DNA of 64,000 nt, from assembly GCA_965261395.1 (NCBI GenBank), contig OZ253462.1, positions 6,112,001 to 6,176,000 on the forward strand, read 5' to 3'. The DNA comes from Candidatus Latescibacterota bacterium (GTDB lineage: Bacteria; Latescibacterota; UBA2968; UBA8231). The notes beneath the pieces were generated by a model. That model did no database searches. It worked only from the letters and a program-made list of their open reading frames with translations, and was not told the origin of the DNA. Every line of letters starts with the position of its first letter. Within the stretch, counting starts at the first letter, position 1. Below, piece by piece: positions 1 through 64,000 of the stretch. The translations under genes and the position numbers were made by a program.

Positions 1-2672
1 CGCAGGACGCGAAAGTGGATCTGCAAAAAGAAAAGCGCGTCCCAGGTGCGGCGTTTGTCCAGGGTCCGGTCGAAGGGGGTCTGGCTGAGGAACTCGCTTT
101 TCGCTTTGGGAGAGATGGTCAAACCCCGCCACGAATACTGGTATTCCACCTTGTCGATTAAGCCCGAAAATCCCGAGGACCGGCGACCGTTGCGGCCTTG
201 TGGACCGAGGGGGTCGTAGATAGCGACGGGTTCGCCGCCGGTGCCCGCCTGACGGCCCTCGTCATCGACGAGCAAGCGATTGCCCGTATTGCGCTGACGC
301 CAGGTTTCCCATTTAAACCGGTGAAAGGTACTCCACTGGTTCGGACTGGCGTATTTCCAGTCCGCATAGAAGGTGTTGATCCACGTATCTGCGGCCCCTA
401 AGCGATCTAGAATTTGGACATGGCGCCCACTGTCGACTCCCGGATCGCCAAATTCGGGCGTGGATACGATCCACTGCGACAAGGGGTCGGGGATATCGTC
501 CTTAGCCAATCTCAACATATCGAAGAGGCGCAGGCGGCCCTTGCCCGGCAGATCCTCGACCACGGTTAGGAGGCCATAGGTCGTCAGATTCTCCTCGCTC
601 GTCTCGCGTTTTTCTTGCCGCAGCTGTCCGAGAGTCAGCTTGGCTTGCGGACCGAGTTGGAGGCTACTGTAGGCATTGTAGCCCCAGTGATCTTTTTTGT
701 ACGGGTAATCGGGCAAATCGTCGTTCTCGAAGCGATCGACCCAGTTGTTGTTGTTCAGATCCATACCAAAGAGAAACTCGGGCCGGTCGGAGTGGTAGCG
801 CAAAAACGGTTCGTCATAATCGGGCAGCAGGTTGCGGCGGATGGGATTGTGGTTCTGGTTGAAATCAGAGATAAAATCTCCGTTTTCGTCATAACCCGGG
901 AAGACTTCTGGGTCGGCGACTCCGGTCTGGTCGATGTCAAAATCGCCTACTTGTGGCGGCACCAGACTACCCTGATTGGCGCGCTTTTGATCGGGTTGGC
1001 GATCCTGGTCGTCGTTGTCTTCGACAAAATCGTAGAGAACCTCGGTGGCTTCGGGGGCGTAGTTGGCAACTCCAGATGGGGGCACGGGACGAACGCTGGT
1101 GGAATAGGAGTCGTCCATGCCAAAGCCTTCCAAGAATGCCGACCAAGGGTAGCTTTGCCAAGAGAGATTAGCCAGCCAGCCCAGCGACCTTTTGTCACCT
1201 GCAATGCCCGCAATTGCGCGGTGATGCTTTTTCTGCCGATTCGGGTATTTCCGATAGCTGGAATTGATATTTACTTCCCCGTAGAAATCGAAACCGCGCA
1301 TATTGCGCCATTCGGCGCTGAGGCCGTACAGCAGATTAGCCGTGGGCAGGCCATAGTCGAAAACCACCTGGCGGCTGTTGGTTTCATTCTTGATATTGCC
1401 TTCGGCTCTGGTGACCGGCAGGAATTGGGGCACGCCAAAGCGGTTGGTCTGCCGATCCGAACTCATTTCCACGCGGTAGTCGTTGGCCAATACTAGGCGA
1501 AAGCGCACATTTTCGATCGCCTGGATTACATCTTGGGCCTCTGCCAGGCTCAGATTCAGTCGCTGCTGCAGCAACAGCCGCAAGGAGCCTGCTTCGCTCT
1601 CTCCCTGTGCAGGAGCCAAGACGTAATTCAATACAATGCTCTCGGCCCCGTCGGCCACGAGCAGACCGTTCCTCACCGAACCACCCTGAATTTGGCTGGC
1701 GTCGAAGCCAAAAGCACTGCCGACAATGAGGGTGTCCCGCTCCACTAATACCGCTGGATCCGCAGGGGAAGGACGTTTGAGCTTGGTTTTTATCTCGATG
1801 TCCCTAGCGATGAGGATGGCCCCTGCCTCGCCGTCTTCTGGCGAGTCATCGCTGAGCCGCACTAGGACCGAGCGCAGTGCGTCCTTGAGCTGGCCCGTCG
1901 ATAGCTCGCCCTTGAAGGGGTTGCCCGCGAAACTTTCCCGACTGCCATTAGAAGTGTGGGAATTGACCAGATTCAGTCCTATGGTCAAGCCCGTGAACAG
2001 ATCCACTTCGGTGCGGCCCGCTACCAGATTGGTGGAGTTGACTCTGGGATCGACCAGGCCCACGGTCTCTAGCAGCACCGGTCCCGAGATGCGGGAAAAG
2101 AGTCCTGTGAGGCGCAGGCGATTAGTCGCCAAGTTGGCCATGATCCCATTGAAGCCGGCCTTTCTGAACGTCATCGGCGTCAGTGTAGTATTGAGTTCGT
2201 CGCCGACGAGGATCGAGAAGCTGTAATCTCCCTTGCTGTCGACGGCCAGCAGTTGCCTGTTGAACCATCGCATGTACTGGCTCGCCTTGAATATCTGAGA
2301 GCTTTCGGCGATGCGCGGCTGCACCTGACGCCAGTCGTAAATGAGCCAGCCGCGCGTGATTAGGCTGCCAAAGCCATCGTAGAACAGATTTCCTTCCAAG
2401 CTGGAACTGACGTAGCGCAGAAAGGGATCCCGGGCGTAGTTGGTGTATTCCCATTGGTGGTGGTGGTTTTCGGAGAATAAACTGGTCGGTAAATACCAGC
2501 GCTGTACTGTGGGCTCTAGGGCTGCGGTATAAATCGGCACGCCGCGGGTGGAATAGACGACATGGTCGCCGACTCGTTCGCCTAGCCGATAGCCGTACTC
2601 CGGCTGGGCAGAGGCGGCACCGGCCAGTCCTACGACCGTCCCTGCCCAGAGGCTCCAGGCGCGCGAATTCAT
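1..2672 (-). CDS. Large secreted/outer-membrane hypothetical protein, paralog of 2675-5488 (3' end runs off the window)
   Basis: Translated by hand from the ATG at 2672: MNSRAWSLWAGTVVGLAGAASAQPEYGYRLG (signal peptide). Shares RWYLP, YTNYAR, RGWLIYDW, TTLTPMTF, LSDDSPEDG, EDNDDQDRQPD and PEFLFGMDLNNN with the neighbouring gene. Missing from the ORF track because it has no stop in the window. Confidence 0.9.
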   Translation of the reverse strand, partial: MNSRAWSLWAGTVVGLAGAASAQPEYGYRLGERVGDHVVYSTRGVPIYTAALEPTVQRWYLPTSLFSENHHHQWEYTNYARDPFLRYVSSSLEGNLFYDGFGSLITRGWLIYDWRQVQPRIAESSQIFKASQYMRWFNRQLLAVDSKGDYSFSILVGDELNTTLTPMTFRKAGFNGIMANLATNRLRLTGLFSRISGPVLLETVGLVDPRVNSTNLVAGRTEVDLFTGLTIGLNLVNSHTSNGSRESFAGNPFKGELSTGQLKDALRSVLVRLSDDSPEDGEAGAILIARDIEIKTKLKRPSPADPAVLVERDTLIVGSAFGFDASQIQGGSVRNGLLVADGAESIVLNYVLAPAQGESEAGSLRLLLQQRLNLSLAEAQDVIQAIENVRFRLVLANDYRVEMSSDRQTNRFGVPQFLPVTRAEGNIKNETNSRQVVFDYGLPTANLLYGLSAEWRNMRGFDFYGEVNINSSYRKYPNRQKKHHRAIAGIAGDKRSLGWLANLSWQSYPWSAFLEGFGMDDSYSTSVRPVPPSGVANYAPEATEVLYDFVEDNDDQDRQPDQKRANQGSLVPPQVGDFDIDQTGVADPEVFPGYDENGDFISDFNQNHNPIRRNLLPDYDEPFLRYHSDRPEFLFGMDLNNNNWVDRFENDDLPDYPYKKDHWGYNAYSSLQLGPQAKLTLGQLRQEKRETSEENLTTYGLLTVVEDLPGKGRLRLFDMLRLAKDDIPDPLSQWIVSTPEFGDPGVDSGRHVQILDRLGAADTWINTFYADWKYASPNQWSTFHRFKWETWRQRNTGNRLLVDDEGRQAGTGGEPVAIYDPLGPQGRNGRRSSGFSGLIDKVEYQYSWRGLTISPKAKSEFLSQTPFDRTLDKRRTWDALFFLQIHFRVL

Positions 2673-2674
2673 CT

Positions 2675-5488
2675 TTACTCGACCCCTGCAAAAACCGTGA
2701 TAAAACTGGTCGTTTCCGAGCGCCCTTTACTCCCTTTCTCAAAGACGCCCGGCGCAGCTTCGCGAATGCGCTCCGTGCCGATGTGCCCGACCCGCAACCC
2801 GACCTGGGTGGTGAGGATATACCCGAGGTATCCCGAGGTGACCGACAGTTGGACGGCGACCTGAGTCGAAGTCAGATCTCCAGTCTCTGCCGCGACTCCT
2901 CTGGCGAGCATGTCGTCTTCGTCGGCGACCAGATCGCGCAAGCGCAACAACTCGAGTCCCGCTTCGATTCTGGTATTGGGTGTCAGCCGCGTCTGAGCCA
3001 ACACTTGGGCGATCCCGGCCCAGTGTTGGCGGGGCTCCTCTTCCTGCAAGAATTCGCTCCGCTGGAAGTACTCGCTCTTTAGACCGGGTCGCAGCAAAAA
3101 GGGACCCCATTCCGCGGTATAAGACGCTTTGTTGATCATACCGAAAAAACTGGTAAGATCGCGGAGGGGCCGTTCATTGAGGTCTCTTGGATCGTCTAGC
3201 ACTTGATGGTAGAAGTCGCATTTCAGCTTAGAGGTTAATTCGAGGCCCGGCACTCCGAGATGATCGACGGCGATGAACGACGAGTTGACCCAGGTATCCG
3301 CGGCCGGCAAAATATCCGGCACCAGCGGTCGGGCCGGGGCCGTTAAGTACGGCGATGGCGCCCGGCGATCGTCCGGGATGGTATCTTTCACCCGCTTGAG
3401 CATTTCGAAAACCCGCACGCGGCCAAAACCCGCCCAGTTGCGGTCAAAGGTGAATAATCCATAGGTGGATTCGTTTTCTCGCTGCTGGGAAAACATGCGC
3501 TCGTCCACCCGTCCCAGCAAAAGACGCACATCCGGAGCGACGTCGAGTCCCACAAAAGCATTGTAGCCGCGGCGATCGGCCTTGTAGAGATAGTCCGGCA
3601 GCACATCGTCTTCAAAGCGGTCGATCCAGTCGTTGTTGTTGAGATCGATGCCGAAGAGAAACTCCGGACGGTCCACCGCGAATCTCAGAAAAGGTTCTTC
3701 GTAATCGGGCAAGCTATTGGGAATGGTGGCGTTGTCGTTCTGATTGAAGTCGGAGATGAAGTCGTTATTTTCATCCCAGCCGGGAAAAACAATATTATCG
3801 CCGACTGATTGCCCCCGGCGCACCCAATCGGGTAAACGGTCTTGATCGTCGTTGTCGTCGACGAATTCGTAGAAGGCGGTCGTGGGCGAATCGTAGAGAA
3901 TGTCACCGGAGTTGTCGACGACAAATGCCGCCGTCGTCGAATAGTCTTCGGCGATGGAATAGCCCTCGAAAAGACCGAACCACGGGTATTGCTGTCTGGA
4001 TAGGTTGAAAAAATAGGCATCGGCGTGCAGCGAAGAGATTTCGTGATTGCCGCTAGCCGAAAAAGTGGCGGGATTGGGATACTGAAAAAAGCGCAGATTG
4101 CGGTCCCACTCCCCGTTGAAATCAAAGCCAAATACATCTTTGCCCTCGATGGTGAAACCGCCAACCATATTGGCCGTTGGCAAACCGTATTCATACCGCA
4201 CCCGTTGCAAGTTCGATATATCTCGCACATTGCCCTCCGCCCGCCGCAGCGCAATCAGGGCGGGTTCACTTTCCTCGATGACTTGGCTGGTGATGGGCGG
4301 TGCCGGGGTGGAGCGCCGGCCGGTCTGCTTGTTCGACCACATTTCCACTTTGAAGTCATTGGCTAATACGTAGTCGAATTCGACCCTGACAATCGAGAGC
4401 GGATCAGGACCGACGTAGGCCGGGCTGTTGAAATCGTAGTTCAAGACAATGCGCTCGTCGCCGTCGGCGGCCGTGAAGCCCTCTTTGGGAAACCCGCCAA
4501 AAATGACCGGCCACTCGAGCCCCTCGCGCACCACTTGCTGGAGCGTGAAGACCGTCTCTAGCTCCGTATCGAAATTGCGGGCGGTGATGCGAATGTCGTG
4601 GCTGAAAAGGGCGGCTCCTCCGACCCCGTCTTCTGGTGAATCGTCGCTCAGCACCATGGCGATGGCGGTGACCGGTGTTGAAGACTGGCCGGCCGTCAGG
4701 CTGCCGGCGATCAGATCGCCGCTGAATACGTCCAATCCGGTATTGGCGTTGCGGGCGTCCACCAAGGTGCCGCCGAGGGTGATGAAGTCGCCCACTTGCA
4801 CGGTCGCCCGTCCGCCAATGAGACTGGTGGAATTGGAGACTCTAGCAGGCTGTAGGGTCACGCCCGTAGCCGGATCACTTATGCGCGAGGCAAGGATGGT
4901 GGCCTGGTATTTATCTGCCGCGAAGTCCATCTGTAGCCCATTAAAACGAGGCTTGGAAAATGTCATGGGGGTGAGGGTGGTGCGGATCTCGTTGCCGACT
5001 GTGATCGCATAGGAAAACTGGCCCTTGGAATCGCTACTCACCGTGAGATTGTTGAACCAGTCGTTGAAGCGGCCATCCTTAAAGACGCTGCTGCCCAGGG
5101 CCTGGGGCTGGTCCTGGTGCCAGTCGTACACCAGCCATCCGCGCGTGACGTAATGGCCGTAGATATCGTAGAAGTAATTGCCTTCGAGCGCGGTATTAAC
5201 ATAGCGCTGGTAGGGCTGACGCGCGTAGTTGGAATATTCCCACTGACGCCACTGGTATTCGTTGTACAGTTCCTGCGGCACGTACCATTTGCGCACCGAC
5301 GGGTCGAGCGCCCCGAATAGGACCCCCGGGCCGCGGGGTTCAAAGCTCACCTCGCCGCCGCGCTGGGTCCCGAGGCGAGATCCGTAGTCCTGGGCCTCCG
5401 AGCGGCCAACACCGAGCAAAAGCGACAACAGCAGGAAGAATCCCCCCAGCTCATTGCGGTTTGTCCATAGGCCCAATGCAGATGACAT
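2675..5488 (-). CDS. ~937-aa secreted hypothetical protein with Asp-rich Ca-binding-like loops and a probable C-terminal beta-barrel
   Basis: ORF of 939 aa from GTG 5494; ATG 5488 has the better GAGG spacing. Signal peptide ...LLLGVGRSEA-Q. Motifs DDNDDQDRLPD, DENNDFISD, DLNNNDWID. C-terminal part has alternating amphipathic strands. Confidence 0.85.
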   Translation of the reverse strand: MSSALGLWTNRNELGGFFLLLSLLLGVGRSEAQDYGSRLGTQRGGEVSFEPRGPGVLFGALDPSVRKWYVPQELYNEYQWRQWEYSNYARQPYQRYVNTALEGNYFYDIYGHYVTRGWLVYDWHQDQPQALGSSVFKDGRFNDWFNNLTVSSDSKGQFSYAITVGNEIRTTLTPMTFSKPRFNGLQMDFAADKYQATILASRISDPATGVTLQPARVSNSTSLIGGRATVQVGDFITLGGTLVDARNANTGLDVFSGDLIAGSLTAGQSSTPVTAIAMVLSDDSPEDGVGGAALFSHDIRITARNFDTELETVFTLQQVVREGLEWPVIFGGFPKEGFTAADGDERIVLNYDFNSPAYVGPDPLSIVRVEFDYVLANDFKVEMWSNKQTGRRSTPAPPITSQVIEESEPALIALRRAEGNVRDISNLQRVRYEYGLPTANMVGGFTIEGKDVFGFDFNGEWDRNLRFFQYPNPATFSASGNHEISSLHADAYFFNLSRQQYPWFGLFEGYSIAEDYSTTAAFVVDNSGDILYDSPTTAFYEFVDDNDDQDRLPDWVRRGQSVGDNIVFPGWDENNDFISDFNQNDNATIPNSLPDYEEPFLRFAVDRPEFLFGIDLNNNDWIDRFEDDVLPDYLYKADRRGYNAFVGLDVAPDVRLLLGRVDERMFSQQRENESTYGLFTFDRNWAGFGRVRVFEMLKRVKDTIPDDRRAPSPYLTAPARPLVPDILPAADTWVNSSFIAVDHLGVPGLELTSKLKCDFYHQVLDDPRDLNERPLRDLTSFFGMINKASYTAEWGPFLLRPGLKSEYFQRSEFLQEEEPRQHWAGIAQVLAQTRLTPNTRIEAGLELLRLRDLVADEDDMLARGVAAETGDLTSTQVAVQLSVTSGYLGYILTTQVGLRVGHIGTERIREAAPGVFEKGSKGRSETTSFITVFAGVE

Positions 5489-5506
5489 GCTCACCTCGTA
5501 GGCTTT

Positions 5507-7750
5507 TTAATAGACAACGCCGACGGCACCGAGCCTGCGGTCAGCGCCGATATCGGCGTTCAACGTAACGGTGTATATGTAATGCCCCGGAGTCACGAGC
5601 CGACCCTCATCATCGGTGCCCTCCCAGGCAATGGCAAAACGCCCGCTGGTCTGTTTTTCCATTTGCAGAGACCTGATCGATCGGCCGGCCAAATCAAATA
5701 GTTCGATCTCCACGAGAACGGGACTAGCTATATTGGTGATATCGTAGTGAATAGAAGTGTGATCGTTGATTTGATCCCCATTGGGTGTAAATACGATTGG
5801 CTCTGCGCGCACATTGGTCAATAGATCGTTGCTTATGGCCACCTCTACGGTCAGATTGGTGGGAACAGGAGCGCCAATGCGGACTAGATCGGGATCTACT
5901 AGTGTCCCTCGTCCTAAATCCGCCGCATTGCCCGCGAGTATATTTTGTCCCACTGCGCCGACTTCGGTCTTGAACACTCGCGCCGAGAATACCGTGCCAA
6001 AACGCAAAACCGCTGTTGCGAATTCCAACTTGACGAGCGCATTATTTTCGTTCACTGGCGGCAAGTGCAAAAGTAGGCCATGGTCTGAGACGGCCAACAC
6101 CGCAAAGCCGCTGCCTGCTTCGACGGGGAGATCGTCCAATGAGCGCGCTGAAAAATCGGCCGATTCGATCTCGCCATCGGGCCCGTGGACCTCGACCATG
6201 CCAATGGACTCCACCTTAAGCGGCGTCTCGATCTCCAATTGGTCAAAACCGGCCGTCGTCTGGCCAATCTTCGCCAGGACGGCGTAGGTGAAAACAGTCG
6301 CTGCACCGACGTCGGCGTGCCGGGGAAACACTTCCCCGATGAGGGTATCGGCCAGAGCCGGCGTGGACAGATCAAAGGCTAAGGCCCCCAAGCCGGAGGC
6401 CGCGTCAAAGCCCCGGCTGGCAAACTCGACCATAAATTGAAAATAGCGGCGGGGACTGGGAGAGAGCATCGGCGTTCCCGACCCGGGTATTGCCAAGGCT
6501 TGGGCCTCGACCATACCGGCGGCCGAGTACGGGGGAGACCAAGGACTCCAGTTCGTCAGATCATCGCGAATCGGCCCCCGCTCTTGGATCTTGCCGTACT
6601 CGGCTTGCGAAATCTCGAGCTGTGCTCGCAGTTTTAGTGGCAGCCGGGTCCAGGCCAAAAGCGCCTCTTCTCCGCTCAGCAAATCGGCCTCTAGCTCGGT
6701 TTCGACCAAAGTTCTAAGTTCATCGTCCTCTACGTCTTGAGGGCGCTTCCAGGGTACTTTGACCCGAATTTCTTCCAGATTCGACACGCCCCCCACCGTG
6801 CGACTCACCTCGGCCAGTCCGATACTCTGGAGGCCGACTCGGGTGAACTCGACCGGCTCGGGATCCACACCCGTGCGCGTGCGAATTTGCATATCCGAGA
6901 GCACAAAGTCCCCGATGGCTTCTTGGGTCCAGCGCAAGTGGCCCAGCAAGGCCGGCTCGCCAAAATCGAATACATTGGACAGATAGGTCGCCTGCGGCAC
7001 AAACCCCTCGGCAAAAACCTGGAACTCGGCAATCTCGAAGTCGGCTGTCGTAAGCGATTTGAAGCGTATCTGGCGCACGAATTGGGTGGGGATGATCAGA
7101 TCGACGACCGCTTCCTCGTTCTGGCCTTCGAGGGCGATTGTCGTCCATATCGGTCGACCGTTGAGATAGGATTCGGGCCGGCCGTCATTGATAAAAATCT
7201 CGTACCCCTTGATAAAATCGTTCTGAAAGGGAAAGTCAGGTGCCGGCAGTTGGGGAGCGGCATTGCGGGGAAAAAATCGGATGCGATTGACGGCGAATAG
7301 TGCGTTGAGATCGAATTCTAAGATCAGACCGAGCGCACCGGCACTGGAGGCGCTGGAAGTAGCTCTTACTTCCAACGCTGTTTGACCGTCGGCGTCGATC
7401 AATTTTTTATAATCGTCTTTGAAGCTGACTTGGGCACTGGGGATGGGACTGCTGATCGAGCCGCCGCGCTCTTTGCTGGTGAGGCCGATGAGAATGTTGT
7501 CGGTCGTGTCGACCCTTTGCGGAAAAATCCACCCGGGGAAATCAATGGACTCGAAGTCGATCACTCCACCGGGGGTATTGGTCTGATTGACGGTGGACTC
7601 ATCCAAGATCGCAGTCGGCGCAATGGTCCCACCCCCTTCTCGCCACGGCAATGATCCACTGCTGCCAACGAGGACGATTTCTTCGACCGCGTTCCCGATA
7701 TTTGCCGCGCTCAGCCAAGAAATCACGAGCAGGGGGATTCTCTTTTTCAC
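5507..7750 (-). CDS. Secreted discoidin (F5/8-like) protein with C-terminal FlgD-Ig / T9SS type-B-like domain
   Basis: Signal peptide; DLNALFAVNRIRFFP and IAEFQVF (discoidin-like); C-terminal FTPNGDQIND...LFDLAGR...WEGTDDEGRLVTPGHY...AVGVVY. Confidence 0.85.
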   Translation of the reverse strand: MKKRIPLLVISWLSAANIGNAVEEIVLVGSSGSLPWREGGGTIAPTAILDESTVNQTNTPGGVIDFESIDFPGWIFPQRVDTTDNILIGLTSKERGGSISSPIPSAQVSFKDDYKKLIDADGQTALEVRATSSASSAGALGLILEFDLNALFAVNRIRFFPRNAAPQLPAPDFPFQNDFIKGYEIFINDGRPESYLNGRPIWTTIALEGQNEEAVVDLIIPTQFVRQIRFKSLTTADFEIAEFQVFAEGFVPQATYLSNVFDFGEPALLGHLRWTQEAIGDFVLSDMQIRTRTGVDPEPVEFTRVGLQSIGLAEVSRTVGGVSNLEEIRVKVPWKRPQDVEDDELRTLVETELEADLLSGEEALLAWTRLPLKLRAQLEISQAEYGKIQERGPIRDDLTNWSPWSPPYSAAGMVEAQALAIPGSGTPMLSPSPRRYFQFMVEFASRGFDAASGLGALAFDLSTPALADTLIGEVFPRHADVGAATVFTYAVLAKIGQTTAGFDQLEIETPLKVESIGMVEVHGPDGEIESADFSARSLDDLPVEAGSGFAVLAVSDHGLLLHLPPVNENNALVKLEFATAVLRFGTVFSARVFKTEVGAVGQNILAGNAADLGRGTLVDPDLVRIGAPVPTNLTVEVAISNDLLTNVRAEPIVFTPNGDQINDHTSIHYDITNIASPVLVEIELFDLAGRSIRSLQMEKQTSGRFAIAWEGTDDEGRLVTPGHYIYTVTLNADIGADRRLGAVGVVY

Positions 7751-7795
7751 GTCAGTCCCTTTTCAGTGAAACTAACCGAGAACGCGGCCACAAAT

Positions 7796-9733
7796 TCACG
7801 GACGGCCGGGAATGTACAGAAACGGCAACTGCCGCTCAACCGCCTTGTTTCGCGGTAATGCACCCTCTCCATAAAGGCCTCTGAGGCGCTGGGCCTCCGC
7901 GGGATGGTATTTAGACGCGATTTCCAGCACTTGCTCCGCCTTGGGGGCCTGGTCTTGTTGCAAGTACAGATCGATCAACTCGCTATAAGAGCCGTAAAAA
8001 TCAAATGCCGAGGGATTGCGGCGGAGGGCGATTTCGTAGGCTTTTAGGGCCCGGTCGTTTTCCCCGAGCTGGCGGTGGGCCCGCGCCAGGCTGATCCACA
8101 CCATTACTCTTTGCGGATAGACCCTCAACACCCGTTGAAAAGTGGGGATCGCAGCGCCGGCCTGGCCCTGGGCGGCCTGGACAGATGCCAAATTGTACCA
8201 CGCCTGCCAGTAGGCCGAATCAAAGTGTACGGCCCGCTCGAATGCCGCTTGCGCCCTTTCCAGTTCGCCCTCTTTGGCGTAGGCATTGCCCAGATTGTAG
8301 TGCACGGCGGCGTCGCCCTCCATATTCATGGGTGCCAGACCCACATTGGCGAACACCATACAAAAGATCACCCCTGCGGCCATGGCGGCAGTAGCCGAGA
8401 AACAGCGCTGCCGCAGGGCATTTACAGCGCAGTACCCACCATAAGTGGCGTACACCAGCAGCAGGGGAATAACCGGCAGGCGATAACGCGCCGTTACGAA
8501 AAAGGCGATGACGGAAAGGGCGTACAGCACGACAAACAAAAGGGGCAAGGAGAAAGCGCGATGGCGAATGGCCAGTGAGAGGCCCACCAGCGCCAGAGGA
8601 CCGACCAGACCGAAGGGAAAGGCAATGCCCCATTTCCACATAGTCGCGCTCAGGATGGCTGTATAGCGGCGCCAAAAATACAGGTCCTGATTGCGGCCAA
8701 TTTCATCGCCCTGCCAGAAAAGGTGGGTTTTTTGGGCCAGCAGGACCAAATAATCAATGGGTCGGGTGACTAGGTACTCTCGGGCTTTGTCCATGTAAAA
8801 ATCGGATTGCTGCACCAGCCGTTCGGCTTGGGCCTCGACCCTGGCCCGGTTCAACAGTTCGTACCATTCCCATCCCGGCCGGACATTCACCGTGCGCTGG
8901 TAATCCGGATTATTGCCAAGGTAGAAATTGATGCCGGCATTGGAAGAGATGAGCACAGCATCGCCACCGATGGCGTAGTTGCGCAGGGTCACTGGGGCGA
9001 TGGCTACGAGCAAACCCAACAGCAAGGCGCTGGGCAGGAGCAGCTGTTCCTGCAAAGACCGGTTCTGCTTGCGGAGCTCGTAGCAGACGTAGATAGCGGC
9101 TCCGAGCGCGAAGCTGAGCACGGTGGCCACCGTCAGAACGGCCAGACCAAACACCAGGCCCGCCCCGGCAAATCGCAGAAAAGAGGGGCGACGAAGGGCC
9201 CTAAGCAGCAGCGCCAATCCCGCCATATTGAGAAAATTACCCATCGTGGCCGGAAGTATTTCGCCGTCAAAAAAGATCAGCGGGCCATAGAGGGCGGCAG
9301 CGCCGGCCGCCGCCGCGCCGACCGCGGTATTGAAAAGCTGCCGTCCTATCGACCAAGTCAGGACGCAGAGCAAAGCGCCGCAGAGCGCCTGAAAAAAGCG
9401 TACCGCGTAAAAAAATAAATCGGGAGAGAGAGCATATAACAGGCCCAGCATATAGGGATATAGAGGCGGTTGCCAGAAGGCTTCCCGACCCTGTCCCAGC
9501 CAGTTCCCCGATGCTAGGTCCTGGGCGTGCCCTACGTAGGTGAGGCCGTCGACGGGGGGGTGGGCAAACAAAGGACTGGTCTCGATCTGGAAGATGTAGG
9601 CCACCCGCATGGCCAAAGCCAGGACGAATACACCCCACGGAATGGAGAAAATGCCAAAAGATTCGGCTTGTGTGCGCTTTTTAAACAATTTTAACGCCGC
9701 GCTAAATGAGCGATATAGATGTTTTATCAACAT
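7796..9733 (-). CDS. GT39/ArnT-like (GT-C fold) membrane glycosyltransferase with C-terminal TPR repeats
   Basis: About 12 TM segments, early D-x-x-x-Y and PPLYPY motifs, then TPRs (AAVHYNLGNAYA, AWYNLA). Start codon uncertain. Confidence 0.8.
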   Translation of the reverse strand: MLIKHLYRSFSAALKLFKKRTQAESFGIFSIPWGVFVLALAMRVAYIFQIETSPLFAHPPVDGLTYVGHAQDLASGNWLGQGREAFWQPPLYPYMLGLLYALSPDLFFYAVRFFQALCGALLCVLTWSIGRQLFNTAVGAAAAGAAALYGPLIFFDGEILPATMGNFLNMAGLALLLRALRRPSFLRFAGAGLVFGLAVLTVATVLSFALGAAIYVCYELRKQNRSLQEQLLLPSALLLGLLVAIAPVTLRNYAIGGDAVLISSNAGINFYLGNNPDYQRTVNVRPGWEWYELLNRARVEAQAERLVQQSDFYMDKAREYLVTRPIDYLVLLAQKTHLFWQGDEIGRNQDLYFWRRYTAILSATMWKWGIAFPFGLVGPLALVGLSLAIRHRAFSLPLLFVVLYALSVIAFFVTARYRLPVIPLLLVYATYGGYCAVNALRQRCFSATAAMAAGVIFCMVFANVGLAPMNMEGDAAVHYNLGNAYAKEGELERAQAAFERAVHFDSAYWQAWYNLASVQAAQGQAGAAIPTFQRVLRVYPQRVMVWISLARAHRQLGENDRALKAYEIALRRNPSAFDFYGSYSELIDLYLQQDQAPKAEQVLEIASKYHPAEAQRLRGLYGEGALPRNKAVERQLPFLYIPGRP

Positions 9734-9775
9734 AAATCATACATTTGCTGCGTCCCAATTGGCCATAAGAAAACA

Positions 9776-9808
9776 TTGACTTGCAGTCTATAGATGGTTA
9801 TCTATACT
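9776..9808 (+). promoter_or_regulatory. Putative sigma70 promoter overlapped by palindrome TATAGAT-N4-ATCTATA
   Basis: TTGACT/TTGCAG at 9776-9786, TATACT at 9803-9808, perfect 7-bp inverted repeat at 9789-9806 in a divergent intergenic region. Confidence 0.45.
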
Positions 9809-9883
9809 AAAATGGTAGCTACAAAAAGACAGTGCAGCCTCTCCAATCCATAAGCTCTCTTGCCCTTCCATAAGGAGGAATCT

Positions 9884-10801
9884 ATGAGTAAGCTCTTAAA
9901 AGGTGTTGTGGCCTTTGCCATAGCGATCGGCTTTACCACATCCGCTGGTGCCCACGATCCGCCGGGCATAATCTTCGAGATGTGGCAATGGCCCACTTCG
10001 CAATTACCGGTTCTGGATGCCGATTTGTCTGAGTGGGATGTCGTGCCAGAGGAGTTGTGGATCACCGAACAGGATCTAAACAACCTCTTGATCACCCAAA
10101 TTGATGTCACTGATACCGAGCCGGATGCGTCTGACTTAGCCGTGCGTTTTACCTTTGGCTGGAACGACGAAACCGAGCGCATCTACTTGGCTTATGATCG
10201 CTACGATGACTATTGGAGCCACCAGCGCGACGATATCGAACTGGCCGTCGATGCCGATCACTCGGGTGGGCTCTACTGGAGTTCGGAAGGGCAGAGCGAT
10301 GAGGAAGCGCAACGTCAGCGAAACCGCCACGCCCAGATTTCCCACTTCTTCTTCCACAGCAAAACGGAAGAGGTTGGAGTACCTTGGAACTGGCACTGGA
10401 TGACCCAGGCCGATTGGTATCGGGGGGAACCTTATTCCGATGGCGCCTATCAGTGGACCGAGCCCGAACTGGGCCAGGAATACAACTGGCAAATCGAGCT
10501 GTGGCACGTGTGGTGGGACGATTTCAACTGGCAAGATCCCGAAGGCAGTATCATCCACGATCTGCAAGAAGGGGAGATCATCGGCTTGGCAGCCCGCCAC
10601 AAGGACGGGGACGTGGGCCTGTGCTGCGGCAATGAAGAGACCGGCGAAGTCTTCTCCGACTGGGCCCTCAACTTCAATGAATCTTCCGAAAACGCCGACT
10701 TCCTACCGGACTGGGTTCTCTTGCCAGTCAACACGGAACTGCTAGCGACGGCCGTTGAAAACGATACTTGGGGCCATATCAAGGCCTCTTTCAATCGGTA
10801 A
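9884..10801 (+). CDS. Secreted CBM9/DOMON-like protein with C-terminal TAVE..TWGxIK motif
   Basis: AAGGAGG upstream of ATG 9884; signal peptide (TSAGA-H); PVLDADLSEW, GWND..RIYL, DIELAVDAD; ends TAVENDTWGHIKASFNR. Confidence 0.8.
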   Translation: MSKLLKGVVAFAIAIGFTTSAGAHDPPGIIFEMWQWPTSQLPVLDADLSEWDVVPEELWITEQDLNNLLITQIDVTDTEPDASDLAVRFTFGWNDETERIYLAYDRYDDYWSHQRDDIELAVDADHSGGLYWSSEGQSDEEAQRQRNRHAQISHFFFHSKTEEVGVPWNWHWMTQADWYRGEPYSDGAYQWTEPELGQEYNWQIELWHVWWDDFNWQDPEGSIIHDLQEGEIIGLAARHKDGDVGLCCGNEETGEVFSDWALNFNESSENADFLPDWVLLPVNTELLATAVENDTWGHIKASFNR

Positions 10802-10824
10802 AAGCTCCAACCGTTTAATTTTTG

Positions 10825-10870
10825 CTACAAACTCTCCCGCTGGCTCTGGCTACAGCGGGAGAGTTTGTAG
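10825..10870 (+). terminator. Long hairpin, probable intrinsic terminator or mRNA-stabilising stem
   Basis: Perfect 18-bp stem CTACAAACTCTCCCGCTG / CAGCGGGAGAGTTTGTAG with a 10-nt loop, just after the stop codon. Confidence 0.7.
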
Positions 10871-10924
10871 TATTGGTCCCAGTTCGAGGCCGGTCCAACT
10901 CATAATCTGTGAACGAAACGAGAG

Positions 10925-11722
10925 GTGAATGAGTTGACCGAGTGGCAACAGGCCGAATACGAAAGCCAGGGTTATCTCCTCGTCGAAGATGCCCTGAGTG
11001 CAGATGAGCTCGACCGCGTCCGACGCGCTTTTGCTGAGGCCGCGCAGGTAGGCGCTCTGGAAGATCTGCCCAATCAAGACGACTGTTTCATCCACCTGGC
11101 AGAACATCCGCATCTGTTCCCAATAATTCATCGGATCTTATCCGACGATGTGTCTCTGCGCTCCCTTGCCGCTATCTCAGTCGAGCCCGGAGCAGCCGGC
11201 AGGGGTTGGCACCGGCAGGTCGCCGGCATGATCGGGGTCCATCATGCCGCCTCCAACCTGTGCCTCCAGCTATTTGTGTGCATAGACGATACCCCACCCG
11301 ACGGTGGCTGTCTGGCCGTGGTTCCGGCGAGCCACCGTTTCAAAGCTGAAGTCCCGTTTCCCGATATCACCTACATAGAAGAGATGCCCCACCACCTGCC
11401 GCTGCGCCTAAAGGCGGGGTCGGCCGCAGTGCTGCACGGCAATCTCTGGCAGGCGCGCACAGGCAACCGCGCTTTTGTAGCTCTGCGACTGCTCGAATAC
11501 TCCTACGTCCATAGCTGGATGCGACAGGCCTTGCCAGAGCTATCGCCGCAGGCGCTGGAGACGATCTCTGCCAGAGATAACCTCGCCCACCTTTTTGGCG
11601 TCGCCGCCGCGCCCAGTTATTGGACGGGCAAGGTAAAGGGCTATCCGAGCTCGGATGGCCTTCCTCAGAGACGCTACTCGCCGTTGGGCAGCGTCGGCAA
11701 GGGCACCGAGCCAAATCATTAA
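10925..11722 (+). CDS. Phytanoyl-CoA dioxygenase (PhyH) family protein with a degenerate Fe-binding triad
   Basis: YESQGYLLVEDAL, GGCLAVVPASH, LKAGSAAVLHG. GWHRQ replaces HxD and LWQAR replaces the distal His. Confidence 0.85.
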   Translation: MNELTEWQQAEYESQGYLLVEDALSADELDRVRRAFAEAAQVGALEDLPNQDDCFIHLAEHPHLFPIIHRILSDDVSLRSLAAISVEPGAAGRGWHRQVAGMIGVHHAASNLCLQLFVCIDDTPPDGGCLAVVPASHRFKAEVPFPDITYIEEMPHHLPLRLKAGSAAVLHGNLWQARTGNRAFVALRLLEYSYVHSWMRQALPELSPQALETISARDNLAHLFGVAAAPSYWTGKVKGYPSSDGLPQRRYSPLGSVGKGTEPNH

Positions 11723-11755
11723 ATTGCCAAACTTTATGAAAAACTGGGCCCCAAT

Positions 11756-12514
11756 ATGACACCTGAACAAGTTAGGCAACAGTATAACTCACAGGGATTT
11801 GTCTTTATCCGCGGGGCGCTGTCGGGTGCCGAGGTGGAGCGGGTACTCAATGCCTTCGACCAGGCGGCGAAGAATGACTCGCTTTACGACCTTCTCCATC
11901 AGGACGAGGTGTTCGTCGATATGGTGGACCACCCCGTCATCTTCCCAGTCGTGCGAGCGGTTCTAGGGGAGGATGTGCAACTGCGCTATGCCCATGGAGG
12001 CGTCAGGGAAGCCAACACCGAATCGGGCGGCGGCTGGCACTGCGATCTTTGCGACATAATGGGCGTGTATTTGCCGGACTCGCTGATCATGACCAAAGTC
12101 TTCACCTATCTGGTGGACGTCCCCGAAAACGGTGCCACCTTCGCCATCGTTCCCGGCAGTCATCGCTTTGCGATGGGACATCCCTTGCCCGACATTGAGA
12201 ATCACGAGGATATGCCACATCACGCCAAGTTAACGGCCAAAGCCGGCGACGCAGTGCTCTTCAACGGCTACTGCTGGCACGCCCGCTTTCACAACCGCAG
12301 TAACAGCGACCGCAAAGTGCTCGAGTACTCGTACGTCCACTCGTGGATGAAGACGCAGTACGACTACCGGGACCTGCCCGCGTCCATTCAGCAGCGGATT
12401 ACCCAATCCCACAATCGGCGCCAGCTCTTCGGCGTCCCAGAGCCCGGAGTGAGTGATTGGGAGCGGAGACTTGAAGGCGGTGAACCCAATCGCCCAATCG
12501 AAGTCGGCATTTGA
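11756..12514 (+). CDS. Phytanoyl-CoA dioxygenase (PhyH) family Fe(II)/2OG oxygenase
   Basis: GWHCD, NGATFAIVPGSH, AGDAVLFNGYCWHAR..N....R. Confidence 0.9.
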   Translation: MTPEQVRQQYNSQGFVFIRGALSGAEVERVLNAFDQAAKNDSLYDLLHQDEVFVDMVDHPVIFPVVRAVLGEDVQLRYAHGGVREANTESGGGWHCDLCDIMGVYLPDSLIMTKVFTYLVDVPENGATFAIVPGSHRFAMGHPLPDIENHEDMPHHAKLTAKAGDAVLFNGYCWHARFHNRSNSDRKVLEYSYVHSWMKTQYDYRDLPASIQQRITQSHNRRQLFGVPEPGVSDWERRLEGGEPNRPIEVGI

Positions 12515-12522
12515 ATAACTTC

Positions 12523-14463
12523 TCACATGTAGGTTATGACATTGCCGCTCCCGCCCAGCAACGTATCGATGATGGCCCAGAAAGCGGCGACGGAGACTTC
12601 GCCTAAGATCAAGCCCAAGAAAAAGGGCTTTAAAACGCGGTAGATCTTGGGACCGCCAAAGTGCAGAATCGTCAATTTGCACAGCCAGGCGAGCAGGGCG
12701 GCAAACCATATCTCGCTGGTGAGCCAGCCAATGGCCAAAGGAAAACCCAAAGGGTGGAACGGCCACCAGTACCAGCGCTTCTGGGCGACCATCAGAAAAG
12801 CCTCGAAGACACCACCGAGGCCGGTGAAGACCCAACCGCGCACATCCATCCCCCGGGGATTGTGCATCAGCGACAACCACAGGTCCCAGTTGCCGCCAAA
12901 GCCGGCATAGGACCCTAGGTTGATGCCGCCATAGGTGTACCCCAGATGCAAATTCATCGCCGTCCCGCCGACCATACTGCACACCAGAGCCAGTAGCAGG
13001 CCCAGCAAAAGGCGCCTCTTCGAGCCGCGGACCGATTCGGCCAGCTTGAGCGCGTTAGCGCAGGCGAGCATGGGGAAGAGGCGCATTTCCGCCTGCCACA
13101 CCATAGTGAAGCACAGGGCTACCATGCCTTTGGCACCCAGAATCGAAGTGCCTAGTCCCGAGATGATGAAATAAGGTGCCACTAGCGGGGGCCGGGCCGT
13201 GGGCACACCACCGGCCGCGACGACCCGGGTGATGAGAATGTAGTAGATCAGGCAAATGAAGAGAAAAACGGGAATGACGAGGGGGGGAAGCCCCGAGCGC
13301 CACAGCCAGAAACAGACAAAGAGCAAACTGGCGATCAGACCAAAAAAAGCCAGGCGGTAGGACATCAGCTCCTCGCTGTCGTCGACGCCACTGGCCGGCC
13401 GCCAGGCCGTGGCTACCACATCCCGCAAGTGGTGCCTGGCCGTCCACAAGCCAAAGAGTACAAAGACTATGGTAGCGCCCACGGCCTGATGGGTCAGATC
13501 TGCCAACTGGGAGTACTCGTACTGACTCAGCTGCTCGGTGCTGTGAATGCCCAAGGTGCGGAAGAGTCCGTCCTGGAGCTTGCCTATTAAAAAAAAGAAC
13601 CAAATGCTGAGGGAAATATTCAAATCGACCAGATAGAAAAACCCAAGCCAGGCGTAACTAAGCGCCAGGCCTTCTCCCCAGGTGTTGATATCGCGAAACC
13701 AGTGAATCCAGGCGATGTAAAAGGGAAATTCGGGCACGATCGGCAGGTAGTGGTTTAACCCCGAAAAACTGAATAGAATGAAAGGCACGCCAAAGCCGAG
13801 CCACATCAGTTTTTTAAAAAAAAAGGGTGCCACCTGTCCCGGACTCGTGCCTTCGATCATCTGCAGGGGTAGCTGCGTCATAGGATAACTAAGACGCTCG
13901 TGGGCCGACCACTGACGATGTAAAATAGTGGCCATGCATATCATCATAAAGCTCAAGCATAAAAAGAAAGCAAACCAGTGCGACAGGGGTTCGATCCACG
14001 CGGCCCAGGGTATGGATTGGCCGCTTGGCAATCCCTCGTAGAGTGCAAAAATGGCCTTTTCATCTTGGGGTACCATCCAGTCAGGGATATGAGGTAGATA
14101 AACTTCGGCGAAATTGTTCTCCGGCGAGGCCATGTAGTAGGGGGAGGAAATCATGCCGATCAGATAGTTAAGGAAATTGTAGGTCGGCAGGGTTACCGCC
14201 ATCAGCAGCATGGAGTAAACGAGGATGAGGTCGGCCCGGCCCAGGGCAAACTGACGCTTAATCAGCCCGAGGACGAGGTTGACGAAGAGGGTGAGCACAA
14301 AAAAGAAAAAGATGGCACCGGGCGACGAACTGTTGATACCCACGGAGGAGGCCTGAAGCATAAAGACAACAAAGGGCGCGCAGAGGCTGACTATCAGTGA
14401 GAAGAGGGCCCCGACAACGATGCCTTTGAAGGTGAACGGGGATTTAATGGGTTCAGGTGGCAT
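12523..14463 (-). CDS. DUF6785/DUF6784-type multi-TM membrane protein (putative transporter)
   Basis: About 16 TM segments; QW..HERLSYP and WWPFHPLGF motifs; paralog of 25317-27311. Confidence 0.8.
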   Translation of the reverse strand: MPPEPIKSPFTFKGIVVGALFSLIVSLCAPFVVFMLQASSVGINSSSPGAIFFFFVLTLFVNLVLGLIKRQFALGRADLILVYSMLLMAVTLPTYNFLNYLIGMISSPYYMASPENNFAEVYLPHIPDWMVPQDEKAIFALYEGLPSGQSIPWAAWIEPLSHWFAFFLCLSFMMICMATILHRQWSAHERLSYPMTQLPLQMIEGTSPGQVAPFFFKKLMWLGFGVPFILFSFSGLNHYLPIVPEFPFYIAWIHWFRDINTWGEGLALSYAWLGFFYLVDLNISLSIWFFFLIGKLQDGLFRTLGIHSTEQLSQYEYSQLADLTHQAVGATIVFVLFGLWTARHHLRDVVATAWRPASGVDDSEELMSYRLAFFGLIASLLFVCFWLWRSGLPPLVIPVFLFICLIYYILITRVVAAGGVPTARPPLVAPYFIISGLGTSILGAKGMVALCFTMVWQAEMRLFPMLACANALKLAESVRGSKRRLLLGLLLALVCSMVGGTAMNLHLGYTYGGINLGSYAGFGGNWDLWLSLMHNPRGMDVRGWVFTGLGGVFEAFLMVAQKRWYWWPFHPLGFPLAIGWLTSEIWFAALLAWLCKLTILHFGGPKIYRVLKPFFLGLILGEVSVAAFWAIIDTLLGGSGNVITYM

Positions 14464-14497
14464 GGGTGAGGTGGACCGGCTAGAGGTTGGGCCGTAT

Positions 14498-15328
14498 TCA
14501 GCGCTGGACGTACTTGTAGGCAGCAGCTGCGTTCTGCCACCAGTATTTCTGCACTGCTAATGTCCCCTTGGATTCGAAATAAGCGCCGACAATGGCCTGC
14601 ACGGTGGCGTGGTCGCTCGATATTTCACACACCGGCCAGTTGGAGCCGTATATGAGCCGGTCCTCACCAAACGCGTCCCACAACACTTCCAGCGTGGGCA
14701 GGTAAAATTCGAGGGCGGCCGGGGCCGGCTGCACCTGACTGTACTCTACTAGGCCGGAAACCTTGCAAAAAATCTGCGGCCAGGCCGCCGCTGTGCGCAC
14801 GTATTCGACCCAGTCGGGATCGGGCGCCTGGCCGTCTATCTTTGGCTGGCCGCAGTGGTTGAGCACCCAGCGCAGATCGGGCACTTGGCGCGCCACCACC
14901 CATAGCAATTCGGCCTGCTGGGGGGACACGCTGATATCCACTTGTAGGTCGTGGTCGGCCATTGTCCTGGCGCGCTCGATGGCACTGCCGTCGTCTGCGA
15001 CAAATTCAGAGCCAGCGCGAATACCTCTATACAGCGGATCGGCGGCAAAACGCTCGATGTGGGCACCGAAGCCGGGTCCGGAATCGACGTGCCCGACGAC
15101 TCCGACGATCCAAGAGTCGCTGGCGGCCAGGTCGAGGAGCCACTGGTTATCTTCGAGCCAGACACTAGCCGCCGTCGCTACGGTGCCGCCGACGCCGGTG
15201 GGTTCGGCCACTGCTCTGTGGTGCTCCGGCAGTACGGTCCGGTAAATGAGCCCGTCCTCTTTATTGGGCCAGGGCACTCCCTGCGGGCGATGAGGATCGT
15301 AGAAATGGGTATGAGCGTCGATGATCAC
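14498..15328 (-). CDS. Amidohydrolase_2 family (sugar lactonase-like)
   Basis: IIDAHTH, VLNHCG, CKVSG, RLIYGSNWP; GTG start at 15328 preceded by GAGAGG. Confidence 0.9.
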   Translation of the reverse strand: MIIDAHTHFYDPHRPQGVPWPNKEDGLIYRTVLPEHHRAVAEPTGVGGTVATAASVWLEDNQWLLDLAASDSWIVGVVGHVDSGPGFGAHIERFAADPLYRGIRAGSEFVADDGSAIERARTMADHDLQVDISVSPQQAELLWVVARQVPDLRWVLNHCGQPKIDGQAPDPDWVEYVRTAAAWPQIFCKVSGLVEYSQVQPAPAALEFYLPTLEVLWDAFGEDRLIYGSNWPVCEISSDHATVQAIVGAYFESKGTLAVQKYWWQNAAAAYKYVQR

Positions 15329-15482
15329 TAATAGCCTCTCATGTGTCCTTGTTTTGGCAATGGACAATGCCCCTGCGATCCCCAGTTTTGGCTGGACCGA
15401 ATTAGTTATATATTCGCTCTCGATCGCTGGCCCATTTCCCGACGCTGGCTATTTTTCGATTTGGCAAGGAGGAGTTGAACTC

Positions 15483-16010
15483 ATGGAGGAAGATGAATAT
15501 CGCCTAGACCACTATCCGAGTGGAAAAATAAAAAGCCGAGCCAGCTACAAAGATGGAAAACTGCACGGAAAGAGGATCGAGTATTACGAAAGCGGGAAGA
15601 TATGCAAAGAAGGCACATACGACAACGGCCATAAGGACGGACAATGGGTCGCCTACGACGCCGATGGTGGGGTAGAATACAAAGGGGAATACAAAAACGG
15701 GCAAAAACATGGTAAATGGGTCGGATATTTCGCTAGCGGTGAGCTGCGCTACGAGGGCCGCTTTAAGGATGATAAAAGCGAGGGAAGATGGGTCGAGTAT
15801 TACAGAAATGGAAAAGTAAAAGAAGAGATAAACTATAAAAATGGGCGATTTGACGGGAAGTGGATTTATGTGGACGAGAACGAACAACTAAGAGGGGAAG
15901 GCACTTTTGCCATGGGAAGCGGGAAGTGGATCGAATTTGACCCAACCGGGAAAAAGGTCCAGGAGAGACTCTATAGAAACGGAGCGTATATCAAGGTCGT
16001 ATCTGCGTAG
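15483..16010 (+). CDS. MORN-variant repeat protein (YwqK-like antitoxin family)
   Basis: AAGGAGG before ATG 15483; about 6 repeats of Y..G...(E)G.Y..G..(H/D)G.W; visibly A-rich compared with flanks. Confidence 0.85.
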   Translation: MEEDEYRLDHYPSGKIKSRASYKDGKLHGKRIEYYESGKICKEGTYDNGHKDGQWVAYDADGGVEYKGEYKNGQKHGKWVGYFASGELRYEGRFKDDKSEGRWVEYYRNGKVKEEINYKNGRFDGKWIYVDENEQLRGEGTFAMGSGKWIEFDPTGKKVQERLYRNGAYIKVVSA

Positions 16011-16021
16011 GTGAGCCCCCA

Positions 16022-17842
16022 TCATTTCCCGATGTGCCCGCTTCCTTGGGATTTGCGCTCGAGCCACACCGGGCTCAGCCAAGCCTTGTGCCCATCCACT
16101 TGGCGCAGACGCAGGTAATAGTAGGCTTCTCTGCCTGCTGGAGCGGGCAAAGAGACTGCATTTAGCTCGACATCCCACTCTCCGGGCGTGGCGCGCCAAA
16201 CGCATTGACCATTGGAAATGACCTCAACCACCTCAATGGGAGCCGTGCCGTGCAGGGAGGCGTCAAAGAGCACTTCTTCGTCTTTTCCTAGGCAAGCGGT
16301 GCTCCCCATCGGATTGCCATTCACGGATAGCTGACACAGAATAGGCACGCCCGAAGTGGCGTACGTAGAGCGCTGGTCCATGGCCTGCCAGATGGCATCG
16401 CGGGTCAGTTCGCTAGCCAGGAAACAGGTTAGCCCGATATATTTGCCGCCCATTTGCGTCGGAAAACCGTGGTGGTTATCCGTGCCGCCCACAAAGCCCA
16501 GTCGCCACCCCATCGACAGTGCATTCTGCACAGAGGCTTTGTGTCCGCCATTGATTATGCCCCAGGCCTCATCCAGTTCATCGGCTTCAAAGTTGCCCCG
16601 TCCTTGCACGACCTCGACGAGCCGGACGCGCTCATTCGGCTGCGACCAGTGGTAATGGGACCAGTATTGTCCTCCTGCGATATTAGTGTGGTGCGGCACC
16701 ACTACGGCGTCTTCGGGCCAGGGTATTGCGGATGGATTGAGTTCGGGCTGCCAGTAGCCGGGACCGGCATCGACGGCGGGAGAACGCAAATAGATATTGG
16801 CGTGTCCCAGAATATTGGAACTCTCCCAAGCCGGCAGAGTGACAAAGCGGCCCGGCTGGTAAAAGCTTTGATTGACTCTGAGCGTTTCTTCCCAGGCCAG
16901 GCCCAGGGGTGCGTGGTCTGTCGCTGCGACCACATCGAGGTTTAAGTAATCCCGGGCATAAGCGTAGGCCTCGCTCAGTTGCCGACCGCCATCCAGCGAA
17001 AGGTCCGTGTGAAAGTGGATGGCGCCAAAGAAGTGCCGCTTTGCAAAGGATTGGTCCACAACCGCCGAGCTGGCTGTCGAGCGCTTCGAAGCGCACCGGG
17101 ATTCCGGGGGAGACCCGCAGATTTTCGAGCGCGCAGCGGCCTTCGTCTTGCTCGTCGATGACCACCTCGGCGGGAAGGCCTTCGACGAGCCCGGTTGACT
17201 TCAGTGCCAGCTTACCCCGATAGGTGGGGACCGGATTGGCCAAAGCGTCGGTGGCGAATAACACAACGCGTATGCTGCCCGAATCGTCGGCCATCGAGGT
17301 GGCCCGCACTTCTAGGCGAGATGGGTTTCCGGGGATACTGCGTATCTGGACAGGTGCTCCAATGTTCGAGAAGGCGTTAGCTCCCTGTGGGCGGACCCGC
17401 AATCCGAGCCAGGCGTCGAGCCCGGCATAGGTCGTCGGGGTGGCTGGAGATGGACCATAACCTGCGCGTTTTCGCCGAGTGCCTCCGCCACGACAGCAGT
17501 GCATAGGTGGAGCTGATTGTGTTCGCCCCCTATCAGCCCGCCTCCACCGGGCGTCCCTGCTCCCCGCATCATCTCATCCCAGGTGCGCGGCGGACCATGG
17601 CCCACTACCAGACGGCCGCATCCCTCTGCCACTTCTATGCCCTCTAGGATCCAGTCCATATCGCCGAAAGCGCGAAAATTGCGGATTGTAGCGCGAATTT
17701 CGGTTCCGGCGGGCAGCCCTTGGGGACATTCCAGACCTAGGTGCAGCGACTGTTTTTCTCGCGGGGTCACGACAAACTCTCTGGGGCCACGGTAGCTCAT
17801 TTTGAGCTTTTCTAGCATAGAAAACCTTTCGTAGAAATTCAT
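16022..17842 (-). pseudogene. DUF3604/PHP-like metallohydrolase split by two frame breaks
   Basis: Three consecutive ORFs (17842, 17504, 17059) join at ~17446 and ~17062. C-terminal part has H.HT..S.DG, ATDH, GHAN, PHH, GGTDNH, TYATSG, WLSPVW. Confidence 0.75.
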
Positions 17843-17893
17843 CCTTGCTTGTTGAGGATTAAAAAAGCGAATCTAAAGGTGCAATATTGGCCA

Positions 17894-19035
17894 TCAATAG
17901 GTCACGGCAACAGTTCGCAGTACTTCCCGGTCTGTGACCCCGGCTCCCGCAAGTTCCGCGTTGATGCGCAAACGCCCGCAGTAGATACCTGGTGCCACTT
18001 TCGCGCCGGTATCATCCCGGCCGTCCCAACTCATGCTGTACTGGCCCGTGCTCAGGGATCGCCTTTCGACTAGGTGGCGGATGCGCCGGCCACTCAGATC
18101 GTAGATGCTCAACTCGACGGGACTGTCGTCGCTGAGACGGACGACCTTAAAGACCAGAGCTGCACTATCGTTGATCCCGTCTCCATTGGGCGTGAACACG
18201 GGCGGATGCACCTCTACGTCTATTAGCAGGGCCTTGCTCTGCGCCGTGCCCAGCAGCGTGGTCGTATTACTGGCAACCGAGGCTAGGGCATCGCCTGGAT
18301 CTACTCGTTGCCAGCCCTCTCCGCCGGAGGTGCTGTGGCGCAGGGCCGCCCGCAGGATCGTTCCGGTAGAAAAGAGGGCAGTAGTAAAATCGAGCCGCAG
18401 CAACTCGATCCCATCTGAGGGGCCGATGCCCGAAAATTTTAGCTGCAGGCTGTCCTGTCGGCTGGGCAGGCGGACAACGCCCTCTAGCTGCGATCCTGCG
18501 GCAAAGTTATCGGCTTGCCCTCCGTAGAGCCCAGAAAATTGCAGCTGCATGTCGGCTGAAGCCCTCAGCAGCAATTCGTCAAAGCCGATGTCGCCAGCGG
18601 CAAATTGGGGCCGGATATAGAGTGAAAAGCGGCGTTCCACGCCCAGCGAATCGACTTGGGCGGGGAAGACCTCGCCCACTATACTTTGGACCAGAGGCTT
18701 GGCGAAGTCGATATGGATGGCCCTGAGCGCGGCGCTGGTATCAGGATTTTCCGCTAGCAGCGTGGCCCGGATCTTGAGGAACTCGCGCGGTGAAGGGGAG
18801 AGTATGGGACTGCCGGTAGGGTCGGCATAAGGTTCGCTCCAGTCGCTCCAATCGCTGCCCGGTACGGCCTCTGGAATACTATCGCCCCTAGAAAAGGAGA
18901 GCATATCCCGGTACTCCGCTTCGGTGACCTCGTTGCCGCCTTTGTCAAAATAGTGGAGGACTTGCCCCAGTTCATTGCCGGTACGGGTCTGAATTAGCAC
19001 CTGGGTCCCCGGGGGGCTATCTGCCTCCCAGTCAG
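17894..19035 (-). pseudogene. 5'-truncated paralog of the TPNGDG/FlgD-Ig secreted proteins
   Basis: Homology starts abruptly at DWEADSPPGTQVLIQTRTGN; has WSDWS, SPSPREF, FTPNGDGIND, WDGRDD, TVAVTY; no signal peptide or discoidin part. Confidence 0.8.
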
Positions 19036-21914
19036 CTGATCTGGGTGGCGCGCACCTTCTATGTGGCGCTGGGCGGCACAACGGCGTTGGGGCCGGTGTT
19101 GGCGACCTGGGTTCGCATCGGTCTAACCGCTGTGGTGCTGGCTGCGCCGACCTTGCTCATGGGCGGAACCCTGCCCGCCGCGGCCAGAGCCGTCGCCCGC
19201 GATAAAGATGCGGGCCGGCAGCGGGTGGCTGCGCTCTACGGCGCCAATACCTTAGGTGCTGTAAGTGGGACCCTACTGGCCACCTTTGCCCTTTTGGAAT
19301 ATCTGGGAGCCCGCGGCACGCTGTGGCTGGCCTGCGCAGTCAACGCCGCTATCGGAGTACTGGCTCTGAGGTTTTCCCATTCGGGCGTTTTTGCAAATGC
19401 AACTCATGGGCAGGGCGACCTAGCAAAAGGGGCAGGGTCGAGGCAGCCCGCTCGTCAGAGGGCATTTGTCTTGGCCGCGGCCGCGGTCGTGGGATTTGCC
19501 TTTCTGCTCATGGAGCTGGTCTGGTACCGGATGCTGGCCTCTGTGCTTGGAGGCACTACTTATACTTTTGGAATCATTCTGGCCATGGGGTTGCTGGGCA
19601 TAGGCCTGGGTAGCATCGTCTATGCCCTATGGGGGAGAAGGCAAGCCCCGGCGCTTGCCGATCTGGCACTCACCTGCGTTGTCGAAGCCCTGTGCATTGC
19701 CCTGCCCTACGCCCTGGGCGACCGGGTGGCCGTGTTGGCAGGCGAGCTGCGCCAATGGAGCAGTGCGGGGTTTGCTGGATTGCTGCTCTCGTGGACTGCG
19801 GTCACCAGCCTTGTGGTCCTGCCCACCGCTATAGTCGCCGGTTATCAATTCCCACTACTCATTGCGCTAATGGGGTCGGGAAAGCGCCGATTGGGTGGCG
19901 ATGTGGGTTGGGCCTATGCTTGGAACACCTTGGGCACCATGCTGGGCGCGTTGGCCGGAGGGTTTGCACTGCTGCCGAGTTTATCCGCCCCGGGTGCTTG
20001 GAAGTTGGCGATCTTCTTACTGGCGATTTGGGGATGGGGATTGCGGCAGTTTCGCGGATTGGCAAGGAACGTCAGCAAGCGCGGGGCGGACCGATTTGGA
20101 GGCCGGGGTTGGTACTCGCGACTGCACTGGTAGCCCTGCTGCTGACGCTGGCGACCGGGCCGACAGCGGCGTGGCGCCATAGCCCGATCGGAGCGGGCTT
20201 AGAGGTGCTCCACGGTCGCAATGCCAACGAGATGCGCGATTGGTTGCACGAACAGCGCCGGGCGGTCTTCTGGGAACGGGAGGGTAGGGAAAGCGCGGTG
20301 GCCCTGCGACTGACTGATGCGGGCCCAGCTCTTTTTTTAAATGGCAAAAGCGACGGTTCGGCCATCGGCGATGCCCCGACCCAAATTATGGGCGGCATGG
20401 TGGGGGCGATTTTACATCCGCATCCCCGCAAGGCGCTGGTCATCGGTCTGGGAACGGGAAGCAGTGCCGGCTGGCTGGGTGCCATACCCAGTGTCGAGCG
20501 AGTCGATGTAGTGGAGCTAGAGGCGGCGGTGATCGAAGCAGCGCCGGTGTTTGAGACCGTCAACAAAGATGTCCTCGGCAATGCCAAGGTACACCTGCTC
20601 ATTGGGGACGCGCGGGAAGCCGTGCTGACCGGTCGTCGGCGTTACGACCTTGTCTTTTCCGAACCCTCGAATCCCTTCAGGGCCGGTGTCTCCAGCCTCT
20701 ACACCCGGGAATTTTACCAGGGCATTGCTGCGCGACTCGATGAAGGAGGTCTGTTCCTCCAGTGGCTACAGGCCTACGAAATAGACCCGGAAACCATCCA
20801 GACCATCTACGCCAGTCTCGGCTCGGTCTTCCCATTTGTAGAAACCTGGCAGACCAAGAAGCGGGATCTACTGCTGGTCGCTTCTTTAAAGCCCGTGTCC
20901 TACGACGTCTCCCGGCTGCGAGCCCGGATTGCGGAGGAGCCTTACCGCAGCGCGCTGGCAGTAGCTTGGCGGTCGGTTGATTTGGAAGGTTTTTTGGCCC
21001 ACTTCGTCGCCGGTCCCCAAACCGCGCGTCTTTGGAGTGCTCGGGCGGAGCTGAACACGGACGACCGCACGCAGGTCGAATATGCCTTAGCGCGAAGTTT
21101 GGGTGCCAGACAGCACTTCGACGTGGAGACACTCGAGAATTTGGCTCGCGACGGCCAAGAGCATAGGCCGCAGATTGCGAACGGTACGGTGGATTGGGAA
21201 CGGGTGCAAAGTCAGCGCATTGCCTTCTTGATCGGTCAGGGAGAACGCCTCCATCCGCGTCGATATCCCCACTTGAACGCCGACCAGAAAAACCGTATGA
21301 AGGCTCTGGCGGCTTGGCAACAAGGCGAGTTGACCACCGCGCTCGAATGGTGGTCCAAGCAATCGGATCCACCTGCGGGTCTGCACGAACAGCTATTTGT
21401 GGCGGCCATCATGGCCCACAATCAGCGCGAGGAAACGCTGCAGTATGCCGAGCGGCTGCGGGCATTCCAACCGATCGAAGCCGATATCATTATGGCCATT
21501 CTGCACACCCGCCAAGGGCGGACTGATAAAGGGGTGGCCGCGCTGGAGTCGGCCTTTTTAGGCTGTCGGACCGACCCATGGGCTTGGCCTGCGCTGGTGA
21601 AGAGCGCCCTAGCGCTGGCTGTGGATTTGGGGACCCGGGATGCGGGTCATGCGCGCCGGCTGTACAATGCCCTGCGCCAACCCTTTGTCATGGACTTTGC
21701 CAAAGAGGGACGTCTGGAGACTCTGTTGAATTTGAGCTTTCGGCTCGATTCACCGCGCGGCTGTATAGAGGTGCTCGAACAATTGGAGCCGCATATACCG
21801 TGGAAGCGCAAACTGCTCGAAGCCAGGGTGCGGTGCTATCGGGCTGGAGGCCATGCCAATAGCGAGAAGGCACAGCGGGATCTGGATGCCTATGTGGGGG
21901 CAGATGGAAATTGA
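19033..21914 (+). pseudogene. Fused membrane (MFS-like)/spermidine synthase-like methyltransferase, 5'-truncated and frameshifted
   Basis: PTLLMGGTLP, LYGANTLGA, VIGLGTGSSAG, VDVVELE, GDAR, SEPSNP. Frame change at ATTTGGGG (~20027) joins ORF 19045-20133 to ORF 19629-21914. First TM segments are missing. Confidence 0.85.
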
Positions 21915-22014
21915 TGTAATATAGTAGCCTAGTAGCCTATTATTTTATCCGCTCAAAATGGCCAAAGTCCAGTTGCAGGCGGTGGAGGAGTTACAGTAGC
22001 AGATGGCGGAATTT

Positions 22015-22070
22015 TTGACCGAACGGGGTATATATCGTAAAATAGTCATAACCGTTTTGCGATATATACC
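22015..22070 (+). promoter_or_regulatory. sigma70 promoter overlapped by a 44-bp imperfect inverted repeat (operator)
   Basis: TTGACC (22015)-17 nt-TAAAAT (22038); GGTATATATCGTAAAATAG / CCGTTTTGCGATATATACC at 22027-22070. Confidence 0.7.
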
Positions 22071-22085
22071 TGTTTTAGTCAGCGC

Positions 22086-23291
22086 ATGAGACGCCTTTAC
22101 GAACATCTCATCCAAACGCATTTCGCCGAGAACCGACAGATGCTCTTCCTCATGGGGCCGCGCCAAGTCGGCAAGACGACTAGCGCCCGGCGGGGGGCCA
22201 CCCACAGTGGCGAAGCGGTCTATCTCAACTGGGACAACGGCGATGATCGCCAGCGCATCCTCGCCGGCCCAGCCGCTATTGCCGAAGCCATGGGCCTAGA
22301 TCGGCTGCGCGAAAATTTCCCCGTCTGCACCTTGGACGAGTTGCATAAGTTCGGGCGTTGGAAAGGGTTACTCAAAGGGCTTTTTGATACATACGGAGAC
22401 CAAGCCCGTTTTATCGTCCCAGGTAGCGCGCGTCTCGATGTCTTTAAGGCGGGCGGGGATAGTCTGATGGGGCGCTATTTCGGCTACCGCATGCACCCGC
22501 TCTCCGTGGCCGAATTGCTGGCTCCCGAAGCCGGCGCACTCGTCCGTCCTCCGGCCCCCCTCGGCGCTGGGGCCTTTGCAGACCTGCTCCAATTCGGTGG
22601 TTATCCCGAGCCGTTGCTCAAAGCTGACACCCGTTTCTGGCGCCGCTGGAGCAGCACGCGCGTCCAGCAGCTATTCAAGGAGGACCTGCGGAGTCTGACG
22701 CAGGTGCGCGAACTAGGGCAAGTGGAGACGCTGGCCGAATTGATCCGGCAACAGTGCGGCCAACTCACTAGCTATGCCAGCCTCGCCCGCGCCATTAGCG
22801 CCTCCGTGGATAGCGTCCGGCGTTGGATCGGGGTCCTCGAATCCCTCTACTTTTGCTATGCGATTCGGCCTTGGCACGTCAATGTGGCTCGCTCCCTGCG
22901 CAAGGAGCCTAAGTACTATTTGTGGGACTGGTCGCAGGCACCCAACGACGGTGCCCGCGCCGAGAATCTGGTGGCCAGCGCGCTCCTCAAAGCCGTGCAT
23001 CTTTGGAGCGACCGCGGCGAAGGGGATTTCGGCCTGTTCTTTTTGCGCGACAAGCAACAACGCGAAGTGGATTTCGTCGTCGTCCGCGACGGACGGCCTT
23101 GGTTCCTAGTCGAAGTCAAGCGCTCCGGCAACGCCTCTATTTCACCGGCCCTGCACCTATTCCAACGCCAGACGAGGGCACCGCACGCTTTCCAAGTGGC
23201 ACTAGATCTGCCCTATGTCGAACGAGACTGTTTTGCCTACCATAAACCTATTATCGTCCCGGCGCAGACCTTCCTCTCGCAACTGATTTGA
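22086..23291 (+). CDS. AAA_14 ATPase with DUF4143 domain
   Basis: GPRQVGKT, LDELHK, GSA, SLMGR, GGYPE, KYYLWD, EN.V, REVDF...EVK. Confidence 0.92.
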   Translation: MRRLYEHLIQTHFAENRQMLFLMGPRQVGKTTSARRGATHSGEAVYLNWDNGDDRQRILAGPAAIAEAMGLDRLRENFPVCTLDELHKFGRWKGLLKGLFDTYGDQARFIVPGSARLDVFKAGGDSLMGRYFGYRMHPLSVAELLAPEAGALVRPPAPLGAGAFADLLQFGGYPEPLLKADTRFWRRWSSTRVQQLFKEDLRSLTQVRELGQVETLAELIRQQCGQLTSYASLARAISASVDSVRRWIGVLESLYFCYAIRPWHVNVARSLRKEPKYYLWDWSQAPNDGARAENLVASALLKAVHLWSDRGEGDFGLFFLRDKQQREVDFVVVRDGRPWFLVEVKRSGNASISPALHLFQRQTRAPHAFQVALDLPYVERDCFAYHKPIIVPAQTFLSQLI

Positions 23292-23352
23292 CGCGGCGAC
23301 CTATTGGCCGGCTGCAAGATTAAAAATCTGGTGATTTAAAAGGGAATCAATC

Positions 23353-24183
23353 ATGGCACAGTCCCCCATTTTCGTCCCCGACAACAAGGAAGACATACTC
23401 GCTTTTTTTCAGCAGTATAAGTACGCCGTAGTCGCCGGTGCCCTAACACCCGACGACATCCGCACTCTCAACGCCTTTGTCGATCGCTCCAAAGGGGAAA
23501 TCCCTCGCGAATGGGGGCCTGACCGCTTGGGCGTCTTTTCGCACGGGCAAATCCTGGTTCACCATCCTGAGTTGGACCGCTTCGTCCAGCCGGCGGTCTC
23601 CTACGATCTAGTGCAGACCATCATGGCCCCCCAACCTCGCTTTGCCCAATTCGATTTTCGCGACGTGCCCGCTGGCAAGGGCGACGGCGAGATGCGCTTC
23701 CATCGCGACCGGCCCTACCAACCCACCACCGAGACCGAGCCTGAGCGTCCCTACGAATGCACCTATGTCTGCGCCATTCACTACTTGAGCGACGTGGGGG
23801 CCAGCGATCCTTGCTTTTGCGTCGTGCCGAACAGCGGCCCTTACGAGACGTTGGAGGAGGCCCGCGACCAATTGGGTCCGGATTATGAAGAAGTATCCAT
23901 CCGCGGCCCGGCCGGCACATTGGTCCTGTACGACATTGCCATTTTTCACACCCGTCTGCCCGGACAGCGCGCCCGTGCTCGGCGCACTTTGCACCACTAC
24001 TACAGCCGCGCCGCCAGTCAGCCTCTGACCAATTGGGTGCTTCTTCCCCAGCGCTTGGCCGAACATCCCGACCCGGAGCAACGCGCCTTTTACAGCCAAT
24101 GGTCCGCGGCCACCCAAGCTTATGCCGAGGCCGGTTTTTCCGCGGAGTACTACCAGGAGCACGTGCTGGACAAACTCACCTAG
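23353..24183 (+). CDS. Phytanoyl-CoA dioxygenase (PhyH) family protein
   Basis: FHRD, IHYLSD, VVPNS, GPAGTLVLYDIAIFHTR. Confidence 0.85.
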   Translation: MAQSPIFVPDNKEDILAFFQQYKYAVVAGALTPDDIRTLNAFVDRSKGEIPREWGPDRLGVFSHGQILVHHPELDRFVQPAVSYDLVQTIMAPQPRFAQFDFRDVPAGKGDGEMRFHRDRPYQPTTETEPERPYECTYVCAIHYLSDVGASDPCFCVVPNSGPYETLEEARDQLGPDYEEVSIRGPAGTLVLYDIAIFHTRLPGQRARARRTLHHYYSRAASQPLTNWVLLPQRLAEHPDPEQRAFYSQWSAATQAYAEAGFSAEYYQEHVLDKLT

Positions 24184-24235
24184 ATAGCTACTGATCGCCT
24201 ACAGCGCCTGAAGCCCTTTCCCACAGGAGCGAACC

Positions 24236-25246
24236 GTGCAAATACAAGACCTATTCACCTCCGGCCAAGAAGGCTACCATACTTACCGCATCCCCGCTTT
24301 GGCCGTAGCGCCAGATGGCGCGGTGCTGGCTTTTTGCGAAGCGCGCCGCCACACCGGCCGCGACGACGATCAAATCGACATTCTCCTGCGCCGCAGCACG
24401 GACGGCGGTCGCACTTGGGAGCCTCGCCAACGGATCGTCGCCGACGGCGAGCGCACCTGCGGCAACCCCTGCCCTGTGATCGACCGCGACCGCGACACCG
24501 TGTTGCTTCCTTTTTGCAAGGACAACCAGGAGGTCTTTGGCAGCCGCAGCACCGACGGTGGGCGCACCTGGACCGACCCTGTGGAAATTACCTCCCAGGT
24601 GAAGGCTCCTTCGTGGACCTACCTCGGCACTGGACCTGGCCACGGCATTCAACTGCAAAGCGGTCGCTTGCTCGTGCCCTCTTGGGTCGATGAAAGCCCT
24701 GGCCCGGCCACTTGGCGTCAGCCACCGCCGACTTGGGGCCAAGTGCAGTCTTCCATCGCTTTTTACAGCGACGACGGCGGCCACACTTGGCAGGCTGGAG
24801 CCAAGTTGACGCACGACGCTTCGGACGAATGCGAGGCCGTGGAAATGGCCGACGGCTCCTTGTACATGACGCTGCGCAGTCGCAACGAACGCCGCTGCCG
24901 GGGCTGGTCGCGCAGCCGCGATGGCGGTGCCACTTGGTCTGCGGTCGCCTACGAGCCGGCCCTGCCCGAACCTTCCTGCCAAGGCAGCATTGTGCGCCTC
25001 GACGACGGACGCATCTTAATGGCGCATCCCAGCAAGCCCGACGAGCGCGCCGAGTTGGTCTTGCGGCTGAGCGAGGACCAAGGTCACAGTTGGCCCATAG
25101 CGCGAGTGCTTGAGCCGGGTGCGGCTGCGTATTCCGATTTGGCGGTGGATCCCGACGGGCAGGTTTTGTGTCTATACGAGGCCGAGCACTACGGCTGTTT
25201 GCGCTTGGCCCGCTTTGAGCCGATGTGGATTGAGGGAGGGCCTTAA
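24236..25246 (+). CDS. Sialidase (BNR/Asp-box) family protein
   Basis: YRIP motif; five Asp boxes (STDGGRTW x2, SDDGGHTW, SRDGGATW, SEDQGHSW); AAYS; no signal peptide. Confidence 0.9.
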   Translation: MQIQDLFTSGQEGYHTYRIPALAVAPDGAVLAFCEARRHTGRDDDQIDILLRRSTDGGRTWEPRQRIVADGERTCGNPCPVIDRDRDTVLLPFCKDNQEVFGSRSTDGGRTWTDPVEITSQVKAPSWTYLGTGPGHGIQLQSGRLLVPSWVDESPGPATWRQPPPTWGQVQSSIAFYSDDGGHTWQAGAKLTHDASDECEAVEMADGSLYMTLRSRNERRCRGWSRSRDGGATWSAVAYEPALPEPSCQGSIVRLDDGRILMAHPSKPDERAELVLRLSEDQGHSWPIARVLEPGAAAYSDLAVDPDGQVLCLYEAEHYGCLRLARFEPMWIEGGP

Positions 25247-25316
25247 TGGAATCGGAAATGTGATGGTGGCCGAGGTCAAGCAGGTGCAGACCGAGTTGGG
25301 GTGTCCTTGAGAAGCG

Positions 25317-27311
25317 TCAGAACATCACCGGAATGACATTGCCCACTGTACCGGTAAACGCGTCGACGACCAGCCACAGACCTCCGGTGGCGAATTGACC
25401 GACGATTAGGCCGAGAAAAAAGGGGCGGATTTTGTGGTACAGACCGCCGCCGCCGTAGCGCAGGATAGCGAGTTTGATCAGCCAGGCCAAAAAGACGGAG
25501 AACCAGATGTAGCGCATGGTCCACCCGGCGCTGACGGCAAAGCCCAGCGGGTGGAAGGGCCACCACATCAGGCGCTGGCGGGCGATCATGAGGAGGGCCA
25601 TGACCAGGCCGCCGCTCAAGGTCCAGAGCCAGCCGTCGACGCTGACTCCAGAGGGCTCGCTCAATTTGCGCAGGGCGAATCTGGAGGGATAGCTCGGGAA
25701 GCTCTGGCCGAAAAACTGGCTGTGGAGATTGACCCCGCCATAGTCATAGGCGAGGTGGAGGGTGTAGTAGATGGAGACGGCCAGGGTGATGAACATGGCC
25801 CCAGCAATGCCCCACAGGAGCCGACGCCGGTTGCCCGCGGTCTCGCTGGTCAGGCGCAGGCCGTTGGACAGGGGTGCCATCATAAAGACCAGCAATTCGC
25901 CGACCCAGATGAGGGAGTAGGCCGCGGCCACCATGCCCTTGGCCCCCAGGGCCGGGACGCCCACCGCGGAAACCACGAAACCGAGGGGCACCATGGCCGG
26001 GCTCAATGTGGGGATGCCGGCCTCGACAATGGCACGTGTCAGGCCGATGAAGATGACGAGGGCCAAAAAGACGAACAGCGGCGCGATCCAGGCGGGAATG
26101 CCGCTTTGCCACAGCCAGAGGGTCATGCCCGCGGTGCCGACGAGAAGCCCCAACAGGGCGCTGCGGTAGGACATGATCTCATCGGCATCGTCGACCGGGG
26201 CCTTCCTGGACAGGGCTTGGCGCCACACCTCGGCCAGGTGGTGCCGCCCCACCCACAGGCCCGCCCCCACCATTACGATCAGGGCACCCATCATCTGGTG
26301 GCCGGTCACTGGGCTGCTCCAGGGGCCAAGGGTGGCCTGCAGGGTATTGATGCCCAACAGGCCGAGGACGTGTTGTTGCAGCGTGTAGATTAGGAGGAAA
26401 AACCACAGGCTGAGCGAGAGGGTGGAATTGATGAGGAAGGAGAAGCCCAGCATGAGGAAATTGAGGTTGACCGGCAGATTGGTGCCGAGGAAGGACACGC
26501 TGGTGTTCAGCCCGATCTGGGCCACGGAGGGGAAATAGTGGTGCAGGGCATTGAGGCTGCCGACCAGGAAGGGGATGGCAAAGCCGATCCACATGAGCCT
26601 GCTTTTAAAAAAGGGCTTGAGCAGGGAGGGCCGGCCCTCGTCCTCGATCATGGCTAGGGCCACCTGGGCCAGGGGATAGGCCAGGCGCTCGTGTTCGACC
26701 CACTGGCGGCGCAGGATCACGGCAATGGAGATGAGGGCGAGGTACAGGGCGGCGTAGAACAGCAGCCAGTAGCCCAAGGGAGGCAACCAGCTGGCCCAGG
26801 GGATGGCCGTGGTGCCGATACTGCCTTCGTAGAAACCGCGCACGGCCTCGGGGTCGCCCATCAGCATCCATTCGGTGAGATGGGGATGGACGACTTCGGC
26901 CCATTTGTTCTCGGCCGAGGCGTAGTAGTAGGTCCCGGTGATCATGGGCAGGAGCATGCCGGTCACGCCCCGGGTGGGGATGGCCGCGGCGACCATCATC
27001 ATAATGGCGATGGTGACCAGTTCGCCCCATTGCAGACCCCATTGCCGCTTGGGCAGGGCCAGTACCACGTGGACGGTAATCAGGAGGAAGAAAAGCAGGC
27101 AGTACGCCGCCGGGGTCGATGAGGAAAAGCCCATGGGCGTGCCCTTGACCAGCATGGTGGTATGGGGCACGCCCAAGGCGATGACAACGCACAGCAGGGC
27201 ACCGAGAAACAGGCCGCGGAAAGTGATGTGGGCGTCAGGGCGTTCCCGGGCCCGGGGCGCGGCGCGTTCGGCGATACGGGCCCGCAGACTGGCGGGAATT
27301 TCTTTTTTCAA
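25317..27311 (-). CDS. DUF6785/DUF6784-type multi-TM membrane protein (putative transporter)
   Basis: RRQWVEHERLAYP, WWPFHPLGF, FFLGLIVG; paralog of 12523-14463. Confidence 0.8.
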   Translation of the reverse strand: MKKEIPASLRARIAERAAPRARERPDAHITFRGLFLGALLCVVIALGVPHTTMLVKGTPMGFSSSTPAAYCLLFFLLITVHVVLALPKRQWGLQWGELVTIAIMMMVAAAIPTRGVTGMLLPMITGTYYYASAENKWAEVVHPHLTEWMLMGDPEAVRGFYEGSIGTTAIPWASWLPPLGYWLLFYAALYLALISIAVILRRQWVEHERLAYPLAQVALAMIEDEGRPSLLKPFFKSRLMWIGFAIPFLVGSLNALHHYFPSVAQIGLNTSVSFLGTNLPVNLNFLMLGFSFLINSTLSLSLWFFLLIYTLQQHVLGLLGINTLQATLGPWSSPVTGHQMMGALIVMVGAGLWVGRHHLAEVWRQALSRKAPVDDADEIMSYRSALLGLLVGTAGMTLWLWQSGIPAWIAPLFVFLALVIFIGLTRAIVEAGIPTLSPAMVPLGFVVSAVGVPALGAKGMVAAAYSLIWVGELLVFMMAPLSNGLRLTSETAGNRRRLLWGIAGAMFITLAVSIYYTLHLAYDYGGVNLHSQFFGQSFPSYPSRFALRKLSEPSGVSVDGWLWTLSGGLVMALLMIARQRLMWWPFHPLGFAVSAGWTMRYIWFSVFLAWLIKLAILRYGGGGLYHKIRPFFLGLIVGQFATGGLWLVVDAFTGTVGNVIPVMF

Positions 27312-27567
27312 GCCGGATGCCTAGATTGCAATCGCTCGGTGGGCTGGGCACGGGGATTTTGTGGAGGCCAAGCCCTGGCCTATCTTTGTCCCAACCTATG
27401 TTTTCCAGCCGAAGCTTGTCAATGCCTTGTCAGGCCCGATGGACCAGGGCGCACTTGCCGCGCCGCGCCACTGAAATTGCGCCTGTCGGACAACCAGACG
27501 CGCATCCGCAAGATGGTCAGACTCGAATAACGCCTGCCCTATCACTCCCGTTTTCTTTTGAGACAAT

Positions 27568-28686
27568 ATGATCGATTATCCGCTCCAGCATGGTCTTGTC
27601 CAGGCAGGTACTCCGGTCGAAGTGGGCCAAGGCACCGGTCATTTCTGGTTTCCGTCCCTGCACCAAGTCGGCGACGACGCGCTGATTTGTGCCTGCATCC
27701 GCTCCGCCGATGTCGCGCAGGGGAAATGGCCGGCTGATCTTTTCGTGAGCCACGATGCCGGTGGTAGCTGGCACCCGGATCAGCGCATCGACTCGTACGG
27801 CCACACCTCCGTTCGAGATGCGTCGAGCACGTTGATGATGCCCTACGAGCAATGGCCGCAGTCGCCGGGAGACCGGCAAAATTGCGTTGCTCCGGGCAAC
27901 GTCCTGAAGATGGTCGATGGTGCACTCGTGGTCGAACCTCGGGACGTGCAGGTCTTTGATTTTCCGCGCCCGCTCGCCGATTACCACGAGGACGAGTTGC
28001 GGCTTCAGCACAGCGGCAACATCCTGCGCCTAAAGGATGGGAGCCTGTTGACGACGATGTACGGAAAATTCGATGGGGAAGAAGGCTATAATACGTTCGC
28101 AGTAGCCAGCGACGACGGGGGCTTTGCGTGGACGTACCGCAGCATTGTCGCCGGCCCGGATGCCGCGCCCGGCGCGCCCGAAGGCCCCAACGAATCGAAC
28201 ACTCTGCGGCTGGACAATGGCGACCTGCTGTGCGTCTATCGCGTCGGCGGTGGCTGGGATTTCCACAAGAGCATCAGCGCGGATGAAGGCCGGACGTGGT
28301 CACAGTCGGTGCGCATGGAAGGGATGGCCTCGGTGCAGCCGCGGCTAGCTCGGTTGGGAAACGGCGCGATAGTGCTGACCGGTGGCCGCCCGGGCCTGTT
28401 CCTCTGGCTCTGTGCCGATGGGCAGGGCGACCAATGGGAGCGGGTAAATCTGGGGGAGCATCACAACCGACTGGTCGAGCCGGATGCGGGTTTTTCGGAC
28501 GCCTTTTGCAACGCGCAGGCCGGAGAGGATCCTGCCATGAGTACGTCTTATACGGCGCTGATGCCTTGGGGGGCCGACGGGTTGATCGTGACCTATGACC
28601 GCTTGGCCAACGGCTGGGCTGGTGCCCCGGGACCGAATGGGGCCGTCGATCGGGTATTCAGCTTATCAGTAGCGATTTCTATCTAA
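27568..28686 (+). CDS. BNR repeat (sialidase-like) beta-propeller protein
   Basis: Asp boxes SHDAGGSW, SDDGGFAW, SADEGRTW; GPNE; TSYT. Confidence 0.85.
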   Translation: MIDYPLQHGLVQAGTPVEVGQGTGHFWFPSLHQVGDDALICACIRSADVAQGKWPADLFVSHDAGGSWHPDQRIDSYGHTSVRDASSTLMMPYEQWPQSPGDRQNCVAPGNVLKMVDGALVVEPRDVQVFDFPRPLADYHEDELRLQHSGNILRLKDGSLLTTMYGKFDGEEGYNTFAVASDDGGFAWTYRSIVAGPDAAPGAPEGPNESNTLRLDNGDLLCVYRVGGGWDFHKSISADEGRTWSQSVRMEGMASVQPRLARLGNGAIVLTGGRPGLFLWLCADGQGDQWERVNLGEHHNRLVEPDAGFSDAFCNAQAGEDPAMSTSYTALMPWGADGLIVTYDRLANGWAGAPGPNGAVDRVFSLSVAISI

Positions 28687-28701
28687 AAGAAAGGACCGGC
28701 C

Positions 28702-30150
28702 ATGCCCCGGCAAAAACCCAATATCATCTACATCCTCGCCGACGATATGGGATACGGCGATATGGGATGTAACAACCCAGGCTGCAAAATTCCCACGCCT
28801 CATCTCGACCGCCTCGCCGCCCAGGGGATGCGGTTTACCGACGCTCACGCTTCCTCCAGCGTCTGCTCACCCAGCCGCTACGCCCTGCTCACTGGCCGCT
28901 ATTGCTGGCGCACCCCGCTCAAAAGCAGCGTCCTGTGGCCCTGGGATCCGCCCTTGATAGAAGCCGACCGCCCCACCGCGGCCAAGCTACTGCGCCAGCA
29001 GGGCTACCGCACCGCCTGCATCGGCAAGTGGCACCTCGGCTGGGAATGGGCGACCAAGGACGGCAAACCAGCCTGCGGAGACGCTCCCATTGGCCGCCTC
29101 AACCGCGACCAGCGCCAAGCCCTAGAGCGCAATATCGACTACAGCCAATCCATAGGCGGTGGCCCTCTATCCTGCGGCTTCGACTACTACTTTGGCGTCG
29201 ATGTGCCGAATTTTCCGCCCTACACTTGGTTTGAACAGGACCGGCTGGCCGCGGCCCCGACTGAGCAAAAGCCCGAGGAGATGTTCGGCCTGCCCGGGGC
29301 CATGAAGCCGGGCTGGAAACTGGAGGACATGGTCCCCGAATTCGTCCGCCGTGCCCGCGCCTACATCGCCGAAGCTGGCTCCGATCCCTTTTTCCTCTAC
29401 CTGCCGCTGACCTCGCCGCATACGCCGATTGTACCCAACCAGGACTTCATCGGCCGCAGCGGAGCGGGTCTGTACGGCGATTTCGTCTGTGAAGTCGATT
29501 GGGTGGTAGGGGAGATCGTGGCCGCGCTCGACGAGCAGGGGCTGGCCGACGACACGCTGCTCATCTTCACCAGCGACAACGGTCCCGAGTGCAGTCCAGC
29601 CGCGGCTGGCGGCTGCTACGAGCACGTGCGCCAATTTGGCCACTACAGCATGGCCCATTTGCGCGGCGCCAAGCGCGACACTTGGGAGGGCGGTCATCGC
29701 GTGCCCTTTGTCGCTCGCTGGCCCGGCGTCACTCCGGCCGGATCGGTCTGCGACCAGCTTGCTCTGTTGGGCGATTTTATGGCCACCTGCGCTCAGTTGA
29801 CTGGGGTTCAGGTGCCTCCGGGGGCGGCCGAGGACAGCATTAGCATACTGCCTTTGTTGCAGGGGCAAATTGACGCGCCAGTGCGCCGCTCGGCCGTGCA
29901 TCACAGTTGTTCGGGCCGCTTTGCCCTGCGCCAGGATGACTGGGTCTTTATCGACGCTCCTTCCGGCGACGACAACCGCGAGCCGGACTGGTTCAAGGCG
30001 GAGCGGGGCTATAGCGACCACGATTTTCCCGGGGAATTGTTCAACCTCAAAGACGACATTGCCGAGCGGCAGAATCTGTACGACCAGCACCCGGATATCG
30101 TGCGCAGTCTGTCGCGCCGCTTGGAAGCAATCCGCGGATTCAACTCGTAA
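28702..30150 (+). CDS. Arylsulfatase (formylglycine-dependent)
   Basis: PNIIYILADDMG, CSPSR, LLTGRY, GKWHLG, SDNG, WEGGHRVP; the last codons come from the IS30 end. Confidence 0.95.
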   Translation: MPRQKPNIIYILADDMGYGDMGCNNPGCKIPTPHLDRLAAQGMRFTDAHASSSVCSPSRYALLTGRYCWRTPLKSSVLWPWDPPLIEADRPTAAKLLRQQGYRTACIGKWHLGWEWATKDGKPACGDAPIGRLNRDQRQALERNIDYSQSIGGGPLSCGFDYYFGVDVPNFPPYTWFEQDRLAAAPTEQKPEEMFGLPGAMKPGWKLEDMVPEFVRRARAYIAEAGSDPFFLYLPLTSPHTPIVPNQDFIGRSGAGLYGDFVCEVDWVVGEIVAALDEQGLADDTLLIFTSDNGPECSPAAAGGCYEHVRQFGHYSMAHLRGAKRDTWEGGHRVPFVARWPGVTPAGSVCDQLALLGDFMATCAQLTGVQVPPGAAEDSISILPLLQGQIDAPVRRSAVHHSCSGRFALRQDDWVFIDAPSGDDNREPDWFKAERGYSDHDFPGELFNLKDDIAERQNLYDQHPDIVRSLSRRLEAIRGFNS

Positions 30151-31235
30151 GCGCAATTTCGCCATGTTTGGGTTGAACTTCTGTTTCCTTGCATAAGATT
30201 TCATGCGGCGTTTGAAATGCCAAGCCCTTTCGCGGTCGATGATTGAGCCGCTCCATGATGTGGTGTACCTGCGCCTGGGACAGCGTATCCAAGGCCGTCC
30301 CTTTGGGCACATACTGGCGAATCAGCCCGTTGGTGTTCTCGTTGAGTCCGCGCTCCCAGGCATGGTAGGGATGGGCAAAATACACAGCCGCGTCCAACGC
30401 TTGGCTGATCGTGGCATGGTGGGCAAACTCCTTGCCGTTATCGGCCGTAATCGTCTGGGTATGCCCCTTATGGGCAGCGAGCAACGCAATGGTGGCCGCC
30501 GCTACGTGCTCGGCCTGTTTGGAGGGGACTTTGCCCAGCACAGTATAGCGCGAGCGACGTTCCACCACCGAGACGAGCGCCCCGGTGCGTGCACGTCCCA
30601 TCACCAAGTCGATTTCCCAATCGCCGATGCGACTTTTTTCCTCCACGATGGCCGGTCGCTGGTCCATGCTGATGCGGCCTTTAATCTGCCCTCGGGCATC
30701 GGCTTTTCCATAACGTTTCTTGCGTTTCTTCTGACTGTGGCGCAGATGGCGATACAACATCCCGCCCGCCTGGCGATCCGCCTGGATGTGCTGGTAGATA
30801 CGCTGCGGACTCAATCGAAACCCGTCGGTCGTCGCCAGCCGACCCGCAATCTGCTCTGGACTCCACTGCTGACCCAGGCCCGCTTCGATGCGCTCGATGA
30901 CCGCCGCCGTCATCTTGGTCGCCTTCGCCTTGTGGCGACGACGCGCCAACGCTTTGTGATGGGCTTGGCCGGGACGATAGCCGCGTTGCCCTTGATTGCG
31001 CCGCAACTCCCGACAAATCGTCGAGGGCGATACCGCCACCGTCGCCGCGATGGACTGCTGATCATGCCCGGCTTTCTTCAGGGCGTAAATTTGGTATCTT
31101 TGATGCTCGGTCAACTGGTGATACGTTCCCATAAGCGCCTCCGTCGGGAGCTGCGTTTGAAATGGCCAGGGGAAATATACCAGTTGGCCTTTTCTATGCC
31201 AGCTACCCAAGCGATTGCACTTACAAGTTGAATTC
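30136..31235 (-). mobile_element. IS30 family element
   Basis: Imperfect TIRs GGATTCAACTCGTAAGCGCAAT / ATTGCACTTACAAGTTGAATTC flanking the transposase. Confidence 0.9.
30140..31132 (-). CDS. IS30 family transposase
   Basis: MGTYHQLT..HTH, WSPEQIAG, GDWEID, DNGKEF, WERGLNENTNGLIRQY, LNHRPRK. Confidence 0.95.
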   Translation of the reverse strand: MGTYHQLTEHQRYQIYALKKAGHDQQSIAATVAVSPSTICRELRRNQGQRGYRPGQAHHKALARRRHKAKATKMTAAVIERIEAGLGQQWSPEQIAGRLATTDGFRLSPQRIYQHIQADRQAGGMLYRHLRHSQKKRKKRYGKADARGQIKGRISMDQRPAIVEEKSRIGDWEIDLVMGRARTGALVSVVERRSRYTVLGKVPSKQAEHVAAATIALLAAHKGHTQTITADNGKEFAHHATISQALDAAVYFAHPYHAWERGLNENTNGLIRQYVPKGTALDTLSQAQVHHIMERLNHRPRKGLAFQTPHEILCKETEVQPKHGEIALTS

Positions 31236-31237
31236 AA

Positions 31238-31817
31238 GCCGGTTTTCCTGGGCCGAAAACCAACTATCGGCCCAGACCTAGCGGTAGCGCAGGCGATTCT
31301 GCTGGCAGGTCTGTAGCATCTGCCGCCGCCATTGGTTTTTAGTCACCTCGCTTTTGCGTTTGACCCGCCGCGTTTGGCGATCGCAAAACGGAATCGGTTT
31401 ACGCACTAACGCATAGGCCACCGGCACACGGACCTCGCCGGCCTGATAGATGCAATTGAGCAGATTCAAGCCTTTGACGGAGCGGTTTTTACTAGGATCG
31501 AAGGGCCAACAGATCAACTCATTTTCATCCGTGTACGGCTTTTGCTGAATCGTATCATCGAAAATGAGCACCCCGTCTTCGCGCTCGATGGTGCGCACCA
31601 CGGATTTGACTTGATGCCAGAGCTCTTTCGACGGGTCGTCGGCCTGAGACAAAAAGCGCGTCACGGGGTCGTGGCTGATTTGGCCATCCAACAAAGACGA
31701 AAGGCCGGTGGCGGTCGTAGCGCCAAAAGAACTCAACAGATAATCACTATAGAGGGCTAACAGTTTTTTATCCATGTCAGAAAAGATAAACCAATGCCTA
31801 TGAGCTGCGTAATATCA
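31238..31817 (-). mobile_element. IS701 family element remnant (transposase 31775 to 31278, premature stop, cut by IS30)
   Basis: LYSDYLLSSFG..TATGLS, ISHD..TRFL, LIFDDTIQQKPYTDENE; TAG precedes V.ADSWFS; end GCTGCGTAATATCA at 31804-31817. Confidence 0.85.
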
Positions 31818-31980
31818 CTTATTCAGACATATTTAGCGACGGTAACGGAATAACAAGTTTTGGGCTAGACTTATCCCTTTGCAGTCCTTATAGTTATGAG
31901 TAGACAAAGGGAGTTAAGCTATGAACCTAATCAGCATTTTCAACCAGTTTCCAGACCAGCAATCTTGCATCGCCCATTTA

Positions 31981-32112
31981 GAAGCCTTTTTAAAACTCTT
32001 CTGCTACGTCGTGTCGCTTGAGCAACAAATGGATCATAACAATGTGTATAAAGGCTTCGCTATTGCAGGTCAAGATCTCATAATCTTTGGCGTGGATTCG
32101 ATAGTTTCCCAT
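31981..32112 (-). mobile_element. IS5 family (IS1031-like) 3' remnant
   Basis: AKDYEILTCNSEAFIHIVMIHLLLKR resembles the C-terminus of the 34753 transposase; begins TTA|GAAGCC. Confidence 0.75.
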
Positions 32113-33297
32113 GGCTTTGGTGCATGAATTGGTGTTTTTTTCGGTTGATCGGTTGAATAAAAACAGGCTCCTCAGTAGATTGAGCACGACTTTCGCCAAA
32201 AAACCCATGCTTTCTCGTCCAAGGAACCTGTCATGGCCAACCTATCGTCTTGCCCCTCTTCCGTCAAGCCTGGTCGCTCGCCTCGCCGTCGCTCCAACGT
32301 CGTGTACCGGGTACGTAATTGGGCCGACTATGAGGCCGGGCTGCAACAGCGCGGTAGTCTGACGGTGTGGTTCACGCCCCAGGCCGTCGAAGCTTGGTAT
32401 TATCAAGGGCCGCCTCAGCGGGGGGCGCAATATACCTTTTCGGAGGTCGCCATCCAAACGGCGTTGACGCTGCGTCTTTTGTATCACTTGCCCCTACGCC
32501 AAACCGAGGGGTTTGTCGCTTCGGTGTTGGCCCTGATGGGCTTGGATCTGCGGGTGCCCGATCACACGACCCTGTCGCGCCGTCAGGCGGGTTTAGCCGT
32601 GGCGTGGCCGCCCCAGCGGGGAGACCAACCGATGCACTTGGTGGTGGATTCGACCGGGCTGAAAGTGTATGGCGAAGGCGAATGGAAGGTGCGTCAGCAC
32701 GGCTGGAGCAAGCGGCGCACGTGGCGCAAATTGCACCTCGGGGTTAATGAAGCCACCGGCGAGATCGTCGCGCAGACCTTGACGACGAATAGCCACGATG
32801 ATGCGGGGCAGGTGGAGCCGTTGCTGGCACAGATCGAGGCCCCCGTGGAGGCGTTGGGCGGCGATGGGGCCTATGACAAACGCAAGGTGTTCAAGGCGTT
32901 GGCCGCGCCCGAGCAGGGGGCACCTATTCATCCGATCATTCCGCCGCGCAAGGACGCCAAAATCGAGCAACATGGCAACACCAACGCCGAGCCGTTGCCC
33001 CGCGATGAGACGATTCGAGCCATCCGCAAACGGGGCCGTCGAGGTTGGAAACACGAGAGCGGCTATCATCGACGCTCGGTAGCCGAAACGCAGATAGGCC
33101 GCTACAAACAGATACTTGGTGACACCTTGCGCACCCGAACCCTAACCAACCAACAGACCGAAGCGCGGTTGGGCTGTGCCTTGCTCAACCGGATGCGGGC
33201 GTTGGCGAAACCTGAGTCCTATCCGCTAACCAAAAAAGCGTAAATCACACGCGAAAGAAGCCAACACGGCCCCGACCGGTTTTCATGCAACAAAGCC
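32113..33297 (+). mobile_element. IS5 family, IS903-group element
   Basis: TIRs GGCTTTGGTGCATGAA / TTCATGCAACAAAGCC; flanks differ, so no target duplication is visible. Confidence 0.9.
32233..33243 (+). CDS. IS5 (IS903-group) transposase
   Basis: YRVRNW.DYEAGL.QRGSLTVW, DSTGLKVYGEGEW, WRKLHLG, DGAYD, YHRRS.AET. Confidence 0.95.
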   Translation: MANLSSCPSSVKPGRSPRRRSNVVYRVRNWADYEAGLQQRGSLTVWFTPQAVEAWYYQGPPQRGAQYTFSEVAIQTALTLRLLYHLPLRQTEGFVASVLALMGLDLRVPDHTTLSRRQAGLAVAWPPQRGDQPMHLVVDSTGLKVYGEGEWKVRQHGWSKRRTWRKLHLGVNEATGEIVAQTLTTNSHDDAGQVEPLLAQIEAPVEALGGDGAYDKRKVFKALAAPEQGAPIHPIIPPRKDAKIEQHGNTNAEPLPRDETIRAIRKRGRRGWKHESGYHRRSVAETQIGRYKQILGDTLRTRTLTNQQTEARLGCALLNRMRALAKPESYPLTKKA

Positions 33298-34191
33298 CTT
33301 CTGGATTAATGTCGGGCGCATACGGCGGCAGCCATTCGACCCGGATTTCAGGATGGGCCGCCAGATAGTCCCGGACCGGCTTGGAGCGATGGGCTGCCAA
33401 GCGATCCCAGATCAGTATAAACCCGGCTCCCATCAGCCGCCGCACATGTTGGAGGGCGACCACGACTTGGGCGGCGTGAATCGAGCCGTGAAAATGGCGT
33501 TTGTAGATTTTGCCGCGCAAGGTCAGCGCCACCACGCTAGAAAGCACCCGGCGTTGCCGTTTGACCCGCCGGATCACCGGCGGGCAACCCATCGGAGCCC
33601 AAGTCGTGGCCAGCTTCTCGGCAAACGAAAAGCCGCATTCATCGACGAAGACCACATCCACCTTAAGCCGACGAGCTTTTTTTTATTCGAGGCCAGTCGC
33701 GCTTCCGCCACGCTTCGACGCGTGCATCATCCCGTTCCAAAGCGCGATCTGTCGGTTGTTGAACGCTAAAGCCGAGCCGGTTGAGCAAGCGGGCCAGATA
33801 GTTAGGATGATAGGCGATGGCAAAGTCGCGCTCGATTAGCTGCTGGATTCTTTTGAGCGTCCAGCGATCGGTAGCAAAACCCGCACCCAGCGCCCCCTGT
33901 TGGAGCCGCTGCTTCAGTCGGTGCTTTTGCCGGCGGCTCAACTTCGACGGGCGTCCGGTAGCCGTACGCCGTTGGAGCCGAACCAGCCCGCCGGTGCGTA
34001 ACCGCTTAGCCCATTTAGATACGGCCGTGCGGCTGACGCCCAACTGCCGAGCAATCTCGGCTTGGGATAAGCGGCCTTCTTGCAGCAGCTTAGCTCCGGC
34101 AAGGCGGCGCTCTTCTAGTTGGGCACGAGTCAAATGAGTAGGAGTCCATGTCATAAACGCATAAATGTAAACCAAGTTTAGTGAACGTCAA
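33298..34191 (-). mobile_element. IS630 family element, two ORFs joined by an A8 -1 frameshift, 3' end removed by the IS903-like insertion
   Basis: ORF A (34154 to 33663) has HTH and W..K..; T8 run at 33677-33684; ORF B has FVDECGF, IWD...H, LPPYAPDINPE; TA target at 34192-34193. Confidence 0.88.
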
Positions 34192-34728
34192 TAAAAACTT
34201 CGGATCGCTATCCAAGATCGACCCAGAGTTCAAGTTTCGCCTCTACGAAACGTTTCTTAAAAATACCCCACGCCAGCAGTCACTAGGTCAGTTCTTTACG
34301 CCGCGAAACGTTATACGCGAGATGGTTCGCATGGCCCAACTAAGCAAGCTCCCCGACGGCGCAACGCTTCTCGATCCGGCTGCGGGAGTCGGTGGTTTCG
34401 TTCTGGAGCCGCTCCTAATAGAAGGGGCGCTAGTGGGGAATGTAACTATAACGGCGGGGGCTCCGAAGCAGCGGGTGCGAACGGTCGGTCTCGATATGGA
34501 CATCAACACGCACATTTTGGCGAAGGCCAACATGCTCCTCCACCTCTCGGAATTGTTAAAGGAACCCACAACCACAATCCCGGCGATAAACAAGGCTCTC
34601 GCCAATACTTTCGTTCTTGTGAACGCAAATGAGACTCTTGGCTCACTCGAATACCCGCCACAAAACAGCATCGATGTTGTCCTCGCTAATCCACCCTACG
34701 TGACTCAGGGAAGCGCGATTTACCGTCA

Positions 34729-35658
34729 GAAGCCGTCTGAAAACTCTAATTTTCATTTGATTCGTTTAAGTAGCAAGTGGATCATGGCAATCTGGATCAA
34801 GGCTTCACTATGGCGGGTCAAGACCTCATAATCTCTCGCATGTCGGCGAAAATTCATCAACCACGCCAAGGTGCGCTCGACGACCCACCGGCGTTTAACT
34901 AGGGTAAATCCGGAGCCTTGTTTGGCGACGACTTCCAAGTCTATTTTGTGCGTCTTTTTTTGGTTGGCCACCCACGTTCGGATGGCCTCGCCTTGGTAGC
35001 CGCCATCAACCCACAGCTTGCGTAACCGAGCCACTCCGGCGGCCTTCAAGCGGGTCAACACCTGCTTCAAACCCTCTCGATCATCGACATCGGCGGCGGT
35101 GACCACCACCTGTCGAAGCAAACCCGACGTGTCCACCAACAAATGCCGTTTGCGGCCTTTGATCTTTTTACCGGCGTCATACCCGGTTGTTTTACCATGC
35201 GTTGCGGTCTTAATCGTCTGACTATCGACGCAGCCAGCCGACGGCATCGCCGCCCGGCCGCTCTGGCGGCGTTCCCGCTTGGTCAACCGATCCAACACCG
35301 GCGGCCAGACCCCTTGCAGGCTCCAGCGACGAAAGTAATCATACCCCGTTTTCCACGGCCCAAAACAAGCAGGCAACAAAGCCCAAGGACACCCCGTCTT
35401 GTTCAAATATAAAAGGCCGTTGACGATTTGGCGTCGATCCCGCGGCGGCCGACCCGGACCGTGAAGCCGCCAGCGCGGCGCGGGCAGCAACGGTTCGATC
35501 CGCTGCCATTGTCCATCGGTTAGATCGGTGGCATATTGCCTACGCGGCGTACTCATTATACAAGCCTTTCTGTTCAGATTTTGTGGTGAAACCTGAATAT
35601 GGCTCGATGAGTACGCCCTTTCAAATTCGGCTACATCAGAGGGTTTTCAGACGGCTTC
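34729..35658 (-). mobile_element. IS5 family (IS1031-like) element
   Basis: TIRs GAAGCCGTCTGAAAAC / GTTTTCAGACGGCTTC flanked by TCA and TAA (TNA-type target). Confidence 0.92.
34753..35556 (-). CDS. IS5 family transposase
   Basis: YATDLTD.QW, TGCPW, DSQ, GYDAGKKIKGRKRH, DGGY, RWVVERT. Confidence 0.95.
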   Translation of the reverse strand: MSTPRRQYATDLTDGQWQRIEPLLPAPRWRLHGPGRPPRDRRQIVNGLLYLNKTGCPWALLPACFGPWKTGYDYFRRWSLQGVWPPVLDRLTKRERRQSGRAAMPSAGCVDSQTIKTATHGKTTGYDAGKKIKGRKRHLLVDTSGLLRQVVVTAADVDDREGLKQVLTRLKAAGVARLRKLWVDGGYQGEAIRTWVANQKKTHKIDLEVVAKQGSGFTLVKRRWVVERTLAWLMNFRRHARDYEVLTRHSEALIQIAMIHLLLKRIK

Positions 35659-36936
35659 TAAGGAGATCGCAGATGTGGCCGGTACGCGGAATGGTCTTGT
35701 CCTAAAGGATTTCTATGACGGCTGGGGCCTCGGCGTAGAGTCGCTCTTCATCCGGTATATCTCCAGCTCGCTGAAACCAAGCGGTCGGGCATTTGTCATC
35801 GTCCCGCTCGGCATGCTCAACAGGACCGAAAAAAAACCGAAAAAAAAGATACTCAGTGAATGTAATTTGCTCGCATCAATTACACTTCCACGGAACACAT
35901 TTTTTAACACGGCACAGCTGACCTGTATTCTCGTCTTGGAGAAGCGGCACACCGAGTTTGATCCACGACCAGACGTCCTGTGTGCCTGCGTTCGATCCAT
36001 AGGCGAAACTCTTGATACATACCGGGCACCAATGCCAGACGACAACGATCTTGCCGCCGTTGCAAGTGCATTCATACAGCGTACCGATGATCCGGCCTTT
36101 ATTCCATCTGATTCATTTATTGAGGTTGTACCAGCGGAACGCTTCACGGAGAATGACCGTTGGGATGTAGCACGGTTTTGGACCGACAAGGAACTTGTTG
36201 ATCTTGGAATTAAGGCTGCAACAATTGGGCGGGTTGAATTTATAGACGAGGCAATTGGAAGTCTTTACAAGTTGTCGAAGGAGTTAAAGGAGTCAAAGAG
36301 TGAAGTTTCCAGCCTTGCAGCCGGAGCGACAATTTCAGTTGACCTCTCAAATACGAATTTATTTCGCGTCAGGTCTGGAACACGGATTACAAACACCCAG
36401 ATTCGTGACAACCCGGGCGATGTTCCGGTCTACAGTTGTTTCAAATACCACGATTTAAAAAAGGGCGATATCTCGGGGAAATGGCTGGCAATTCACAAGA
36501 TCAGGGTGGAGACCGGGAACCGTCTAATTATAACAATTGCGGCCAACGGGGCTGCTGTTGGAACCGTTTTTACTCGCGACGAGAAATGCGTCCTCACGGA
36601 CGATCTCATTGCAGTTGAAGTCCTAGTAGAGGATATTGATGTCGAATACCTCGCTACAGAGCTTCGGCGGAAGATCGCAGCAGGTGGATTTCTATATGAA
36701 GCGAAGCTGTTTAAGGGACGAGTAGAGCAGCTCACAGCCGATATTCCCATCAAAGAAGACGGCACCTATGATCTTGACACTCAACGTGAAATAGCCGCTT
36801 CGATGCGACGTTTCGACACAATCCGAGACAAGCTCAAAGAGCTTGGTACGTGGAGCGAGGAAGCAAGGATTAGTTAGTATCCAGTCATCTACATGCCCAG
36901 AAAGCGGCTACGTCGTGGAGACTGAGGGGTATAAGT

Positions 36937-37101
36937 ATGAAAGAAAAAACCCGCAGAGTCGTTAAGGTCAAACCCCACACCTACCAGCCCAAAAAAGCCG
37001 AGCTAGAGGCCGACGCCAACATTGACGCCACCCCCGAAGAGTTGGCCCGCGCCTTGATGCAGCCTGTGATCGTTCAGGAAACTGAGGACGAAGAGGACTG
37101 A
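36937..37101 (+). CDS. Small 54-aa hypothetical protein at the end of the IS1595-like element
   Basis: GAGGGG upstream; translated by hand as MKEKTRRVVKVKPHTYQPKKAELEADANIDATPEELARALMQPVIVQETEDEED; below the ORF-track cutoff. Confidence 0.6.
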   Translation: MKEKTRRVVKVKPHTYQPKKAELEADANIDATPEELARALMQPVIVQETEDEED

Positions 37102-37199
37102 CCGCCTTCACTCGGCCAGCCCGGAAATGTGACTTTAGTATATAACTCCCTACGGTTGACCCAGTTAGGCTTGCTCATGCGGGGAAAAGTACGGCCGTC

Positions 37200-37858
37200 A
37201 GGCTGTTAAGTCTAGCCCAAATCTTGTTATTCCGGACGGTAATTTTAATCATGGCAATGCGGATGATATTTTCGGCGGATTGGGTGAGGATTTCAAAATC
37301 CTTGGCCAAGCGTCGAAATCCGCCTAACCAAGCTAAGGTGCGTTCGACAATCCAGCGTTTGGGAACCACCTTGAATCCGTGCTGTGGTTTAGCGGCGATA
37401 TCGATGCGCAACCCGAACAGGTCTTCGACGAATTCAACGGTAGTACCGCCATATCCTTGGTCGCCACAGAAGGCTTCGACCGACTCATACTTTTCGGCGA
37501 CCCGGTCGCAGACTTCCCATCCTTGGCTAGTGTCGGCTACATTGGCGGCATGGACTTGAACCGCGAGCATATGGCCTAACGTATCGGTGGCGATATGGCG
37601 TTTACGGCCTTTGATCTTTTTTCCCCCATCGATGCCTCGATCGTGACTGGCATATTGGGTCTTAACCGATTGCGAATCAATCAAGACATAGGTCGGATGC
37701 TCGTTTTTGCCCTGCTTTTGACGAGCCTGCTCATTGAGCGCGTCAAGGGCTTGTTCCCACACCCCGCGTTGATTCCAACGTCGGTAATGCTCATAGACGG
37801 TATCCCACGGAGGAAAATCCAACGGCAGCATCCGCCACGGGATGCCGCCGTTGACCAC
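37200..37858 (-). mobile_element. IS5 family element, 5'-truncated transposase
   Basis: WRMLP.DFPPW.TVY, DSQSVK, GKKIKGRKRH, DQGY, RWIVERT; N-terminal part missing. Confidence 0.85.
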
Positions 37859-37859
37859 A

Positions 37860-38145
37860 GTTTCCGTTGTAATCCAGAGTGCCTTTCACCGCAAGAAATA
37901 TCCCTATCGACAACTTCTAACTTGCACATTGCTGCAACGCCGCATCTGCTGGCGATTTTGCCGTCATCTAGCAGTCGGCTACTGGACGTGCCGCCGCTCG
38001 AGTTTGACACTGCTGAGAACCCGTTGCGTGATGATTCCATTCTATTGAAACTGATCCGACTGGAGACAGATGGCACAGTTGTGATCCCGGATGGCCCCGG
38101 CCCGGTGTCGAGGTTGACGAAGAAAAACTATTCAGGTATGCTTAG
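37860..38145 (+). pseudogene. C-terminal remnant of a mandelate racemase/muconate lactonising enzyme family gene
   Basis: LEFDTAENPLRD...DGTVVIPDGPG, then after a 1-nt frameshift GVEVDEEKLFRYA*. Confidence 0.65.
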
Positions 38146-38270
38146 CACGCGATTCCGCTGTTGGAATATATCCTACTAGTAGTCATGCGTCGGCATTATA
38201 ACACACCTCCCGAAAAGAGCAACCCATTTGAAATCATGGGTTTACAGAATAATTCTTAACGAGGGCTACT

Positions 38271-38537
38271 ATGACCAACAAACTCAAAAATGCTTTCGAC
38301 AAAATCTCAACTCTGAGCGAAAAAGAGCAGGACGCTATCGCGGAAGCTCTCCTAGCAGTAGTAGATGATACTTGGGGGCCAGAGGACGATAAGGACGAAG
38401 CCGAATGGGACGCCCTAGTGGGATCAAAAAAATCTCACGCTTGGTTGGACAAAATGGTAAAGCAAGTTCGGCAGGATATACAGGAAGGGAAGGTCTATGA
38501 TTTTGATCCCAGCGACTTGAACCCATCAAGTCCATGA
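38271..38537 (+). CDS. Putative antitoxin of a ParE/RelE-like TA pair
   Basis: 88 aa, acidic; L..A...I..LS..EQDAIA..LL, WD; ATGA overlap with the toxin. Confidence 0.75.
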   Translation: MTNKLKNAFDKISTLSEKEQDAIAEALLAVVDDTWGPEDDKDEAEWDALVGSKKSHAWLDKMVKQVRQDIQEGKVYDFDPSDLNPSSP

Positions 38538-38796
38538 GATCAAAGACTCACCCCGGTTTCTGGGATGCCTATTATCAACTCCCCAAGACCATTCAAATCA
38601 AGGCGGCAGTTACCTATAAGAGATGGCGAAAAATCCGTATCAACCGGGGCTTTCCTTTAAACCAGTAAAAGGAAAGCCCTCTGTCTATTCAGTGCGTATC
38701 GGGCGGCAGTGGAGAGCATTAGGACTCAAAGAGGGGGATACTATCACTTGGTTTTGGATCGGCCCACATTCTGAGTATGACCGACTCCTCTCTTAA
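38534..38796 (+). pseudogene. ParE/RelE-like toxin, frameshifted in an A5 run
   Basis: MRSKTHPGFWDAYYQLP...W, then in the other frame NPYQPGLSFKPV..YSVRIG..WRALG...WFWIGPHSEYDRLL*; one A missing at 38629-38633. Confidence 0.8.
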
Positions 38797-38859
38797 CCAA
38801 TCGCCAAAAAAAATACATCCATACGACACGTTACAGCTTTATTGGTGTCGTGTAGTTAG

Positions 38860-38946
38860 GCGCGTAGAGTCCTCGTCGAATTCGCGGCGATAGAAGCCGG
38901 CGATCGGGAGACCGCGCTCGAAAAGCTGCGACAGAACATCCAGTAA
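38860..38946 (+). pseudogene. Possible C-terminal remnant of a GntR/FCD regulator
   Basis: AAIEAGDRETALEKLRQNIQ*; its stop overlaps the AAGGAG RBS of the next gene. Confidence 0.35.
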
Positions 38947-38955
38947 GGAGAACAC

Positions 38956-39747
38956 ATGGCCCCACCACCATTCGAACACATCCTCTACGAAAAAAAGGGC
39001 CGCATCGCCTATGTGACGGTGAATCGCCCGCAGGTGATGAACGCCCTGCATCCCCCAGCCCACGCCGAGCTGACCAGGGCCTGGGACGACTTCATCGCCG
39101 ACGACCAGGTCTGGGTCGCCATTCTCACCGGCGCTGGCGAGCGCGCCTTCTCGGCCGGCTCGGACCTGAAATACCGCGTCGAACAAACAGACGACGATCA
39201 GCTGCGCAACCCGGTCCACTCCCCGGCCCACATCCTCGACCGCTGCTACAAGCCGATCATCGCCGCGGTCAACGGTTATGCCGTCGGCGGCGGTCTCGAA
39301 CTGGCGCTGCGCTGTGACTTGATCGTGGCGGCCGCAAGTGCCCGCTTCGGTTTGCCCGAGGCCCGACGTGGTCTGCTGGCCGATGCTGGCGGCGTGCTAA
39401 AATTGCCGCGCCGCATCCCCTACCACCTGGCCATGGGCATGATCCTGACCGGCAAGCTGTTCTCGGCGCGGGAAGCCCTGACCATGGGCTTGGTCAACGA
39501 AGTAGCCGACGACGAACCGGTGATGGCCACGGCCGAACGCTGGGCCGCCGAGATCCTGGAGTGTGGTCCCCTCGCCGTCCAAGCCGCCAAGCAGGTAGCG
39601 CTGCACACCATCGAGACCCCCATTTCCCAGGCGCAGTGCCAGCTTGAGGATCTGACGGCGGTGCGCCGCCTGCGGCTGTCGGAGGACTACGCCGAGGGGC
39701 CGCAGGCATTCGCCGAAAAACGCAAACCACAATGGAAGGCAAGATGA
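38956..39747 (+). CDS. Enoyl-CoA hydratase/isomerase (crotonase) family
   Basis: NRPQVMNAL, AFSAGSDL, KPIIAAVNGYAVGGGLE, FGLPE, EG..AFAEKRKPQW. Confidence 0.95.
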   Translation: MAPPPFEHILYEKKGRIAYVTVNRPQVMNALHPPAHAELTRAWDDFIADDQVWVAILTGAGERAFSAGSDLKYRVEQTDDDQLRNPVHSPAHILDRCYKPIIAAVNGYAVGGGLELALRCDLIVAAASARFGLPEARRGLLADAGGVLKLPRRIPYHLAMGMILTGKLFSAREALTMGLVNEVADDEPVMATAERWAAEILECGPLAVQAAKQVALHTIETPISQAQCQLEDLTAVRRLRLSEDYAEGPQAFAEKRKPQWKAR

Positions 39748-39818
39748 GCAATCAGGCCAAAAGTGACGCGGGCGCTGCCCGGCCTAGGTGTCGAGGTTGA
39801 CGAAGAAAAACTATTATT

Positions 39819-39988
39819 GTCATTCCCGCGAAAGCGGGAATCCAGCCTAGCGCACGGTGCGGACTTCGGTGCATTCAGTCAAGCCATTTAAGTCGCTCCG
39901 CCGAACCGCCGAGGGTTGATCTGGATGCCTGCTTTCGCAGAGCCTGCCCTTGTGGAAGCAGGGCATGACAAAAGCTGCGTAACATCAG
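39819..39988. repeat. Composite palindromic element, copy 1 (REP/dRS3-like hairpins ending in an IS701-type end)
   Basis: GTCATTCCCGCGAAAGCGGGAATCCAG ... CTGGATGCCTGCTTTCGCAG[insert]GCATGAC ... GCTGCGTAACATCAG; homologous to 41400-41595. Confidence 0.8.
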
Positions 39989-40001
39989 CTAGTAAGTTGA
40001 A

Positions 40002-40029
40002 TTGAGTCTGGCGAAATATTGGCTATAAT
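40002..40029 (+). promoter_or_regulatory. Putative sigma70 promoter of the pRiA4b ORF3-like gene
   Basis: TTGAGT-16 nt-TATAAT. Confidence 0.55.
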
Positions 40030-40077
40030 GCACATTGCGAGCAGGATTTAGCGCTCTAGTAGACGGGATTGCAGGCC

Positions 40078-41400
40078 ATGACGGCAGCCATTCAGATCAG
40101 CGAAACAGAGCCGACCGCATTACTAAAGGATTTTTCTGAGTTCACTACTTACTTGACACATCACCCAGTGATCCTGGCTACGGCTCGGGAATTCATCGGC
40201 GGCAGGGATCTCTGTGCTCTCAACGAGGCTATGAGCGAGCCCGTGCCGGAGACGACAACCCGGACGCGCCAGACGCTCTATCCCCAATTGCATTTGTTCT
40301 ACCATCTCGCACTGGCGGGTGAACTATTTCACAAAGTGCCCGGCAAGGGTGGAAAACTCATACTCGAAGCTACGGATCGCCTCGCGCAGTACGAAGAGTT
40401 GAAGCTAACGGAACGCTACTTTTTCCTGCTGGAGACCTTCTGGGTGGATTGCGACTGGAAAAAACTGCAATCGGGCCACGGTGTCCGTCTCGATCCTCCA
40501 TACGAAGTGCCTCCGGTCATCGAGTTGCTGGGCGAGCCCGCAGCAGCAAGAAAAAAAAAGAAGTGGAAGGATATATTCGCTCGGAGCCTCTCTTCCCTAG
40601 AATACTTGGTGCTGCACCTTGCGGCATTCGGGTTCTGGCGGGTTGAACCCGATCGCGAGACCAAGGGACGGTCGAAGCACGATATCCGGTTTAAACGGAT
40701 TGAACTGACGGAGTTTGGCGCGACACTGGCACCGATCTTGGCCGGTGAGCGGGACTTTCTTCATTGGAATCTACCGACCCGGCGGCAAGCGTTCGGCGAG
40801 TGGAAGGCCAAACCAGGCGATCCACTTGACGAGAAGAGAGTTTCTATATGCCGATTAGTGACGGGGGCGAAAACGAGATTGGAGAAAAAATCTCCCGAAA
40901 TATATGGGGAACAGGCCGACGAGCCGTTTTACCAGCCTTTTGAGCCACTGGTTGATATGGAAGAACTCAAGCGCGGTTTGCCACGGAAGCGCATTGAGTT
41001 CGAGGACGGTATTTACTGTTTCAACGTTGCCTTAAAGAAAAATCTCTGGCGGCGGATTGAGACGGCGGGTGGGCATACGCTGGAGGATCTGCACCATGCC
41101 ATCCAGGAGGCCTACGGTTTCGACGACGACCATCTCTACGCCTTCTTTATGGACGGCGAATTCTGGTCCGACGACAAGTTCACGTCGCCACATGACGAGG
41201 AAGGCCCTCATGTGGACGAGACGCAGATCGGGGAGTTGGATCTGTCGGAGGGGCAGCGCATGCTCTACCTGTTCGACTACGGGGACGAATGGCTTTTTCA
41301 GATCGCGGTGGAAGCGATTCGCAAAAGCGGGGCACGACCCCACAAGCCGAAGGTCGTAGGACAGAAGGGAAAAGCGCCTGAACAATACGAGTATTATTGA
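40078..41400 (+). CDS. Plasmid pRiA4b ORF-3 family protein
   Basis: C-terminal WRRIE...TLEDLHHAIQEAYGFDDDHLYAF...YLFDYGDEW.F. Confidence 0.88.
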   Translation: MTAAIQISETEPTALLKDFSEFTTYLTHHPVILATAREFIGGRDLCALNEAMSEPVPETTTRTRQTLYPQLHLFYHLALAGELFHKVPGKGGKLILEATDRLAQYEELKLTERYFFLLETFWVDCDWKKLQSGHGVRLDPPYEVPPVIELLGEPAAARKKKKWKDIFARSLSSLEYLVLHLAAFGFWRVEPDRETKGRSKHDIRFKRIELTEFGATLAPILAGERDFLHWNLPTRRQAFGEWKAKPGDPLDEKRVSICRLVTGAKTRLEKKSPEIYGEQADEPFYQPFEPLVDMEELKRGLPRKRIEFEDGIYCFNVALKKNLWRRIETAGGHTLEDLHHAIQEAYGFDDDHLYAFFMDGEFWSDDKFTSPHDEEGPHVDETQIGELDLSEGQRMLYLFDYGDEWLFQIAVEAIRKSGARPHKPKVVGQKGKAPEQYEYY

Positions 41401-41595
41401 CTGATGTTACGCAGCCGTTATCGTCTGCGGCAGGATGCGGACTTCGGGGCGCTCGGTCGAGTGGTTCAGCGGTTCGGCTGAGCGCATCGAAGCCCGAATC
41501 GCCGAGGATTAATCTGGATGCCTGCTTGCGCAGGCATGACACGACTCGACCGAGCGGACATAGACCAAGAGCTCGTAAGGCTGCGTAACATCAGT
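41400..41595. mobile_element. MITE-like element with 17-bp perfect TIRs related to IS701 ends (copy 2)
   Basis: ACTGATGTTACGCAGCC / GGCTGCGTAACATCAGT; internal inverted repeat CGCTCGGTCGAGT / ACTCGACCGAGCG; CTGGATGCCTGCTTGCGCAGGCATGAC. Confidence 0.8.
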
Positions 41596-41655
41596 TCTTA
41601 ACGAGAACTGATATGACCAACAAACTCAAAAATGCTTTCGACAAAATCTCAACTC
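41595..41655 (+). repeat. Duplicated 5' end of the antitoxin gene (copy of 38253-38313)
   Basis: TTCTTAACGAG plus 43 identical nt ATGACCAACAAACTCAAAAATGCTTTCGACAAAATCTCAACTC. Confidence 0.9.
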
Positions 41656-43261
41656 CTCTTCCGAATAGCCGTATTTACTCGCCATGTACTGGGTCTCCAC
41701 TTTAACTTTGACGCGGCTGGCCTACAAATTCCACTTCCCGACTACTTGATGCTTGATATCTTTCCGCCTGCATCTTGAAAAACTTGGCATAGATTCCATC
41801 GCGCTGGACCAATTCCTCGTGTCGGCCTTCCTCGCATAGACGGCCCTCGTCGAGCACTAAGATGCGGTTGGCCGTTCTGACTGTTGATAGTCGGTGTGAC
41901 ACCAAAATGGAAGTCCGGCGGCCAGCGATGTCCAACAGCAATTTGTACAACTCATACTCGGCCTCCGGGTCCATCGCCGCCGTCGGTTCATCCAAAATAA
42001 GTACTTCAGCCTCCACCTTATAGAGACAACGGGCAAGGGCCAGATGCTGCCACTGCCCAACCGACAGATCGGTACCCTCCAAAGATCGCCCCAACTGGGT
42101 TTGTAGGCCGTCGGGCAACCCCTTGAGAACGTGGTCTAAACGGGTTGCGACGACGACCTCATCTATGCCGCCATCGGTATCCTCTCGATGCATGTCGCCC
42201 AGCCGAATGTTGTCTTCTACGGTTTGCTCGTACTGGGCAAAGTCCTGAAAGACAGCCGATGTCGCCGTGAGCAAGGCATTCTGGCCATCGGCGCGAACCT
42301 CTTTACCGCGAAACAACACCTTTCCTTCCGTCGGCTCTAGCAAGCCACAGAGCAGCTTCGCCAATGTGGTCTTGCCCGCACCGTTTCTACCCACGAGAGC
42401 TATTGTATCGGAGTCATAGATGTCAAACGAGATGTCATTGAGCGCATTGCCGCGCTCCCCGGGATAATGAAAGCTGACATTTCTAAAACTGATCATGGGC
42501 TCATGTGCCGCCTGTATTCCTCGTCGCGCTTGGGATGGTTGGGCAGTCTCGTCCTCGTTTCCTTCGGGAAGGTTCATGAATTCAAAGTAGTCCGATATGA
42601 ACAAGCTGCATCGGAACAATTGGGCAATTCCATTCGCCATGAGCCTTGTCGCATTGCGAAACTGGAGCGTAGCGGCCAAACCCATGGCCAAGTCTCCGAG
42701 ACTGATGATACCTTGACTGGCGCGCAGAACGATGAAGATATAGATCCCCGCCGCAGCGGCTATGCTTGGAATATCTGCGATTATTACTATCTTGTTTCGC
42801 GCTAGGAACAGCGCGCGATTCTCGCGGTAGCACTTCTCCCAAATCGCCTTGTAGTTTGCCAGCCAGTGTTGGGCAAAACCAAAGATCCGCACCTCTTTTG
42901 CATACGCGCGATCGCACAATACCTTTGCATGATATTCAAGGCGACGACGATCCGAACTCTGATACCGGAAAAGTTCGTGACCATCGAGTATGTAGCGAAG
43001 TTGTGATAAGAAATAGGGGATTGCTGCGACGATAACAAGGAGCGAAAGCCAGCCACTAAAGAGTGAGAGAAGGGCCGCAACCGAGACGAGACCTAAGATA
43101 GAAGATATCGCTTGGAAGAGGAAAAGCGACGTGTATTCAGGCCAGCCTTTTCTTTGTTCTGCTGCTTCTATCTTGTTGTAGAACGCGCTGTCCTCATAAC
43201 AGCGATATGGAACCCTACTAGCTTTTTCTGCCAAATCGTGCTGAGCCACATAAGTGGCCCT

Positions 43262-44839
43262 GGGTGCATTAGGTGATTGTTACGGTTTTGGTGGTTGTTT
43301 TTAGGTTGTCTCGGTACTGCTGAAAGACCCGGTCAAGCGTTCCATTGTACAAGGCGCAACGCAGGGCAAGAATGGCGTTGCTGTTTTCCTTATACCACCA
43401 AGCGCCCGAGCGTTTCAGACGAACATGGCCGATGAAGCGATGCGCCGATTCGATCGCACCCGACCCGATCGGGTATCCGCCCTTGCGATGGCTGCCGAAA
43501 TCGACTTGATGCAATCGCTTTTGCAGGTACGTCAAGGCCGTGCCGATCGCTTCTTCGGCCTCTTCCGAGACCGCCTGCATGCGCTGCAGACCCCAAACCA
43601 CGCCGGTGCCCTCACCGCAGAACAGGCGCGCCAGAGTCGCTTCCAGCCAATGGCTGGCGCGCGCCGCATCGGTGCCGTATTGAGCCTCGGCCACCGCGTG
43701 CAGGTAGCGGCTACAATGGTAGTAGTCGAGGATCTGACGGGCGCTCGGGAACAGTTCCTCCACCCATTTCCAGATCCACGGGGCTCCGTCCCCGATGGCA
43801 CACAAGCGCACCTGCTCCTCCGGGATCAGCCCCGCCTCCTTGACCTGGCGCAAGGCCGAGCCGAAGGCCTGTTCGTCGCCCATCTGGTGCCAGGAGATCA
43901 GCTGCTCGATGCGCTCATCGTCTACCAAGTAGAAGCGAAAGCCCTTGGCTTCGTGGTATTCACCCTGCCAACGCCTTCGCCGAGCCCGGCTCTTCTTGCG
44001 CCCCGGACGAGTCCCTTTGGCGGTCTCGGGACGACTGGGCACGTCGGCCGCGTCGATGGCCAACACCACGATGGGCCGCCACTTGCGAGCGGCGGCGGCT
44101 TGAGCAATGCGATCCTGGATGTCGGCCGCGTCCGGACACACCTGCAGCACGTCCAACGACCCGGTCTGTTGCAGCACCTCGTGAATCACACAGTCGCTCA
44201 TCGACGCGTCGGTCAGCTCGTCCAGCAGCTTCGCGGCGCGCTGGTGGGGCATCTCCAGCGCCAGCTTGACCCCGGCGTTTTGAACGTCCCACTGCTTGCG
44301 GTGCCCCGACAGGCCCAGGGCCTCGTCCAGCGGATAAAAGCCGTGCTCACAGGAAACGCAGTAGAAATAGGGCCGCTCCAAGGGCACCGGCCCGAGCAGC
44401 GTCTCCACCGTGCGCGAGCGCGACGGTCGCGCACGCAGGACGCGCTCACACTTCGGGCAGGCCGCCTCTTCTTGCGCCAGGAACTGGCCGTGGCGGCGTT
44501 CGATGAAGGCTTCCACCACCGCCGCGGTAAGCCCGGAGCGCTCTTGCGACACCGCCTCGGTAATCTCCATCAACGTCGGCGGAGTAGATCCGTGCTCGCT
44601 CATTTGCGTCTCCACCCGATCCAGCAACTCGTCCAGGGCTTCATGCGCTCTACTTCGAAAGCGCGCCCACTGCTGCCGCTGCTGAAAGGGCGCCAGAGAG
44701 AGAATCGCAGGCATTGCTCCCCTTCTTTCTCAATCGAGGGGAGCGTGCCGCGGGGGAGGCGGCAAAAGAATAGAACAAGTTACTGTAAAATATACACATA
44801 CGTACCGAAATCGTGCCATAACAATCGGCTAAGGTGCCC
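43262..44839 (-). mobile_element. ISLre2/ISKra4-like element with a 9-bp target duplication
   Basis: Direct repeats AGTGGCCCT at 43253-43261 and 44840-44848; imperfect TIRs GGGTGCATTAGGTGATTGTTACGG / rc GGGCACCTTAGCCGATTGTTATGG. Confidence 0.92.
43269..44714 (-). CDS. ISLre2/ISKra4 (UPF0236) transposase
   Basis: CPKC..C..C, GDGAPWIW, ILDYYH, IGSGAIESAH, RLKRSGAWW. Confidence 0.92.
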   Translation of the reverse strand: MPAILSLAPFQQRQQWARFRSRAHEALDELLDRVETQMSEHGSTPPTLMEITEAVSQERSGLTAAVVEAFIERRHGQFLAQEEAACPKCERVLRARPSRSRTVETLLGPVPLERPYFYCVSCEHGFYPLDEALGLSGHRKQWDVQNAGVKLALEMPHQRAAKLLDELTDASMSDCVIHEVLQQTGSLDVLQVCPDAADIQDRIAQAAAARKWRPIVVLAIDAADVPSRPETAKGTRPGRKKSRARRRRWQGEYHEAKGFRFYLVDDERIEQLISWHQMGDEQAFGSALRQVKEAGLIPEEQVRLCAIGDGAPWIWKWVEELFPSARQILDYYHCSRYLHAVAEAQYGTDAARASHWLEATLARLFCGEGTGVVWGLQRMQAVSEEAEEAIGTALTYLQKRLHQVDFGSHRKGGYPIGSGAIESAHRFIGHVRLKRSGAWWYKENSNAILALRCALYNGTLDRVFQQYRDNLKTTTKTVTIT

Positions 44840-45264
44840 AGTGGCCCTTGTGCCCAGAATCGCTCTCATTGGACGCCATAGAACATCAGTCGCCAACGCG
44901 ACGATCCACACCGCGATTTGCCCCCCCATCAACACGCCGAGCGTCGTGTACTCCATCGGCTCATTGGCCTGCCGAGCGATCCAGAGCGACTCGGCTTCAT
45001 CGACCAATAGCTTTGTGAAATAGATAGAAATAGAAACCGCAATACCATCATAGATCGTCAGCAGCATTGAAAGGATGAAATAGGCCCTACCAGCCCGCTG
45101 ATATACTTTCAGTATCTGCGGGAGGAGTGTTAAAAAACACCGCAAGCCAGATGCAACCTCGCGGAATTTATACGCCATAATGAGATCCCTCAAACTTAAT
45201 ACGCGACACCAATAATAATTTGCAGTGCGGCTCGGCGTTAGGTTTATTCGTTGTTGCCCAACAA

Positions 45265-46620
45265 TCAGGACCCATCACAATAAGCCATCCGCATCGGCAT
45301 CAGCACGGCAGCGTGGTGATCCTCTCCCGCCTCGAAGTGAAGGGGTGCCTCACTATGCGCAAGATATATCCGTATCTCCTCCCCCCCGTCTTTCAGCGCC
45401 TCCACAATCGTTGTGAGGAAGTCGTGATTGAGGCCGGCGCGGAATGATCCTCCATCCTCGATATTCGTCACATCAGCAGGGCAGCTCACGGAGTGCTCCC
45501 AGTCCGGGAGGTCGTCGCCGTGCAGGTCGTCCGCATTTTCTCCGTTCTGACTGAACCCCTGATCCCGCGTCGTTCGCAGCACCAGCTTCCCCTCCACACC
45601 CGACACCCGCATCTCTACGCTAGGCACGTACTCCCAGCCACTTTTCACCAGTTCGTGGCGGTCTCTGAGGAACGGCTCGATCTCCTCCACGCAGGCCATT
45701 AGGTGCTCGCTGCGCACGACCGCCAAGATCGGACCGTGGGAGCCGACGGCCTCTTGGTATTTGAGGTACGGTCCGGGAGTTGATGGCAACGTCACTCTGC
45801 AGCCGTCCGGAGTCCGCAACGTGGCAGATTCCTCTTCGATAATCAGCGTTGCCGAGTCCGTCTCCGGGACCATTCCAGCTTGCAGCGAATCGAGGATCAC
45901 CGGGGCCGGCAGCGACGCCAAACCTTTGCTCGACCAGTTGAGCAGCCGCGAGCCGTCGGTCGCGACAATCCTACCACCGGCGTCGAGACAGACGCAGTGC
46001 ATAATGGGCCGCTTGGGATCGTCGCTTGTGAAGCGAGCTACGTGACGCAATCCGGCCAGATCGTCCGGCCCGAGTTCGAATGTCTGTGCAGTGCTGGATT
46101 CCGCCATCGCCATGATCTCCTTTTGCAGGCGTTTCCGGGCCTTTTGCAGACGGCTCTTTACCACTCCGATTTGGAGGTGCAGCAAGGTTGCTGTCTGCTG
46201 ATAGGAATAGCCCTTGAGGTAGTGGTGGACGATCACGTCTCGGTGGGAGTCACTCAATCGTCCGATCGCCTTCCGCACCAACGCCCTGATCTCCTGCTTC
46301 TCCTGTTCAGGCGGTACCGCGAGGTCGAGCTGATCCAAAAGATTGAGTTGCGTCAGACGGCGCCGCTGCCACATGCGTGCTTTGTTGTCCGCAATCGAGC
46401 ACAGCCAGGCACCGAACCGGTCGGGAGCGCGCAGCTCCGCTAGCTGCTGGTACGCGGCAATGAACGCCTCCTGTAGGACGTCCTCTGCCACCTCTTGCGA
46501 GCCCAGCCTGCGGGTGAGCCGCACCAGCAACCACGGCGTGTGTTCCTCAACGAGCGAACCAAACGCCGCCGAGTCGCCAGCAGTAGCCCTCTGCACGCAG
46601 CTTTCTCCATTCCGTTCCAT
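45265..46620 (-). CDS. ECF sigma-70 factor fused to DNA polymerase III beta-clamp domains II-III
   Basis: sigma2 (GD.AAF..LV, AEDVLQEAF, FGAWL..IA.N) and sigma4 (GYSYQQTA..L......VKSRL.KAR..L), then RPIM..V, VATDGSRL, GPY..Y, GLN..FL...ALK, VLMPMRM, matching DnaN VATDGHRL, GRFPDY, GFN..Y, VVMPMRL. Confidence 0.88.
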   Translation of the reverse strand: MERNGESCVQRATAGDSAAFGSLVEEHTPWLLVRLTRRLGSQEVAEDVLQEAFIAAYQQLAELRAPDRFGAWLCSIADNKARMWQRRRLTQLNLLDQLDLAVPPEQEKQEIRALVRKAIGRLSDSHRDVIVHHYLKGYSYQQTATLLHLQIGVVKSRLQKARKRLQKEIMAMAESSTAQTFELGPDDLAGLRHVARFTSDDPKRPIMHCVCLDAGGRIVATDGSRLLNWSSKGLASLPAPVILDSLQAGMVPETDSATLIIEEESATLRTPDGCRVTLPSTPGPYLKYQEAVGSHGPILAVVRSEHLMACVEEIEPFLRDRHELVKSGWEYVPSVEMRVSGVEGKLVLRTTRDQGFSQNGENADDLHGDDLPDWEHSVSCPADVTNIEDGGSFRAGLNHDFLTTIVEALKDGGEEIRIYLAHSEAPLHFEAGEDHHAAVLMPMRMAYCDGS

Positions 46621-46746
46621 GGTCACCCTTATAGTTGCTTCCTAGGCGACAAAGGTATCCGAAAAAAGGAGCCGTCGGGACAAATTACGCCTGCATCTTC
46701 AATTCGGTTAGTGGTTCTTTTGTAGGTTGGACGTGAATCCGACGGG

Positions 46747-47994
46747 CTAGAAATTATACATCAGGCTCAGATCAATGAAGCTGTCGCGTCGGGTCTCGTA
46801 GTGGATATCCGCTGGGTCAACATTGAGGAGATAGATCGACTCTAGATTCACAGACCACTGGTCGGCGATGCGGCGCTCCAATGCAACCGCTAAGGCGCGG
46901 GTAGCCCGGTCCACATCCCCCAGAATACTGGCGACAATTTCACTGCTCTGGACATCGTTGAGCGCAAGGCGAGCGGCGAAGAAGAGATCGTTTTCGAGCG
47001 TATTGGGCGAGCGGCTTGGGGTCGCATTGCGGCCCCGGCTATCGTAATTCCATTCGCCGAGCAGATTGAGATCGGCAGCCGAGCCAAATACGGAATAGAA
47101 CGTGTATTCGCCACCGCAAACGGAAGCAACGTAATCCTCTTCCCGGCCGGACAGGTTGCGAGCGCCAGCGCGCTGAATGGCCTCCAGCTTGAACAACCAA
47201 GAGCCGACCGTTAGCTGGGCGTCCAATCCAAACTGGCGGATCTGCGCGTAGTACTGACCTAAGGCCGGCGCGCCGCTAGCGTCCAAGAGTAGCTTCAAAG
47301 AAGGCTCCCGGCTAGTGCCGTTGAATGCGCTCACACCCAGATCGAGAAGCCCAAAACTCTGACTGTACCGAGCGGCGAGATCTACATGCCGCTCCTCGGC
47401 CTCGCTCTCGTACTCGACCTGCTCATCTTCTACCAAGAGCGGGAGACGCAAGCGACCCGCTCGGCCCGGAAAGGTGCGGGCGCGGTGGTAGGGCAAAGCA
47501 AAAAATTCCATCACCCCCCAATCACTAGACCAAGTAAAATGGACCATGGGTTGCCCCAGCTTAGCTTCGCCAGCCGGATGTTCAACGAGATCGACTTGGT
47601 TGACGATATCGACCAAGTGCTGCGATTCGGTTACGCCCCAGAACACCTGATCGACGCCCACGCGCAGCTCCCATTCGCCATCGCCGATTTCGCCGAATAA
47701 CAGCAGATAGGCTTCGCGCAGATCGGCATGAGTGCGGCGTGGGTCGGTGTTGTCGTAGCGAAAGAATGGAGCTAAAGTGAGGCTTCTACCCGCAGCGTCT
47801 TCAAGGTAGAGTTTGGGCACTGCGACAAAGCCGCTCGCATGGGAGCGCTGGTCGGGATGAGCACCAGCTTCGGGGAACCATCGGCTTTCGACGTTCAAGC
47901 GCCCGGAAAACTCGTGGTCAATCTCGGTTCCGGCGCGTGCTTCAACGGCCAAGGCCAAAATCCAGACCGCGCCGAGAGCGGCACGGAGTAGCAT
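46747..47994 (-). CDS. Putative outer-membrane beta-barrel protein
   Basis: Signal peptide (VEARA-G), DLREAY, VFWGVTE, amphipathic strands, C-terminal YNF; TGATG coupling to the upstream gene. Confidence 0.75.
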   Translation of the reverse strand: MLLRAALGAVWILALAVEARAGTEIDHEFSGRLNVESRWFPEAGAHPDQRSHASGFVAVPKLYLEDAAGRSLTLAPFFRYDNTDPRRTHADLREAYLLLFGEIGDGEWELRVGVDQVFWGVTESQHLVDIVNQVDLVEHPAGEAKLGQPMVHFTWSSDWGVMEFFALPYHRARTFPGRAGRLRLPLLVEDEQVEYESEAEERHVDLAARYSQSFGLLDLGVSAFNGTSREPSLKLLLDASGAPALGQYYAQIRQFGLDAQLTVGSWLFKLEAIQRAGARNLSGREEDYVASVCGGEYTFYSVFGSAADLNLLGEWNYDSRGRNATPSRSPNTLENDLFFAARLALNDVQSSEIVASILGDVDRATRALAVALERRIADQWSVNLESIYLLNVDPADIHYETRRDSFIDLSLMYNF

Positions 47995-48806
47995 CAACGC
48001 GCCCGTTTTAGTCCGGTTTGCGTAAAATCGCGGTCGTCGAGGTCAGTCTGGAATTGAAAATCCGTCCAAGTCAGAACGGTACTTTTTCCGGTCAGATGAT
48101 TAACCATCGTCATCTCGCTAGCGCGCCAGTAACGCTCTAGGTACTGCTGGTAATTCCCCAAGGTGAGCGTCTTCAGATGGGCATCCTTGCGGTCGTAGTA
48201 CTCCACTTTCCAAACGCGCAGCTCGTCCTTGTCGCGCCAGACCACTTGGCGGCTATAGCCCGATTTCTTATCGACGGCAACGCGTTCGGAAACCGTGCAG
48301 GTCAAATCGCCGCAAGGCTCGTCGCGCAGGTAGCGGTAGGTGAATTTCTCCACGGCCGGGGCAGTCAGATCTTCATAGGCAAATTCGCTCCCCATGAAGG
48401 AGCCGGATCGATTCGACGAACTAATGCGCTTGACGCGTTTCAGAGCGGGTAGATAGAGCCATTGATCGTCCGCGCTTTCCCCATGCGAGTGAATGAGCAA
48501 CGCCGTTCCCTGGACATCGCGCGGCTCATCAAACACAAACAGACTCTTGTCACCATCTTCGGCGACTTCAAGAATTTTTACCCGGAGCTGGCGTCGGCTC
48601 TCTTGTCCGTGTTTGTTGCGCAGCACCATGATTTGCTGGGCCGTAAAGTTGCCAAAGCCTTCCTCGCGAGCGCGGGAATCTTGGGCGATTTTCAGCCCGG
48701 TTTCCTCGGGGGTGGCATTTTCGGAATGGGTGGGTGCCGCGCCAAGACAGGTCAAAATGATCAGACAACGCGCGAAAAACGACAGCATTGGTCGTGCGGG
48801 AATCAT
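47994..48806 (-). CDS. Outer-membrane lipoprotein-sorting (LolA-like) protein
   Basis: P.DV.GTALL, DDQWLYLPALKRVKRI, FMGSEFAYEDL; ATGA overlap with the MMPL stop. Confidence 0.9.
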   Translation of the reverse strand: MIPARPMLSFFARCLIILTCLGAAPTHSENATPEETGLKIAQDSRAREEGFGNFTAQQIMVLRNKHGQESRRQLRVKILEVAEDGDKSLFVFDEPRDVQGTALLIHSHGESADDQWLYLPALKRVKRISSSNRSGSFMGSEFAYEDLTAPAVEKFTYRYLRDEPCGDLTCTVSERVAVDKKSGYSRQVVWRDKDELRVWKVEYYDRKDAHLKTLTLGNYQQYLERYWRASEMTMVNHLTGKSTVLTWTDFQFQTDLDDRDFTQTGLKRAR

Positions 48807-50441
48807 GAATTTCTCCGGTCGATGGCAATCAGCAGCGTCGGAAGAAGTAAAAAGTCGGCAGCAAGCGCGAAGAGGATCGTCATCGTGACCAAAAGCCCGA
48901 GTGCCCAACTTACCTCAAATCCCGATGTGGCGAACACCAGAAAGCCTGCCGACAAAACGGCGCTCGTCGTCCATAACGCATGGCCCACAGTGCGAAAGGC
49001 GGAGCGCACGGCCTCGGGTGCTGGAAGGCCCTCGCGCCGGGCCTTCAGATATTTGCTCAGAAAATGAATCGTATCGTCCACGACAATTCCGAAGACAACG
49101 GCGATCACTACCGACGTAGCGGTCATCAAAGTACTGGGCCATGTTGTCGCTTAGCTCAATGCGGGGAATGCCGAATATTAGCACAACAACAATCAAGGTG
49201 ATGGCCCCAAGCAGGAATGTACTGCGGGCAATTACAAAGTCGGCAAAGCGGTCGAAGAAGGCCGTTCCCTCGGACTGAACAAGACGCACGCGCAATGGCA
49301 GAATCGAGAGCAATGCCGGCAGGAGCGTCATGGTATATATGAGAGCGCATAATACGCCAAACGCCACGTAGTTGCCCAAGACGTGAAACGGCGGCGAATC
49401 CGAGGCATTCAGGCTGAGGAATCCAATCGCCGTGGTGACCGAGGTGATGAATACCGGATAGGCATTGATGCGAATCGATTCGACAATCGCCGCGTTTCTA
49501 TCCAGACCACGTCTCATGCCCAGTAAAACACTCGTGACGATGTGGATTGAATCCGCGATGGCTATCACCATGACAATGATCGGCACGCCAGCGTTGGTCG
49601 GGCTGAACACCACGCCGTTCCAGCCGGCGAATCCCATAGTGGTATTGATGACAAACACGAGTACGGCGACGATGGCCACGGTGCCGAGAACCGAGCGCAG
49701 GAGAATAATTGTGACACCTATGATGATGAGAAATACAATAGGTGTCAGGGTCTCCATGTCGTTCTGGGTGGCATCGGAGAAAGTCCGGTTCATGACGACA
49801 TCGCCGGTCATGTAATAATTGATTCCCGGGTGGTCCGTGCGGGCTTGCTCCAGAAACGAATTGAGATAATCGGTAATTTCGACCACGGCCTGATCTGGGT
49901 TTTCAGGCAGGATGAAATTGATAGCCACTCCGGTCGTGCGTCCGTCGTGAGCGACCAGACGCCCGGCAATTGCAGCCGCATCCAGCGCGATCTTTTCGAT
50001 GCGCACCACATCGGCATCGCTCAGTGCATGCGCGTCCTCGACGAGCGGGGCGACAATGAGTTCATCCTCAAGGGCTTCGCTATGGGTATAGTTAGTGAGG
50101 GAGTTGACGCGACTGGAATAAGGCGTGCGCCACGCAGCTTCGGTCAATTCCTCAATCGCGCCAAGCGCCTCGCGGGTGAACACCGAACCCTCGCGCGGCG
50201 CAATAGCAATCAGGGCCGTATTGGAGACGGAGTACGTGTTCTCCAAGGCGTTGAAAGCGGCGAGTTGCGGATTGTCTGCGCTAAACAGAACGTGGTAATC
50301 GTTGGTAACGGTGATGAAGCGAACACCAGCCGTCATAGCCAGCATGACCAGCGTTGCGAGCGCAACGACCAGCCAGCGACGGCGCAAAATGGCGGCGATG
50401 TAGCGTTCCAAGCGCAAAAGAGTCGCCCCCTCGACCGTCAC
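48803..50441 (-). pseudogene. MMPL/RND family transporter with an internal deletion and frame change
   Basis: N-half (IAIADSIH, TSVTTAIGF) jumps at FDDRY (~49115) to the last TMs (GIVVDDTIH, LSAGF, LLLP) in another frame; the second periplasmic domain is missing. Confidence 0.85.
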
Positions 50442-50584
50442 CGGCTAGGTGCGGTGATGAGGTTATCGACTCGAATGCGCGGTGCTACCGATTCCGTCAA
50501 CAGCAGATAACTTCGTTCCACCTGGACGGTTCCCTCGCTTCCTGTTAGCGGACGGAGGTGGTCACACCACGGCGCGAGCATCGC

Positions 50585-51589
50585 TTACCAAGGGCTGGAT
50601 TCTGATGTATGGACGTGGTCGGGCATCTTGTAACTCACTCCATCCTCGTCGTACACCGAGATTTCGATAAGCTGAGAAAAATTTTCTGACCTGACCACCT
50701 GTTTGGCCTTCAGAAGTCTCAGGAAGCGTTGTTTCCATCGGTAACTAAACAGTGTTCCCGCAGCAAAGGACTTTGGAAACTCGAACTGGTCAGCGAGTTC
50801 GTTTCCTATGAGGGCGCGCGAAAGGCGGTAGGCCAGAGTTGTCAATTTTTTCTGTTCAACAGGATCTGTTACATCCGCAACTGTCGGAATGGCCTGGATC
50901 AACATATTCGCCACGGTTACCGATTCGGGCGACGGCGGCGGCTCGCACATATAGGCGATCTTGTAAATTTTTTCCGCATCCTCTGCGTTGGTATAGAGGA
51001 TGGTCTCAGGTATCCCCATGAGATAGTCGCTGTAGCGCCAAATACTGAGAACACTCGCTTTTTCTTCCTCGTTGAAATTCGCGCCCACCAACATCGAGTA
51101 GTTCAACAGGCGCTTGGAGAAGACGGAGATGGCAAAACCAAGGTGCGCCGAGCTTATCGGTATGCCCCAAGCATCGTGATCCCAATCGTCGGATTTCGCC
51201 AGCAGGGTCCTTATTTGACTATGAACGAAGCGAATGCGCGTGGATAGCCTGTACCCATCGCCATCTCTCCGCAAGCCGCCGGGGTAAAAAATATCCATCA
51301 TGTGGCGGTTATTCTGCTGGAGGCGCCTTTTGGTTGACGCTACCCGCCCGGTAATATTGAACGACTTGGCGATAAGCGTCGAAAAACCTTCCACCAGCAC
51401 CCCCGTAACGAATGCGACGAGCATGAGGTCTACGTTTGCGTGGAAGGCGCGTCTCCCCGGACGAAAGGCTTCGTAGTCGAGCCAAGGAGGCTCTGCAAGA
51501 TTTTTGAAGAAATCGCGCAGGGCCTGCGGCGCCTGGCGCAGAACCTCATCCTGTTGCTCTATGCCAGCCTGGATGAAATAGATTGTCAA
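50585..51589 (-). pseudogene. MpaB/Lcp-like heme oxygenase domain protein (DUF2236), probably 5'-truncated
   Basis: RIRFVHSQIR, W...WGIPI, WRY..YLMGI; starts at a TTG 11 nt after the upstream stop, with no room for a promoter. Confidence 0.7.
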
Positions 51590-51600
51590 TTATTCTACTC

Positions 51601-52878
51601 TCACACGAACTTCGGCCGGCCACAGCCGTCGTTGACCACGTAGCTGCGCGCTGGAATCGCCGCTTGATCGGGAATGACTAGATCGAGCGGCGAATCATTC
51701 TCAATGACGGTGCCAGCCCCCACGCGCACCCCGGCCCCCAATTTAATCGCTCCGGGCCGCACAGGACCCGCTATGATCGTGCCGATAGATACCGACACGC
51801 CGATTCGGCAATCCGGGCCGATCGCGACGATGCCGTTGATTTCGGAGTTGGCCCCAATCACCGTGCGGTCGCCCACCGGCACGGGGCCGAAAATCCCGGC
51901 ATCCGTGCCGATAAACACGTAGTCGCCAATGGTGGGATGGCGCTGCTGCACCTTGCCGCTGAGGCCGCCCAAAGTACACGGGTACATGTGGCACCCGCTG
52001 CCGATGATACCCGTCTGTCCAGTGGTTATGCCGCGATGGGGATGGTCGAGGAAGTTGGCATCACCAATCTGCGTTTCGGGATGGATATCCGCCTGGTAGT
52101 AGCGCCCCCCCAACTCGGCAATGGCTCGCGGCAGCAAGGGCACCGGCCGCCGCGTCAGCTCGGATTCGCCCGCCACCGAGCCAGCGCGCGTTAGGGCGTG
52201 GGCAATGTCGTGGTAGAATAGCACCCGCCAGCCCGGATAGGTGCTCATCACAAGCTGCATCTGGTAGTCGAAAATGAAGTCGCACTCCAGCGCGGCGAGA
52301 AAGCGGCGATAGTGATCGAAGTCGCGGCGGTGAATGGTCTCGTCCAAGGCGGCCCGGAAGTCGATCTTGAGCAGCCGTTCCTGAGTTAACCCGCAATTGT
52401 CGAGCAAATAGGCGTCCCAAACGGCCGGATCCCTAAGCGCGGCAAAGCGATTCCAGCGGGCACGCACCTTGTAGTCGGGCAGTTCCCACAGCAAGCAGAA
52501 GGTGCTCATCAGGGCCTTCTCTTCAGCACCTTCGCTCTCGCCGGCCGCCGAAAGCGACTGCGCGATCATCGCGTAGAGCTGGTCGGCGATCTCGCCGATG
52601 GCCTCGTCGAGCGACGGGTTTTGGTGCCCCGGCCCCAAGGCATTGTGCGAGCCAGGGGCGACGCATTCGAGCAAGTTGCCCAAAACCGTCTCCAGCAGGT
52701 CGCGGTCGACAAAACCGCGCCCGGAGCGCTGCGAGAGAATGTCCCGGTCCACCGCGTCGATGCGCAGCGCGGCAACCTCCTCCAAGGTGTAGATCGGCAC
52801 CAGCCGCTCTAGCAGCCGCTCTAGCAAGGCCCACTTGCGGCGTTGATACGCAGTGTCGAAAAGCGTGGAATTGCTCAT
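51601..52878 (-). CDS. Serine O-acetyltransferase-like hexapeptide-repeat protein with a long N-terminal extension
   Basis: YPG, DIHP...IG...LDH, TLGG, RHPTIGD.V.IG; ATG 52878 after GGGGAG. Confidence 0.75.
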   Translation of the reverse strand: MSNSTLFDTAYQRRKWALLERLLERLVPIYTLEEVAALRIDAVDRDILSQRSGRGFVDRDLLETVLGNLLECVAPGSHNALGPGHQNPSLDEAIGEIADQLYAMIAQSLSAAGESEGAEEKALMSTFCLLWELPDYKVRARWNRFAALRDPAVWDAYLLDNCGLTQERLLKIDFRAALDETIHRRDFDHYRRFLAALECDFIFDYQMQLVMSTYPGWRVLFYHDIAHALTRAGSVAGESELTRRPVPLLPRAIAELGGRYYQADIHPETQIGDANFLDHPHRGITTGQTGIIGSGCHMYPCTLGGLSGKVQQRHPTIGDYVFIGTDAGIFGPVPVGDRTVIGANSEINGIVAIGPDCRIGVSVSIGTIIAGPVRPGAIKLGAGVRVGAGTVIENDSPLDLVIPDQAAIPARSYVVNDGCGRPKFV

Positions 52879-52971
52879 AGTTTGCTCCCCATTTTGCCTC
52901 CTCATAATTTTTAACGAAACTTACGGAACACACGCCGGGTTGCAACCCGACTTACCCCATAGGGAGAAACC

Positions 52972-53757
52972 ATGCATCCATTTGAATCACTGGTAGTACG
53001 CGAAGGCACCGTTGGCATCCACTGGTTTGGCCAGAGCACGTTTGGCCTCAAGGACGCGCAGGGGACCATCGTCCAAGTCGATCCCTACTACCCCCACGAG
53101 CGGCCGGCCGACCGCTTCATCCACGCCCGCCCCCCGCTTCACGAGGCGTCGCTACACACGGATTTCGTACTCCTGACCCACGACCACGGCGACCACACGT
53201 GCGTCGAGTCCATTGCGCGCATTGCCGCTGCCTATCCAGCCGTGCAGATCGTCGGCCCGGCGGAGAGCATCCAGCGCATCCGCAGCGCGGGCATTACGGC
53301 CGCCGCAACCACAGTTGCCGCTGGTGACGCAGCCAAATTGGGCACCATGGCGGCCCACGTGGTGTACGCCAAGCCTCCGGAGGGCCTGCCCAGCGACGAC
53401 ATCGCTCCGCCCGATGTGACCCACCTCGGCTACGTGGTGGAGGCCGGTGGTGTGCGCGTGTACATCTCCGGCGACCCGGTCAATACGTTTGCCGAGCACG
53501 AAGCATTACTCGCACCCATCCGCGACCTCAAACCCGACATCGGGCTGCTGACCAATCACCCCAGCGAAGGCGAATTCCCCTTCTTTGCTGGCTCGTCCAA
53601 GATGGCCTCGGCGCTCGGCCTCAAGGCCGCCGTACCGGCCCATTACGCCTGCTTTGTCACCCGAAATTATGATCCCCAAGAATGGGCGGCCACGCTCGCC
53701 GGGGTCGAGCCGCTGATCATCCCATACAATCAATCCGCCATCTATTCGGCCCGCTAG
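52972..53757 (+). CDS. MBL-fold metallo-hydrolase (UlaG-like)
   Basis: WFGQS, DPY, THDHGDH, YISGD, VPAHY. Confidence 0.9.
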   Translation: MHPFESLVVREGTVGIHWFGQSTFGLKDAQGTIVQVDPYYPHERPADRFIHARPPLHEASLHTDFVLLTHDHGDHTCVESIARIAAAYPAVQIVGPAESIQRIRSAGITAAATTVAAGDAAKLGTMAAHVVYAKPPEGLPSDDIAPPDVTHLGYVVEAGGVRVYISGDPVNTFAEHEALLAPIRDLKPDIGLLTNHPSEGEFPFFAGSSKMASALGLKAAVPAHYACFVTRNYDPQEWAATLAGVEPLIIPYNQSAIYSAR

Positions 53758-53776
53758 CGCACCGGGGGTGGGCATG

Positions 53777-53805
53777 TTGATTTTATCACCCTCGTTTATT
53801 ATTAT
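53777..53805 (+). promoter_or_regulatory. Putative sigma70 promoter of the envelope operon
   Basis: TTGATT-17 nt-TATTAT, followed by AAGGAG and ATG 53868. Confidence 0.6.
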
Positions 53806-53867
53806 GGCACTTCAATCAACGCGCCGGAGATTCCCGGTGTTCACTTCAAACGCAAGGAGTTAAGAAC

Positions 53868-54815
53868 ATGCGGCGATTCACAATCGCAAGCATTTTCAGC
53901 CTCGCCCTCGTAAGCGCGGCAAATGCTCAGTTTTTCGATCCGCCCGCCCTAGAGGACCGCAATGGCGGTCAGGGATTTTGGTTTTACATGCTCGAAGTCC
54001 CCGATCCCAGTGCTATCACCGTCGACGGGCATAGCGACGACTGGAGTTGGTTCGACCCTGAGTACACCTTGACCATGGACGAGTGGCGCGACGAAGGCGA
54101 CCGGGCGGCCCCAGACCGCGACGACCTGTTCATCACCACCTTCATGGGTTGGAAGGGCGGCGACGACAACCGCTGGTACTGCTTCTTGGAAGCGGTTGAC
54201 GACGTGCTGGCGCACGCTGGCACCAACGTCGCTCGCTGGGACGGCGACATGCTACAGGTCGGCCTCGATCCGCAGGATCACGGACGCGAGCGCAGCCCGG
54301 CTTCGGGTTACACCATGGAGTGGCTGATGGCACCCGGCGACCTCAGTCCGCCGACCAACGTCGCTTTCCGCTACACCGAGCAAGAGGCGTGGGCCGAGTA
54401 CGGCGAATCGCCGTGGATCGAAATGGCCGTGCGCGTCGATCCGCCCGAAGCTTGGGCCGCCGACCTGTGGGCCGAGGGTGGCACCACGTACTACGAGTGG
54501 AGCGTCAAGGTCCTCGCCTTCCAAGAGGACACCGGCCCGTCAGCGAGCGAGGAATGGCAGCTAGACACAGTGGCCGGTGAAGACGGCGCGGGCATGCCTT
54601 TCGCCTTTTGGTACGAAGACGGCGAAGGCCCGGATTCGAGCTTCTCGCCCAGCGAAGACGGCACCCCGGGCGGCCGCAACGACTGGACCACCCGCGGCCC
54701 CGAAGCCTCGGCGCGGCAGTACTACTCCATTGCCAAGCTGCTGCGCGTCGGCGAGTACGCCGCCGCCACAGCAGTCGAGTCATCGACTTGGGGCAAGATC
54801 AAAGACTCGTTCTAA
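53868..54815 (+). CDS. Secreted CBM9/DOMON-like protein with C-terminal TAVE..TWGxIK motif
   Basis: Signal peptide (AANA-Q), ITVDGHSDDW, MGW...RWY; ends TAVESSTWGKIKDSF; same architecture as 9884-10801. Confidence 0.8.
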   Translation: MRRFTIASIFSLALVSAANAQFFDPPALEDRNGGQGFWFYMLEVPDPSAITVDGHSDDWSWFDPEYTLTMDEWRDEGDRAAPDRDDLFITTFMGWKGGDDNRWYCFLEAVDDVLAHAGTNVARWDGDMLQVGLDPQDHGRERSPASGYTMEWLMAPGDLSPPTNVAFRYTEQEAWAEYGESPWIEMAVRVDPPEAWAADLWAEGGTTYYEWSVKVLAFQEDTGPSASEEWQLDTVAGEDGAGMPFAFWYEDGEGPDSSFSPSEDGTPGGRNDWTTRGPEASARQYYSIAKLLRVGEYAAATAVESSTWGKIKDSF

Positions 54816-54821
54816 ACGCAA

Positions 54822-54878
54822 GGCGACCGACCGGTCGTAATCGTAGGGGCGACCGGTCGGTCGCCCCTACGTTATTTT
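54822..54878 (+). terminator. GTAG-type REP-like hairpin / terminator
   Basis: CGTAGGGGCGACC-GGTC-GGTCGCCCCTACG (54842-54871) followed by TTATTTT; an inverted partial copy lies at 54822-54837. Confidence 0.65.
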
Positions 54879-54892
54879 TAGGGGGTTGCACC

Positions 54893-55606
54893 GTGTACAA
54901 ACGGCTCTGGGCTTGGTTCGTACTGCTGATCCTGCTGCTGGGGGCTTGCGGTCGCTACTTTCACACGCCGCTCCAGCCTGCCAGCCGCCAAGCCGAGGGC
55001 ATGACCGTCAACGACGACGGCTCCATCACCTACGCCCTCGACCGCCTGTCGATCAACCTCAAGCCCATGACGGACGAGGAATTAAACCGCCTCGCTCCCG
55101 GGCGAGATCTGTCCAACAATCCCTATACCTTTGGCGAATGGACTGCCGCGGGCGACGAGTGGACGCCGCCGCGGTTTACCATTTTTCGGCTCAAGGTCAG
55201 CAACTATCAATATCCCAAGGTCAAACTCGACCCGCTCAACGCGCGCATTACCACGGCCAACACCCGGCAGTACGAGGTGCTGAGCTACGCCGAATTATAC
55301 CAGTATTTTCGCTCGTATTGGCTGGGGCGCACGGGCCAAGGGCGCAAGACCTTTCAAGCTCGCACGGACGCACTCAAGCGGACGCTGTACAGCGGGGCCT
55401 TGGTCTTCAGCGGCAGCGAAGAACAGGGGTATCTGGTCTTTCCCCTCCTCGACGACGATGTCCGGGCGATCCAAGTATACATAGAAAACATTGTCTTGCG
55501 CTTCGACTATGCAGACGCCCCCGTAGAGGCGATTGACCTGAGCTTCTCCTTCCAGCGCAACATCCTGCAAGGGTATGACCCCTCGGCCGCGGTGCGGCTC
55601 AACTGA
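54893..55606 (+). CDS. Uncharacterised lipoprotein (237 aa)
   Basis: GTG 54893: VYKRLWAWFVLLILLLGA-C lipobox; GYLVFP; TGATG overlap with the next gene. Confidence 0.85.
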   Translation: MYKRLWAWFVLLILLLGACGRYFHTPLQPASRQAEGMTVNDDGSITYALDRLSINLKPMTDEELNRLAPGRDLSNNPYTFGEWTAAGDEWTPPRFTIFRLKVSNYQYPKVKLDPLNARITTANTRQYEVLSYAELYQYFRSYWLGRTGQGRKTFQARTDALKRTLYSGALVFSGSEEQGYLVFPLLDDDVRAIQVYIENIVLRFDYADAPVEAIDLSFSFQRNILQGYDPSAAVRLN

Positions 55607-57594
55607 TGACCGCCCGCGCGCCCAGATCCCTCGTCGGCACCCTCCTAGTGGTGCTTGGAGGACTAGCGCCAAGCGATGCCCAAGTCGAGGTGTGGCACAT
55701 CGGCAAGGGGGGGCTTTCGTGGGTTTCCCAGGCCGAGACGCAAATCGGCGCGCTGGACGTCGATGGTGCCCTACAGCCCTTGCAGCTACAGGCCGGGGAA
55801 AACCTCATTGAGCTGCTCCGCGCTTCAGGGCAACGCTTTCTCAACGGCCAACCCCGCGACTTCATCCTCGGCGGCCAGCCGCGCGCGTGGTCCAACGACG
55901 GCTTCTTCAACCAACTCGCCGGCCCCCTCGACCTGATCGATGGCGATCCGGCGACCTCCTCGTCGGGCGTGTTCAAGACCGCGCAGAGCCAAGCCGGGGC
56001 GACGTTCTTCTGGGATTTGGGCGCGCCCTTCCCAGTCAACCGCATTCGCTTCTTTCCCGCTCCCGACGATGACGCCTTTGTCAAAGCCTTTGAACTGCGG
56101 GTCAACGACGGCGAAAACTTCAACGACATCAACCGGCCGCAATACGAACTCTTGCGGCGGGTAGAAGTCAACCGCGAATCCACAGTAGACATCGAATTTG
56201 CCCCCTTGCAAGGCCGCTTCCTCCAGTTACGCGTGCTGTCGAAGACGGTGTTCAACATCGCGGAGTTTGAAATCTACGGGCAGGGCTTTGTGCCGGTCGC
56301 CAGCTACGAGTCGGCTCTGCATTCCTTTGGCGGACCGGTCAACTACGGCCGCTTGCGCGTACACACCACGCACCTCGGCGCAACCGCGGCCGCGACCGCA
56401 GCCATCCAGATGCGGACCGGAGCCGACGACAGCCCGCTGGCGTACTTTCGTCGCGACCGCGACACCGGTCGCCAGCAGGAGGTGCCGGCAGCCGAATACA
56501 ACACCAGCCTACCGAGGCGCGCCCTGTTCCGCCAAGACGCGGTCACCGGCGAGCTATTAGAGGAACTGGACCGAGCCAGCTATCTCAATCTGCCAATCGA
56601 AGAGCAAGGACCGGTGCGCGATTTTGCCAAGGGCGACATCCGCGACGACGTGGTCAACTGGAGCGCGTGGTCGCCGAGCACGCAGGTCGCCGGCACGGGC
56701 ATAGTCGAGGTGCCCATCGGGCTGCCCAGCCCGCGGGAATTCATGCAGTTCCGCATCCTCTTCGACGGCGACGCGGAAAACGCCGTGCGCATCGACACCT
56801 TTCAGGTGGAGTTTTCGCCCGGGCTAGTCAGCGCGGCCGTCGGCGAGGTGGCCCTCGCCAGCGATCCCTTTCCCGCCAGCGGCCTGCTCGAAGTCGCAGG
56901 GGGTATCGACACGACCTTTACCTACGACATCCGCACCGAATTCGCCGCCGGCGTGGCCGGGTATCGCGGCGTCCGCATCGAGGCATTTCCACCGCCAATA
57001 TTCGAGAGCCTGCAAATGGGCGATCCCCTCGCGGCCGTAGAAGACTTTGAATGGACGGCGACCGAGAGCGGCTTCGACATTCTCTTCGCGCCCATCGCCG
57101 CCGACAACAACCAGCCCCTGCGGCTCACCTTCCGCCTGCGGCTGCTGGTGCACAATACCCCGATCAATGCCTATCTCTTGGGCGCAGGGAGCGTCCCGCC
57201 GCATCCCATCGCCCCGGGCAATGCCAGCGAATTAGTGGGCACGAACGCGACCAACGCCTTTGTCACTCAAGCGCAGCCCGAGCTGCAACTAGCACTTTCA
57301 ACGGCCATCATCTCGCCCAATGGGGACGGCCGCAATGATGCCGTCGCCATTGACCTCGTGTTGTCCCAGTTTGCCGCGGATACGGCAGTCGCCGTCGAGA
57401 TCTTCGACCTTAGCGGACGCCGGGTGCGGCAGCTAGTCTCCCAGCCGCGGGCCGCCGGTTTTTACTCCGAAATCTGGGATGGTCGCGACGAACAAGGCGG
57501 TTTGGTCGCACCGGGCTTGTACCTCTGCCGCGTCGGCGTGGACGCCGACTTCGACGTGTTTGCCGCAGTAGAGCCGATAGGGGTGGCCTATTGA
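55606..57594 (+). CDS. Secreted discoidin-like protein with C-terminal FlgD-Ig / T9SS type-B-like domain
   Basis: Signal peptide; DLGAPFPVNRIRFFP, IAEFEIYG, RTG.D, NWSAWS, PSPREF, SPNGDGRND, WDGRD, PIGVAY. Confidence 0.88.
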   Translation: MTARAPRSLVGTLLVVLGGLAPSDAQVEVWHIGKGGLSWVSQAETQIGALDVDGALQPLQLQAGENLIELLRASGQRFLNGQPRDFILGGQPRAWSNDGFFNQLAGPLDLIDGDPATSSSGVFKTAQSQAGATFFWDLGAPFPVNRIRFFPAPDDDAFVKAFELRVNDGENFNDINRPQYELLRRVEVNRESTVDIEFAPLQGRFLQLRVLSKTVFNIAEFEIYGQGFVPVASYESALHSFGGPVNYGRLRVHTTHLGATAAATAAIQMRTGADDSPLAYFRRDRDTGRQQEVPAAEYNTSLPRRALFRQDAVTGELLEELDRASYLNLPIEEQGPVRDFAKGDIRDDVVNWSAWSPSTQVAGTGIVEVPIGLPSPREFMQFRILFDGDAENAVRIDTFQVEFSPGLVSAAVGEVALASDPFPASGLLEVAGGIDTTFTYDIRTEFAAGVAGYRGVRIEAFPPPIFESLQMGDPLAAVEDFEWTATESGFDILFAPIAADNNQPLRLTFRLRLLVHNTPINAYLLGAGSVPPHPIAPGNASELVGTNATNAFVTQAQPELQLALSTAIISPNGDGRNDAVAIDLVLSQFAADTAVAVEIFDLSGRRVRQLVSQPRAAGFYSEIWDGRDEQGGLVAPGLYLCRVGVDADFDVFAAVEPIGVAY

Positions 57595-59648
57595 CTGCGG
57601 TGAGCAACATGCGGTGGCTGGTGCTGATTCTCATCATCAGCAGTCCAGTGGCAGCGCAGACGCCCTCGGCTTGGGTCGTAGGGGGCACAAGCGGCGAGCC
57701 TTGGGCTGAGGCCGCAGAGCGCTGGATCGCCCTCGACGACACGGTGCGTTCCGGGGCGATTCAGCCTCGGGCGATTCCCCTAGGCCACACGGTTACTCGC
57801 CAAATCGTGCGCACCGGCATTGCCACGACCCAGCGCAACCTCTTTGGCTATCGCTGGAGCTTGCACAAGGGGCCGCGCCAGATCGAGGCCGACACCTTAG
57901 AAATCGGGTGGCACCCGCGCCTGTGGCAGGGAGGCGGAACCAACGCCCTCGCCGCAGAAGTCATGCGCGGATTAGTCGATGGCGACGGACTAACCGCGGG
58001 CTTTACCCACAAGGCGCGGGCCGATCGCCGCCCCAACAGCGTGCAGTTCATCACACTCGACCTCGGCGTACCCGTGCCCGTTGACAGCATCGTGTTCTTT
58101 CCGCCGCAGACCGGGCTGACCAGCGACAACCAGCGGCAGCGCGAGCTGTTCGCCCGCGCCTATGAAGTCAGCCGGACCAACGTACCGGTCGAATGGCTGA
58201 TCTTTGAAGACGAGACTACCTCGACCGGGTCGGCGGGGTACCACCCGCTCGACGAGATTCTCGCCAGCACCTTTGCCAACAACACCAGCGTCGTCTCCCT
58301 CGCACCGGACCTGCGCTTTACCCGCTTTCTCCGCTTCAAGTTCGGAGAAGTTTCCACCACGACTTTGCTGGCCGAAATCGAGGTCTTTGGCCGCGGCTAC
58401 CCCCAAGAGGCCCGCTACATCTCCGCGCCCCATTCTTTCGACCAAGCCGTAAGCTTGGGACGGGTCACGTGGAAATTCACCCGCTATCGCCAATTGCCTT
58501 CTGGCGCGATCACCGCCGACCCCACCGCACCGGTGCAGCTAAACTTGCAGACCCGCGCTGGCTTCGACCCCGATCCCAAGACGTACTTCATCTTCGACGA
58601 CCTCGGCCGACTGGTGGAAGTAGATGAGGAGACCTATTTCGACTCGCCGAGGGTGGTGGAGCGGTTTTCCGAGGGGATCGCCGGTTTCCGGGCTAAGCGC
58701 GACGACGACATAGAAAACTGGAACAACTGGTCGGTTGATTACCAAGCCTCGGGCGACGAGATCCGCTCCTCTGACGGAGCCGAGTTCCTCCAGTTTCGCT
58801 TTACCATCACCACCGAAGACCCGCTGGCCTTTGGCGTGCTCGACAGCTTGGCTTTTGAAGTCTCGCCGCTGTTGGCCGATCGCGCGCTGGCGGAAATTGT
58901 CCTCGACGGGCGCGCCGATGCGGACGGTGCCGTCGAGGTGCCCCTCGGGGTCGTCCAGCGCTTTGCCTATCACATTCGCACAGTGGCTGGCGCAACCGAC
59001 CGCGCGGGGTTCGACGGCATCGAGTTAGAGGTTCCTCCGGCCAGCCGCTTTCTCGACCTAACCATCGACGACCAGCCAGCGACCGAGGGCGTGGACTTTT
59101 CCCTCGCCGCCAGCGACGGGCGGTTGCGCTTCACCTTTCCCACGGCGTTCCAAGAAGACAAGGCGTTTCGCGTGCGCTTTCAAGGCGCGGTCTTCCAGCC
59201 CTCGGTCTTTTTGGCCAGCCGCCTTTTTAACACCTCGGCTGCTAGCTTGCCCCAGTCCATTGAGGGTGGAGATGCTCACGCCGACGTGGCCAGCAACAGC
59301 ATCCAAGTCGTTTCCAGCGACGCGGCCTTGGGCGTCCTCGGGGCGGTTGAGTTGTCTTCGCCCGTGGTCACGCCCAACGGCGATGGGACCAATGAGCAGG
59401 TCGCCATTGGCTTCGACTTATTCGGCGTCGCTGGGGGTGCGTTGCGGGTGGAGGTGCGCGACCTGAGCGGTCGTCGCTGCGCCGCGATCTTGGACGCGCG
59501 GGCCGCAGCCGGTCCGTACGCACTGCAGTGGGATGCGCGGGACGAGCGGGGAGAACTCGTGCCCCCAGGACTGTACCTAATCCGCGTTGAGGTAGAGGTC
59601 GATCACGGCACGTTCGCCCGCATGGAAGCGGTCGGAATCGCGTACTAA
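57591..59648 (+). CDS. Secreted discoidin-like protein with C-terminal FlgD-Ig / T9SS type-B-like domain
   Basis: Signal peptide (ATG 57609 is an alternative start); DLGVPVPVDSIVFFP, LAEIEVFG, NWNNWS, TPNGDGTNE, WDARD, AVGIAY. Confidence 0.88.
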   Translation: MTAVSNMRWLVLILIISSPVAAQTPSAWVVGGTSGEPWAEAAERWIALDDTVRSGAIQPRAIPLGHTVTRQIVRTGIATTQRNLFGYRWSLHKGPRQIEADTLEIGWHPRLWQGGGTNALAAEVMRGLVDGDGLTAGFTHKARADRRPNSVQFITLDLGVPVPVDSIVFFPPQTGLTSDNQRQRELFARAYEVSRTNVPVEWLIFEDETTSTGSAGYHPLDEILASTFANNTSVVSLAPDLRFTRFLRFKFGEVSTTTLLAEIEVFGRGYPQEARYISAPHSFDQAVSLGRVTWKFTRYRQLPSGAITADPTAPVQLNLQTRAGFDPDPKTYFIFDDLGRLVEVDEETYFDSPRVVERFSEGIAGFRAKRDDDIENWNNWSVDYQASGDEIRSSDGAEFLQFRFTITTEDPLAFGVLDSLAFEVSPLLADRALAEIVLDGRADADGAVEVPLGVVQRFAYHIRTVAGATDRAGFDGIELEVPPASRFLDLTIDDQPATEGVDFSLAASDGRLRFTFPTAFQEDKAFRVRFQGAVFQPSVFLASRLFNTSAASLPQSIEGGDAHADVASNSIQVVSSDAALGVLGAVELSSPVVTPNGDGTNEQVAIGFDLFGVAGGALRVEVRDLSGRRCAAILDARAAAGPYALQWDARDERGELVPPGLYLIRVEVEVDHGTFARMEAVGIAY

Positions 59649-59658
59649 TGGAGGCGAC

Positions 59659-62016
59659 ATGAAAACTCTACAGCTAGCGGTTGCTTTCCTCCTGCTCGCG
59701 GCCGCGGCCAGCGGCCAGAACCTGCGCTTTGCCGGGTCCGACTTTGCTTCTTGGGCCCACCCGCAGGGGCTGGTCGAGGTCTTGCCGCAAGGCATTAAAG
59801 TGAAGCGCTTTGAGCAGCGGTTTAACGCGGTGGCCAACGCCCGCGAGTTTTCCGCCAAGGCCATCGGCGACTACGGGCAGCGCTTTGCGCGCACGCCGTC
59901 CAACCAGCAGCAGGCCGACCTAGCCGGCGACCAAGACCCCAACACTTGGTGGCAACCCGACCCGGACACCCCGGTGCAGTTGTGGTGGCTGGAGCTGGAC
60001 TTGGGGCGCACCGTGGTGGCCGACAAGGTGCGCGTCCGCTTCCCCAACCGCGAGGGGGCCAAGCCCTTTAACTTTTTTTCGCTGTACGTCAGCCCGGGCA
60101 TTCCGGTATTCGGCGGTCGGGCCAAGCGCATCGTCTATCGCCGGCTGGGCCGACCGATTAACAACAACACCGAGTCCTTGGTCGAATTCGACCTCACCAC
60201 GACCGGCCTTGCCACGGCCACGGGCGAGCATCTGAGCGCGGACGAGGTCCTCGACTTCGACATCGTGCGCTTCGTGCGCTTTGAAGCAGCCGGTGCAACG
60301 CCCGATGCCGCGCTCGCCGAAATAGAGGTGGACGGCATTGGCTTCAACCTCTCCTCCATGGTGCAGACCGAAGATCGGACCGAGCACTGGGGAGGACGGA
60401 CGTGGACGTCCAAGCACCGCGACTGCCAAGGCTGCGGCAAGGGCAGCGGGTCCCAAGCCCTCATCGACCAAGACGTGGGATTTCGCGGGTGGAACATCGA
60501 GGCGTCGGACAAGGGCAATTGGCGCGATTCAGGCGTCTGGTCCGTCGTCGATTTCGGCAACGTCTTTCGCGTCGATCGCCTCATCTGGATGCCCATTGTG
60601 TCGGGCCGCGGCCCGTTCCTCTACGGCTTCCAGCGCGACAAGCAGGGCAGTTGGCCCAGTTTCGATTTCTTCGCTTCCAACGGCACTCCCAGTAACAGCA
60701 CCGACCCAGTCGTCGAAGGCCCTTTCCACTACGAATTGCTGTCTTCCGTGGCCAACTCTGGCCGCTATTTGTTCGACTTCCAGTTCGAGCCGCGCGCGCT
60801 GCGGCTGCTGATGTGGCGCGTGACGCGGCCGCAGCAGTTCCACCGCGCCGTCCAACTCTTCGTCTTCCACAGCGAAGGCTATCCCGTGCAAATCGAGCTG
60901 GAGTCCGCAGACATTTTCCTCGGCGGTGCCCGCAGCATGCGCTTCGTCGAATGGGACGCCGACCTGCCGCCCAGAACTCGCATCGAAGTGGAAACCCAGA
61001 CCGGCAATGGCTTCCAGACCATCACGCGCTACTTCCTGTCCAATGGCAAAGAAGTGACCAAACAAGCCTACGAGTCGGCCAAGTCCCGCAACCGCGGCGA
61101 CATCGTCGAGGAACAGGTGCGCGACGACACCTGGAGCGCGTATAGCCAACCCCATCGGTTCTCAGGGCAAGCATTCCTCTCGCCGTCGCCGCGGCAATGG
61201 CTGCGGGCGCGGGTGCGGCTCATCAGCGACGATCCAGCGGCCTTCCCCACCCTGCGATCGCTCACATTTGTGGCTAACGCGCCGATCATCACGGCTGGCC
61301 TGACGGGCCGCGTCTTCCCCCGCGAAGCCCCCATGGACACATTGCAGACGTTCCGCTACACCATCGCGCCGGTGGCCTTCAACAGCCGAGACACGGGGTT
61401 CGACCGCGCGCTAATCCTACTCCCGCCCGGCGGCGGCCGTGACGTCGTATTCATCAGCGCATCCGTAGGAGGAGCAGAAGTCGAGGCCACTGGCCTGTTG
61501 CGGGGGGATTCGCTCTTGGTGGAACTGCCGCCGCCGCTGGTCCGGCGGGATTCGGTCGCCATCGCCTTTTCCACCCGCTTGTCCCACAGCCCGACGACCT
61601 TCAAGGCGTTCGTCTTCAACTCGGCCGCCGGCGACAACCTCCAAGGCGTCGTCCCCGCTGAGTTCGGCGCTGACTTGGTCTTCGTGCCCGAGGCAGTCGC
61701 TGGCGGCTCGTTGATCCGCAACGTCGAACACACTCGGTTGATAACCCCCAACGGCGATGGCGCAAACGACCAATGCGAACTGCAATTTACCGTGGTAAAA
61801 ACCGAGCGCGCACCGCAAGTACAGGTCTTTACCCTAGATGGCCAGCCCGTGGTCGAGCTTGCAAGCCAAGGCCTGCCGGGGCGGCGCGTCCGCTACGTCT
61901 GGGACGGACAAAGCGCCGGCCGCGCGGTGCCGCCCGGCGTCTATGTCCTGCGTATTGCCATAGAAGCAGATGCCCGCGCCGACCGGGCTTACAGGCTCGT
62001 ACATGTTGCTTATTAA
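59659..62016 (+). CDS. Secreted protein with two discoidin-like units and C-terminal FlgD-Ig / T9SS type-B-like domain
   Basis: GGAGG RBS, signal peptide; LELDLGR..ADKVRV and VDFGNVFRVDRL; SPSPRQW, TPNGDGAND, WDG, LVHVAY. Confidence 0.88.
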   Translation: MKTLQLAVAFLLLAAAASGQNLRFAGSDFASWAHPQGLVEVLPQGIKVKRFEQRFNAVANAREFSAKAIGDYGQRFARTPSNQQQADLAGDQDPNTWWQPDPDTPVQLWWLELDLGRTVVADKVRVRFPNREGAKPFNFFSLYVSPGIPVFGGRAKRIVYRRLGRPINNNTESLVEFDLTTTGLATATGEHLSADEVLDFDIVRFVRFEAAGATPDAALAEIEVDGIGFNLSSMVQTEDRTEHWGGRTWTSKHRDCQGCGKGSGSQALIDQDVGFRGWNIEASDKGNWRDSGVWSVVDFGNVFRVDRLIWMPIVSGRGPFLYGFQRDKQGSWPSFDFFASNGTPSNSTDPVVEGPFHYELLSSVANSGRYLFDFQFEPRALRLLMWRVTRPQQFHRAVQLFVFHSEGYPVQIELESADIFLGGARSMRFVEWDADLPPRTRIEVETQTGNGFQTITRYFLSNGKEVTKQAYESAKSRNRGDIVEEQVRDDTWSAYSQPHRFSGQAFLSPSPRQWLRARVRLISDDPAAFPTLRSLTFVANAPIITAGLTGRVFPREAPMDTLQTFRYTIAPVAFNSRDTGFDRALILLPPGGGRDVVFISASVGGAEVEATGLLRGDSLLVELPPPLVRRDSVAIAFSTRLSHSPTTFKAFVFNSAAGDNLQGVVPAEFGADLVFVPEAVAGGSLIRNVEHTRLITPNGDGANDQCELQFTVVKTERAPQVQVFTLDGQPVVELASQGLPGRRVRYVWDGQSAGRAVPPGVYVLRIAIEADARADRAYRLVHVAY

Positions 62017-62029
62017 GAGGGAGCGCACT

Positions 62030-64000
62030 GTGAGACGTCGAATTTTCGCACTGCTAATTTGTCTGTTCGCTTGGCCACCGCCGCAACAGGCAAGCGCCCA
62101 ACGCGCCACTGGGTACGACAACCCCTATTACGCCACGGGCACTGAAGTCTCACCGGCGACCCTCGTGCCTTCAGTGCGCAAGTGGTACCTGCCGCAGCGG
62201 CTGTACTCGCAGTACGACTGGCGACAAGAGCAATACTCCAACTACGCCCGCGACCACTACGAGCGCTACACCGAGGTCTTCTTGGAAGGCTCGCCATTCT
62301 ACGACGTGTACGGCGATTACATCACGCAGGGCTGGCTGGTGTACGACTGGACCGAAGACTACCCGGAAGACAACGGCAGCATCATCACCAAAAATCCGCG
62401 CTTTCGTTCGTGGTTCAACAACCTGCTCATATCGTCGAGCCATTCCGGGCAGTTCCACTCGGCCTTGATGGTGGGCGACGGCATCCGCACCACCCTGACC
62501 CCCCTGACGTTTTCCAAGCCGCGCTTCGACGGCATTCAGTGGGATCTCCTGACCGACAAGTACGCTCTGACCATGCTGTCGTCGCGGGTCAGCAACACCG
62601 GGGAAATTTCCTCCAGTGAAGTCGGGGGTGGCGTCCAGGCCAATACCTTCACCGCCCTGATGGCGGCCAAGGGGCGGGTGCAGGTCGGGGATTTTGCCGC
62701 CCTCGGCGCGACCTTGGTCAATGCGGCACATCGCAACTCCAACCTGCCTTTTGGCGACAACTCGCTCAGCGGCCTGCTCAGCGGCCCGATGAACGCGGAC
62801 TTTGTGCGCTCCATTGTCGTGCGCATTTCCGACGATTCGCCCGAAGACGGCGAGGGCGGCGCACTGCTGTCGCGCTGGCGCATCTTCATCAACGGCGTCG
62901 AGCACACCAAAGACATCGTCGCCGTGGTCGAGGGCGGCATTCGGCGCGGCGGCGCAATTGTGGCCAGCGGCACGGACGTCATCACGCTGACCTACAACAT
63001 CGAAGACTTCTCCCCGAGCACGGATGACGCCATCGACGATTTTCGCGAGATCGAGCGCATTGAAATCGGCCTCGTGCTGGCCAACGACTACAAGGTCGAA
63101 GTGACCTCCAACAAGCAGACCAACAACCTCGGCACGCCCGTATTCCTGCCGGTGTTGCGCGCGTCCGGCAACGTCAAGGACGGCTCGAATCAGGCATTTC
63201 ACCGGTTCAGCTACGGCCTGCCGACCGGGACCCGCATGTTGGGCTTCGACCTCGCCATTGCCGACCTGCAAGGCTTTGACTTCAGAGGCGAGTTCGTCCG
63301 CAACTTTCAGTACCGCCGCTTTCCCAACGAGAACATGGCCACGGGCCAGACGCTGGCGGCCAACGAGGCCCAAGCCATGTACGCGACCGCGCAGAAACGC
63401 AACTATCCCTATACGTTTTTCGCCGAGGTTTTCAGCATCGACGCGGATTACTCCACCCGCGCCTTTATCCCCAACGCCGAGGGACAGGTGTTCTACGATA
63501 ACGAGCAGCGGCACCTGTATGAATTCGTCGACGACAACGACGATCAGGACGAACTGCCAGACTGGACGCGGCGCACGTTCGGCAGCCGCGTCAACACGCG
63601 GCAGGGGCAGCAGTTGCTGACCGACGCCGCGGTCTTCCCAGGCATTGACGAGGACAACGACGACATTTCGGATTTCAACCGGAACTTCAACACCCAGCCC
63701 GACTACGCGGAGCCGTTTCTGCGCTTTGAGGTGGACCCGCCGGAGTTTTTGTTCGGCATGGACATGAACAGCAACGGCGTCATCGACCGCTTCGAGGACG
63801 ACGGGGAAGCCGATTACCCCTACAAGCTGGGCCGCCGGGGAATCAATACCTATGCGGCCGTCGAAATCCTGCCCCGCACAACCGTCATGGTCGGCTATCT
63901 CGACCAGCGACTACTAGAGACCGCCCGGGAAAACCAAGCTGCCTACCTGCTGCTGACCGCGAAAAAGGACTTCCCCGCAAAGGACTTCAGCGCGTGGCTG
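62030..64000 (+). CDS. Third paralog of the ~940-aa Asp-rich secreted/outer-membrane family (3' end runs off the window)
   Basis: Translated by hand from GTG 62030 (GAGGGAG upstream): MRRRIFALLICLFAW..ASA-Q; VRKWYLPQ, YSNYAR, QGWLVYDW, TTLTPLTFSKPRF, ISDDSPEDG, DDNDDQDELPDW, PEFLFGMDMN. Confidence 0.9.
   Translation, partial: MRRRIFALLICLFAWPPPQQASAQRATGYDNPYYATGTEVSPATLVPSVRKWYLPQRLYSQYDWRQEQYSNYARDHYERYTEVFLEGSPFYDVYGDYITQGWLVYDWTEDYPEDNGSIITKNPRFRSWFNNLLISSSHSGQFHSALMVGDGIRTTLTPLTFSKPRFDGIQWDLLTDKYALTMLSSRVSNTGEISSSEVGGGVQANTFTALMAAKGRVQVGDFAALGATLVNAAHRNSNLPFGDNSLSGLLSGPMNADFVRSIVVRISDDSPEDGEGGALLSRWRIFINGVEHTKDIVAVVEGGIRRGGAIVASGTDVITLTYNIEDFSPSTDDAIDDFREIERIEIGLVLANDYKVEVTSNKQTNNLGTPVFLPVLRASGNVKDGSNQAFHRFSYGLPTGTRMLGFDLAIADLQGFDFRGEFVRNFQYRRFPNENMATGQTLAANEAQAMYATAQKRNYPYTFFAEVFSIDADYSTRAFIPNAEGQVFYDNEQRHLYEFVDDNDDQDELPDWTRRTFGSRVNTRQGQQLLTDAAVFPGIDEDNDDISDFNRNFNTQPDYAEPFLRFEVDPPEFLFGMDMNSNGVIDRFEDDGEADYPYKLGRRGINTYAAVEILPRTTVMVGYLDQRLLETARENQAAYLLLTAKKDFPAKDFSAWL

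What the first reader, a model, noticed from the sequence alone, without database searches (positions are those of the whole stretch)
41702..46620. ECF sigma factor fused to the peptide-binding half of a beta sliding clamp, upstream of a peptide-type ABC exporter
Seen: residues ~1-175 form a complete ECF sigma (sigma2+sigma4). Residues ~180-447 align by eye with DnaN domains II and III (VATDGSRL vs VATDGHRL, GPYLKY vs GRFPDY, GLNHDFL vs GFNVSYV, VLMPMRM vs VVMPMRL). Domain I is absent. No anti-sigma gene is adjacent, and an ABC exporter starts 87 nt downstream on the same strand. Established: the clamp pocket that binds QLxLF peptides and griselimycin lies between domains II and III. Known ECF C-terminal extensions are SnoaL, TPR and Cys-rich types; I know of MerR-DnaN fusions but not ECF-DnaN. 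Inference: a one-component sensor using a decoy clamp pocket to detect clamp-targeting peptides (antibiotics, toxins, phage proteins) and switch on efflux. Alternatively, the two-domain unit trimerises like PCNA/gp45, giving a clamp-tethered sigma reminiscent of T4 gp45-gp55 activation.
Basis: partly seen in the sequence, partly recalled or inferred. Interest (0 to 1): 0.88.

Follow-up and report, generated by a model that had tools for sequence, protein, structure and literature searches.

The report
Sigma factor with built-in half sliding clamp
A bacterial transcription start factor carries two-thirds of a DNA sliding clamp at its tail and, in its own hinge, the short peptide that such clamps normally grip, so it probably latches itself shut; the neighbouring export pump is broken and is not a regular partner.

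Summary
The fusion is real. Gene 45265-46620(-) encodes a complete ECF sigma factor (residues 1-177) joined to a homologue of beta-clamp domains II+III (178-453). The AF2 model has pLDDT 88. It aligns to E. coli beta residues 122-366 with Z 22.8, and a family profile hits beta clamps at E 1e-18.

The fusion occurs in 67 of 168 Latescibacterota species genomes, all in one class.

Positions matching the clamp's peptide pocket are the best conserved part of the domain. New here: the sigma2-sigma4 linker carries a conserved clamp-binding-like motif (QLNLL; Q in 37 of 39 homologues). A complex model docks it into that pocket in the canonical way (ipSAE 0.80, best control 0.02). This pass may partly reflect likeness to solved clamp-peptide complexes.

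My best reading is a one-component sigma factor latched by its own linker, analogous to ECF41. A conserved ECF-type promoter precedes the gene in 37 of 38 loci.

The efflux story fails. The ABC exporter is split by a 1,579-bp ISKra4-family element. An exporter directly follows the sigma gene in only 1 of 38 related loci. The trimer-ring idea was not tested, and the acidic, partly lost inner helices argue against it.

New variant of a known kind; wholly in silico.

The parts
45265..46620 (-). ECF sigma / half-clamp fusion gene (451 aa from ATG 46620; the ORF list opens at GTG 46626, 453 aa; residue numbers in this report count from that GTG)
46357..46554 (-). sigma region 2 (residues 25-90)
   Evidence: Pfam Sigma70_r2, E 1.7e-12
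46327..46350 (-). Clamp-binding-like motif in the sigma2-sigma4 linker: Q93-L-N-L-L-D-Q-L100
   Evidence: Q93 is present in 37 of 39 homologues and position 96 is L/F/W/I/Y/M in 37 of 39. Residues 87-97 and 99-100 form the predicted interface with the pocket.
46126..46281 (-). sigma region 4.2 (residues 116-167)
   Evidence: Pfam Sigma70_r4_2, E 1.9e-11
45268..46095 (-). Beta-clamp domain II+III homologue (residues 178-453) with a conserved peptide pocket (T223, G225, R227, L228, L288, A293, N400, F403, V441, M443, P444, M445, R446)
46634..46660 (-). Conserved ECF-type promoter-like motif GGATAC-N16-GCAAC. It ends 7 nt before GTG 46626 and 13 nt before ATG 46620.
   Evidence: The motif GGATAC(<=1 mismatch)-N14-17-GC[AG][AT]C lies upstream of the gene in 37 of 38 loci, across clades down to 37% protein identity. 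Window position.
44841..45193 (-). 5' fragment of an ABC exporter (membrane domain start), cut off by the insertion sequence
   Evidence: Residues 1-118 align to the intact L007 gene.
43262..44840 (-). ISKra4-family insertion sequence, 1,579 bp, transposase 43269..44714. The 8-bp target duplication GTGGCCCT lies at 43254-43261 and 44841-44848.
   Evidence: NF033572 at 245.5 bits. Inverted repeat pair I1. Seven copies at 99.7-100% identity in the genome.
41702..43261 (-). 3' fragment of the same ABC exporter (rest of the membrane domain plus the ATPase)
   Evidence: PF00005 at E 6e-29. Aligns to L007 directly after the 5' piece. Taking out the element and one duplicate copy leaves an open 634-codon frame.

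Best explanation
The gene encodes a one-component ECF sigma factor. Its regulatory C-terminal extension is a pseudo sliding clamp: domains II and III of a DnaN-type beta clamp, without domain I.

Shown by computation:
- The sigma part is complete (regions 2 and 4).
- The extension is homologous to beta-clamp domains II+III.
- The residues that form the clamp's peptide-binding pocket are the best conserved part of the extension.
- The sigma2-sigma4 linker holds a conserved motif (QLNLL here; Q-aliphatic-x-L/F/W across the family). The window's version fits the published clamp-binding consensus.
- A complex model places Q93 in the equivalent of subsite II and L96 in the equivalent of subsite I.

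Inferred: in the resting state the pocket grips the protein's own linker. This holds sigma2 and sigma4 in a closed form that cannot thread the linker through RNA polymerase, as proposed for the SnoaL extension of ECF41. Anything that takes or distorts the pocket would free the linker and switch the sigma factor on. Candidates are another clamp-binding-motif protein or peptide, or a pocket-binding small molecule. The sigma factor would then act from its own conserved promoter (GGATAC-N14-16-GCAAC/GCATC), so it would be auto-amplifying and would also transcribe whatever lies downstream in the same operon. The signal and the regulon beyond the gene itself are unknown.
For: Sigma domains.

Fold and homology of the extension: pLDDT 88.3, pTM 0.87; beta clamps, best E 3e-14; Z 22.8, rmsd 2.5 A, 231 aligned, E. 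coli residues 122-366; profile E 1.2e-18.

Pocket: the published pocket list was read in PMC11139829 (passages). It was mapped through the HMM alignment, and V344 could not be mapped. In the window's protein 12 of 17 mapped positions are identical to E. coli beta and 4 more are conservative, while overall identity is 17%. Across 39 homologues the pocket columns have mean entropy 1.29 bits against 2.18 for the domain (Mann-Whitney p 6e-6).

Linker motif: Q93 in 37 of 39 and a hydrophobic residue at 96 in 37 of 39. The linker is otherwise variable. Of the 11 other ECF-like sigma factors in the same genome, 1 has Q-x-x-F at that place and 10 have nothing like it.

Docking: ipSAE 0.80, 0.81 and 0.80 in three runs, with best control 0.02. 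That mark was reached by 58 of 80 solved complexes and 2 of 110 mismatched pairs. The runs agree in at least 72% of contacts, and the partner's pLDDT is at least 52. The interface is exactly the mapped pocket (223, 225-226, 228, 288-290, 292-295, 400, 441, 443-450) against linker residues 87-97 and 99-100. Q93 touches N400, S226, M443 and M445; L96 touches T223, L228, A293 and V441.

Precedent: C-terminal extensions are the second commonest regulatory mode of ECFs and go with a lack of anti-sigma genes (PMC7826278, passages). The ECF41 extension inhibits by contacting a linker motif (PMC8999054, passages).

No anti-sigma-type neighbour was found.

Own promoter motif is present in 37 of 38 loci.
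Against: - The full-length AF2 model (39-sequence alignment, pLDDT 88.0, pTM 0.72) does not dock the linker. It draws residues 68-101 as one helix, with mean pLDDT 60 for residues 91-100 and 44 for 101-110.
- Clamp-peptide complexes are abundant among solved structures, so the pass may show likeness rather than binding. The partner's own pLDDT there is only 52-57.
- Only Q-aliphatic-x-hydrophobic is conserved family-wide. The fifth motif position is L only in the clades at 53% identity or more and is polar elsewhere. The i, i+3/4, i+7 hydrophobic spacing would also suit an amphipathic helix that packs on something else, for example RNA polymerase.
- Pocket columns may be conserved partly for structural reasons, and they helped to anchor the alignment.
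- No covariation between motif and pocket could be seen, because there are too few independent sequences.
- About 270-aa clamp-only relatives exist in metagenomes. If these are real free-standing genes, they have no linker in cis.
- No activating signal or target gene was identified. Genome-wide matches to the promoter pattern are no more than my rough chance estimate (39 found against about 50 expected; 7 against about 6 for the stricter form).
Confidence: 0.5

Rival explanations
1. One reading: a decoy clamp pocket senses external clamp-targeting peptides or antibiotics and switches on the adjacent ABC exporter.
For: The pocket is conserved. An external pocket ligand would fit the latch model as the releasing signal. 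Transporter genes of three kinds lie next to the gene in some close relatives. An MFS pump is adjacent on the same strand in 6 loci (5 just upstream, L018 just downstream) and near it in L012. An RND/LolA-like/DUF1302 set lies upstream in 8 to 10 loci. An ABC exporter lies directly downstream in L007. In the window and in L007 the exporter follows on the same strand, after 71-87 nt in the window (depending on the start codon) and about 75 nt in L007, so it could be co-transcribed.
Against: A homologous ABC exporter lies directly downstream in 1 of 38 loci, and a distant paralogue lies 3.5 kb away in 1 more. In most loci the next gene is on the opposite strand, and in the more distant clades the neighbours are unrelated enzymes. 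Here the exporter is split by an insertion sequence, and the RND-like gene on the other side has a 669-bp internal deletion. No copy of the promoter motif lies before any transporter. Nothing marks the exporter as peptide-specific.
Confidence: 0.1
2. The linker motif works in trans. It binds the housekeeping beta clamp loaded on DNA, or the pseudo-clamp binds clamp-binding proteins. Transcription by this sigma factor would then be coupled to replication or repair state, as T4 late transcription is coupled to gp45, with the pseudo-clamp acting as an internal competitor.
For: The window's motif QLNLL fits the published clamp-binding consensus. The genome has one ordinary dnaN that the same motif could bind. 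Clamp-dependent transcription has precedents: T4 gp45-gp55/gp33 (recalled), and a preprint on phage Mu late transcription using the clamp, of which I saw only the search listing and the start of the abstract.
Against: The motif lies inside the linker that must enter RNA polymerase, so binding a clamp and working as a sigma factor at the same time is hard to picture. The co-occurrence of motif and pseudo-clamp in one chain points first to a cis interaction.
Confidence: 0.12
3. The two-domain unit trimerises into a PCNA-like six-domain ring, giving a sigma factor that is itself a sliding clamp.
For: Two clamp-fold domains are one third of a ring. Two-domain clamp relatives of 211-246 aa occur in phages.
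Against: In the model the second inner helix of the first domain is reduced to 3-residue turns. The three remaining inner helices carry net charges of -1, -3 and -1, and the domain has 22 K+R against 45 D+E. By recalled knowledge, the channel of real clamps is basic. Oligomerisation was not modelled.
Confidence: 0.07
4. The extension is a required structural or positive module, as part of the ECF41 and ECF42 extensions are. It might give stability, RNA polymerase contact or dimerisation, with no ligand sensing, and the linker motif is kept for RNA polymerase contacts.
For: Extensions can be needed for activity (PMC8999054, passages). The full-length AF2 model leaves the linker undocked. The hydrophobic spacing of the motif is compatible with a helix.
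Against: It does not explain why precisely the clamp's peptide-pocket residues are the best conserved part of the domain. It also does not explain why the linker motif matches the pocket's known ligand consensus and is modelled in the canonical pose.
Confidence: 0.2

Closest known systems
ECF41-type sigma factors (SnoaL-like C-terminal extension; e.g. Ecf41 of Bacillus licheniformis and Rhodobacter sphaeroides)
   Same: An ECF core with a fused C-terminal domain of more than 50 aa and no anti-sigma neighbour. The extension is proposed to act by contacting a conserved motif in the sigma2-sigma4 linker (PMC8999054 and PMC7826278, passages).
   Different: The extension here is a beta-clamp II+III homologue, not SnoaL. 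The linker motif is a clamp-binding-type QLxL, not the ECF41 motif.
Bacterial beta sliding clamp (DnaN) and its clamp-binding-motif partners
   Same: Homologous fold for domains II+III (Z 22.8; profile E 1e-18). The peptide pocket between the two domains is kept. The predicted ligand pose has Gln in subsite II and the fourth-position Leu in subsite I.
   Different: No domain I, so the head-to-tail dimer ring of DnaN cannot form. It falls below all Pfam DNA_pol3_beta thresholds. One inner helix is lost and the rest are acidic. H175 and R246 are not kept. It is fused to a transcription factor, and the genome keeps a separate ordinary dnaN.
Phage T4 late transcription (gp45 clamp with gp55 sigma and gp33); phage Mu MuC
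   Same: A sliding-clamp fold and a sigma factor work together through a short clamp-binding peptide (recalled for T4; for Mu I saw only the search listing and start of the abstract).
   Different: There the clamp is a separate, DNA-loaded ring that activates in trans. Here a ring-incompetent fragment is covalently fused and is more likely an internal latch.
ECF238 / CorE-type sigma factors
   Same: Both a C-terminal extension and a motif in the sigma2-sigma4 linker are needed for control (PMC8999054, passage).
   Different: Those use a roughly 20-aa Cys-rich tail with a CxC linker motif and metal ions. Here a 276-aa folded domain would bind a peptide motif.

Membership tests
ECF (group IV) sigma-70 factors | Only regions sigma2 and sigma4, joined by a short linker | tested here: met
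   Sigma70_r2 at 25-90 and Sigma70_r4_2 at 116-167, with no region 3 or 1.1 hit. TIGR02937 scores 84.9 bits against a cut-off of 42.9.
ECF (group IV) sigma-70 factors | Own gene preceded by an ECF-type promoter (-35 GGAAC-like, -10 CGTC-like, about 16-nt spacer); the consensus is recalled | tested here: inconclusive
   GGATAC-N14-17-GC[AG][AT]C is conserved upstream in 37 of 38 loci. No transcription start site was obtained, and it is not shown that this sigma factor reads the motif.
ECF (group IV) sigma-70 factors | Binds RNA polymerase core and directs initiation | not testable with these tools
   Needs biochemistry.
ECFs regulated by a C-terminal extension (ECF41-like logic) | Extension longer than 50 aa and no anti-sigma gene next door | tested here: met
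   The extension is 276 aa. No anti-sigma-type Pfam domain was found in the neighbours scanned, and the neighbours vary between loci.
ECFs regulated by a C-terminal extension (ECF41-like logic) | Extension contacts the sigma2-sigma4 linker | tested here: inconclusive
   The complex model passes (ipSAE 0.80, best control 0.02), but the full-length AF2 model leaves the linker undocked.
Beta sliding clamp (DnaN) | Three clamp-fold domains (I, II, III) | tested here: not met
   Only residues equivalent to E. coli 122-366 are present. Sigma4 ends about 8 residues before the domain starts.
Beta sliding clamp (DnaN) | Matches to Pfam DNA_pol3_beta_2 / _3 | tested here: not met
   No Pfam family at E<=10. 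Homology shows only with a family profile or by fold.
Beta sliding clamp (DnaN) | Hydrophobic peptide pocket between domains II and III | tested here: met
   12 of 17 mapped pocket positions are identical to E. coli in the window's protein. Pocket columns are the most conserved.
Beta sliding clamp (DnaN) | Closed ring around DNA with a basic inner surface | tested here: inconclusive
   One inner helix is lost and the remaining helices are net acidic. The oligomeric state was not modelled.
Clamp-binding motif (CBM) | Q-aliphatic-x-[L/M]-[F/L] or the six-residue form (PMC11139829) | tested here: met
   QLNLL in the window. Across 39 homologues only Q-aliphatic-x-[L/F/W] is kept, and position 5 is polar in the distant clades.
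Clamp-binding motif (CBM) | Binds the pocket | tested here: inconclusive
   A model only. The pass may come from likeness to solved clamp-peptide complexes.
ISKra4-family insertion sequence | Family transposase, terminal inverted repeats, target duplication, multiple copies | tested here: met
   NF033572 at 245.5 bits against a cut-off of 205. Inverted repeat pair I1. An 8-bp duplication and 7 copies at 99.7-100% identity.

The most novel reading that the evidence does not exclude
A sigma factor gated by a borrowed replication interaction. A ring-incompetent pseudo-clamp grips a clamp-binding motif in the sigma factor's own linker. The switch is thrown by competition for that pocket. The competitor could be the cell's pool of clamp-binding proteins, which would report replication or repair state. 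It could be natural products that target the clamp pocket. Or, once freed, the linker motif could tether the sigma factor to beta clamps left on DNA, a cellular counterpart of T4 late transcription.
Probability: 0.3. Interest if true: 0.85.

Novelty: new variant of a known kind. Interest (0 to 1): 0.74.

Why it matters
ECF sigma factors with fused regulatory domains are the 'one-component systems' of the sigma world, and only a few extension types are understood.

This one would reuse the clamp-peptide interaction, among the best studied in the replisome, as a transcriptional latch. That gives precise, cheap tests: two point mutants, one peptide and one promoter. It would also yield a natural, monomeric, soluble read-out module for ligands of the clamp pocket, which is an antibiotic target.

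It shows too that a DnaN fragment can be kept for its pocket alone.

It is confined to one class of an uncultured phylum and is annotated in public records only as 'sigma-70 family' (P0052).

Tried and rejected
1. Pfam on the C-terminal part alone found nothing at E<=10. A family profile and the fold were needed.

2. Regulon by promoter scan of the whole 6.55-Mb genome. The pattern GGATAC-N14-17-GC[AG][AT]C gave 39 matches, against about 50 by my rough uniform-composition estimate. The stricter form gave 7, against about 6. Only 4 matches lie in non-coding DNA within 250 nt upstream of a gene on the same strand, and one of these is the gene's own promoter. No regulon could be named.

3. The motif scan of the 38 loci found no second conserved site before a transporter. 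Recurrent extra matches lie inside coding sequence, one of them in the codons of the clamp motif itself.

4. A conserved downstream partner: cluster c38 turned out to be an antisense artefact ORF in GC-rich DNA. No conserved same-strand partner was found.

5. Free-standing about 270-aa forms (P0056 and others). The metagenome scan with P0056 returned 2 loci. In L073, the one whose ORFs I listed, the sigma and clamp parts lie in different frames. Whether true stand-alone genes exist is open.

6. Covariation between linker position 96 and pocket positions showed no pattern in 39 related sequences.

7. RNA evidence. Contigs from 4 metatranscriptome runs (4 studies) cover parts of the gene at 90-99% identity. 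They come from relatives, they may include DNA carry-over, and they give no start site. I draw no conclusion about expression or habitat. Uncovered parts of the stretch mean nothing.

8. The viral structure library gave three-domain phage DnaN proteins as best hits and nothing closer. The protein atlas gave only leads to short clamp-like clusters.

9. Literature. No paper held 'ECF' + 'C-terminal extension' + 'sliding clamp' + 'sigma factor', 'ECF' + 'DNA_pol3_beta' + 'sigma', or 'clamp-binding motif' + 'ECF sigma'. Searches listed nothing on such a fusion. The words clamp, DnaN and polymerase III do not occur in the main text of PMC7826278 or PMC7671368, and clamp and DnaN do not occur in PMC8999054. 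The supplements of these papers (group tables and texts) were closed and might list such an extension.

Full report
WHAT IS THERE

On the minus strand the window holds, in order of transcription:
- a DUF1302-like gene (46747..47997);
- a 120-nt spacer;
- the gene in question (45265..46626 from GTG; the likely start is ATG 46620, since homologues begin MERNG);
- a spacer of 71-87 nt, depending on the start codon chosen for the next piece;
- a 137-aa 5' piece of an ABC exporter (44780..45193);
- an ISKra4-family transposase gene (43269..44714);
- the 515-aa remainder of the exporter (41702..43249).

THE FUSION

Residues 25-90 and 116-167 are sigma regions 2 and 4.2 (E 1.7e-12 and 1.9e-11). The general ECF model TIGR02937 is passed (84.9 bits, cut-off 42.9). 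No specific ECF subfamily model is passed.

Residues 178-453 match no Pfam family even at E<=10, and a single-sequence search gives beta clamps only at E 0.26. Three stronger lines settle the matter:
- An AlphaFold2 model of residues 178-453 from a 22-row alignment is confident (pLDDT 88.3, pTM 0.87).
- Foldseek returns at least 500 PDB matches at E<=0.001, and every listed match is a beta clamp (best 3e-14).
- VIA-align puts model residues 1-270 on E. coli beta residues 122-366 with Z 22.8, rmsd 2.5 A and 231 aligned residues. The best score is Z 23.1 to 7evp_A. That range is domains II and III; domain I has no counterpart.

A profile of 14 clamp-only sequences of the family hits beta clamps at E 1.2e-18 (E. 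coli 1.5e-15) over both domains. PCNA scores only 0.06. So this is homology, not only a shared fold.

DISTRIBUTION

- The word-index search found 53 relatives, nearly all 440-470 aa and carrying the sigma Pfam domains.
- The exhaustive search found 76 cluster representatives at E<=0.001. Most are about 450 aa with the domain at about 180-450, and some are about 270-aa clamp-only forms.
- In one genome per species, 38 loci carry the gene. All are labelled Latescibacterota or, for a few MAGs, Gemmatimonadota.
- A profile search of 168 genomes of the phylum found family-level matches (E<=1e-24) in 67 of them, and 64 of these span the whole profile.
- Those 64 matches lie in open frames of 422-510 aa (one has an internal TAG), so they are fused.
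- All 67 are in the four families of the window's class, and none of the 36 genomes of the other ten families has one.
- The remaining matches are the ordinary dnaN, at 1e-6 to 1e-14.
- Within the window's genus 22 of 31 genomes have it, one of them as a remnant.
- The genome keeps a normal three-domain dnaN elsewhere.

THE POCKET

The review PMC11139829 (passages read) lists the E. coli pocket residues. Subsite I is R152, L155, T172, G174, H175, R176, L177, P242, R246, V247, V360 and M362. Subsite II is H175, N320, Y323, V344, M362, P363, M364 and R365.

Through the HMM alignment to E. coli beta these map to R206, M209, T223, G225, S226, R227, L228, L288, E292, A293, V441, M443, N400, F403, P444, M445 and R446. 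V344 could not be mapped.
- Twelve of the 17 mapped positions are identical in the window's protein, at 17% overall identity.
- Four are conservative: L155 to M, P242 to L, V247 to A and Y323 to F.
- Among the 17, H175 and R246 are the two most variable columns.

Over 39 homologues (24-93% identical to the query) the pocket columns have mean entropy 1.29 bits, against 2.18 for all 270 columns of the domain (Mann-Whitney p 6e-6). Sequences are related and the alignment is partly anchored on these motifs, so the p-value is only indicative.

By contrast the ring-related features have decayed:
- The second inner helix of the first domain is reduced to 3-residue turns in the model.
- The three remaining inner helices are net -1, -3 and -1.
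- The domain has 22 K+R against 45 D+E.

THE LINKER MOTIF (new in this stage)

Directly after the basic end of region 2.4 the linker reads RRRLTQLNLLDQLDLA. In the 39-row alignment:
- Q93 is kept in 37 rows;
- position 94 is L in 25, and M, I or V in 7 more;
- position 96 is L/F/W/I/Y/M in 37;
- position 100 is L/W/F in 32.
The rest of the linker is variable in sequence and length.

QLNLL fits the published consensus Q-aliphatic-x-[L/M]-[F/L]. In clades below about 50% identity only the first four positions fit. As a control I looked at the 11 other ECF-like sigma factors of the same genome found with the family's sigma profile. Ten have nothing similar at that place. One, an ECF with a TPR extension, has QVAF.

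DOES THE POCKET TAKE THE LINKER?

I folded residues 178-453 together with residues 84-118 as separate chains, each with its 39-row alignment. The result was ipSAE 0.80, 0.81 and 0.80, against 0.02, 0.02 and 0.00 for three controls. That mark was reached by 58 of 80 solved complexes and 2 of 110 mismatched pairs in the tool's calibration. The runs agree in at least 72% of contacts, and the partner's pLDDT is at least 52.

The confident interface on the domain is residues 223, 225-226, 228, 288-290, 292-295, 332, 334, 336, 357-360, 400, 426, 428, 441 and 443-450. On the peptide it is 87-97 and 99-100. The tightest pairs put Q93 against N400, S226, M443 and M445 (the equivalent of subsite II) and L96 against T223, G225, L228, A293 and V441 (the equivalent of subsite I). 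This is the canonical pose described.

Two cautions apply. Many clamp-peptide complexes are solved, so the pass may show likeness rather than binding. And the full-length AF2 model (pLDDT 88.0, pTM 0.72) draws residues 68-101 as one helix, with low confidence from residue 91 on, and does not dock it.

HOW IT MOST LIKELY WORKS

C-terminal extensions are the second commonest way of controlling ECFs and go with missing anti-sigma genes (PMC7826278). The SnoaL extension of ECF41 inhibits by contacting a linker motif (PMC8999054). By analogy I propose that the pseudo-clamp grips the linker motif and so holds the sigma factor closed. By recalled structural knowledge, the ECF linker has to thread through RNA polymerase, so a gripped linker should block holoenzyme formation. 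Occupation of the pocket by another ligand would open it.

The domains, the conserved pocket, the conserved motif and a passing complex model are shown. Inhibition, the releasing signal and the targets are inferred. I put this at about 0.5.

PROMOTER AND TARGETS

A bipartite motif, GGATAC(C/T)T-N12-15-GC(A/G)(A/T)C, lies upstream of the gene in 37 of 38 loci. The 38th locus has no upstream DNA. Three of the 37 have one mismatch in GGATAC. It is found in all clades, down to 37% protein identity, and whatever the upstream neighbour is.

In the window it is at 46660..46634(-). It ends 7 nt before the GTG and 13 nt before the ATG, so the mRNA may be leaderless or nearly so. In the distant clades it lies 60-100 nt upstream. 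It has the layout of ECF promoters, and auto-regulation is the usual case, but no start site was obtained. Genome-wide the pattern is not enriched and no other convincing site was found, so the regulon may be little more than the gene's own operon.

THE NEIGHBOURS

In the close clade the gene sits between a hexapeptide-transferase-like gene and an enoyl-CoA hydratase gene. Variable cassettes lie around it:
- an MFS pump, adjacent on the same strand in 6 loci and near the gene in L012;
- an RND/LolA-like/DUF1302 set upstream in 8 to 10 loci;
- an ABC exporter directly downstream only in L007 and the window.

In the distant clades the neighbours are unrelated enzymes. The recurrence of transporters is worth noting, but it is not synteny with one partner.

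In this genome both flanking transporters are damaged:
- The exporter is cut by a 1,579-bp insertion sequence with about 24-bp imperfect terminal repeats and an 8-bp duplication. The element is present in 7 copies at 99.7-100% identity. Without it the frame is open for 634 codons, and it matches the intact L007 gene.
- The RND-like gene lacks 669 bp relative to the closest relative, L014, and changes frame at about 49115.

COMPARISON AND NOVELTY

It works like an ECF41-type self-regulated sigma factor and is a member of the ECF family. Its extension is a relative of DnaN but fails the family's defining three-domain ring architecture, so it is a pseudo-clamp, not a clamp.

I found no description of such a fusion. 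The searches returned no papers, and searches listed nothing relevant.

I rate it a new variant of a known kind, with interest 0.74: surprising to both sigma-factor and replisome specialists, and directly testable, but so far resting only on computation.

Noticed in passing
window 43262-44840: ISKra4-family insertion sequence of 1,579 bp, present in 7 copies at 99.7-100% identity in the 6.55-Mb genome. It was probably active recently. This copy has an 8-bp target duplication, GTGGCCCT.
   Followed up: yes
window about 48803-50441 (junction near 49115): The RND/MMPL-like transporter gene upstream of the sigma gene lacks 669 bp relative to the closest relative (L014 4382-5050) and shifts frame there. 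It is probably a pseudogene, so both transporters flanking the sigma gene are damaged in this genome.
   Followed up: partly
window 46618-46660: The conserved promoter-like motif ends only 7 nt before GTG 46626 and 13 nt before ATG 46620. The string GTGATCATGGA is nearly invariant in the close clade, which suggests a leaderless or near-leaderless mRNA.
   Followed up: no
window 40069-41400 (+): A 443-aa protein with a PRiA4_ORF3-like C-terminal domain (PF07929, E 1e-22) lies between the exporter and the enoyl-CoA hydratase gene. Together with the exporter it is absent from this position in most relatives, so it looks like inserted DNA.
   Followed up: no
G000:C1:4573742-4575763 (locus L074): Another ECF sigma factor of the genome (673 aa) has a TPR-containing C-terminal extension and QVAF at the linker position where the clamp-fused one has QLNL. 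This is probably coincidence.
   Followed up: partly
L073 2990-4095: A metagenome contig holds a relative in which the sigma part and the clamp part lie in different, overlapping frames. It is either a decayed copy or a sequencing error.
   Followed up: no
L025 and L028; genomes G131, G108, G039 and G086: Several relatives hold only truncated remnants of the fusion gene, and 9 of 31 genomes of the genus lack it. The gene is dispensable and is lost repeatedly.
   Followed up: no

Follow-up and report, generated by a model that had tools for sequence, protein, structure and literature searches.

The closest known system to the locus described here was that of the Bacteroidota T9SS, where type-B cargo were paired with PorP/SprF-like barrels (SprB-SprF, Fjoh_3952-Fjoh_3951, and PG1035-PorP-PorE). 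In two reports, type-B cargo bound the PorP/SprF-like proteins adjacent to them (PMC9143113, PMC12618676). Other points of comparison were SusC/SusD loci, chaperone-usher pilus operons, and the C-terminal barrel of Deinococcus SlpA. Here we analyzed a window, i.e., the whole stretch of 64,000 nucleotides presented above, with the operon at its 3' end as the focal locus. This operon was one copy of an envelope cassette that Latescibacterota-type bacteria have duplicated many times. We estimated roughly even chances that the cassette combines T9SS-style lectin cargo (the C proteins) with an outer-membrane partner of its own (the D protein); its likely product is a lectin complex at the cell surface. 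Full-text literature searching found no published description of the cassette, and a term search within an article about PAUC34f, a related lineage, returned no mention of it.

Organization of the focal operon

The focal operon had the architecture A-B-Cc-Cc-Cb-D and contained the following features:

53777..53805, + strand: promoter-like site (TTGATT, 17 nt, TATTAT) from a consensus scan, 63 nt 5' of gene A
53868..54815, + strand: gene A (ORF list), 315 aa, secreted protein of a CBM9-like family with the C-terminus TAVE..STWGKIKDSF
54842..54879, + strand: terminator-like hairpin (13 bp, 10 of them G-C, 4-nt loop) followed by TTATTTTT, in the A/B interval
54893..55606, + strand: gene B, lipoprotein of ~237 aa with the lipobox LLLGAC, within the ORF 54608-55606
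55606..57594, + strand: C1, 662 aa, subfamily c, discoidin/CBM32-like at its N-terminus, conserved in the middle, and type-B-like/FlgD-Ig at its C-terminus
57591..59648, + strand: C2, 685 aa, subfamily c, a C1 paralog with 33% identity to C1
59659..62016, + strand: C3, 785 aa, subfamily b, a C paralog with a longer N-terminal part
61970..64000, + strand, continuing beyond the window: D, large Asp-rich protein of 890-901 aa from an undescribed family, final gene of the operon

All six plus-strand ORFs described in the earlier note (A, B, C1, C2, C3, and D) were found in the ORF list, and the large Asp-rich protein did close the run of C paralogs, with D placed after C3. Every cassette product carried an N-terminal export signal or a lipobox. 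The gene junctions were also as claimed, namely a TGATG with a 1-nt overlap between B and C1, a TTGA with a 4-nt overlap between C1 and C2, a 10-nt gap between C2 and C3, and an overlap between C3 and D. The tight operon coupling held for B, C1, C2, C3, and D but not for A, which was separated from B by a 77-nt spacer with the hairpin. The start of gene B was most likely the GTG at 54893, upstream of the lipobox. The size of ~940 aa given for D did not apply to the focal copy, which had 901 aa from its first ATG or 890 aa from its second; 939 aa was the length of the paralog at 2675-5494. The overrun of D past the window end was stated as 2,675 nt, and the complete D was taken from L017:8970-11675. 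No PPIase gene adjoined the focal operon.

The promoter-like site was rated weak since the scan of the region gave three sites against 1.4 expected. The hairpin was strong: its RNA fold had an energy of -40.3 kcal/mol (z -4.7), and 0 of 200 shuffles were equally stable. Genome-wide, terminator-like hairpins were found 3' of 18 of the 36 A genes versus 3/149 C, 1/46 D, and 2/15 B genes, and they occurred there even where C and D genes continued on the same strand. The hairpin isolating gene A had been missed in the earlier description.

Other copies in the window

Further cassette genes were located elsewhere in the window:

3..2672, - strand: second D paralog of a second cassette, 980 aa in the genome, extending beyond the window start
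2675..5494, - strand: D paralog of the second cassette, 939 aa, with a gap of 12 nt to the C gene that precedes it
5507..7750, - strand: C protein of the second cassette, 747 aa, subfamily e (FlgD_ig 34.3 bits, CHU_C 26.7 bits)
7796..9733, - strand: membrane glycosyltransferase-like protein of the GT-C type (PMT_2) that also has TPR repeats and recurs as a cassette accessory
9860..10801, + strand: A paralog, 313 aa, with the C-terminus TWGHIKASFNR, divergent from the second cassette
17894..19081, - strand: shortened C copy, 395 aa, with the middle part and the CTD only

The locus at 1-10.8 kb had been thought to repeat the focal gene order. In fact, it consisted of a GT-C/TPR gene, one C, D, and a second D on the minus strand, lacked the lipoprotein, and had its A paralog on the opposite strand. 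The fifth C fragment at 17.9-19.0 kb was present and comprised the C-terminal half of the protein; the upstream sequence did not contain an N-terminal half. The large D proteins of the window were paralogs of each other (42% identity, E 4e-160; 38% identity, E 2e-135).

Expansion and synteny of the cassette

The genome contained 46 D, 149 C (145 with the CTD), 36 A, and 15 B genes, and 7.8% of the genome (511,404 bp) was cassette DNA. A manual count from the locus listing gave 32 D-bearing loci; the focal operon was one of these, an expansion that the earlier description had also missed. The order of the C subfamilies was constant across loci.

Synteny supported the proposal that, in the genome, the large protein serves the C proteins as a dedicated partner. 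The gene before D was a C within 300 nt in 31 of the 46 cases, another D in 9, an A in 2, and none of these in 4, and 40 of the 46 D genes followed a C or a D that itself followed a C. Among the 71 D loci from other genomes that had upstream DNA, a C was located just upstream in 63, a D in 3, and neither in 5. Moreover, the divergence of adjacent C-D pairs was correlated (r 0.60 between distances, with 0 of 2000 permutations reaching this value), a correlation that is also expected from duplication of whole cassettes without physical contact. A one-to-one pairing was impossible given 149 C and 46 D genes, and at least nine Cc-Cb pairs had no D nearby.

A and B families

The CBM9_1 model (PF06452) was matched by 5 of 16 A paralogs (best E 1.3e-9) and not by the focal A, and the family profile matched the CBM9 structure 1i82 (E 4e-4). 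Of the 36 copies in this genome, 31 kept the C-terminal tag of the TAVE..SWGxIK type, as did 28 of the 29 distinct tails taken from other genomes; roughly two dozen further small exported proteins shared this end. The B family had no Pfam or NCBIfam match and no PDB relative.

The C proteins

The C paralogs shared the motifs quoted for them, as seen in a five-copy alignment (23-33% identity to C1) in which P-N-G-D..N, W, G..V.PG.Y, and the terminal Y were invariant. The CTD, with its conserved PNGDG..ND start, formed the very end of 145 of the 149 paralogs, and the proteins were of the Sec-exported type.

These tails had been called type-B-CTD-like. The resemblance to type-B rather than type-A tails held up, but the matches were mostly just below the curated cut-offs, which were 27 bits for CHU_C (PF13585), 27 bits for FlgD_ig (PF13860), and 35 bits for TIGR04131. 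All 58 TIGR04131 matches in the genome (E<=1e-3) were in C-family ORFs, eight of them above the cut-off, while none of the best 80 matches to the type-A model TIGR04183 was in such an ORF. C1 scored 33.6 bits with FlgD_ig (above the cut-off) and 23.0 bits with CHU_C (below), and C2 scored 24.2 bits with FlgD_ig (below) and had no CHU_C match. C3 remained below both type-B cut-offs (CHU_C 26.2 bits, TIGR04131 19.9-24.2 bits) and had no FlgD_ig match; the 395-aa copy reached 33.2 bits with FlgD_ig, above the cut-off.

The reading of the N-terminal module as discoidin/CBM32-like was supported at the profile level. Among the focal proteins, PF00754 (F5_F8_type_C) was matched by C3 alone, with 21.2 bits versus the cut-off of 28.2. 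Orthologs of C1 carried PF00754, PF13585, and PF13860, with PF00754 found in most of those below ~76% identity. The C1 profile matched the CBM32 structures 2rva and 4zz5 (E 1.7e-5) and 4a41 (E 7.1e-5), FlgD 3osv (E 1.1e-8), and also the PorU CTD (6za2, E 0.0022). As judged from their sequences, the C proteins carry a discoidin/CBM32-like module together with an Ig-like domain at the C-terminus that resembles the T9SS tails of type B.

T9SS machinery and accessory genes

The check for T9SS genes suggested in the earlier note was positive for a translocon set of SprA (594.9 bits, cut-off 200), PorU (618.4 bits, cut-off 420), and a PorV-like gene that adjoined PorU and scored 150 bits, below its cut-off of 250. 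No PorP/SprF was found anywhere in the genome; since these searches were silent in every control genome as well, they did not prove its absence. The genome search also found no GldM and weak partial matches only for GldK, with controls silent or unspecific, which left the motor of a canonical T9SS unconfirmed.

Foldases, TPR proteins, and GT-C proteins recurred next to the cassettes, a set suggestive of assembly rather than catabolism. There were 33 SurA-like PPIases in the genome, 28 of them within 6 kb of C or D (18.8% of the genome was that close) and 20 within 6 kb of D (8.1% of the genome). Similarly, 26 of the 35 GT-C/TPR paralogs were within 6 kb of C or D, against the same 18.8%.

The D family

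The three D copies of the window had no match in Pfam or NCBIfam, the focal D also had none among PDB sequences, and 30 paralogs from the genome had none in Pfam. The family ended in a conserved C-terminus (..SFITVYAGL). D did not match the PorP/SprF models (PF11751/TIGR03519); PorP/SprF barrels are about one third of its size. An outer-membrane location of D was suggested by its context and by two weak leads. Namely, its ESM features were nearest to DUF6029 (0.89), and the SlpA_C barrel (PF21620) had sub-threshold matches in 9 of 28 distant D relatives and 1 of 30 paralogs from this genome, the best among the distant relatives being 30.2 bits versus a cut-off of 35 over ~80 model positions. 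The amphipathic-strand count (25 segments vs 19.1 +/- 3.6 in shuffles) did not discriminate.

Proposed model

We propose that the C proteins would pass the outer membrane through SprA by means of their CTD. The D of the cassette would then receive and hold them, doing the job of PorP/SprF for type-B cargo. The lipoprotein B may be an accessory that is restricted to single-D loci. A would join the complex by its conserved C-terminal tag, and the terminator-like hairpin 3' of its gene may lead to an excess of A over the other products. The SurA-like foldases and GT-C/TPR proteins of many loci could serve assembly and glycosylation, and the 32 D-bearing loci would provide differing ligand specificities.

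If this is true, an uncultured phylum-level lineage spends up to ~8% of its genome on a hitherto unstudied surface system, and the principle of T9SS cargo with cognate partners reaches beyond Bacteroidota, with a new and much larger partner family. For the study of tail discrimination, dozens of cognate pairs would occur naturally within a single genome. The C-terminal tag of the A family and the SurA-like foldases of the cassettes would hint at steps of assembly for which no counterpart has been described. In ecological terms, the cassettes are obvious candidates for the binding of polymers or host surfaces by these bacteria.

A more far-reaching version, to which we gave little credence, would make the cassette a self-contained new outer-membrane assembly pathway. 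In this version, D would be a giant pore or platform, A an excess major subunit behind an attenuating hairpin, and the TAVE..SWGxIK end of A a new sorting or donor-strand signal recognized by D, with SurA-like foldases and GT-C glycosyltransferases completing the pathway.

Alternative explanations

Among the alternatives, the best surviving one, although still unlikely in our judgment, was a PUL-like import unit in which D, as an analogue of SusC, forms a transport barrel in the outer membrane and is fed by A and C as surface glycan catchers. The CBM9-like and CBM32-like modules of A and C would suit such a role, as would the many diverged cassettes per genome, which resemble PULs. Additionally, sulfatase, FGE-sulfatase, and ABC solute-binding genes adjoined some cassette loci, and 22 of 57 DUF6785/DUF6784 membrane proteins were near C or D (versus 18.8% of the genome). 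However, neither the window copies of D nor its 30 paralogs had a plug, TonB-dependent receptor, or other Pfam domain, no SusD-like gene or glycoside-hydrolase Pfam family was present among 98 neighboring ORFs at 20 loci, and the recurrent neighbors were assembly-like rather than catabolic. The suggestion of a SusC-like barrel with the CTD proteins as lids was not borne out, with no plug or receptor domain in D, no SusD-like neighbor, and few degradative enzymes.

It was quite improbable that the cassette assembled a fiber or coat, with A as the major subunit polymerized or anchored via its TAVE..SWGxIK strand, D as an usher-like pore, SurA-like PPIases as chaperones, and the C proteins as minor or tip lectins. 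A gene followed by a terminator-like hairpin is the layout of major-pilin genes, and half of the A genes (18/36) had this layout, even with C and D continuing on the same strand. Usher proteins are about the size of D, the tag of A was strongly kept (31/36 and 28/29), and the PPIases were concentrated near D (20 of 33 within 6 kb vs 8.1% of the genome). On the other hand, D matched neither ushers nor any other family, polymerization of A was without evidence, the focal operon had no adjoining PPIase gene, and the T9SS-type tails of the C proteins would be superfluous.

The least probable alternative was that the tail is only a structural FlgD-type Ig domain, with the C proteins periplasmic or exported otherwise and D an envelope protein without relation to them that stayed close through co-duplication. 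In its favor, FlgD_ig and not CHU_C was the Pfam model that C1 matched best, the three focal CTDs were under the type-B cut-offs, and searches with uninformative controls found neither PorP/SprF nor GldM and gave weak partial matches for GldK. Against it, the domain was always at the extreme C-terminus (145/149), eight paralogs passed the TIGR04131 cut-off in a class cleanly apart from ~80 type-A tails, the C1 profile matched the PorU CTD, and SprA, PorU, and a PorV-like gene were present.

Comparison with known systems

The cassette-borne T9SS-style cargo with its own partner, our preferred reading, shared features with each of the systems named at the outset. The link to the Deinococcus SlpA C-terminal barrel consisted of weak local matches of D relatives, all <35 bits, and was a lead rather than homology; unlike SlpA, D had no SLH domain or coiled coil. 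Chaperone-usher pilus operons resembled the cassette in having a small-subunit gene followed by a hairpin, periplasmic chaperone genes, an envelope protein of ~900 aa, and several minor lectin-like proteins. However, ushers, PapD-like chaperones, and pilins had no counterpart here by sequence matching, the foldases were of the SurA/parvulin type, and polymerization would be hypothetical.

Similar to SusC/SusD loci, the cassettes formed many diverged paralogous loci that encoded a large envelope protein together with surface proteins of a glycan-binding type. They differed in that D was not a TonB-dependent receptor and had no plug, no SusD-like protein was found, degradative enzymes were few, and the binding proteins bore T9SS-type tails and were not lipoproteins.

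The Bacteroidota T9SS type-B systems were closer, although their hosts differed, the cassettes being in non-Bacteroidota. The partner D had ~900 aa, did not match PorP/SprF, and came from a family that has not been described, and most C tails were below the curated cut-offs and scored equally well or better as FlgD_ig. Fixed extras were present, namely the CBM9-like A with its own tag, the lipoprotein B, the SurA-like PPIases, and the GT-C/TPR proteins. The scale was also different, with 149 cargo and 46 partners here versus the 12 type-B substrates of F. johnsoniae reported in PMC12618676. At the same time, the C proteins had a C-terminal domain of ~90 aa with PNGDG..ND that matched TIGR04131/CHU_C, the C gene adjoined the gene of a dedicated envelope partner, and the genome encoded SprA, PorU, and a PorV-like gene. 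As in the known type-B systems, there were several cognate pairs per genome together with some orphan cargo that had no adjacent partner.

Organization of the focal operon and of its cassette family

The focal operon (53.8-64.0 kb) was one unit of a cassette family that filled about 8% of the genome. When every ORF of 100 aa or more in the 6.55-Mb genome was searched with profiles, we identified 46 copies of the D family, 149 of the C family (145 with the C-terminal tail), 36 of the A family and 15 of the B family, as well as 86 other tail-bearing ORFs. The A-D families occupied 511,404 bp, or 7.8% of the genome. This scale was overlooked in the earlier note, and it changed the picture of the operon. 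Clustering produced 76 loci, and a D gene was present in 32 of them by hand count.

ORF reading of the + strand in the focal region revealed six genes, which are listed here together with two sequence signals.

Features of the focal operon (window positions)
53777-53805, promoter-like site upstream of A, from a sequence scan
53868-54815, + strand, gene A, 315 aa, C-terminus STWGKIKDSF
54842-54879, terminator-like hairpin in the A-B spacer, the strongest of the region, 13 bp with 10 G-C, followed by TTATTTTT
54893 (probable GTG start) to 55606, + strand, gene B, about 237 aa, lipobox LLLGAC
55606-57594, + strand, C1, 662 aa
57591-59648, + strand, C2, 685 aa
59659-62016, + strand, C3, 785 aa
61970 to past the window end, + strand, D, 890-901 aa

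The full D gene, taken from the genome, encoded 901 aa from its first ATG and 890 aa from the second, which preceded a signal-peptide-like stretch. It was the final gene of the operon, and the next gene lay on the opposite strand. The description of these genes as a tightly coupled operon was largely right: the six genes were present, and the TGATG junction of B and C1, the TTGA junction of C1 and C2, the 10-nt gap between C2 and C3 and the C3/D overlap were all found in the sequence. The tight coupling did not extend to A, which was set apart from B by a 77-nt spacer containing the hairpin.

By BLAST clustering, the C proteins of this genome fell into subfamilies a-e plus some minor groups, which were arranged in a fixed order within a few architectures.

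Architectures of the cassettes (parentheses mark optional genes)
1: A-Ca-Cd-Ce-D-D
2: Cd-D-Ce-Ca-(D)-A
3: A-(B)-Cc-Cc-Cb-D-(B), the focal operon and two other loci
4: A-Ch-Cg-D-B

The B gene occurred only in loci where D was not directly followed by a second D. Most of the 46 D genes (31) had a C gene at most 300 nt upstream, while 9 followed another D, 2 followed A and 4 had none of these positions; at least nine Cc-Cb pairs had no D nearby. The distances of adjacent C-D pairs correlated (r 0.60, a value reached in 0 of 2000 permutations), although co-duplication of whole cassettes alone would be equally expected to produce this correlation. Directly upstream of one D-D pair we observed a split C gene (G000:C1:4804939-4807142) whose two ORFs encoded 497 aa and 254 aa, only the latter with the tail, likely due to a frameshift or an assembly error.

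The cassette at about 1-10.8 kb, mainly on the minus strand, had been thought to repeat the focal gene order. Its actual order was a GT-C/TPR gene, one C, a D of 939 aa and a second D; an A paralog was on the other strand, and there was no lipoprotein gene. This locus was related to the focal operon but differed in order.

Gene A, its hairpin and its tail

We considered the A family to be putatively CBM9-like. The A-family profile matched structure 1i82 (E 4e-4), and 5 of 16 A paralogs matched PF06452; the focal A itself gave no match. The two A copies of the window were only marginally similar in BLASTP (E 0.004), and their family membership rested on the iterative search.

The RNA fold of the A-B hairpin had an energy of -40.3 kcal/mol (z -4.7), and none of 200 shuffled sequences was equally stable. 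Across the genome, a terminator-like hairpin was found within 110 nt 3' of 18 of the 36 A genes, compared with 2/15 B, 3/149 C and 1/46 D genes. These A-gene hairpins were present even where C and D genes ran on in the same strand.

Four metatranscriptome libraries from two studies contained contigs 95-99% alike to the region; these covered 26-29 of the 30 bins of 53000-63999, and single contigs spanned the B/C1, C1/C2, C2/C3 and C3/D junctions. Such contigs indicate presence in RNA libraries rather than transcription (DNA may be in the library), a single transcript or relative levels. The contig word depth was 67-173 over A and 3-17 over B-D, a measure that cannot rank genes. The stretch 53000-53733 was nearly without contig cover, and uncovered parts cannot show starts. 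Two further runs, each with a share of 0.07, carried the label of an animal-host metagenome, which is no indication of habitat.

Of the 36 A copies in this genome, 31 carried the motif [ST]W[GA]x[ILV]K in their tail; the corresponding figure for other genomes was 28 of 29 distinct A tails. Among the 16,342 other ORFs of the genome, the motif was found in 24, and several of these encoded small proteins that ended in the complete TAVE..SWGxIK sequence. The ending ..AVE..SWGxIK.. was shared by about two dozen small non-A ORFs (140-330 aa), for example at G000:C1:1557469-1559361 and 4196758-4197627; further examples were at 6287359-6287835 and 6304399-6304821 of the same contig. Since this tail was carried by ORFs outside the A family, it may be a portable C-terminal signal. 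We infer that A may be produced in greater amounts than B-D and that the tail could act as a sorting or docking signal.

Proteins encoded by the B, C and D genes

The B protein was a lipoprotein for which no known relative was found. The C family in the window comprised C1-C3, a 747-aa protein at 5507-7750 on the minus strand and a 395-aa copy at 17894-19081, which shared 23-33% identity with C1 in alignment. The 395-aa copy was a C-terminal remnant only; its reading as a frameshifted full gene was rejected. The tails of the five aligned copies began with an invariant PNGD..N and shared the core W..G..V.PG.Y. They scored at or slightly under the Pfam threshold for both FlgD_ig and CHU_C, and against NCBIfam they gave sub-threshold matches to TIGR04131 and also matched the C-terminal end of the PorU model. 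Public C1 orthologs carried PF00754 (discoidin), PF13585 and PF13860. The C1 profile matched the CBM32 structures 2rva and 4zz5 (both E 1.7e-5), 4a41 and 2j7m, the FlgD structure 3osv (E 1.1e-8) and the PorU CTD 6za2 (E 0.0022).

The D protein had no sequence relative in Pfam, NCBIfam or PDB, and its profile retrieved nothing from the PDB sequences up to E 10. One protein search gave 1096 D-family matches among 7999 candidates scored, and a library of 50%-identity representatives contained 918 D clusters. All named relatives were 'hypothetical protein' entries from Latescibacteria or from MAGs labelled Gemmatimonadetes. Weak leads hinted that D may be a barrel. A feature-level match in the ESM Atlas pointed weakly to DUF6029 (score 0.89), the Atlas offering no structural model, and D relatives had weak SlpA_C matches, a lead only. 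The period-2 hydrophobicity of D gave 25 segments, a count that was non-discriminating since 32 of 500 shuffles reached it and the soluble-looking C profile was higher. Some D proteins formed a divergent subgroup, with D-profile scores of 211-283 bits, and were located in loci with DUF4159 proteins (G000:C1:3543176-3551957 and 5305048-5314935), one of which had three consecutive D genes.

Accessory genes and surroundings

We compared 98 non-family ORFs from 20 loci with Pfam and then counted the recurrent families genome-wide. As a baseline, 8.1% of the genome lay within 6 kb of a D gene and 18.8% within 6 kb of a C or D gene.

Accessory families (copies; within 6 kb of D; within 6 kb of C or D)
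SurA-like parvulin PPIases: 33; 20; 28
PMT_2/TPR (GT-C type): 35; 14; 26
FG-GAP/ASPIC: 50; 10; 29
DUF6785/DUF6784: 57; 9; 22

TPR proteins were also recurrent among the cassette neighbours. The 98 ORFs yielded no glycoside-hydrolase family; genes for sulfatase, FGE-sulfatase and solute-binding proteins were sporadic and confined to the locus flanks. Thus, the accessory set looked like one for surface assembly rather than catabolism. None of these accessory genes adjoined the focal operon. The number of SurA-like PPIase paralogs (476-584 aa; e.g., L096:1946-3616 and L114:2152-3906) was unusually high.

Several other genes were observed in the window. Two DUF6785+DUF6784 membrane proteins were encoded on the minus strand (12523-14463 and 25317-27311), and the stretch between the two cassettes held a cluster (10925-12514, 23353-25246 and 27568-30150) of PhyH-type dioxygenases together with a sulfatase and two BNR (sialidase-like) proteins. 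A gene for an IS4/IS5-type transposase (34753-35556, minus strand) lay between two ORFs, 34181-34831 and 35675-36877, that appeared to be the two parts of one split N6 DNA methylase; other transposase genes were at 32233-33243 and 37175-37858. The minus strand of 45265-50441 encoded an ECF-type sigma factor extended by a long fused C-terminal part, followed by DUF1302-like, LolA-like and MMPL-family proteins, a separate envelope or lipid-export module.

Distribution in other genomes

Scanning GTDB species genomes with a pattern provided 78 loci. Most of them belonged to MAGs with the title Candidatus Latescibacterota and some to MAGs with the title Gemmatimonadetes or Gemmatimonadota; as the top matches to a single D subtype, these loci were a biased sample. 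After the exclusion of seven loci without upstream DNA, the gene just upstream of D was C in 63 of 71, D in 3 and neither in 5. Of 121 genomes sampled from the phylum, among them that of the window, 70 had the D family. Within the window's own family, the 40 other genomes of the sample all had it, and those of two sister families had none (0/29 and 0/13). We found no published description of the cassette in the literature searched; for the related PAUC34f lineage, a term search in one paper returned only one unrelated reference entry.

Relation to type IX secretion

The genome encoded SprA (594.9 bits, cut-off 200) and PorU (618.4 bits, cut-off 420), and a PorV-like gene adjoined PorU (150 bits, under its cut-off). 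The models for PorP/SprF and GldM had no match, and the same searches were silent in every control genome, so this silence does not show absence. GldK gave weak partial matches only (no more than 70 bits, with the cut-off at 350 bits), and its absence was likewise not shown because three control genomes outside Bacteroidota also produced only sub-cut-off signal.

Two tail classes were cleanly separated in this genome. The type-A model TIGR04183 had 95 matches, with no C protein among the best 80 and 12 among the 15 weakest. All 58 matches of the type-B model TIGR04131 were in C genes, and 8 exceeded the cut-off. The earlier note had proposed type-B-like secreted paralogs with a large dedicated barrel partner. 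This proposal was right in kind, with type-B-like cargo and a dedicated partner, the barrel fold of the partner being hypothetical. In Bacteroidota, PorP-like barrels are bound by type-B cargo, and the corresponding genes are often located side by side (PMC9143113; PMC12618676).
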